The notes under the pieces are model-generated. The model saw nothing but the letters and a program-made list of their open reading frames with translations, was not told the origin of the DNA and ran no database searches. From positions 620,001-684,000 of the forward strand of contig CDRNST010000003.1 of the NCBI GenBank assembly GCA_977016875.1: 64,000 bases of DNA, read 5' to 3'. Of the stretch, positions 1 through 64,000 are shown piece after piece. Within the stretch, counting starts at the first letter, position 1. Each line of letters opens with the position of its first letter. The position numbers and the translations under genes were made by a program. The DNA is from Pavona decussata (taxonomy: Eukaryota).

Positions 1-2
1 TG

Positions 3-143
3 GATGCTGTTCCATTTTCCGAACGTCAATGGGGACATTGGTTGGCAAGAAATGCAATCAATACAAAATCAAAATTGGGACTTGGGGTTCCAAAAAACGT
101 CAAAAGCCGTCGGGTAAAGAGGAAAACTGGCAAGAAGAATTAG
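3..143 (+). CDS. C-terminal part (5'-partial) of a Polinton PLA2X-like ORF
   Basis: Frame 3 reads DAVPFSERQWGHWLARNAINTKSKLGLGVPKNVKSRRVKRKTGKKN* (TAG 141-143). This resembles the C-terminus (...K-x-KLGLG) of the phospholipase-A2-like ORF found next to Polinton integrases. The catalytic part is outside the window. Confidence 0.65.
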   Translation, partial: DAVPFSERQWGHWLARNAINTKSKLGLGVPKNVKSRRVKRKTGKKN

Positions 144-1156
144 CTAATGAGCTGCATAAATCCATAAGACGTAACTTTACTCGGGGGCGTGTTATTGTAA
201 ATAATATTGATGAAATATGGGCTGCTGACCTTGTTGAAATGCAACAATTCAGTAAATGGAATAAAGGTAATAGGTATCTTCTCATGACTATAGATGTTTT
301 CAGTAAATACGGTTGGATTGTTCCATTAAAAGATAAAAAAGGTGAGACCATAACTAAAGCATTTCAAAGCATATTCAAAGAGGGTCGAAAACCAAAGTAT
401 CTGTGGACTGATAAAGGCTCAGAGTTCTACAACAAACATTTCAAAGACTTGCTCAATAAACATAACATTACACTGTATTCGACTGAAAATGAAGAAAAGT
501 CATCAGTGGTGGAAAGGTGGAACCGGACGATTAAAAATAAAATGTGGAAACGATTCACTGCCCAAGGCAATACAATGTATCTGGATATTTTGCCTAAAAT
601 ATTGAAGCAGTATAATAACACTAAACACAGTTCAATAAAAATGACACCGACAAAAGCATCTAAGAAAAAGAATGAAGGAACTGTTTACTTCAATCTTTAT
701 GGCAATTTGAAGCAATTGTCATCCCAAGCAAAATTCCAAGTTGGTGAAAAGGTTAGAATATCAAAGTATAAAAGAAAGCTGTTTGATCGAGGTTATACAG
801 AAAACTGGACAGAAGAGGTCTTCATTATCGATAAAATTCAATACACGAATCCAATCACATACAAACTGAAAGATCTCAATAATGAAGAGATTAAAGGGAG
901 CTTTTATGAACCAGAATTATTGAAAGCTAAACAGGAGATATTCAGAATCAATAAAGTTATCAGGAGAGATTACAAGAAGAAACAAGCTTTGCTAAATTGG
1001 AAAGGATACAATGATGCCTTTAATTCTTGGATCCCAATCAAGGATTTAGTCGATTTAGTCGATGTAAAAATAAATAAGCTCATTTCACGGCCTCACGAAT
1101 ATTCGATAGCGAGTCGATCCAATAAAAAAATCTATTGTTGTGTGCAAGATAAATGA
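29..1156 (+). CDS. Polinton retroviral-type (rve/DDE) integrase with C-terminal chromodomain
   Basis: Motifs LANELHK, IWAADL (D), IDVFSKY, LWTDKGSEF (D), VVERWNRTIK (E), YNNTKHSSIKMTP, VRISK...GYTENWTEE, and chromodomain-like LLNWKGY...NSWIP. The true start is uncertain (see findings). Confidence 0.95.
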   Translation: MGTLVGKKCNQYKIKIGTWGSKKRQKPSGKEENWQEELANELHKSIRRNFTRGRVIVNNIDEIWAADLVEMQQFSKWNKGNRYLLMTIDVFSKYGWIVPLKDKKGETITKAFQSIFKEGRKPKYLWTDKGSEFYNKHFKDLLNKHNITLYSTENEEKSSVVERWNRTIKNKMWKRFTAQGNTMYLDILPKILKQYNNTKHSSIKMTPTKASKKKNEGTVYFNLYGNLKQLSSQAKFQVGEKVRISKYKRKLFDRGYTENWTEEVFIIDKIQYTNPITYKLKDLNNEEIKGSFYEPELLKAKQEIFRINKVIRRDYKKKQALLNWKGYNDAFNSWIPIKDLVDLVDVKINKLISRPHEYSIASRSNKKIYCCVQDK

Positions 1157-1405
1157 TATTCTTACCTCAAAAAGCGTCTACAAACATCAGAACGATGAAA
1201 GTGGAAAAATAAATGTGCAATATATCCCAAAACATGAACGATAAACATGAAAACACAAGCTCTTCACAAAATGGCGACAAAATGGCCGACACGTGTATTA
1301 ACAAACTAGTGTCCAGTCCCCTTTGGGTTGTGTCATCGTGTACTTGCATGAAAACGCATGCGTGTTAATCCAAATCAAGCAATATTACGCAATATACAGA
1401 AAAAT

Positions 1406-1448
1406 AGCACCACAAGTGTAAAAATTTCAGAACTGAGTGTAATATATA
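1406..1448 (+). promoter_or_regulatory. Putative type-3 (U6/7SK-like) RNA Pol III promoter: PSE + TATA
   Basis: GCACCACAAGTGTAAAAAT (1407-1425) resembles the metazoan snRNA PSE. TATATA lies at 1443-1448. Spacing of -66 and -30 places both on a start near 1473. Confidence 0.6.
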
Positions 1449-1471
1449 GGTAATCGGGCCATTGTTATATT

Positions 1472-1779
1472 AGTTCACAAACTCTGGTGAAGCTTTAGGG
1501 TGGTGTCAGTTGGCCCCTGACTGAAACCTGTTTAACGGCTTGTGCAGATGGTGAATTACTGAGTAGTGTGGGATGTCTTCCAGTAGACGGTACCTCCAGG
1601 GTGAGCCCGCTCAGGCCCTACTGGTTTACAGCGGGGTGCTCAGAGTTCGTCCCAGGACTCAACCTCGGTCCCAGAGGTAAACTGGGAAGGGACAGCCGCA
1701 TTTGTCCAGCGGCGGGAAAAAGACCTGGCTGGGGCCAGGCAAGTAAACAGCCAACCGAGCACCCCACGTCTAGGGTTTT
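1472..1779 (+). ncRNA. Putative ~305-nt structured Pol III RNA encoded in the Polinton terminal region (family unknown)
   Basis: GC-rich island with nested helices 1471-78/1551-58, 1506-10/1520-24, 1580-86/1618-24, 1633-41/1757-65, 1662-66/1674-78, 1695-99/1709-13 and 1724-29/1734-39. No internal T4 run; the first TTTT is at 1776-1779. Confidence 0.6.
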
Positions 1780-1978
1780 GTCCATTTTCATGACAAGTCA
1801 CACAACGTCACGCGTGACAGTAACGACACCCAGTCACACAACAACCATAATGATTATTTTTTTCGCCAAATTGGTGTTCAAAAATATTGTATTCATCATT
1901 CAAATCAGCGATTGATGAGTTGGTTGGATTTAATCGATGATTGTTTGTGAGTTGGGGATCAGTTTGGTGTCATTTATG

Positions 1979-2059
1979 AAAAACCTAAATTTAGGTTTTT
2001 GAGAAACCGAGGATAAAAATTTAGGTTTTTAGGTTTTTAGGTTTTTGAGTTTAGGGTTG
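1979..2059. repeat. Subterminal TTTAGGTT repeats and AAAACCTAAATTTAGGTTTT palindrome of the Polinton end
   Basis: Directly visible: about five tttagg(tt) units. Confidence 0.75.
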
Positions 2060-4681
2060 AATTCAAAGGCTGAAATAGTATTTTATGTAGTTATTGGGGT
2101 GAGATAATGTGTGGTTAATGGCGTCTCCGTTGCAGGAGTTAGGGAAAATATTGGATTTAAAAGGATTTGTATGGGATTTTTTATCATTTTTTGAAAAGTG
2201 AGCTGATACCCTCAAACATCTAACTACTTACACTGTGATAGACTTACAATATTCTCTAGATTTGAGACGCATTAAGATTTCAGATTATCCAAATCGAACC
2301 TTTATGTTGTTGATAATATTTTTCCTCCATTAAACTATCAGGTAGCCTTCAGTTTGCTTCCTGTTTCTGCATATGTCTGTCAAGTTTTGTGGAAGAATCT
2401 CCTCAGGAATGTCCCGCAAAATACAGTGATCTTATTTTCAAGGTACTATAAATTTATTGAATTACGTTTTAAAAATGGTAAGCACCAACACATATCTCTA
2501 TCGATAATGTTTTCTTTTTTTTTGAAAATTCCGACGACCCTTTTACAGGCAGACACAATTCGCAACTTTAAAATCAGCCTTTATGGTAGCTCGGCCTCTT
2601 AAAGTTGCAAAAGAAATAGGTAAAGCTAATTTAATATTTCTCAGCTCATCTGACAACTGAAATTCAAATCAAGCGAAATAAGATGACGACCTTTGTAGCT
2701 CTGTTGACACAGTGTCTTAATCGTTATGGTTGAATTTGTGGTTAACTCGGCGAAGATTCATCGATTAGCTGCTTGAGGTTCTTCTTTATTTATTTGAATT
2801 TATTTCCCCGGCACACTGTGAATTTTTTAGTCTCTCTGTATACCTTATCGACTGGAATAAGGAGAACATGCATTTTTTACAATATATTTTTCACTCTAAT
2901 TACTCACCATTTTACTTCCTGATTGTTTAACTGATTCAAAAGAGTGCTTTAGCGATCTTCAGTAGAGTTTGACCGGTTGCTCTCTGTTGGTCCAAACATT
3001 CCAGTAAACTTCCAACCGCTTCAAACCATATGGAGACAGAAAGACCCAGCGCGACGGCATCTGTCAAAGAAAAAGCAAACAAAGTATCATTAGGTAATGC
3101 CGAAAGAGAAAGACGGATTTTTTTTATATCATGTATAATTATGTTTATCTGTGAGTCGTATTCCTGTCGGTTTGTACACGCACATGGCTAAGAGTATTTG
3201 GAACACAGTTTAATTTCTTGCCAGTGGTGAGCAATGCGTGACTGGGCCCCGATTCTGTGCTGTCGACTGGAGGTTTCTGTGCTACGTACGTATACAGTAA
3301 ACGTTTTTCATACTTTGTTTCACAATTTTTCGGGAAGTAGACTTCCCTTAAACTTGCTTGATATACTTAAATTAGGCTGAGGCCAATCATGGCTTACGCA
3401 GCGTACAAATCATTGCGTCACTGGCTTACTGTATATATGACCTAGTAAGAGTTCGAAAATACAGCATTTTACGCTTAAATCCGCAATGATTCTGTTGTGA
3501 GAAACAGCCCGGATCGAGTTCCACACACAATTCTGTAAGATGAAGCAGTTCGCCAATGATATGTGAGAGTTACATGATCCTGAATTGGCGAATATCAGGT
3601 AGCATTTTTGCGGCGAAAATGTGAAACGAACCCTTACCTCTAAATGACCTCCGAATTGTTCCTTCTAGTCATGATGTAAACCCCTGATAATATTCATTCC
3701 TCGTGAGTAAGAGTTGGTCGATGACCTACGCTTCGAATAGTTCAATAATTATTTATGACTCTTGTTTCGTGTTCCCACCAGTTTGCATTGATATCCATTA
3801 TCTTCAGTTGTTCCAACTGACATCCGCTGTGACAAACGTTCATGTGATATTTGTTCTCCATATCCAATGAACTGCATCATTTTCGTTTCTATGTGTTTTA
3901 TTTCTTAAACAAACGAAATGTAATTTTGACCACTACTTTGATGACAAACTTATATCAAATGGGAAGTGTGTTTAGCCAGAACGACAATCATCTAGTTTTC
4001 ATCATAGCGTGTTGTTTTCTTTCGATAAAAGAACTCTCTTATGACAACAGCGTATGTACGAACGAGCTTTCGTAACAAAACCTCCCAAACAAATGTGCAT
4101 GGACAAACAGTTAAACATTCCCAGCAATTTGGCGAATCAATTTTTGTTGGCAAAAGATCTGATTTATTAATAGCGCAGAATACACAGAGAATATGAATAG
4201 TCCCTTGTCCGATTGCGAAGCGAATATTGTCGCTTGATATCTTGCCTAGTATTAACTATTTTTTGTTTTGCTTTTGACGTTGCGAGAGGATCTGATCATG
4301 AGCCGAATAACGTGTTAATTTTATAATGAATACAGCGCTTCTTAATTATCTGCTACCAAAATATTACGTCCATAAAATCGGATTCCAAACAGTGGTTTGA
4401 TAAGTCTTACTTGCAAGCATGTACTGCATTTTTGGCCTTCTTCCTATCAAACATTTTAAATCGAATCTTGCCCAATCCCGCCATCATTTTGAAACAAAGA
4501 GAATAAGTCGAATAACAGTGAACATTTTTGTGTAAACTTTAATCGGAAGTGATTTTTCATTCCCGAGGCAACTACTCTGGATAGGACCTTATTAAACAAA
4601 TGTAAATCATTCCCATGCACTGCTTTCATCCTCGTATTCACAATGTTTGGCCAGTTTCTGCAGGCGTGTGATGGAAGTTGT

Positions 4682-5273
4682 TTATGGTCTATCCAGCGAT
4701 TGAGTTAGCGGCGATAAACGCCTGTCTAGCAATCGGAGCGTTTTTCCTGGGTTTAAAGAGTTCCGATAGGGAGTCCATAGCTTTCTGGTAATCCTTCGCT
4801 TCGCCTCTTGCGGTGGCAGGAATCGAGTCATTAAAAACATCTCTGACTTTGGGCCCGGCGAGGTGCAGTATAGTAGTGCAGTTTGTGTAGGGTCGCTGAT
4901 TCCCGAGGCAGTCACATACAGTTAAAATTCGTCCTTCCAAGTTAAACATCGTTGTGCAAGTGTAGCTGGTCCGCCGACAGCGTCGAACGCAGGCAACCCC
5001 GGCAATCCGCTCAAACTTACTGCCTTCTGTGCGAGTTTTCCGTCCGTTTAAACTCGTAAACCACTGCAGCAGCCGTCTGGCGATTCAACTTTCCGTTTTC
5101 CTCGTCGCCAAATGTGGTGGATAGGCCATAAAGACTGGAGGAAGTCCGATTACAATTCAAACCATGTTTAATGGCTTCTCAACATCTTGACCACATGCTC
5201 TATATTCTTCTCACATACCATAATATTTAGTGAGTAACGCGGGAATAATTGACTTCCGGTTAAATACACTACA
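4682..5273 (-). mobile_element. Gypsy/Ty3 LTR retrotransposon 5' remnant: LTR + PBS + degraded gag
   Basis: LTR 5273->5113 (TGTAGT...CCACA, 161 bp) followed by PBS TGGCGACGAG (5110->5101). Frameshifted gag pieces: TLAQR..WKDEF.LYVTASGISDPTQ and LHLAGPKVRDVF...KDYQKAMDSLSELFKPRKN. Confidence 0.85.
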
Positions 5274-5519
5274 TCAGCCTAAAAAGTAAGGCTATTTTAA
5301 CAAGTTTTTCACAGTGAATTTTTCTGAAAATTGGCCCACTGTTAAGATTTGTACTCCAAAAAATCTTAGGGAGAATTATACGTGGACAACTGCAATAAAT
5401 GGCAAAAACGAAAATTGCAGAAATTGGCCAAACGTATGTACGGAATTCTTTTTGACTTAACGTGGATATACTTTGGAGTTTCTCTCTTCTTTACACAAAA
5501 AATAGCGAAATTTTTCTAA

Positions 5520-5627
<108 letters not shown>

Positions 5628-7493
5628 TAATAGGTTCCCTCCTCTCCCTCCCCAACATTTCAACCAGCCCTTCTGGACAGCCCTTACTAAAGCTACCTGC
5701 TAATAATGTGCTGTTATATGACACAAACATTCAGCTGTTTTCTGATTCCAACATGGGAAGGGGGAAACCAAAGGCCGTTGGCTTCACTGTGTATTCCAGT
5801 CAGAAACCAGCCTTGTAAAGTAGTGTACAAAATGCAATGGAATGTGTAGCCTATATTTTTCTGTGGTTTCCCACAGGACCTTGTCAGTTCGCTGTAATGT
5901 TCTGAGCCGAGAGAAGGAATTTGGTTGGGGTGGGGGACGGGGGATTTTGCGCGTGGTCTCCACATGACGTTCTTTGGTTCTTATCTTCTGTGAAACTAGA
6001 AACTTTACCCTAGAAGTTGAATTTATTATGTAAGAGTTCCTCTGTCTTTCAGAGTAGGTAACTCGAGCACTAAAAATTGTCATTTCTTGAGAATACCAAA
6101 AGTGTGCAGGCAAAGAAAACGTGTTCTTAAGGTTGTTGTCGGAGTAAATGTAAAAAGATGTTCTTTTGTTACCCCTAAAACCTAAAACAAGCGATAACAG
6201 TCAGTAGTGAGGAAATTTCTTTCTTTCTTTTTTTGTTTTTGTTTTGAAGACGCAGGAAACTCTGGAGAATTTTCTTCTACTCTGTGGAACCCGGTTGACA
6301 AAGTTAATTACAAATATCCCAAAGTATGCAGTTATTTGTGAAAGTGAAGCTCCAAAAGGCTTCTTTTAAGTTGTCATAAAATGAAGTCATGTGCATTTCT
6401 CTGTTGTATACCGGGTTACTAGACCAGCTTTTCTTTGTTTGCAGACGTCTCATTTCACTATCAAATCTGAATATTGCCCTTTTAAAGTGTGAATAAGTAC
6501 ATATAATAATTTAGATTTATATTATGAACATGAAAAGGCTTTTTAACTCACCTTAGCGGAAGGAAACAATAGTATACATGTAGATGGCCTGAATTTATTA
6601 GGAGACTTCAATTGTAATATTTGCCCCCCACAGTTCTGAACTCCCTGTTCCATGTTTGGTTGATTGAAAACTATTCCGTTGCTTCTGATTGCTGAAAGCA
6701 GAAGCCAAGAACGAAAACTAAAAGAGAAAAGTCATAAAGGCCTGGGGAATTTTTTAAAAAGGAACCTATTGCTGTACAGTAAATATGTCTCTATTCGTTG
6801 TTGGTGTTCGTGTTTGTGAAAGTGTACGTAGATTAGTTAACAGTGTAGATTTAAGTATGTGATAGAGAGGCTTAGTCTCTTCCTCCCTTCAAATGATTGT
6901 GTTCTCCCCTCCCCCCTAAAAAAAGACTTGTTTGTTCAGAAATTAGCTTGCAGAGGTATCCTGCAATCTTCAACATATTGTATATTGACTCAAAGGAAAA
7001 ACCAAAACACCACAGATCTTAATTTTTGTGACATGCAAGATTGTATGTGTCATGACATGTTCGTTTGTCTGTTTGTATGTATGATTTAGACTGCCTTGGT
7101 AGATCTAGTGGCTATTCCAGAATGTGAACAAAGAAAACTTTCGGATGTACTTTGAGAAGTATAACGAAAACTTCCCGAATTAGTGATTACTACACTTGAT
7201 AGCAGAGTAACTATGTAGAGCTTTAAGCCGGAGCTGTCATATCAAGTTTTATGTCAAAATAAACTATTACGCAATAGTTGGTGTACAGTCACAAAATGTG
7301 TCGTCTTTTGCGTCCTTAACTTAAGTGTTGGTGTGAGGGAAAACGCTGGTAAGCAAACTGAATGGTTGGGTGTTTATTTACCCAGCTACCAGAGGTTATC
7401 TGTCTTCTTCTTTTTTTTTAAAGAAAAAACCCATTTTGTCATTTTATGTAAGTGTCACTTTATTTAGCGCAGTATACTTACTGGGACACTCTC

Positions 7494-7685
7494 CAGATCG
7501 AATTGGAATTTGGAAATGTTGGTGTGTGAGGAGTGGGGTAAACCGGACTACCCAGGGAAAAATCTCTTGGAGCAAGAACGAAAACCAGCAACAAACTCAA
7601 CCCACATGACGCCGATTCGGGGAATCGAACCCGGGTCGCATTTGTTGGAGGTGAATGTTTTCACCACCCAAGCCATCCCTGCTCC
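7494..7685 (-). mobile_element. tRNA-derived SINE
   Basis: Minus strand begins GGAGCAGGGATGGCTTGGGTGG (A box) ... GGTTCGATTCC (B box), followed by a non-tRNA body. No intact cloverleaf. Confidence 0.8.
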
Positions 7686-7853
7686 TTACGCTCTTGTCCT
7701 CAAACGACTCAATTCTGTTTGAGGAGAAAGGAGAAAGAGGACGTCTGGGACCCACGAGACATCGACCGCGAAGCGAGTATTTTGTTTACGTCACGACTGG
7801 CTAAATAAACGCCTGGTTATGCAGGCTGGATTAGCCATAGACAGACAACACAT

Positions 7854-8180
7854 AATGAACGATACGAGTTCAGATTTGATGATTTTGAATAATTCAAAAT
7901 AAAACGTTTTATCCTCACCTAACTGGCTCTTCCTTTGTCCTGCTCACTTTTTGGAGTCAATTTTGTAGCATTTCCGTGCGAAAATTGCATAAAATAGTGG
8001 CTATTTACAAGCGGTCATTTCCGAGCGACCGCTTTTGTAAATAACCACTATTTTGCGCAATTTTCGCACTGAAATCCAGCAAAATTGACTCCAAAAAGTG
8101 AGCAGGAAAAATGAAGAGGAAGTTAGACGATTTATTTTCAATGATTCAGGTTCATCAAGTATGATCCCGTATCGCTCATT
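7854..8180. repeat. ~325-bp imperfect palindrome (foldback/MITE-like)
   Basis: Arms such as cctgctcactttttggagtcaattttg / caaaattgactccaaaaagtgagcagg and aatgaacgatacg / cgtatcgctcatt; centre ~8017. Confidence 0.85.
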
Positions 8181-8344
8181 TTTGTGACAAAAGTTGCATG
8201 AATCATTGCCCACTGTAACATGCCCTAAAATGAACAAGTCTCGCAATTTTTTTGTCTCCGCAATCGTTGCGAGAAGTAGAAGTTGGTTCTGACTTGGTGC
8301 AACGGTGACCGACAAAAACATTACGGGACGCGTTCATTTTAGGT

Positions 8345-8487
8345 TGATTTAGCAACAGAACGGGAACGGCAGTTGACAACGGCGCTCGCATCAAAAATGC
8401 CCATATATAGTCGAAATAGACTCGCGTCCAGACTATTCCGCGAGCTCTCGCGTCCTCAAATGACGTTCCCGTTCTGTTGCTAAATCA
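8345..8487. mobile_element. MITE with 24-bp perfect TIRs, apparently nested in an older repeat (~8210-8566)
   Basis: TGATTTAGCAACAGAACGGGAACG ... CGTTCCCGTTCTGTTGCTAAATCA. Confidence 0.75.
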
Positions 8488-9740
8488 GCGACGTTTTGTG
8501 TGTCTTGTGGTGCAAAGGCGCAAGGAAATTACGAGGCAAGTCGCAAAGTAATTGCCTAATGTAACACGACGTTTAAGGGTACATGTTTTGCGTCATTTTT
8601 AAATTTAGCGCCACGCAATCTCACAACTAAAGGAAGACGAGCTTCTTGTCTGAGACTTGGGACCGAGCGCGAGGCGATCCCGCGATCCCGATCACTTCCA
8701 CCAGTGACGTCATTTTCTGCCGCGCGCCAAGGAGCACTTTTGACGCGGCTGTAATCCAGCGTATTTTGTTAACCTTTGTCCCGTAATGAAACACTGGAAA
8801 TTAAGATGATTTCTTTTCTCACTTATAAACAATAGTGACGTTATTACAGCACTATCAATCCTCACAAAGGTAACGACTGATAGGATATTTGCCACACCAA
8901 ATTAAAAGTGCCGCATCAAACTAAGTCAGACGTCGCTCTTTTATTTGCTGGCCTGTATCAGAGGCTTTTGGCCAAGCGCAAAGCGCGCGACATCGATGGG
9001 CGAGGCATGATACGCATGCGCGGAGCCCTTTGCTAAATAAACGTCTGTAATGCAGGATACTCTTTTGCCGGACTTAATTGATCAGTTAGGCTTGTCACAT
9101 GAATGTGTAGTATAGTAGCGTCCGAATCAGGACTTACTGGATGAATGGAAATCTGCCACTTTTATAAACCAATCATTTTTTTCACTTACGACAGAAATAG
9201 TACGTCCAGTCAGGAGCGGAAGCGCGGTCATGATGCATGCAACATTTGGTTCAACATGCGTTCAGCACTTTGTTGAGCTGAATGTTGGAAGCGTTTGAAC
9301 AGGTCATCCAACATTAATGAAAGCCCGTAAAAATGTTGAAAGCGGCTTGTAGAAAGCGTGTTGAATCAATTTCAGAAATCAGTTTTAACTTTCATTCAAC
9401 ATCCATAAAACATTTCCTTTGTTCTAGATTGGTGTTGAAGCCGTCTGAACACTCCATTCAAGATTTGGCCAACATTTGCCCAACATCCGTTCAACTTTTG
9501 TTGAAGATTAGGGATTTCAGTAATTTCTTCTCTCCTCTGTTGGAAAAAAAACATTGACAGCAATTTGGTGATGTTTCTAGGCTTTATTATTTAACTGATA
9601 TGAGACTGAACTTCAAACCTATGTGCATGACTTCCTCAGAATTAGCACTGCAGTGTTCTACATATTTCTAGTTATTTTCTACAGCTTTCTTTAAAAGACT
9701 TCTTTTAAAAGAAAAGTCCAGTTGATCACGTGTCATGTGT

Positions 9741-10104
9741 TTACTGCTGAGCTTTTGGCACTTCTTCAATGAAGATCCGGGACATTGTACCCCAGCCTGT
9801 GACTGCGTCAGCACTCTTTCGACCAGTTGTACACTTTCCAACCCAGAATCCCACTCGGACCTTTCTCTTGTGAATGTTATTACAGTGTCCTTCAATGTGG
9901 CGGTGACGGTGAAGACTGTGCCTCCTTCCATGCAACATGTAGAATGCACCATCAATAGACCCAGGAGAGCTACACTCGGCGCCATTGAACTTGAAATACC
10001 AGCGGCTACAACAGTCGTCGCAGTGGGCAACCCTGAGGTCACCGGCAAAGTAGACATGGAGGGCAGTTTCTGTGTACTTCTTCAGAAATTCACAGCGCTG
10101 TTAC

Positions 10105-10136
<32 letters not shown>

Positions 10137-11175
10137 ATAATAATGAAGTAACATGACGAAACGTTTCTGATAAAATCATCTGTAACTGAAGGAAAATGCC
10201 AAATCAAGAGACGACAAGAATTGTGACGTGGAGGGAATGTCTGTGCACTTCTTCTTGAATTCACAGCGCTGTTAAATATGAATGGATTTGATTCAACCTG
10301 AACTGGGTTTCCGAGAAAAAATTACATCCTTAAAATAGAGATGATGCGATTTATAACTTGTTTTTATGTTCCTTTTGGGATAATTTCTTTTCAAAGTAGT
10401 AAAGGTGTCACAAAAAACACAAAATTCACCATGAAAATATGAAAATATAAGTCACTCACATATATCTCGCCTGAATCTCTGGCGTCCCCCTTTTTCCAGG
10501 TGCATTCCTTCCAGTTCAAGTGTGAAGACAGCCGAGGAGTTCCACTGTCACCTTTGTCCCCTAGCTGCCCTTTTTGGCCGGATGGACCCTGGATCCCAGG
10601 TTCTCCCTTTGCTCCTTTCTTTCCTTCCGCGCCAGGTGATCCCTGGGGTCCAGTCTTTCCCGGGCTGCCGATGTTTCCTTTTGCTCCATCACGTCCATCA
10701 CGGCCAGGTGCCCCAGGTGATCCCGGCATGCCATGCATACCGGGTTGTCCATTTGTGCCGGGTTGTCCACCACAACAAGGAAGGTACTGAGATGGATACA
10801 ACAATTAAATCATTTTTTTGAATTTTTTGCAATTTTCATGCGTTTTCGCGCGACTTGTTTGCAGCGCTGAATTTTCGTCTTGCTGCTAAGTTGAATTTGA
10901 GTAATTATACGATTTTCATTTCCACACTCTAGCCCATCAACTTTATCTTAGTCGCATTTTAGTAATTTTGGGAATTTTCTAGAATATATTTAATTCTACG
11001 TGTCTTTTAGGCCTTCGGTGTATATCGAACTAATAAGGAAGCTGCTATTTCAGTATAATGAACTCACCCTGTAGTCACGTGGTTTGCTAGTGTTTTTGTT
11101 GTTCGTCGCAGAGCAGAAAGTTATGAGCAGCAAAATAACAACACGTAACATGATGGTCAGCAGAAAGTGCGCCAT
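9741..11175 (-). CDS. CTHRC1: CTHRC1-like secreted collagen-repeat protein, copy 1 (intact, 263 aa)
   Basis: Exons 11175-11068 (signal peptide MAHFLLTIMLRVVILLLITFCSA), 10786-10460 (26 Gly-X-Y triplets + NWKECTW) and 10097-9741 (CEFLKKYTETALHVYFAG..CCSRWYFKFNGAECSSPGSIDG..HRHRHIEGHC..VGFWVGKC..TGW..SRIFIEEV). Both introns are phase-0 GT-AG. An upstream acceptor at 11190 implies a non-coding first exon. Confidence 0.92.
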
Positions 11176-14100
11176 TGATATCCTCTAACCTGTGAAAACT
11201 GGAAAGCAATGAAATGTCCGAATTATTGATAATGACAAGTAAAATAATCTAATATTTGTTAGCTTATAAAATAAACTAACAAGATACAAAATAGTTATTG
11301 ACATAAGATATTCACTTAAAAAAATAAATACGATTGAAATAAAATCCATTAAGTTAGTGAAGAAACATTAATTAGAAAATTCATTCCTCTTACTTCATGT
11401 ACAAGTGGTGAAACGTAATAAGATTGGATCTAGTTTCCTATATTTCTAACAAAACGATATAAAGCTACTTTATCTTGGCCCGTTAATTCGTTAATTCCCA
11501 GAAAGGAATTGTACTAAATCTCACCTGCGCTCGTAAGACCTATCGATTATTCCTACCTTACTCTTGCTCCTGTGGAAACAATATGATGCCCACTTGTCTA
11601 CAGGCAGCCAATTTATCTTTCTCTCCTCATAGTGACTCAACAACTTGCACGTTAAAACAAGTTGATTACCTAAGAAATTTAAAAATACGACGAGCATTCT
11701 TATTGGTTAGTGCATTTTGCAAGGGCATCCTGTTTATTTTAATAATGTTCAGGATAAATCTGGTTCAACTGAACAAAACTGATTACGTGGCGAGGAGACT
11801 AGGACAACTTGGAAATACAAACAAGATAGCTGTCGTCATTCAAAATATTACAGAATGTTGCTAAATCAAGTCAAATCTTCTGAGACAACTATTAAACCCA
11901 ATCTTCAAACTATAGTTTTAGTCGAAACTTCAATTAAGAGAATATAGAAAAAATAGTAAGCACAATTCCCGTTTTTTTTTATCATTAAATTTAGTAGGGA
12001 CGAGGACCAACTGGTTGATAAACTGAAATGATTCGTCAGTTATGATGATGCTTGCAGATTCATCAGTATTTTCCAAATAAATAAACTTAGTTTTAAATCA
12101 AGTTTCCTTCTCCAGTTTTCAATAAATCGCACTGAGCACTCGATTTTCACTATGATTTATGGAAGGAGAACGCCCCCAAATAATTGGTTGTTGCCAAAGT
12201 GAGCTCTTTTATCTGAGATTAAAACTTGCTTTCGAACCCTAATTTCAAGATGATTTTCTCTGTAAGGACCAAAATTAGTTAATTTTTCTTCTAGTACTGG
12301 TCATACCAGTCATTAAGAAAAACAAATCTCCATTTACCTTTAACGTAACTTTGATCCTGGGTACCTGATCCAAGTGGAAACCAAAATCTGAACAGTGGAA
12401 GAGAATGACGAGCGTCAATTAATATTGATTGATCATCAAAAGATTGAAACGCATTACCAGAAACAAAGAAGAATTCATTTTTACATCATGAACGTTACAC
12501 TTGCCAGCTAAATAGCTTCATAATAATTATACAGTATTCCTTTTCTTCCATAATTAACCAATTACTAACTTACATTTGGTCATTAAATATCAAAGAACAA
12601 CCTCTGTGTCATACGAACTGAACGCATTTTTGAAATGGTCGGTTAGTTTCGCTAAAACCTCAATTGATGATGTACGACTTTTAATATGAACGAACTTAAG
12701 TTCCGTTCCGTTCTGTATGCTGTATCTTTAAGAGATATTCAGTAAATTTCAAGCCAGAGGACGTGACCCAACCGTACTTTTCAGAAAGCATGGTTTCGTA
12801 GATATAGTTCTGTTTCTGTGGTGGGCTTCACTGCTTTACGTCAAGAAATCGACGAAAATTGTCCTTTGAATTGATTTTTTAAAACTGAGGAACTACGTGG
12901 CTAGACGAATTTTTTGAATTATCGTTAGATGAAATTTAAAAATATCATAATCAGCTTAATGCCTGGGTTCACGGTCTACAGTGAGTGAAAACCTAAAGCT
13001 CAATAAAAGAAGAAAGCAGCTTTTGTTAGGTTTGCCAGTACAATGGGATTTCCCATATATAAACGCAACCAAAATTAAGTGTACTCACGCTATGTCTTTT
13101 TGTTGCTCTGTACAGCAGAAAAAAGTCTGCTTCTCTCTCTTGTTTACTAAACTCTTGGTTCTTTTGCTAACAATGTTCTCGTCAGAACAGGTTTGAAAAA
13201 CAATTAGTTCAACAGAATGGACCGGCTATGATTTGTAACAACATACTAAGGAGAACAGCTAAAATTACGTCAATAAGTGAAACTTATTTGTTGCCATTAC
13301 TTTACTTCGCGAAAGCTCTAATATCCTCTCACTAATGTCATCAATATAATTTGCGTTCCCAGCCGATTTCATTGTCGCTCTCATTTATAAATTATGACAA
13401 TGAACTTTGCACGTCCACTCGACTCTTATGTCCTTTTGGCTTAACACACATTTTATTGCAGATTTATATTGAATTTCATAATCAAACCAGTTAAATACGT
13501 GTTGTTATATATTTTCCTCGGATTTTCAAATCGAGTCTTCCAGTCTCTGTTTTGTTCACTCTTTGTTTCTTTCAATTCTTTTTCGAGCTGCGATATTTGC
13601 ACAAAATGCATAGGATGACTTACAATTTTTTTCACCTTTTTGTGTAACATTACAATCTCAACAATAGTTCAGTCAAACTCAGACATATTGTTCAGACATA
13701 ATTCCCAATGTTAATCCAGGTAGAAATAGCCTTAATAGAGGTCAATCTTGCACTTTATATGCGACATTAAGATCAGAAGGTGATTTTTATTATGCTTAAA
13801 AGACAACATAAATCTTTGTCAACTCATCAAACCTAAGAAAATTCAATTGAGTGAAGTAAGATGTAACAGTCGCTGAATCGTGGAGATTGGAACACGCGTT
13901 TCATACCAAAGTTTTCGATTTCGCTTGGAACCCACCCATGTAAAGTTTGATTTCATCCCAGGACGCTGTGCCATTTTTTATCCTCTATATATCAGTGATT
14001 TACCCTATAAAAGATATATTTAATTACTGGAAAAATTGAGAAAGATGCATTGTTTGCAATATATTTTACAGTCGAATTACTAACCATTTTCCCATCGAGT

Positions 14101-17100
14101 TTGCCCGCATTCTGCTGATGCACACTTTGAATCACCTTCATTCAAATGAAGAACTTAGACAACCAGTGCGGTAACATCTTGAAAAGAAAAAGAAAAAGAA
14201 ATATCAATATGTAATAATAATGGCCAAAGAAAGAGGTAACATATTAAAATCCGTGTTTGTGCACGGACGGCTTATAGGGCCATTATATTTGCATACGCTC
14301 TTTCAGAGCTTTTTAGTCTCTTTTATCAAAATAATTTTTACGGGAACAGACTGGGAACATTGGGGCTGAGATTGGCGAAAATGTTACTTACTCTCATGCA
14401 GTTAAAGTCCATACCAAGACTTATTAGAACGGTGGCTTTTTTCCCCTTTTTTTCAGTCCAAATTAGCTCCAAATTTGGAAAGTAAAATTAAAAAATAAAT
14501 AAATAAATAAATAAAATAAGAGGTGGCAGTAATCCGAGTAGATGAACAAATCATTGTAGACTCCGCCGTAATGTAACATTTTAATAACTGCACTCTTTAT
14601 GAAATGTTATGCCTCCTTCAGACTTTGGGATAATTATTTTAAGGCGCCTTTCTATTCTCCTTGTGACTATCACGTTTTCAACGAAAAAATGTGCGAGAAA
14701 TCTACGAGAGATTCTGTGGATTTGCGCACAAAATATACTGATATCACTTTTCAGATACCGTCGGGGCACTCGACTCAGTATTTCATTGTTTCCAGTGTTC
14801 CCAGATCATTTTGTGCTGCTCAGATATATTTGTGTAAGCTAATACACATTGATCTCTTTTGATACTTTAGCTCGTGGAAGTTTAAGTTGCAAAACGTTTT
14901 AGGGAACAAAAGTTTAAATCCCGAATTTACGTTTGCTGTTGTTTGGTTTGCGCTGATATTTTTTTCACGTTTTTAGCAACATATTTGCTCTTTTTATAAC
15001 GAAAGAAATTACTTGTGTTAGGAATTGTTGAGCAGAAATTTTGCAGAAGTAAACTGCAGATTTACTTTAGGTCTTAATCCAAATTCAGTTCTGAGTCGAT
15101 TGAGGCCTTCCAAACAGATACCCAGCGAAATGTACCGCGTGCCCTTGTACCGTGAATTGATGATTTACGTTTTAACCGAGGACAAACACCAACGTTATAA
15201 TGCGATCAATCATGTTTTATAACCCAAAACAGCGGCAAAATTCCCAAAATCAGGCATAATTCTTCAGAATAGGGACCAGCAGATAAAGCCTCCAAGATGG
15301 GTCCGTTTACTTTTTTCATGAAAAAGAAACATATAAAGTCGACTTCATATTTTAATTCGACAGGCGTCTGACTTTGGAAAGGTTAATCTAGCGAAGTAAG
15401 ATGACGCACTTTGTCATTTTGATCTTACGGTATCTGAATCTTCTCGATTGGAACATGCATTTCAGTGCAAAGATTGCGTTTCTCCTTGAAACCACGCTTG
15501 AAGTTAGATTTATTTCGCCAACGCACAATGGGTTGCTCATTCTTTTTGTATACTTTAAACAATAGTTGAATGGAAAAAGAAGATTGATACATTGTTTACA
15601 ATATATTTTGTGCTCGAATTACTGACCATTGTAACTTCCGGCTTGATGCCCTGTTTCAACCGGTTTCCCTGGCGGTCTGTTGGTACAAATGTTGAATCAT
15701 TTTTTAAAAACCAAATCAAGAACGAAACAATGAGTGTGATGGCATCTGTTAAAGGAAAGGTGAACGAAATGTTAACATGTAATGGCTAAAGAATAATCAT
15801 GCAGATTTAGATGTCGTATATAAATTATGTTTACTCCTGTGTCGTGCGGTCGGTTTTAAGGTCGGTTTGTATTTCCTGTCGAAATGCTCAAATGGTCAAC
15901 GAAGATTTGCAATACAACTGAAAAAATAACAGTACGCTACTTAGTAGTGCACAACACAAGAACTAGCCATGATTCTATGTTGCGAAACCTCTACTGAACT
16001 CGCTTTAAGAAGAACTAAATCGATGTAAGCCAATCCGGCATGCATTTACGTAGCTTACAAATCGTTGAGTCACGAACTGAATGATTTTCAAAAACAGACA
16101 TAATTCTTAATAATTAAGACGGGTAGACAGAGCCTTCAAGATGCATTCGCCTGCACTTTTCATAAAAAATAAACGTATAAAGTATAGTAGACTAAGTTAA
16201 ATATTTTCAACTCATCTGACTGTATTTTGTAATTTTGCCCATCTGAGTATATACTTCCCTTGAACTCGCTTTAAGAAGTAATGGATCCTCTATAAGCCAA
16301 TCAATCATTTAGGTAGCTTACAAATCGCCGATTGTTGAGTCGGCTAACTGACTGACCTTAATAATATGTGAAATACAACTATAATATTTTTCAATTTAGA
16401 TCCACTCGGCTTCCGGTGGGACAACTGAATAGACGGGATCTTTGATACCGAAACTGTGAAGTGTAAAAGCGCCCGCCACAATGTACATCTGACATCATCT
16501 AACTTTAGAAGTTTTAGGAAAACAATTGGTGAAAGAGAAAAAGTGAACTTACCTCTAAATATCTTCTGAATTTTCTTTACTTATAAATCAGCGGCTAAAC
16601 ATTCCAACATTGTTGTAGAACATTTTACATATACCCTTGTTGGACCAACAAAAAAATGTTTCTCAAGCGACCATCTAAATGTTCTAACACCGTTGAACCA
16701 ATAAATGCCGTAATAATTTCGATGATAAGCTACGCTTCGAACACAGAAAATAATGATTCAGTTCAGTGATTATTTATGACGCCAGTTTCGTGTTCCCACC
16801 AGTTTGATATTCATCTCGCATCCATTGTTTTCAATTGTTCATTGCTGACATTTGAGGCAAGCGTTTTTGGTGACATTTTTCTCTTTATCCAATGAACAGC
16901 TGATTTGCGTTTCTGTATGTGTTTTCTTAAACAAACAATGTAGCACTGAATCTAGTGTTTATCATAGAATGATATTTACTTAACATAGCGAATTCTCCTT
17001 CGGCAACGACACGTAAATTAATAGTCTCACATTTACGAATGAGTTCCTGTAATCAAAACTGCCAAATAAAAATGTTTCAAAAACTCTTAGGCCCTACCAG

Positions 17101-19573
17101 TGATTTCGAAATTGTGTTGCCCTATGATTTATGAACGCAGTTGAGCATATTACTGGAAAAGCGGCGTATTTTTCGAAAGTCCATCAGAATTTGGGCCGAA
17201 TTTTAGATAAACTACAGCTGCGTGGTTTGCACACAGTCACCGTAAAGTATTTCCTTCCCGGATTTTCTTCGACCTTATCCTGGGAAAAATATGGAGGCTT
17301 CTTCTCAAGCCCTTGTGTACACAGCTAAAACAAATCGGGGCCAAACGCAGCGAGATAGACGTTTATTTTGTGGTCAGCCAGATAGCAATATTGTGTGCGC
17401 CGCTGTTTAATTCTATTATTTGACAAGCGATGAGTTTGTACAAATAAATACAAAGTTACAATAGAAAGCATACTTTTGCACGACGAAGGCACTAAAGTGA
17501 TTCTGACTTGCAAACACTACATATATTCCATACCCAGGCCTCTTCCTGCCTGACCATAATCTTAGTTATGTTTCTCGCAATATTAGAAAAAAAAAAAAAG
17601 AACAGTGCTCGTTATAAAAAGAAAAAAACGATAATAGTTTACATGGAGTATCTTGTTTTGCTAGCGTACATCCTTCCCGTGGGCCGGAGGGTCCTCTAAG
17701 ACAGCAACAATTGTACTCAGACGCATATTCACTGCTGTTGTATCGTAAAAATTAGAATCTAGTCGCCCTCGAGTGTGTTTCAAGAGAAGACGAAGACTTC
17801 TTCCACGGGCAAGGACAGTTCACTTGTCTGTGAATCAAGAGCATAAGGTGGGTACAGTAGCCCATAATTGTCAGATGGCTATTACTGAAAATAATCAGTT
17901 CCTGGATCCTCTTCTTTTTTTCCTCTTCTTATTTTATTTTAGGAATAGCCACTCGAGAATGAAGAACACTTAAGAAGGGGGAGGGGGAAGGGCATTTAAA
18001 TCGTTCCGAGGGATTTTCCCCTCACTGGAAGGGTATATAATTTTAGTGTGTTCTTGTTTACGTTCCGGCAAAATTTTTTCTTTCTCGCGAAACTGTCTTT
18101 CGGAAAAGTCTACTCCTGCGCTGCTACAGTAACACTATTTGATACAGAAACCCGTTTGAGTATGTCTACTTAACGCCGCTTCCCCTTTTTTAAAAAGGAA
18201 TATTGCATTTAAAAAATACCGTACAGAAGTGCCATAAGATTTTTTTAAGTTCTCGTTTTATAACGACTTTATTAGTTTCTGATCAGTTGTCTCCACTAGG
18301 AATAAATTCAATCCCCGAAAAACTCACAAGCATCGAAGAAATGCATCCAAAACTTAAAAAACTTCATGAAAAAAAGACTTCATGCCCCACGATATTTTCC
18401 GGATTTAATAACAAAAATCAGCTGTTTTTGAGGAAGAAACAGTGAGAAAAGCTTTGCATAGAATAACAAAACTGAAGAGGCCTGGGAACAACATCTGGGA
18501 GGGAGAAGGCATCGCTATACTCGTTGGTGTACGCATCTAATTTGAAAGATGTTTCCCCGCCCCTCCACCCATAAAAACAAAACTGTTAGCGTTTCACCGT
18601 TAGTGCAAAGAAGAGAGTAGCCTTCGTCTTCTCTCCCTCCCATCCCATCGCCTGAACATGATGGACATGCGATAGAAGTGATTTTTTTTTTTGTTGCTTT
18701 CCTTTGTAAAAACTAAGAACCGTACAAATATCATATGCACGAGCTATAATTGTAACTGTTCCTTAGCAGCCAATACTTAGACAGGGCTTAGACAGGCATT
18801 GTGTCGCGATCCAAAAATTGCAAAACAGATTTAAAAAAAAAAATCCAGCAGCCTGAAATAGATATCTGGAGTTGGGAGTTGGCGACTTATAGTTTTCTTA
18901 TTTCTAAACGCGTACGCAACAAGTGGTTTAGTTGTTAAGGTATGATTGAGAATGGACTGAGATGCAGGAGTGATGCAAGTTCATGAGGAAAAGAGATACG
19001 TCATAGAAGCCAACGCGCACGTAACTCAAACCGCAAAGCAGTCGTATGACACTCTTAATATTTTTCAAGGTAATACATTATTTTTGCTTTCCTAACAATC
19101 CGATAAACGTTGCCACTTGAGTCATCTACATGTTGTGTCTCGTGACATAGACTTTTAGTCATCAGATTTGAAAGACACCGCAAAAAACATATCTATTTTA
19201 TTCTTTAGAAGTTTTCATTTTGATTATGTTAGGATCAGGTAATAAAACATTCTTGCTCCCAGTGCAGTGAAATCTATAACTGTTGCTGTAAAGATTTAGG
19301 ATTTTAGTAATTTCTCTGAAGCTGCTCTGTATTGAAAAGAATCTGACACTGAAGTTTGGCAATACTCTTTAACAGCAAGTTAACCGGCATCAGAGGATTG
19401 CAATTGGTGTATAAAACAAATTACAGCAGCCATTTGTTAACATTCCTGGACTTTATTGCTCAACTGATACAAACAAAACTTAAAGCCTACTGCTATGATT
19501 TCCACTGAATCAGCACTGCAGTGTTCTTGTACATGATTTTACTCATTTTCTACAGTTTTGTTTAAAATATTTA

Positions 19574-20817
19574 TTAAAATGAAAAGTCCAGTTGATCACA
19601 TGTGACGTGTTTACTGCTGAGCTTTTGGCACCTCTTCGATGAAGATCCGTGACATTGAATGCCAACCAGTGTATGCGTCAGCACGCTTGTGGCCAGTGGT
19701 ACACTTTCCAACCCAGAATCCCACTCGCACCCTTCCCTTTTGAATTTTATTACAGTGACCTTCAATGTGGCGGTGACGGTAAAGACTGTGCCTCCTTCCA
19801 TGCCACATGAAGAATGCACCATCAATAGACCCAGGAGAACTGCACTCGGCGCCATTGAACTTGAAATACTAGCGGCTACAGCAGTTGTCACAGATTTGGA
19901 TCCTGAGGTTACCAGCAAAGTAGACATGGAGGGCACAGTGCCTGTGTACTTCTTCATGAATTCGCAGTGCTGTTAAAAAATGGTTTTGAATGAATAAAAA
20001 CTGGGAATTATAACTATTATTATCTGCGAGGAGAAATGACAAAGATACAAAATTAGAGATTGTGGGATTTATAATTTTTTTTGTGTTTTTATCAAGATAT
20101 TAAAGGTGTGACCATAAACACTTAATTTATCATGAAATGATCATGATGGAAAGTCACTCACATATATCTCGCCTGAATCTCTGCCATCCTCCTTTTTCCA
20201 GGTGCACTCCTTCCAGTTCATGTGTGAAGACAGCCGAGGAGTTCCACTGTCACCTTTGTCCCCTCGCTGTCCTTTTTGGCCGGCAGGACCCTGGATCCCA
20301 GGTTCTCCCTTTGCTCCTTTCTTTCCTTCCGCACCAGATGGTCCTTGGGGTCCAGTCTTTCCCGGGCTGCCCAGGGTTCCTTTGGCTCCATCACGGCCAG
20401 GTGACCCAGGAAATCCCGGGACACATGCCATGTATGTCCAAGTCCCGGATTGTCCCCCATTACAAAATGAAGGAGGCTGGTAGAATGCAGAAACAAGAAT
20501 GCTATTAGAGCCTTTTCGGAATATGATTCAAGCCGTTACAACTGTTCCTGTCCCTAAGTAATCTAACGTTCATGTCTAAGTGAATCCATTTTTTTTTTTG
20601 AAATTGAAATCCATTTAGGTTATTTACGATTCTCTTTACTGTCCGTTGGCACATGATTCAGAAATGCTTTTATTACTCTAGATTTTTTTAGGCAGCTGCT
20701 ATTTTAGCTTGATAAACTCACCTTGTCACGTGATTTACTGTTTCTGTTGTCCTTTGCAGAGCACAAGGTGACGAGTAACATGATAGTCAGTAGATAGATT
20801 ATACGAGATCGGGCCAT
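19574..20817 (-). pseudogene. CTHRC1: CTHRC1-like copy 2, frameshifted in last exon
   Basis: Exons 20817-20722, 20476-20162 and 19969-19611 (359 nt vs 357 in the other copies). A 2-nt insertion lies at ~19934-19937, and TGG>TAG in the native frame at 19869-19871. The shifted frame stays open to 19574. Confidence 0.85.
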
Positions 20818-23800
20818 CGATATTCTCTGAGCTGTAAAAACTGTAAAAAGAATAGTAACAAAATTTATATTTATTATGGTCAACCTAAGTTCAACTTGAA
20901 TAACTATCGCATTTCATGAGATGAACTGAATTGCTTCTAAATAGTCTCGTTGGTTAAATTCATAGATGTTAATTAATGTAAGCCCTATTCATCTTCATAA
21001 CTGATATTTAGCGATCAAGCGCCTACCTTAATCCTGCGATGGTGGAAGCAAATGATACTCTCTACAAAACGGTTGACCGTTTTACCTCTGCCCTGGTGGT
21101 TGACATTTTCACGTTAAAACAAGTTTACGAGTTTATTACGGATCAGATGTAAAAATACGTCGCTCGTTCTTATTGGTTAGAGAATTTACAATGTTCCAAT
21201 CATATGACTTTTAACAGTTCAAGTCTGTTGGGTTTATTTAAATAATGGTCGGGTTAAAACTAGTTTTAATGCTATGATTACGTAGTAAGCCAGAATAGGA
21301 CGAACAAAGTTTCACAAGTTCGTGAACGTATTTGAATGTAAATTATTGAACTTTAATTATTAATTATTGTGCTAGTGGCTTCCAAATCCGTATCAGGATC
21401 CCTATCTCTAAGTTTGTAGTTTAAACAAAGGAATTCTCTCTTTTCAAGTTCTAGAGTGAGGAAATGAAAAAATGACCCAATAATGCTTCATTCGTGACAT
21501 TTAAGCAAGACGTACATTACTTAATAAGTAAATGGTCAATTAATCATCGTGCATGGAAAAAGTTACAAGAACGCAGTAGTTTATAATTTGAAATGATCAG
21601 CAATTGTGAGACCGAATAAGTGTATCGGAAATTAACAAAACGTTCGTGTATCATTAAATTTTATTCACTCACCTTTGAAGTTATGTGCCTCAGAAGCTGG
21701 GCGGAAACAAAAATCTTAAAAATGAAAGAGAAAATTAGGTTCACTTCTTTGCAAGAAGCACGATAAAATGCAAAAAAGGACAACATTGCTTCTTCTCACA
21801 ATTTCAGCCCTACACTGTCCAAAAGCGAAACACTGCGTACACTGGCATCCCTCAGTTTGGCTTAGCGACGCTCCCCTCATCTCTAATGAAATCAAATTCA
21901 AACTCCATACAGCTTGAGTTAATGGTATATTAGTTAATGGGTCATTGCGTTCTGTACAAAGTACCGGATTTCTCGATCATCTTTCAACAGAAGGGAAGAA
22001 AAGATGATATCACTCTGTTTTCCAATCCAAAACCTACAATGGATTTTTTCTGTAAAGGCTCGATAGGGATTTATACACACACGCATCAAAGCAGACCGTG
22101 TGTCATATGGTCTTCAATGCTTTATCTACAGGCAGAAAATTTCACGAGGATATATTTCTCAAATTGTCGAAGCTCACATAATCACCATACTCAAAGTTCA
22201 TATTTGGAAATACTGCATTTCGCACATGTAAATAACTTACCTTTGAGCTGTGACTAAAGCTTGCTTTGTCTACCGTGAACGAGAGACCAAAACCTAAATA
22301 TTAGAAAATAGATTAATTGCTATGTTTACCCATAAAATGATCAAAGAATAAAAAAGCAAACGGTATACTCACACCACCAATGTTGCCGTTTCTCTTCGCA
22401 GCTAACAAAGATACTTCTTCCTCTTGTTATCCTAACTTTCGTCTCCTCTGCTTTTCAAATTTCTCGTCAGAACAAGTTTCTTGAACAATATACATATTGA
22501 TTATCTTTTTTCTAACTAACAATGCTATTTGCTAGAGTCAATTTGGTCCAACGCCGATTCGTCCAATCAAACGACTCGTTTTATTTGGTTATCTTATCTC
22601 TGCTTCACACAATCGTCATGAATTTTGTAAAAGCTTTTCTTTTCTCCCTCCACCAAAAATTCCTTATCCTTCCGAGCATTACTAGTAACTGGAAAATAAA
22701 AATAAAATGTCCGTTGCCGTCCGTCGTTACCGATTTTTGGTGCCCTAATTTTGTCAAATCTCACAAGCTTTGATATGTGAACTACAATAAGCTGCATGAG
22801 ATGACAAGATGTACATGTGTTTGTCTTAAGCCTATGAACAATCCATTTTTTTCAATTCAGGTTGTTTCTGGTAGATATCCAACAGAGTTAAAGTTACTGT
22901 AAATACTGTATAGTAGAAATCTCGCGAAGAAGAGAAGTTTGATCCTGGACCTAGAAACGTGTTAAGAAAATCAAACCGATTTGAATTTTTACATTACTAA
23001 AAAGGCATTTTTACCTCAGTTGAAGAATACCGCAGCATTTGACTTGTGTGTTCGAACGTTGACAAAAGGCTACAACCTACCTAGACAAAAGAGACAAACT
23101 GCTCAGGCCAATTATTCACACGAACCGATTAATCGGGCCGATTTGGCCCAATTTGACAAAGAAAATTAGCGAACAGTCAAATTTGTTTTAATACGAAAGG
23201 GTAAAGAAATCGGTCGACAAATTGTAACGTGTAAATTAACCCATGCGGCGAATAAAGGTGCTAAGCTGATCGATAAATCGATTTGTGTAAATCAGTCTTT
23301 TTCAATTTATAGCACAACTAGAACAGAAAAGGCATCATTCTGAATTATTTGGAGATCGGAAAGCTTCAATCTATCCCCTTCCGTCGATGGTTTCTTTTAG
23401 AAAGAATGTTCGGAGCAGAACAAGAACGATTCGTTTTTTGGAATATTAGCGGTCGAAAAGTTTTTCGCCGGCGACGAGTAATTCAGTGTGAGTATGAAAA
23501 AAAGAAATTGAATATCTGGATTATGGAGTATTTTATGATTATTAAATTAAGTAGTTACTTATATAGTTTACGTTATTTTACATAAATTAAAAAAATAAAA
23601 GTTTAATTTCACGTGTCGCATTAATCTCAACAACTCGATGCTTTCATGCTTTGCTAAGTCTGGGTTTGTACACAGCAAAACACTCGACTGCATAATGAAG
23701 TGTTTTAGAAAACAGTATTTATATTACTACAAAGTGCACTGTGATCGACTTCTAATCCCCTTTTTACTTGAGGCAAATTAAACTTCAGATCTTCCAAAAA

Positions 23801-51546: not shown

Positions 51547-52537
51547 CTGCTTTCGGAAAACAACCTAGGGGAAGAAGTGGAAAAGGGCAGATATAAGAAA
51601 TCTCAATTTCGCAGAAAAATTGAGTTGTTTGCATTAGCATCAAAGGCCACAATTATTTTGCACTATTCTCATCTATGTGCTCATTTTTTTTTTTTGCGAG
51701 AAAACATAAACGCGGAATTTCACGCTTTGTCGTTTGCCGCAAACACGATTCTAAGCTCGAGCAACTATTTTCAACCCGAAGATTAGGAAAGCAGGTGATA
51801 CTGACTATGAAGAAAAATGATGTGGATTCAATTGGCATCTGATGCTTATAATAGTTGTATGGTTTCAGTGGTGTGGAATCAAAAGTGGATTCTTGGTTTT
51901 GGGTATGTGCTTATTTTTTGTGATGACTTCAAGCGATAATCTTAATTTAATTTAAGCGATAAATCTGCTACCATTAATTGTTGCAGATCAGACAAGTTCA
52001 CCTCTTGTTTCTTACTTATTTAATGGAATTTGTGTTCGCAATTGCTATTACAATGTAACTCTGTCATTTTGATTATTTGAAAAAGCATTAACAAATCTTT
52101 TTACATTTTTTTTACATCTCTCAACTGAGAAGCAACGAATCGCATGTTTACATTGGCACTCAACGTAAGAATACCTTGAATATTAAAATGGTTCATGTTT
52201 GCAAGCGATTTCATGTCGATCTTACAGTTTTTAAAATGTTTATTCTTATACAGTATCCCATTATTCCGCTCACCTAAAGAATTAAGCAAGTTTTTTTTCA
52301 GAAAAGCAAGCGGCTAAGGAATCAGGACATCTCTTAGATACAGATCTGATCTGTCAAAAGTGCTTGCGGACAACTCTTACAGTACAAGTAAACAAAAGGC
52401 AAATGCCGTCGAGGTAAAAGAGCACAGATTTTCATTTCAAATTTAGATTCTCGAGAGGCCATTACACCTCTGTGGCCGCTGCCTTGCATGATAGTAGACA
52501 TATCTTCAGGCTCAAAGTGCAAATTAACAAGACTTAA

Positions 52538-52742
52538 GGGACCGATCGTTTATTACGTCCTGGGGGGGGGGGGGGGGTGGTTTTCTAAAAAAATCGAGTG
52601 TATGAAAATTCCCCCCCCCCCCCCCCATGGTTGGCAGAAATTAGGCGAAATTCAAAAAAAAAAAAAAAAAATCACAAAAAAGAGCCCGTTTAAAAAAACT
52701 ACCCCCCCCCCCCCCCATAGGACGTAATGAACGATCGGTCCC
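52538..52742. mobile_element. Tourist/PIF-Harbinger-like MITE inserted in the right TIR of the large element
   Basis: TIRs GGGACCGATCGTTTATTACGTCCT / AGGACGTAATGAACGATCGGTCCC, TAA TSD (52535-37 and 52743-45), internal poly-G/poly-C tracts. Confidence 0.9.
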
Positions 52743-53808
52743 TAAGTTTATCTTATGGATTTTGGCCTAATTCGAGTTAATTAGCTTCCATTTTGTCGCT
52801 AATCTTGTGTTATTTGAGCCGAACACATTGCAAAAGTTCTCCGATTTTCTCAGAGGGAAGCGTTGCGAGTCCGAGCTTGGAACTTGGCATGGTGAATGTT
52901 TAGTAACTATATCTTAAGGCTGTAAAGTAAAATTATCGAAAACTGAGGTACCAGGAACACTTTTGTGTCGTTAAATATTACCTATATTTCGCCGCTATTT
53001 TTAGCGCTCTACAAAGGTGGTTTTAAAGTGCTCGCTGGAATCACAAAATGAATAGATTTGAAAATGTTGAGTAGTGGACAATAAACAAGAATAGTTTTTC
53101 GTAGTTTGTGTAAAGTTTGACTTCAACTGAAGTTATTTTAAGCATTTGGCAGTGCTTCGTCCGCGCACCTTATTTTGAACCTTCAGTTGGCCGAAAAACC
53201 GCACTTTGACCGCAAATTTTTGCGAATCTCTCAAAATTAAAAAGTCGCTGGAACTTTTAAATATGATTTTTGAAAGTAGTTCGCCAAAGGGTATTTTTGG
53301 ACCAAATATGAGCGATACGCCAAATTGGTCGTTGACGGCGAATTCTTGATCCTTACCGGCAGATTTGAAAGACACCGCGAAAAACTTAAATCTATTTTGT
53401 TCGTTAGAAGTTTTCATTTTGACTATGCTAGGATCAGGTATTAACATATTCTTGCTCCCAGTGCAGTGAAATCTATAACTGTTGCTGTAAAGATTTAGGA
53501 TTTCAGTTATTTCTTTGGAGCTGCTCTGTTTTGAAAAGAATCTGACACTGGAGTTTGGCAATACTCTTTAACATTAAGTTAACCCATCAGAGGATTGAAA
53601 TTGGTATATGAAAACAAATTACAGTAGCCATTTGTTAACATTCCTGGACTTTATTTCTCAACTGATATAGACTGAACTTCAAATTTACTGCCATGAGCTC
53701 CGCTCAATCAGCACTGTAGTGTTCTTCTGCATCTCTTTTTACTAATTTTCTACAGTTTTTTGAAATATTTATTAAAATGAAAAGTCCAGGTGATCACGTG
53801 TGACGTGT

Positions 53809-55025
53809 TTACTGCTGAGCTTTTGGCACTTCTTCAATGAAGATCCGAGACATTGTACCCCAGCCTGTGTCTGCGTCAGTACTCTTTTGGCCAGTGGTAC
53901 ACTTTCCAACCCAGAATCCCACTCGCACCTTTCCCTTATGAATGTTGTTACAGTGACCTTCAATGTGGCGGTGACGGTGAAGATTGTGGTTCCTCCCAGT
54001 CTGCATGTAGAATGCACCATCAATAGACCCAGGGGAACTGCACTCGGCGCCATTGAACTTGAAATACCAGCGGTTACAGCAGTTGTTACAGCCATGAATC
54101 CTGAGGTTACCAGCAAAGTAGACATGGAGGGCAGTGTCTGTGTACTTCTTCATGAATTCGCAGTGCTGTTAAAAAAAATCAGTGGTTTTGAATGAATATG
54201 AACTGGGAATTATAACTATTATTATCTGCGAGGAGAACTGACAAAGATACAAAATTAGAGATTGCGGGATTAATAAGGTTTTTTATGTTCTTATCAAGGT
54301 AGTAAAGGTGTGACAAGAAACACTTTATTTATCATGAAATGATGGAAAGCCACTCACATATATTTCGCCTGAATCTCTGTTGTCCCTTTTTTTCCAGGCT
54401 CACTCCTTCCAAGACAGCCGAGGAATTCCACTGTCACCTTTGTCCCCTTGCTGTCCCTTTTGGCCGCCAGCACCCCGGACCCCAGGTTCTCCCTTTGCTC
54501 CCTTCTTTCCTTCCGCACCAGGTGGTCCCTGTGGTCCAGTCTTTCCCGGGCTGCCCAGGGTTCCTTTGGCTCCATCACGTCCATCACGGCCAGGTGCCCC
54601 AGGGAATCCCGGGACACATGCCATGTATGTCCAAGTCCCGGATTGTCCCCCATTGCAAAATGAAGGAGGCTGGTAGGATGTAAAAGAAAAAAAAACCCCA
54701 AAAAACAGAGCGCTATTAGCGCTTTTTCGGAAAATAATTCAAGCCGTTACAACTGTTCCTGTCCCTAAGTAATCTACGTTCATGTCTAAGTGAATATACT
54801 TTCTTTTTGGAAATTAAAATTCGGTTAGGTGATTTCGATTCTCTTTACTGTCCGTTGGCACATGACTCAAAAATGCTTTTATTACTCCAGATTTTTTAGG
54901 CAGCTGCTATTTTAGCTTGATAAACTCACCTTGTCACGTGATTTACTGCTGCTGTTGTCCTTTGCCGAGCACAAGGTGACGAGTAACATGATAGTCAGTG
55001 GATAGATTATAAGAGATCGCGCCAT
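53809..55025 (-). pseudogene. CTHRC1: CTHRC1-like copy 4 with in-frame nonsense codon
   Basis: Exons 55025-54930, 54669-54358 (12-nt deletion removing SHMN; TGC>TGA at 54400-54402) and 54165-53809 (intact). Confidence 0.85.
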
Positions 55026-58000
55026 CGACATTTGCTGAGCTGTAAAAAGAACAATAAAATTTATAAGTTATCGTCAAATTAAGTTTAACTTGAATAACTA
55101 TGGCATTTCATGAGATGAACTGAATTACTTCCAAATAGTCTCGTTGGTTTAATTCATAGATGTTAATCAATGTAGGACCTATTCATCTTCATAACTGGTA
55201 TTTGGCGATCAAGCGCCTACCTCAATCCTGCGACGGTGGAAGCAAATGATACCTTAGCAAAACAGTTTACCATTTTACTTCTGCCCTTGTGGTTACTTGA
55301 CATTTGAATCACGTTAAAATATGTTTACGAGTTGATTACGCATCAAATGTGAAAAATAGGTCGCTCGTTCTTATTGGTTAGAAAATTAAAAATGTTCCAA
55401 TCATATGACTTGAACAGTTCAAGTCTATGGGTTTAATTAAATAATATAATGTTCGGGTTAAAACTTGTTTGAATGCTATGATTACGTGGTAAGCCAAAAA
55501 TAGGACGAGCAAAGTTTTACAAGTTCGTGAACGTATTTGTATTGTAAATTATTGGATTTTATTTATTAATTTCTTAGTGGCTTCCAAATTCGTATCAACA
55601 TCCCTATGTGTCGCTTAGTTTGTAGGAATTATTTCTTTTGCAAGTTCTAGTGTCTATTTTTTAACATTAAACATATCTAAGTTCATGATCAAGATCTATT
55701 GTTGTCAATCGTATTTTATGCCAATACAAAGAGATACCTATTAAAACTTGATAAAATAAACGGAAAACGAACTAATAATGCTCCATTCGTGACATTTAAG
55801 CAAGACGGACATTACTGAATAAGTAAAGGAGAATTAATCATCGTGCATGGAAAAGTACTACAAGAACGCACTAGTTTATGATTTAGTTTAGTTTATGATT
55901 TCAGCTATTGTGAGACTGAATTAGTGAATCGGAAATGAACAAAGCCTTCAAAAACTGTCGTGTATCATTTATTCATTCACATTTGAAGTTATGTGCCTCA
56001 GAAGCTGAGCGAAAACAAAAGAAAACAAAATGGAGGAGAAAATTAGGTTTACTTAGCATGAATCACAACAAAAATACAACAAAAAGGACAACGATGCTTT
56101 TTCTCACAATTTCAGCCTCACACTACGCTGAGTTCACTGTGATCTCTTTGTTTGGCTTAGCGACGCTCTCTTTATCTTATCTCTCATTTGATTTCTCTTT
56201 TTAAATAAGGCATGAAATCAAATTGAAAATTCATACAGGTTGAGTCAATGGTATGCTAGTTAATGGGTCATTGCGTTCTGTACTAAGCATCGGATTTCTC
56301 GATCATCTTTTAAACAAAGGGAAGAAAAGATGATCCCACTCTATTTTCCAATCCAATTACAATATTTTTTTTCTGTATAGGCTCGATGGGAATTTTATAA
56401 TATTCACACACAACAAAACAGACCGCGTGTCATGTGGCCTTCAATGCTTTATCTTCAGGCACACAATTTCACGAGGATGTATTTCTCAAATTGTCGAAGC
56501 TCACATAATCACCACACTCAAGGTTGATATTTGGAAATACTGCATTTCGCAGATGTAAAATAACTTACCTTAGAGCTGTGACTAAAGCTTGCTTTGTCTA
56601 CCGTGAACAAGAGACCAAAACCTAAATATTAGAAAATAGATTAATTGCTATGTTTACCATTAAAATGATAAAATAATAAAAAACAAACGGTGTACTTACA
56701 CCGACAATGTAGCCGTTTCTCTTCGCATCAACAAAGATACTTCTTCCTCTTGTTATCCTAACTTTTGCCTCCTCTGCTTTTTAAATTTCTCGTCAGAACA
56801 AGTTCCTTAAACAATATACATATCGATTATCTCTTTTCTAATCAGCGATGCTATTTGCTAAAGTCAGTTTGGTCCAACGCCGATTCGTCCAATCAAATGA
56901 CTCGTTTTATCTGGTGATTTTGTCTCTGCTTCACACAATCGTCATGAATTTTGTGAAAGCTTTTTTCCCTTCCTCCACAAAAAAATTCTTTATCTTTCCG
57001 TTCATTATTAGCTGGAAAATAAAAATAAAATGTTCCTTGCCGTCCATCGTTACCGATTCTTGGTGCCCTAATTTATTCAAATCTCACAAACTCTGATATG
57101 TGAAACACAATAAACTGTACGAGATGACAAGAGGTACGTGTGTTTGTCTTAAGTCTATGAACAATCCATTCCTTTCAATTCAAGTTGTTTCTGATATAAT
57201 TATGCCCAACAGAGTACATATTAGTGTATATACTGTATAGTAGAAATCTTCCCAAGAGGAAAAGTTTGATCCTGGACCTGACGGAAACGTGTTAAGATAA
57301 TCAAACCGATTTGAATTTTTACATTACTAAACAAGCTTTTTTACCTCAGTTGAAGTACACCTCAGCATTTGACTTTTGTGCTCAGATGAAAGCCTACAAC
57401 CTACCTAGACAAAAGAGAGAAAGTTAAGGCTAATAATTCACAGGAACTGAGTAATCGGGCCAATTTGGTCCAAATTGACAAAGAAAATTAGCGAGCGAAC
57501 AGTCAAACTTGTTTTAGTACCAAAGCAAAAAGAAATCGGTCGACCAATTGTAACGTGTAAATAAACCCATGCGGCGAATAAAGGTACTAACCTGACCGAT
57601 AAATCGATTTGTGTAAATCAGTCTTTTGCAATTTATAGCACAACTAGAACAGAGAAAGCATCATTCTGAATTATTTCGAGATCGGAAAGCTTCCAGCTAT
57701 CCCCTTCCAAAACGTTGAAAAAGTCGATAGTTTCCTTTTAAAAACTGTTCGAAGAACAAAAACGATTCGTTATTCGGAATATTTGCATCGAAGCGTTTTG
57801 TAATGATCTGAATCGTCACGGTTGGAAAAGTCGTCGGTTTCTAGTCAGCGAAGATTCCGCAAGTTGTCCCTGGAAAACCTCGAGGTTGGATTTATTTCCA
57901 CAGAACAAGTTGTAAATTTTTTAGTTTCTCTGTACACCTTATCGAATAAGTGGTTTAGACTGGAATAAGGCGGCGAACAAACTCAGTTTGTTTACAATAT

Positions 58001-60116
58001 ATTTTGCGCTCTAATTACTCACTATTTTTACTTCCTATTTGAATCCCTAATTCGACCGAGTATACTTCAGTAGAGTTTGACCGGTTCCCCTCAATCTGTT
58101 GGTCCAAACAATCAGCTTTAAACCAAATGGAGGCTGGAAGAACCAGTACGATGACATCTATCAAACAAAATATCAATACGTAATACCGAAAGAGAAAGAC
58201 GGATTTTTTATATCATGTATAATTGACGGATACGAGTTGCTGACTTTGTATGACCTAATAAGAGTTCAAAATACAGCATTTTACTCTTAAAATCCAAGAT
58301 TCCGATGTAAGGAACCGGACAGGGTTGACGTTCACTCAGCATTCTATGAGATGAAGCGTTCGCCTCATATGTATATGTGACCGCCGCATAATCTAACCGA
58401 CGGATTTCAGGTAAAAACTAAGTTCTGCCATAGTTAGTGGTTTTGCGAAAAAGTTAAAGAGCCCATTCATCAAAGTGTCTTTTGACGTTTTCCTAGTAAT
58501 AATGCAAAGCCCTCATACCAATCATTTATCGTGAGCAAGAGTTGGTTGAACACAGGAAATAATGCTTCAGTTCAGTGAGGCGTACCCAGGACCATCCGCT
58601 GTGCATTTTTCATATTCATTATATGATTTATCCAATGAAAGTGGAAGACTGAAAAAAACATTTGAAGGGTGCATTGTTTACATAATATTTTGCATTCAAA
58701 TTACTAACCATTCTTTCCATCGAGTTTGCCCCCATTCTGCGGATACACCGGCTGTGAATTGCCTTCATTCAAATGAAGAACTTAGACAACCAGTGCGATA
58801 ACATCTGAAAGCGAAGAAAACGAAATATCATAACGTAATCAGTTTAGTGGCTGAAGGAAAACACTGCATATTAAAGTCCGTGTGTTTATGCGCGGTCTGC
58901 TTATAGGGCCCGTATATTTGCATACGCTCTTTCAGAGGTTTTTAGTCTCTTTTATTAAAACCCTTTCTACGGGGACAGATCGATTGAATTGAACGATTGT
59001 TTTTTTCTTTTTTTCGAAATTAGCTCTAAATTTGTCAACTAAAATTTAGAAGTAGTTTTAGCAGAATTCTAAACATCAGTGTTGAGTCTAATTTGTAAAA
59101 CTAATCATAACTGCCCTCTTCATAACATGTACAACGTGGTTTCTTATTGGAGTGTTTACTTCTCTTCATGTCTCATTAATTTTCTAAAATTCTAAACCAT
59201 TCCTGTACTTAAGGCTCTATAAATCGCTCTGATGGCCATGGGTGTCCTGGTCTCGTCCAAATGGGCTGATTTAGCTTAAGAACATTTTAAGAAGTTCAAC
59301 GTTTTCAGTCAAACCGACAGAAAATGTTTTAAGAACGTTCAGTTGCGGCTCTGAAACCTCGACTACAAAATAAGACGTTCTCCTAGTACTGAATGGAGTG
59401 CATCTCCAAGTGCAGTTTAATTTTATTTCCCTCTGCGTAGAATTGCAGTGAGTAGTCAAGACTCCATATAAATATAAATATGAGTCTATCCTAGCTATAA
59501 GCTTTACTTGACTGCCCATGAGCATTTCAACGTGCCACTGTTGGTTACTGTTTTAACCAAAATACAAATTCTAAAGTCCATTCCAGTGGGTGAAATAAAC
59601 GAGATCCTTCACACACGCTCAGTGAAGTGAATCGTTCGCTAAGTGTATACATAATGATATACCTAACGGGATTTTCAATAAGTTGTAAAACACTTTTGTG
59701 AGAAAAAAACGCTTACCTTTATTAAATCCATCGAATTTCTCTTACCGATATTCCAAAGCACTGATAAGAATCTTCTATAATAAATTGGATGATGCGCCAA
59801 GATACAGGAAATAATGATTTAGTTCAGTGACAATTTATGACTCAAGTTTCATGTTTTCACCAGTTTGCTTATTCACCGTGGAGCCTTTGTTTTCAATTAT
59901 TGTTCATTGCTGATATTTGTGTCGGTGACAAATTTTCGGTGATATTTTATCCTTTTATCAATACTCACCTCAATTTCGTTTCTATGTCTCGTCAAAGAAA
60001 AAAATTCCATGGAGATTATATTAGTTGTAACAGTGAAATTTGTCTCAGTTGTCAATATCACCTCGGACTTGTCAACGTTGTTTTATGTAAAAAACCATGA
60101 TGTCTGATAATCTGAG

Positions 60117-61242
60117 TTATTATTCAACACATTGTGACACTGCCCAAATATGGTCATGGTGAACTCAATATAAGTCGTCCGCACTCAACAGATATCCTGC
60201 GATATACGTCGTTTTCGTGCGTCCGGGAGGAAAATGGCAGAGCGCTTTCAAAAAGTAAGGACCTCGCAAGAACACCCAACCATTAATGACGCTGTTTTAT
60301 ACTGAACACAACAAAGACAACCAAGTTTGCTGTTAAGAATTGTAATGGTTAGTGAAAAAAACTGTAACTGCTTACCTAGCTTTCTGCTTGTGAACTGGAA
60401 AATTACAGTTCAGCAAAAACGTTTGCGTTTTATATAGTTTTCGCTTCTCTTTTGGATTGTCCCGTATTCTGGGGCTCAGAAATTACAAACAGTAGATGTA
60501 TTTCCTTAGATTGGTTCTCGCAACCATTAAACAGCAAAAACCACCTGAGAAAATCCGAGCTCGCACTGGAGTGCCTCGAGATATTTTAGCTTTCTGGCAG
60601 ACAAAAAGATAGACGGAGTACAAAGTAATTATTCTCAGAAGCATAAGAGCCGCTTGAAAAACCGTTTAGTTTCATAAAAGATCAGAGTTCTTGCAAGCAA
60701 CAAGGCACTATATTGCTAGATGCGTTTGTCAAAACACTGAGGAAAGATCGTGAAATTGCTTGCGTAGTAAACAAAGAAACACTCACCCGGGAAATCGTTG
60801 AAAAGCTTTTCCAGTCTGTTCAGCTCGGCTCAGTTGACACAACAAATCCTTCGCAGCTTCAAAATACTGTTTGGTTTTGCCCTTTGAGGCTAGAAATTTG
60901 TGGAAAATTTTGCCGGAGCGATTGGCGCACTAGACGAGTACTTAATTTTTCAACTTGATGCAAAACGCTCTCGATTTCATTAAAAATTGAACAAAGCTGC
61001 CATTCATTCATGCCGGTCCGTACGCGGGAAAATGTTACAAGCTTCTTTTTTGACAAATAAAGATCGCCTCCAGCTTTTCTGCTATAAACCTGGGCTTTGT
61101 TATCAATGTGTTGAATAATAAAACAATTATCCTGCTCAATCTTGCGGAATATCGCCTGATTTAAGCCTACTCGGCCTACGGCCTCGTCGGCTATTAAAGT
61201 ATCAGGCGATATTCCGCGCGATTTCGCAGGATAATTGTTAAA
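60117..61242 (+). mobile_element. Internally deleted Crypton-like element (DUF3504/tyrosine-recombinase remnant) with terminal hairpin
   Basis: Absent at the paralogous site ~29012, with no TSD. Remnant peptide LDAFVKTLRK..KETLTREIVEKLFQS.QLG..DTTNPSQLQNTVWF resembles Crypton/ZMYM-type DUF3504. 18-bp IR at 60117-34 / 61104-21, then a hairpin at 61122-61239. Confidence 0.75.
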
Positions 61243-61627
61243 TAAACAAACTTTCTTCTCACAACAGCAGACATTGTAAAGACAGGTTCGTTAAAAAAGG
61301 TGCTCAATATAGGAACGAGCTCCACTGGTCAACCCTGCAAAGGATAAAACTCTTATGCAGTGTAACCCATCGGCATAATTATGTCAGGATAATTATATTC
61401 TCAAGTTTGAAATTTTCAAGCATAAATTGTTTGACATCTAGTCACTGCAAAACAACAACTTGAATTGAGGAGCATTATAAGTTTTCCCACAAAAAAAAAT
61501 TCATATTTGCTATGCAATATTTTAGCTCAATTGTTTCTCTCAACAACTGTCAACATGGGGACAAAAAAACTCGAACCTTTATCGACGAATAATTAAGTCA
61601 TAAATAGAGCAGAAAGTGCCTTCAAGG

Positions 61628-62678
61628 CTCTCTCCTCCGCAGAGGCTCCGCTGAGAAAAGGGAGCGCAGGCGTAAAATTCCGTGGAAGGCGACGGCGGGA
61701 GCCTCTGCCAGAAACCACGCCCAATATGGCTGCGACCCGGGGGAGTCATTTTGTAACTAGGGTGGTGTGCGTACTTATGTCATGAAAATGGCGGGTGTTC
61801 GTGAAATTGTCATGTTGCGCGATGTGGGAGATTTACTCACGAAAACTTACCTACATGCTTAGAAATCGGGAAAAGTTTGTTTATCTCATGATGACTGTTT
61901 AGAAAACGCTTTTATTTTGCTGTGATGCCTTGAATCATCACTACAAGAATCAAATTCAAGTTTATTATACACGAGCGGCGATCGTGTGGAGATAAAAGAG
62001 TGCATGCAAAGAAATGATTTATTGAGGAAACGTCTGCCAGCTGAGACCAAACAAAAACTGTCGATTCGGTCTTAAAAGAGACTAGAGCAAGTAAGCTTAC
62101 TGTTTTAATTAAAGCGTATTTTTTTTCTATACTCCGAAACGACCAAACTTGATATTTTTATCTTGTAAACAAGTTTTCAGTATAATCAGAAGAAGTTATA
62201 ATAATCTTTCGGTGATTTAATTAGCATTTAGTTCTCACGGGAAGCTTGTTATGTACTGTGATGAAACAACTGTCTTTAAAATAAGGTTATAAAAGGCCAA
62301 AAGGCCTTTCGAGCCTAGAAAAAGCAATTATTTGTTCGTGACTATTGTTGACTTTCACGAAGCGAAATGTACTAAGTCCACTCTCCACGGGTTTCAAGGG
62401 GGGCTTCGAATACAAACGATTTTGCTTTTTTCTAGAAATTGTGAAATCTCACCTTAAAATTAACGACCGCAAACTGTAGAGACAAAGTAAATGCTGACTT
62501 CCGCCAAGAATGAAACTGTCAAATTTAGAGATGACCGAGAAATCTATCAATGTACAAGAAAACGACATGCTTCTGGCAGAGGTTCGCCGCCAAGTCAACC
62601 CTCTCAGCTTTTGCGCCTGCACTCACTTCGTTCAGCGGATACAAATAACGCCCCATCGAACCTCTGCAGAGGAGAGAG
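61628..62678. mobile_element. ~1.05-kb non-autonomous TIR DNA transposon
   Basis: TIRs CTCTCTCCTCCGCAGAGG / CCTCTGCAGAGGAGAGAG with CCTTCAAGG on both flanks. Absent at the paralogous site ~29395. Confidence 0.85.
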
Positions 62679-64000
62679 CCTTCAAGGTGCCTTCAAGATT
62701 TTTTTTCTTTAATTGGCCTCTAGAAAAAATATTGAAGTACTATTAAGTTCTTTTTTCAAAGTCTTGGGCTTAGCTTGTACTCGCTTATCAGTCAAAAACA
62801 TTGCGTTCATGAAGCGAAACAGCTTTTCAAACCAATCGGTCAATAAGGCCGAAATGTTTAAACGCCAATCTGTCTTCGGTACCTTGAACTGTTGCATTTG
62901 TTCACGTAAAGGACCAGAAACAGAAAAATTTTAACCGTTATTTGTAAAACATTAGGTAGAGTTCAGTGGACATCCCGTGATTCAATCAGCAATTCAATTA
63001 TTAGCGACAGTTCAGCTATCAATTGCAACGAATAACACATTTGCAACGTTTCGTTGGTAGGGACGTAGTCAGCGGATGCGTTTGTATTTGTGTAAGATAG
63101 CGCCAAGTGACATTATTCCTTACAAATAGCCCATAGAATGGTGAAAGCTAACTTATTAGGAGTAGCAAGGCCGGAATCTTTAGTCTTTGCTTGAACTTTT
63201 ATTGTTCTTGTACTTAGAACTTTCGCTCATTAAGGCAGCCTAAGCAAACGATTAAACCAACACATCTAGCTGGCTTGTTGTAGGGTGCACATTTGCATTG
63301 ACTTTTTGAAAATAATTTAAGTAGACCAGGGGCTCCTGTTAGACTGTTTCCCCACATCGGCAAGAGTTTTTCATGGAAATGCAGCAAATCACTCTAACTG
63401 TTAAAACTGCGGGACACTTAAACTGAAAATGGTTAGCTTTATTTTTACGTCGTTTTTATTGGGATTTAAGGGATATTTATTTGTTTTGATTTCAATCTCG
63501 TCCCCAGAGCCCACTTTCATTTTGGTCAGTCCGCGTTCTTGTTGCTGTCCAAAAGGAATGCGGGCTCTGGGAAGGGTATTGTTTTTGTTTTTGTTCGATT
63601 TACCATATCCATCGCAAGTCATCGAATTAGCGCCCCCTCCCCAACCCACCCACTCTCTCCTCTTTGAAATGAGTCCCTTCCCCCTCTCAACTAAGCGTCC
63701 CGTCTTTTGGCCAGAATTTGATATAAGCGCCCAGCGGTAAGCTTCCACACCCCCACCCCCCCCCCCCCCCCCTCCACAAAGCTCCCCTTACCTGCCTGCT
63801 CTCTTCTTCTGTTTTACTCCCCCATAAGCGTGGATAAATTAAAATTAATTTTCGATTTATGGAAACTTGGCTAACCAAGGCAACTCCTGATCAAAACTAT
63901 AATCCTTTTGCACGGAAAACCTTCATCAACGACTTAGTTACAACCAGTTCAGGAGTTAGAGATAGAAGAATTTCAGCCAAAACGTTTCCAAAAAGCATGA

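Follow-up and report, generated by a model that had tools for sequence, protein, structure and literature searches.

The right end of a Polinton in the genome of Pavona decussata carries a compact module that is best read, with a probability of about 0.35, as a self-contained non-coding RNA unit of ~305–315 nt with an external promoter, probably of the RNA polymerase III (Pol III) type, belonging to a young subfamily of coral Polintons. The module occupies positions 1355–1790 of the window, which is a stretch of 64,000 nt without N from contig CDRNST010000003.1 (forward strand, 620,001–684,000). It consists of an AT-rich promoter-like stretch (1355–1455, + strand), which holds a putative proximal sequence element (PSE) and a TATA motif, a GC-rich non-coding block (1472–1779, + strand), which is the candidate RNA on grounds of composition, folds and conservation, and two runs of four T residues (T4 runs; 1776–1779 and 1785–1788, + strand), which are candidate Pol III terminators. 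The earlier note on this DNA had described a 19-mer at 1407–1425, TATATA at 1443–1448, the GC-rich block and the two T4 runs, and all of these coordinates are correct. Copies of the element were compared in a set of 22 loci of the host genome, all reached via protein look-ups and cited below by their locus labels.

The element that hosts the module is a Polinton (polintovirus) of ~19.7 kb, represented by L001 and L014 on one contig. Both termini of the L001/L014 element end in ...CTAACTACT and the 6-bp duplication GGTAGC is found on both of its sides. Only the right end of an element falls in the window, and the region of the polymerase-like gene lies outside it. The right terminal inverted repeat (TIR) of the window element extends over 1892–2228 and ends in ...CTAACTACT as well; the left end of L014 matches 1892–2062 in inverted orientation, and bases 2229–2234, directly after the right TIR, would be the target-site duplication. 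The TIR length differs among copies, that of L001 measuring ~215 nt and those of the window and L004 ~340 nt. The outer TIR (window 1961–2228 and its relatives) is made of short AGGTTTTT / AACCGAGGAT-type repeats whose number is variable. The proposal that the module lies inside a Polinton, in the interval between the integrase and the terminus, is thus borne out by the integrase, the A32 ATPase, the TIRs and the 6-bp duplication.

The window opens within the integrase gene, of which it holds the 3′ part (1–1156, + strand; ORF 29–1156) with the rve core and the chromodomain (Pfam rve, E = 5.9e-11; Chromo, E = 3.7e-4). The frame is open across the whole part within the window, and the tail of the protein is longer than in the relatives, whose gene ends near window position 1070. 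The integrase has 6165 homologues, the best of which are 94–96% identical and the named ones of which come from the stony coral Oculina patagonica. In the L017 integrase, a 260-nt tract equivalent to window 641–900 has 20 private differences, compared with 0–5 in the other copies, which suggests recombination with a more distant lineage. An A32-type packaging ATPase (Pox_A32) is found in all relatives, and the copies further encode VLTF3-like, PLA2-like and HNH proteins and a tail-fibre-like protein of 830 aa; no capsid proteins are recognised by Pfam in the element. A protein of 1263–1309 aa gives a weak but collinear alignment with the DNA_pol_B_2 protein of the relative L009 (E = 7e-6 and 2e-4), and the 1263-aa protein of the window's subfamily has no Pfam DNA_pol_B_2 match and no PDB match; weakly aligned as it is, it may represent a divergent protein-primed PolB-like protein. 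The gene order depends on the subfamily, since the large polymerase-like gene is downstream of the integrase in L007–L012, whereas in the window's subfamily (L013–L016) it occupies the other end of the element. The window's element conforms to the published descriptions of stony-coral polintoviruses and adintoviruses (PMC11131425, PMC8502044), with which it shares the PolB-like protein, rve integrase, A32/FtsK-type ATPase, VLTF3-like and PLA2-like proteins and TIRs; the two papers say nothing of non-coding RNA genes or of Pol III.

The remainder of the window holds other repeated structures. At 44177–53362, inverted repeats of ~620 nt (94–97% complementary) enclose ~8 kb with two ORFs, one of 371 aa with an ALOG domain (E = 5.7e-23) and one of 539 aa without a Pfam match; the unit resembles a mobile element of the DIRS or Crypton type. 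Near its right arm, at 52537–52743, a 41-nt inverted repeat consists of a run of 14–16 G residues and the complementary run, with its halves 125 nt apart. Dispersed multi-kb units are present in 3–5 copies at 9600–10800, 19200–23400, 33000–37100 and 53400–57700, with 64–95% identity and a spacing of ~10–20 kb, suggesting a duplicated gene or a repeat cluster. Another pair of units lies at ~15.5–17 kb and 38.9–40.3 kb and has 94–97% identity.

Within the element, the module is single-copy, unique sequence located ~115 bp inside the right TIR. A second copy at the left TIR, which the earlier note had suggested looking for, is absent; the left end repeats only the equivalent of window 1892–2062, and this limited match rules out that the module is a part of the TIR or a left-end duplicate. 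Eight distinct loci carry the module (the window, L001, L004, L006, L017, L019, L020 and L022), three of which also occur in a second assembly, either identical over the compared stretch or listed there as a further place. The clade that bears it has integrases at least ~88% identical to that of the window, and the module is absent from L003, whose integrase is 94% identical in protein, from L007 (82%) and from L008–L012. In L007–L012, protein genes follow the integrase. In L003, ~260 bp of other sequence replaces window 1352–1987 and the TIR is a symmetric one of 717 nt, which includes the homologue of window 1052–1351. The same locus has two facing element ends (11013–11729 and 15890–16616) that are 4.2 kb apart, with 717-nt arms that are 97–99% complementary. 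In the window's subfamily, the non-coding stretch that follows the integrase (1071–1351), whose homologue is the inner part of the L003-type TIR, is restricted to the right end. When the module-less relatives were searched with a covariance model of the block's 3′ domain, no remote version of it emerged, and neither the 64 kb window nor ~420 kb of loci nor the ORF matches in 5.8 billion proteins contained the module outside Polintons. Judging from this distribution, the module is apparently an acquisition of one young subfamily.

Two decayed copies illustrate how the module can be lost. In one, the whole module is gone through a single deletion between 10-nt direct repeats, and in the other there are three deletions in the block and one downstream of it. 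A nested transposon insertion was considered for the module and rejected: L003 shares sequence beyond the left boundary of the module, and the module-less copy is therefore better read as a later deletion.

Seven copies were aligned from the integrase to the TIR (window 1–2000), and the longest invariant run of this alignment is the 101 nt of the promoter-like stretch, 1355–1455. The second-longest, of 82 nt, is located at 1124–1205. The putative PSE is the 19-mer at 1407–1425, which occupies positions −65 to −47 relative to the candidate start and is found a single time in the window, and TATATA at 1443–1448 precedes position 1472 by 24–29 nt. The TATA motif, the putative PSE and the two T4 runs show no variation across the module-bearing copies. 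Among the 22 loci, the pattern of putative PSE plus TATA is confined to those that bear the module, with a single occurrence in each. On its + strand, the window has 0.66 TATAWAW motifs per kb, and it is therefore moderately unlikely that a TATA motif falls 24–29 nt before the composition boundary by chance, with the reservation that the start itself is partly defined from the TATA motif. A BLAST comparison of the module with the rest of one element revealed no second promoter copy and no antisense target longer than 11–13 nt; the upstream motif is unique in this one complete element, and thus does not serve the element's genes as a common promoter. With respect to the host, an Rfam search of the window and of ~290 kb of related loci detected no snRNA genes, and a literature search returned no cnidarian PSE.

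The block at 1472–1779 differs sharply from its surroundings, with a G+C content of 57% compared with ~33% in the flanks and the element. It does not represent a CpG island, given that its observed/expected CpG ratio is 0.46 (0.63 for the element and 0.92 for the whole window). None of the indels among copies is a multiple of three and the block is therefore not coding, in agreement with the earlier view of it. A protein-coding exon is likewise ruled out, the candidate being an ORF of 115 aa that has no Pfam match and whose frame is not kept among copies; this spurious ORF has five ORF matches in 5.8 billion proteins, all at the same Polinton position. Searches with Rfam 15 covered U6, U6atac, 7SK, RNase P, MRP, SRP, Y, vault and telomerase RNAs, VA RNA and ribozymes. 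At the gathering score nothing in the 64 kb window matches these families, and the lone match on the window and 15 loci is an unrelated tRNA in a host flank; with E values up to 10 allowed on 1200–2000, nothing appears at E < 1 and the best matches are at chance level. ARAGORN finds no tRNA-like element. The impression that the block has no hallmarks of known small RNAs accordingly holds for the Rfam families.

The predicted folding of the block is less uniform than its composition. The block as a whole has a minimum free energy (MFE) of −116.1 kcal/mol, which is close to that of dinucleotide shuffles (z = −0.86; −0.82 for the minus strand). Lower energies than in shuffles are found for two sub-domains, a 5′ hairpin domain at 1472–1558 (+ strand; z = −2.76 on the + strand and −0.89 on the − strand) and a multi-branched 3′ domain at 1632–1770 (+ strand), which is closed by a helix of 9 bp (z = −3.36 on + and −3.86 on −); their bounds were picked from the MFE structure afterwards and the z values of −2.76 and −3.36 are therefore inflated. 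The description of the block as heavily self-complementary thus stands for the two sub-domains and fails for the block taken whole, and the claim that G-U pairs in the stems favour the + strand stands for the 5′ domain only, the 3′ domain being slightly better on the opposite strand. RNAalifold and pair counts show no compensatory change among the 99 predicted pairs, because the copies are 96–99% alike and give the comparison no power. In five of these pairs one partner varies and the pairing is preserved, five are disrupted in part of the copies, and changes at paired sites of the block keep the pairing about as often as expected by chance. The 3′ domain has all of its indels and most of its substitutions in predicted loops or linkers. 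The two changes within its internal hairpin stems each convert G-U to A-U, and the remaining change at a paired site, seen in a single copy, disrupts the closing helix at its outermost pair. This bias toward loops and linkers would favour a structure but is at most suggestive, as the changes are clustered.

The right boundary of the block coincides with the two T4 runs, which are kept in all copies (as T5 in one). Apart from them, 1400–1900 has a single run of at least four T residues, at 1857–1863. The earlier remark that no T4 run occurs before 1776–1779 is true and yet uninformative, as 64% of shuffles of 1472–1775 are likewise without TTTT. Strand preference is indicated by the minus strand, which has an internal T5 within the block (A5 at 1717–1721 on the + strand), and therefore the + strand is favoured for Pol III. 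Beyond the T4 runs, two 11-nt direct repeats (1796–1806 and 1832–1842) and a perfect 12-nt palindrome (1807–1818), which adjoins the first repeat, may constitute a protein-binding site. In L019, exactly one repeat interval of 1796–1842 is deleted.

The pattern of divergence among the seven copies gives information on the forces that act on the right end. The percentages of variable columns at integrase codon positions 1, 2 and 3 are 9.6, 8.1 and 20.3%, a bias which shows that selection acted on the copies as they diverged, and that they did so as replicating lineages and not as dead DNA. In the block 5.6% of columns are variable (16 of 285), in 1352–1471 5.8%, and in the preceding non-coding DNA 9.4%. 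The difference between the block and integrase third positions is significant (p = 4e-8), and when a recombinant-looking tract is removed third positions are at 14.3%, still above the block (p = 8e-4); the block thus varies 2.5–3.6 times less than third codon positions. Compared with neighbouring non-coding DNA, the block is not significantly more conserved (p = 0.13), and the non-coding right end 1071–1990 as a whole has a constraint about equal to that of first and second codon positions. The pairwise distances of the module and of the integrase disagree, for example between L001 and L019, so the low divergence may in part be due to recombination and to a more recent common ancestor of the module.

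A different reading, conceivable if doubtful, takes the module to be a passenger: a piece of DNA, perhaps a host small-RNA gene together with its promoter, would have been captured once by an ancestor of the subfamily and would have no role for the element, and its low divergence would reflect recent capture and spread by recombination. Its confinement to the clade of closely related integrases, its absence from L003 and L007–L012, its loss or damage in the two decayed copies, the incongruent distances and a composition foreign to the element are all as expected from such a capture. However, a passenger is not expected to contain the longest invariant run of the whole alignment, no copy has turned up away from the Polinton context in the window, the loci or the protein collection, and the CpG depletion of the block is nearer to that of the element than to that of the whole window. 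A cis-acting DNA signal in place of an RNA gene, such as a one-ended packaging or replication-accessory region or a platform for protein binding, is unlikely and nevertheless accounts for several features. The module lies close to one TIR only, the element encodes an A32-type packaging ATPase, the constraint extends over the whole right end and beyond the block alone, and the palindrome and direct repeats at 1796–1842 stand next to it. The adenovirus packaging domain is likewise unique sequence just inside one inverted terminal repeat, and it consists of repeated AT-rich motifs; the block here, in contrast, is GC-rich and without internal repeats, so that no repeated short motif is seen in it. 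L003 moreover has a different sequence of ~260 bp at this place and a symmetric TIR, and a DNA signal leaves unexplained why the TATA motif and the T runs stand exactly at the two composition boundaries of the block.

A further alternative concerns the polymerase. The TATA motif and the start context at 1470–1476 are also suited to a Pol II promoter of the TATA-plus-initiator kind, and therefore Pol II is possible beside the favoured Pol III. Were Pol II to read the unit from the initiator-like position 1472, the product would be an outward non-coding RNA that runs through the right TIR, or the stretch would be a regulatory or outward-reading promoter; we regard this as quite improbable. It would fit the canonical TATA 24–29 nt before the A at 1472, the pyrimidine-pyrimidine-A context and the 101 invariant nt upstream, and coral polintoviruses express their protein genes from units of the Pol II type (PMC11131425). 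Yet no conserved ORF follows, with indels that break every frame, no poly(A) signal is seen between 1779 and the terminus, the sharp end of the block coincides with two conserved T4 runs, and the upstream motif is absent elsewhere in the one complete element checked.

From the arrangement of these features we infer transcription, polymerase and function of the candidate RNA unit as follows. The TATA motif 24–29 nt before a purine start at 1472–1473 and the element at about −65 to −47 would recruit Pol III to a gene-external, U6/7SK-like promoter, and the candidate transcript would end at the T4 runs at 1776–1788. The resulting RNA, if abundant and structured, might then act on a host RNA-binding or RNA-sensing protein while the element is expressed. 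That the RNA would target a host protein, as adenovirus VA RNAs and herpesvirus EBER and HSUR RNAs do, is a weakly held guess drawn by analogy.

The closest cellular parallels are the type-3 Pol III genes (U6, 7SK, RNase P and MRP), which share with the candidate a TATA at about −30, an element at about −55 and an end at a T4 run. The 7SK, RNase P and MRP RNAs resemble it also in size (~300 nt), and in both cases no requirement is visible inside the gene. The candidate differs from these genes in that it has no Rfam match and lies inside a mobile, virus-like element, and its PSE is only putative. Among viruses, adenoviruses likewise combine a small Pol III-type unit with linear dsDNA, inverted terminal repeats, protein priming and a related capsid and packaging module. 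The adenovirus VA RNAs are ~160 nt in length and have internal A/B boxes; the candidate, in contrast, has an external promoter, no tRNA-like element and no Rfam match to VA RNA, and its promoter type is putative. The EBERs of EBV and the HSURs of herpesvirus saimiri are similar to the candidate as virus-encoded non-coding RNAs with upstream promoters. They are abundant, and their expression needs upstream snRNA-type or TATA-like elements; the HSURs are Pol II RNAs of the Sm class and the EBERs also carry internal boxes. Both come from unrelated viruses, are unrelated RNAs and have no Rfam match to the candidate.

Polintons and polintoviruses are seen as standing near the ancestors of adenoviruses and of other eukaryotic dsDNA viruses, and to our knowledge they have been described through their protein genes only. 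No description of an RNA gene in a Polinton was found in the literature searched, full text included. The fullest form of the proposal is that a polintovirus of a stony-coral-type host has its own Pol III gene of ~305 nt with an external promoter, belonging to no known family and playing a VA/EBER-like role, which would be the first known non-coding RNA gene of a Polinton and the first known use of the host's type-3 Pol III machinery by a virus-like element of an early-branching animal; in this form the proposal is tentative and on balance doubtful. If it is true, the module would be the first RNA gene reported in a Polinton and would indicate that such elements use small RNAs too. It would also provide a compact candidate for a cnidarian Pol III promoter, and a handle on how Polintons meet the RNA sensing or silencing of their cnidarian hosts.
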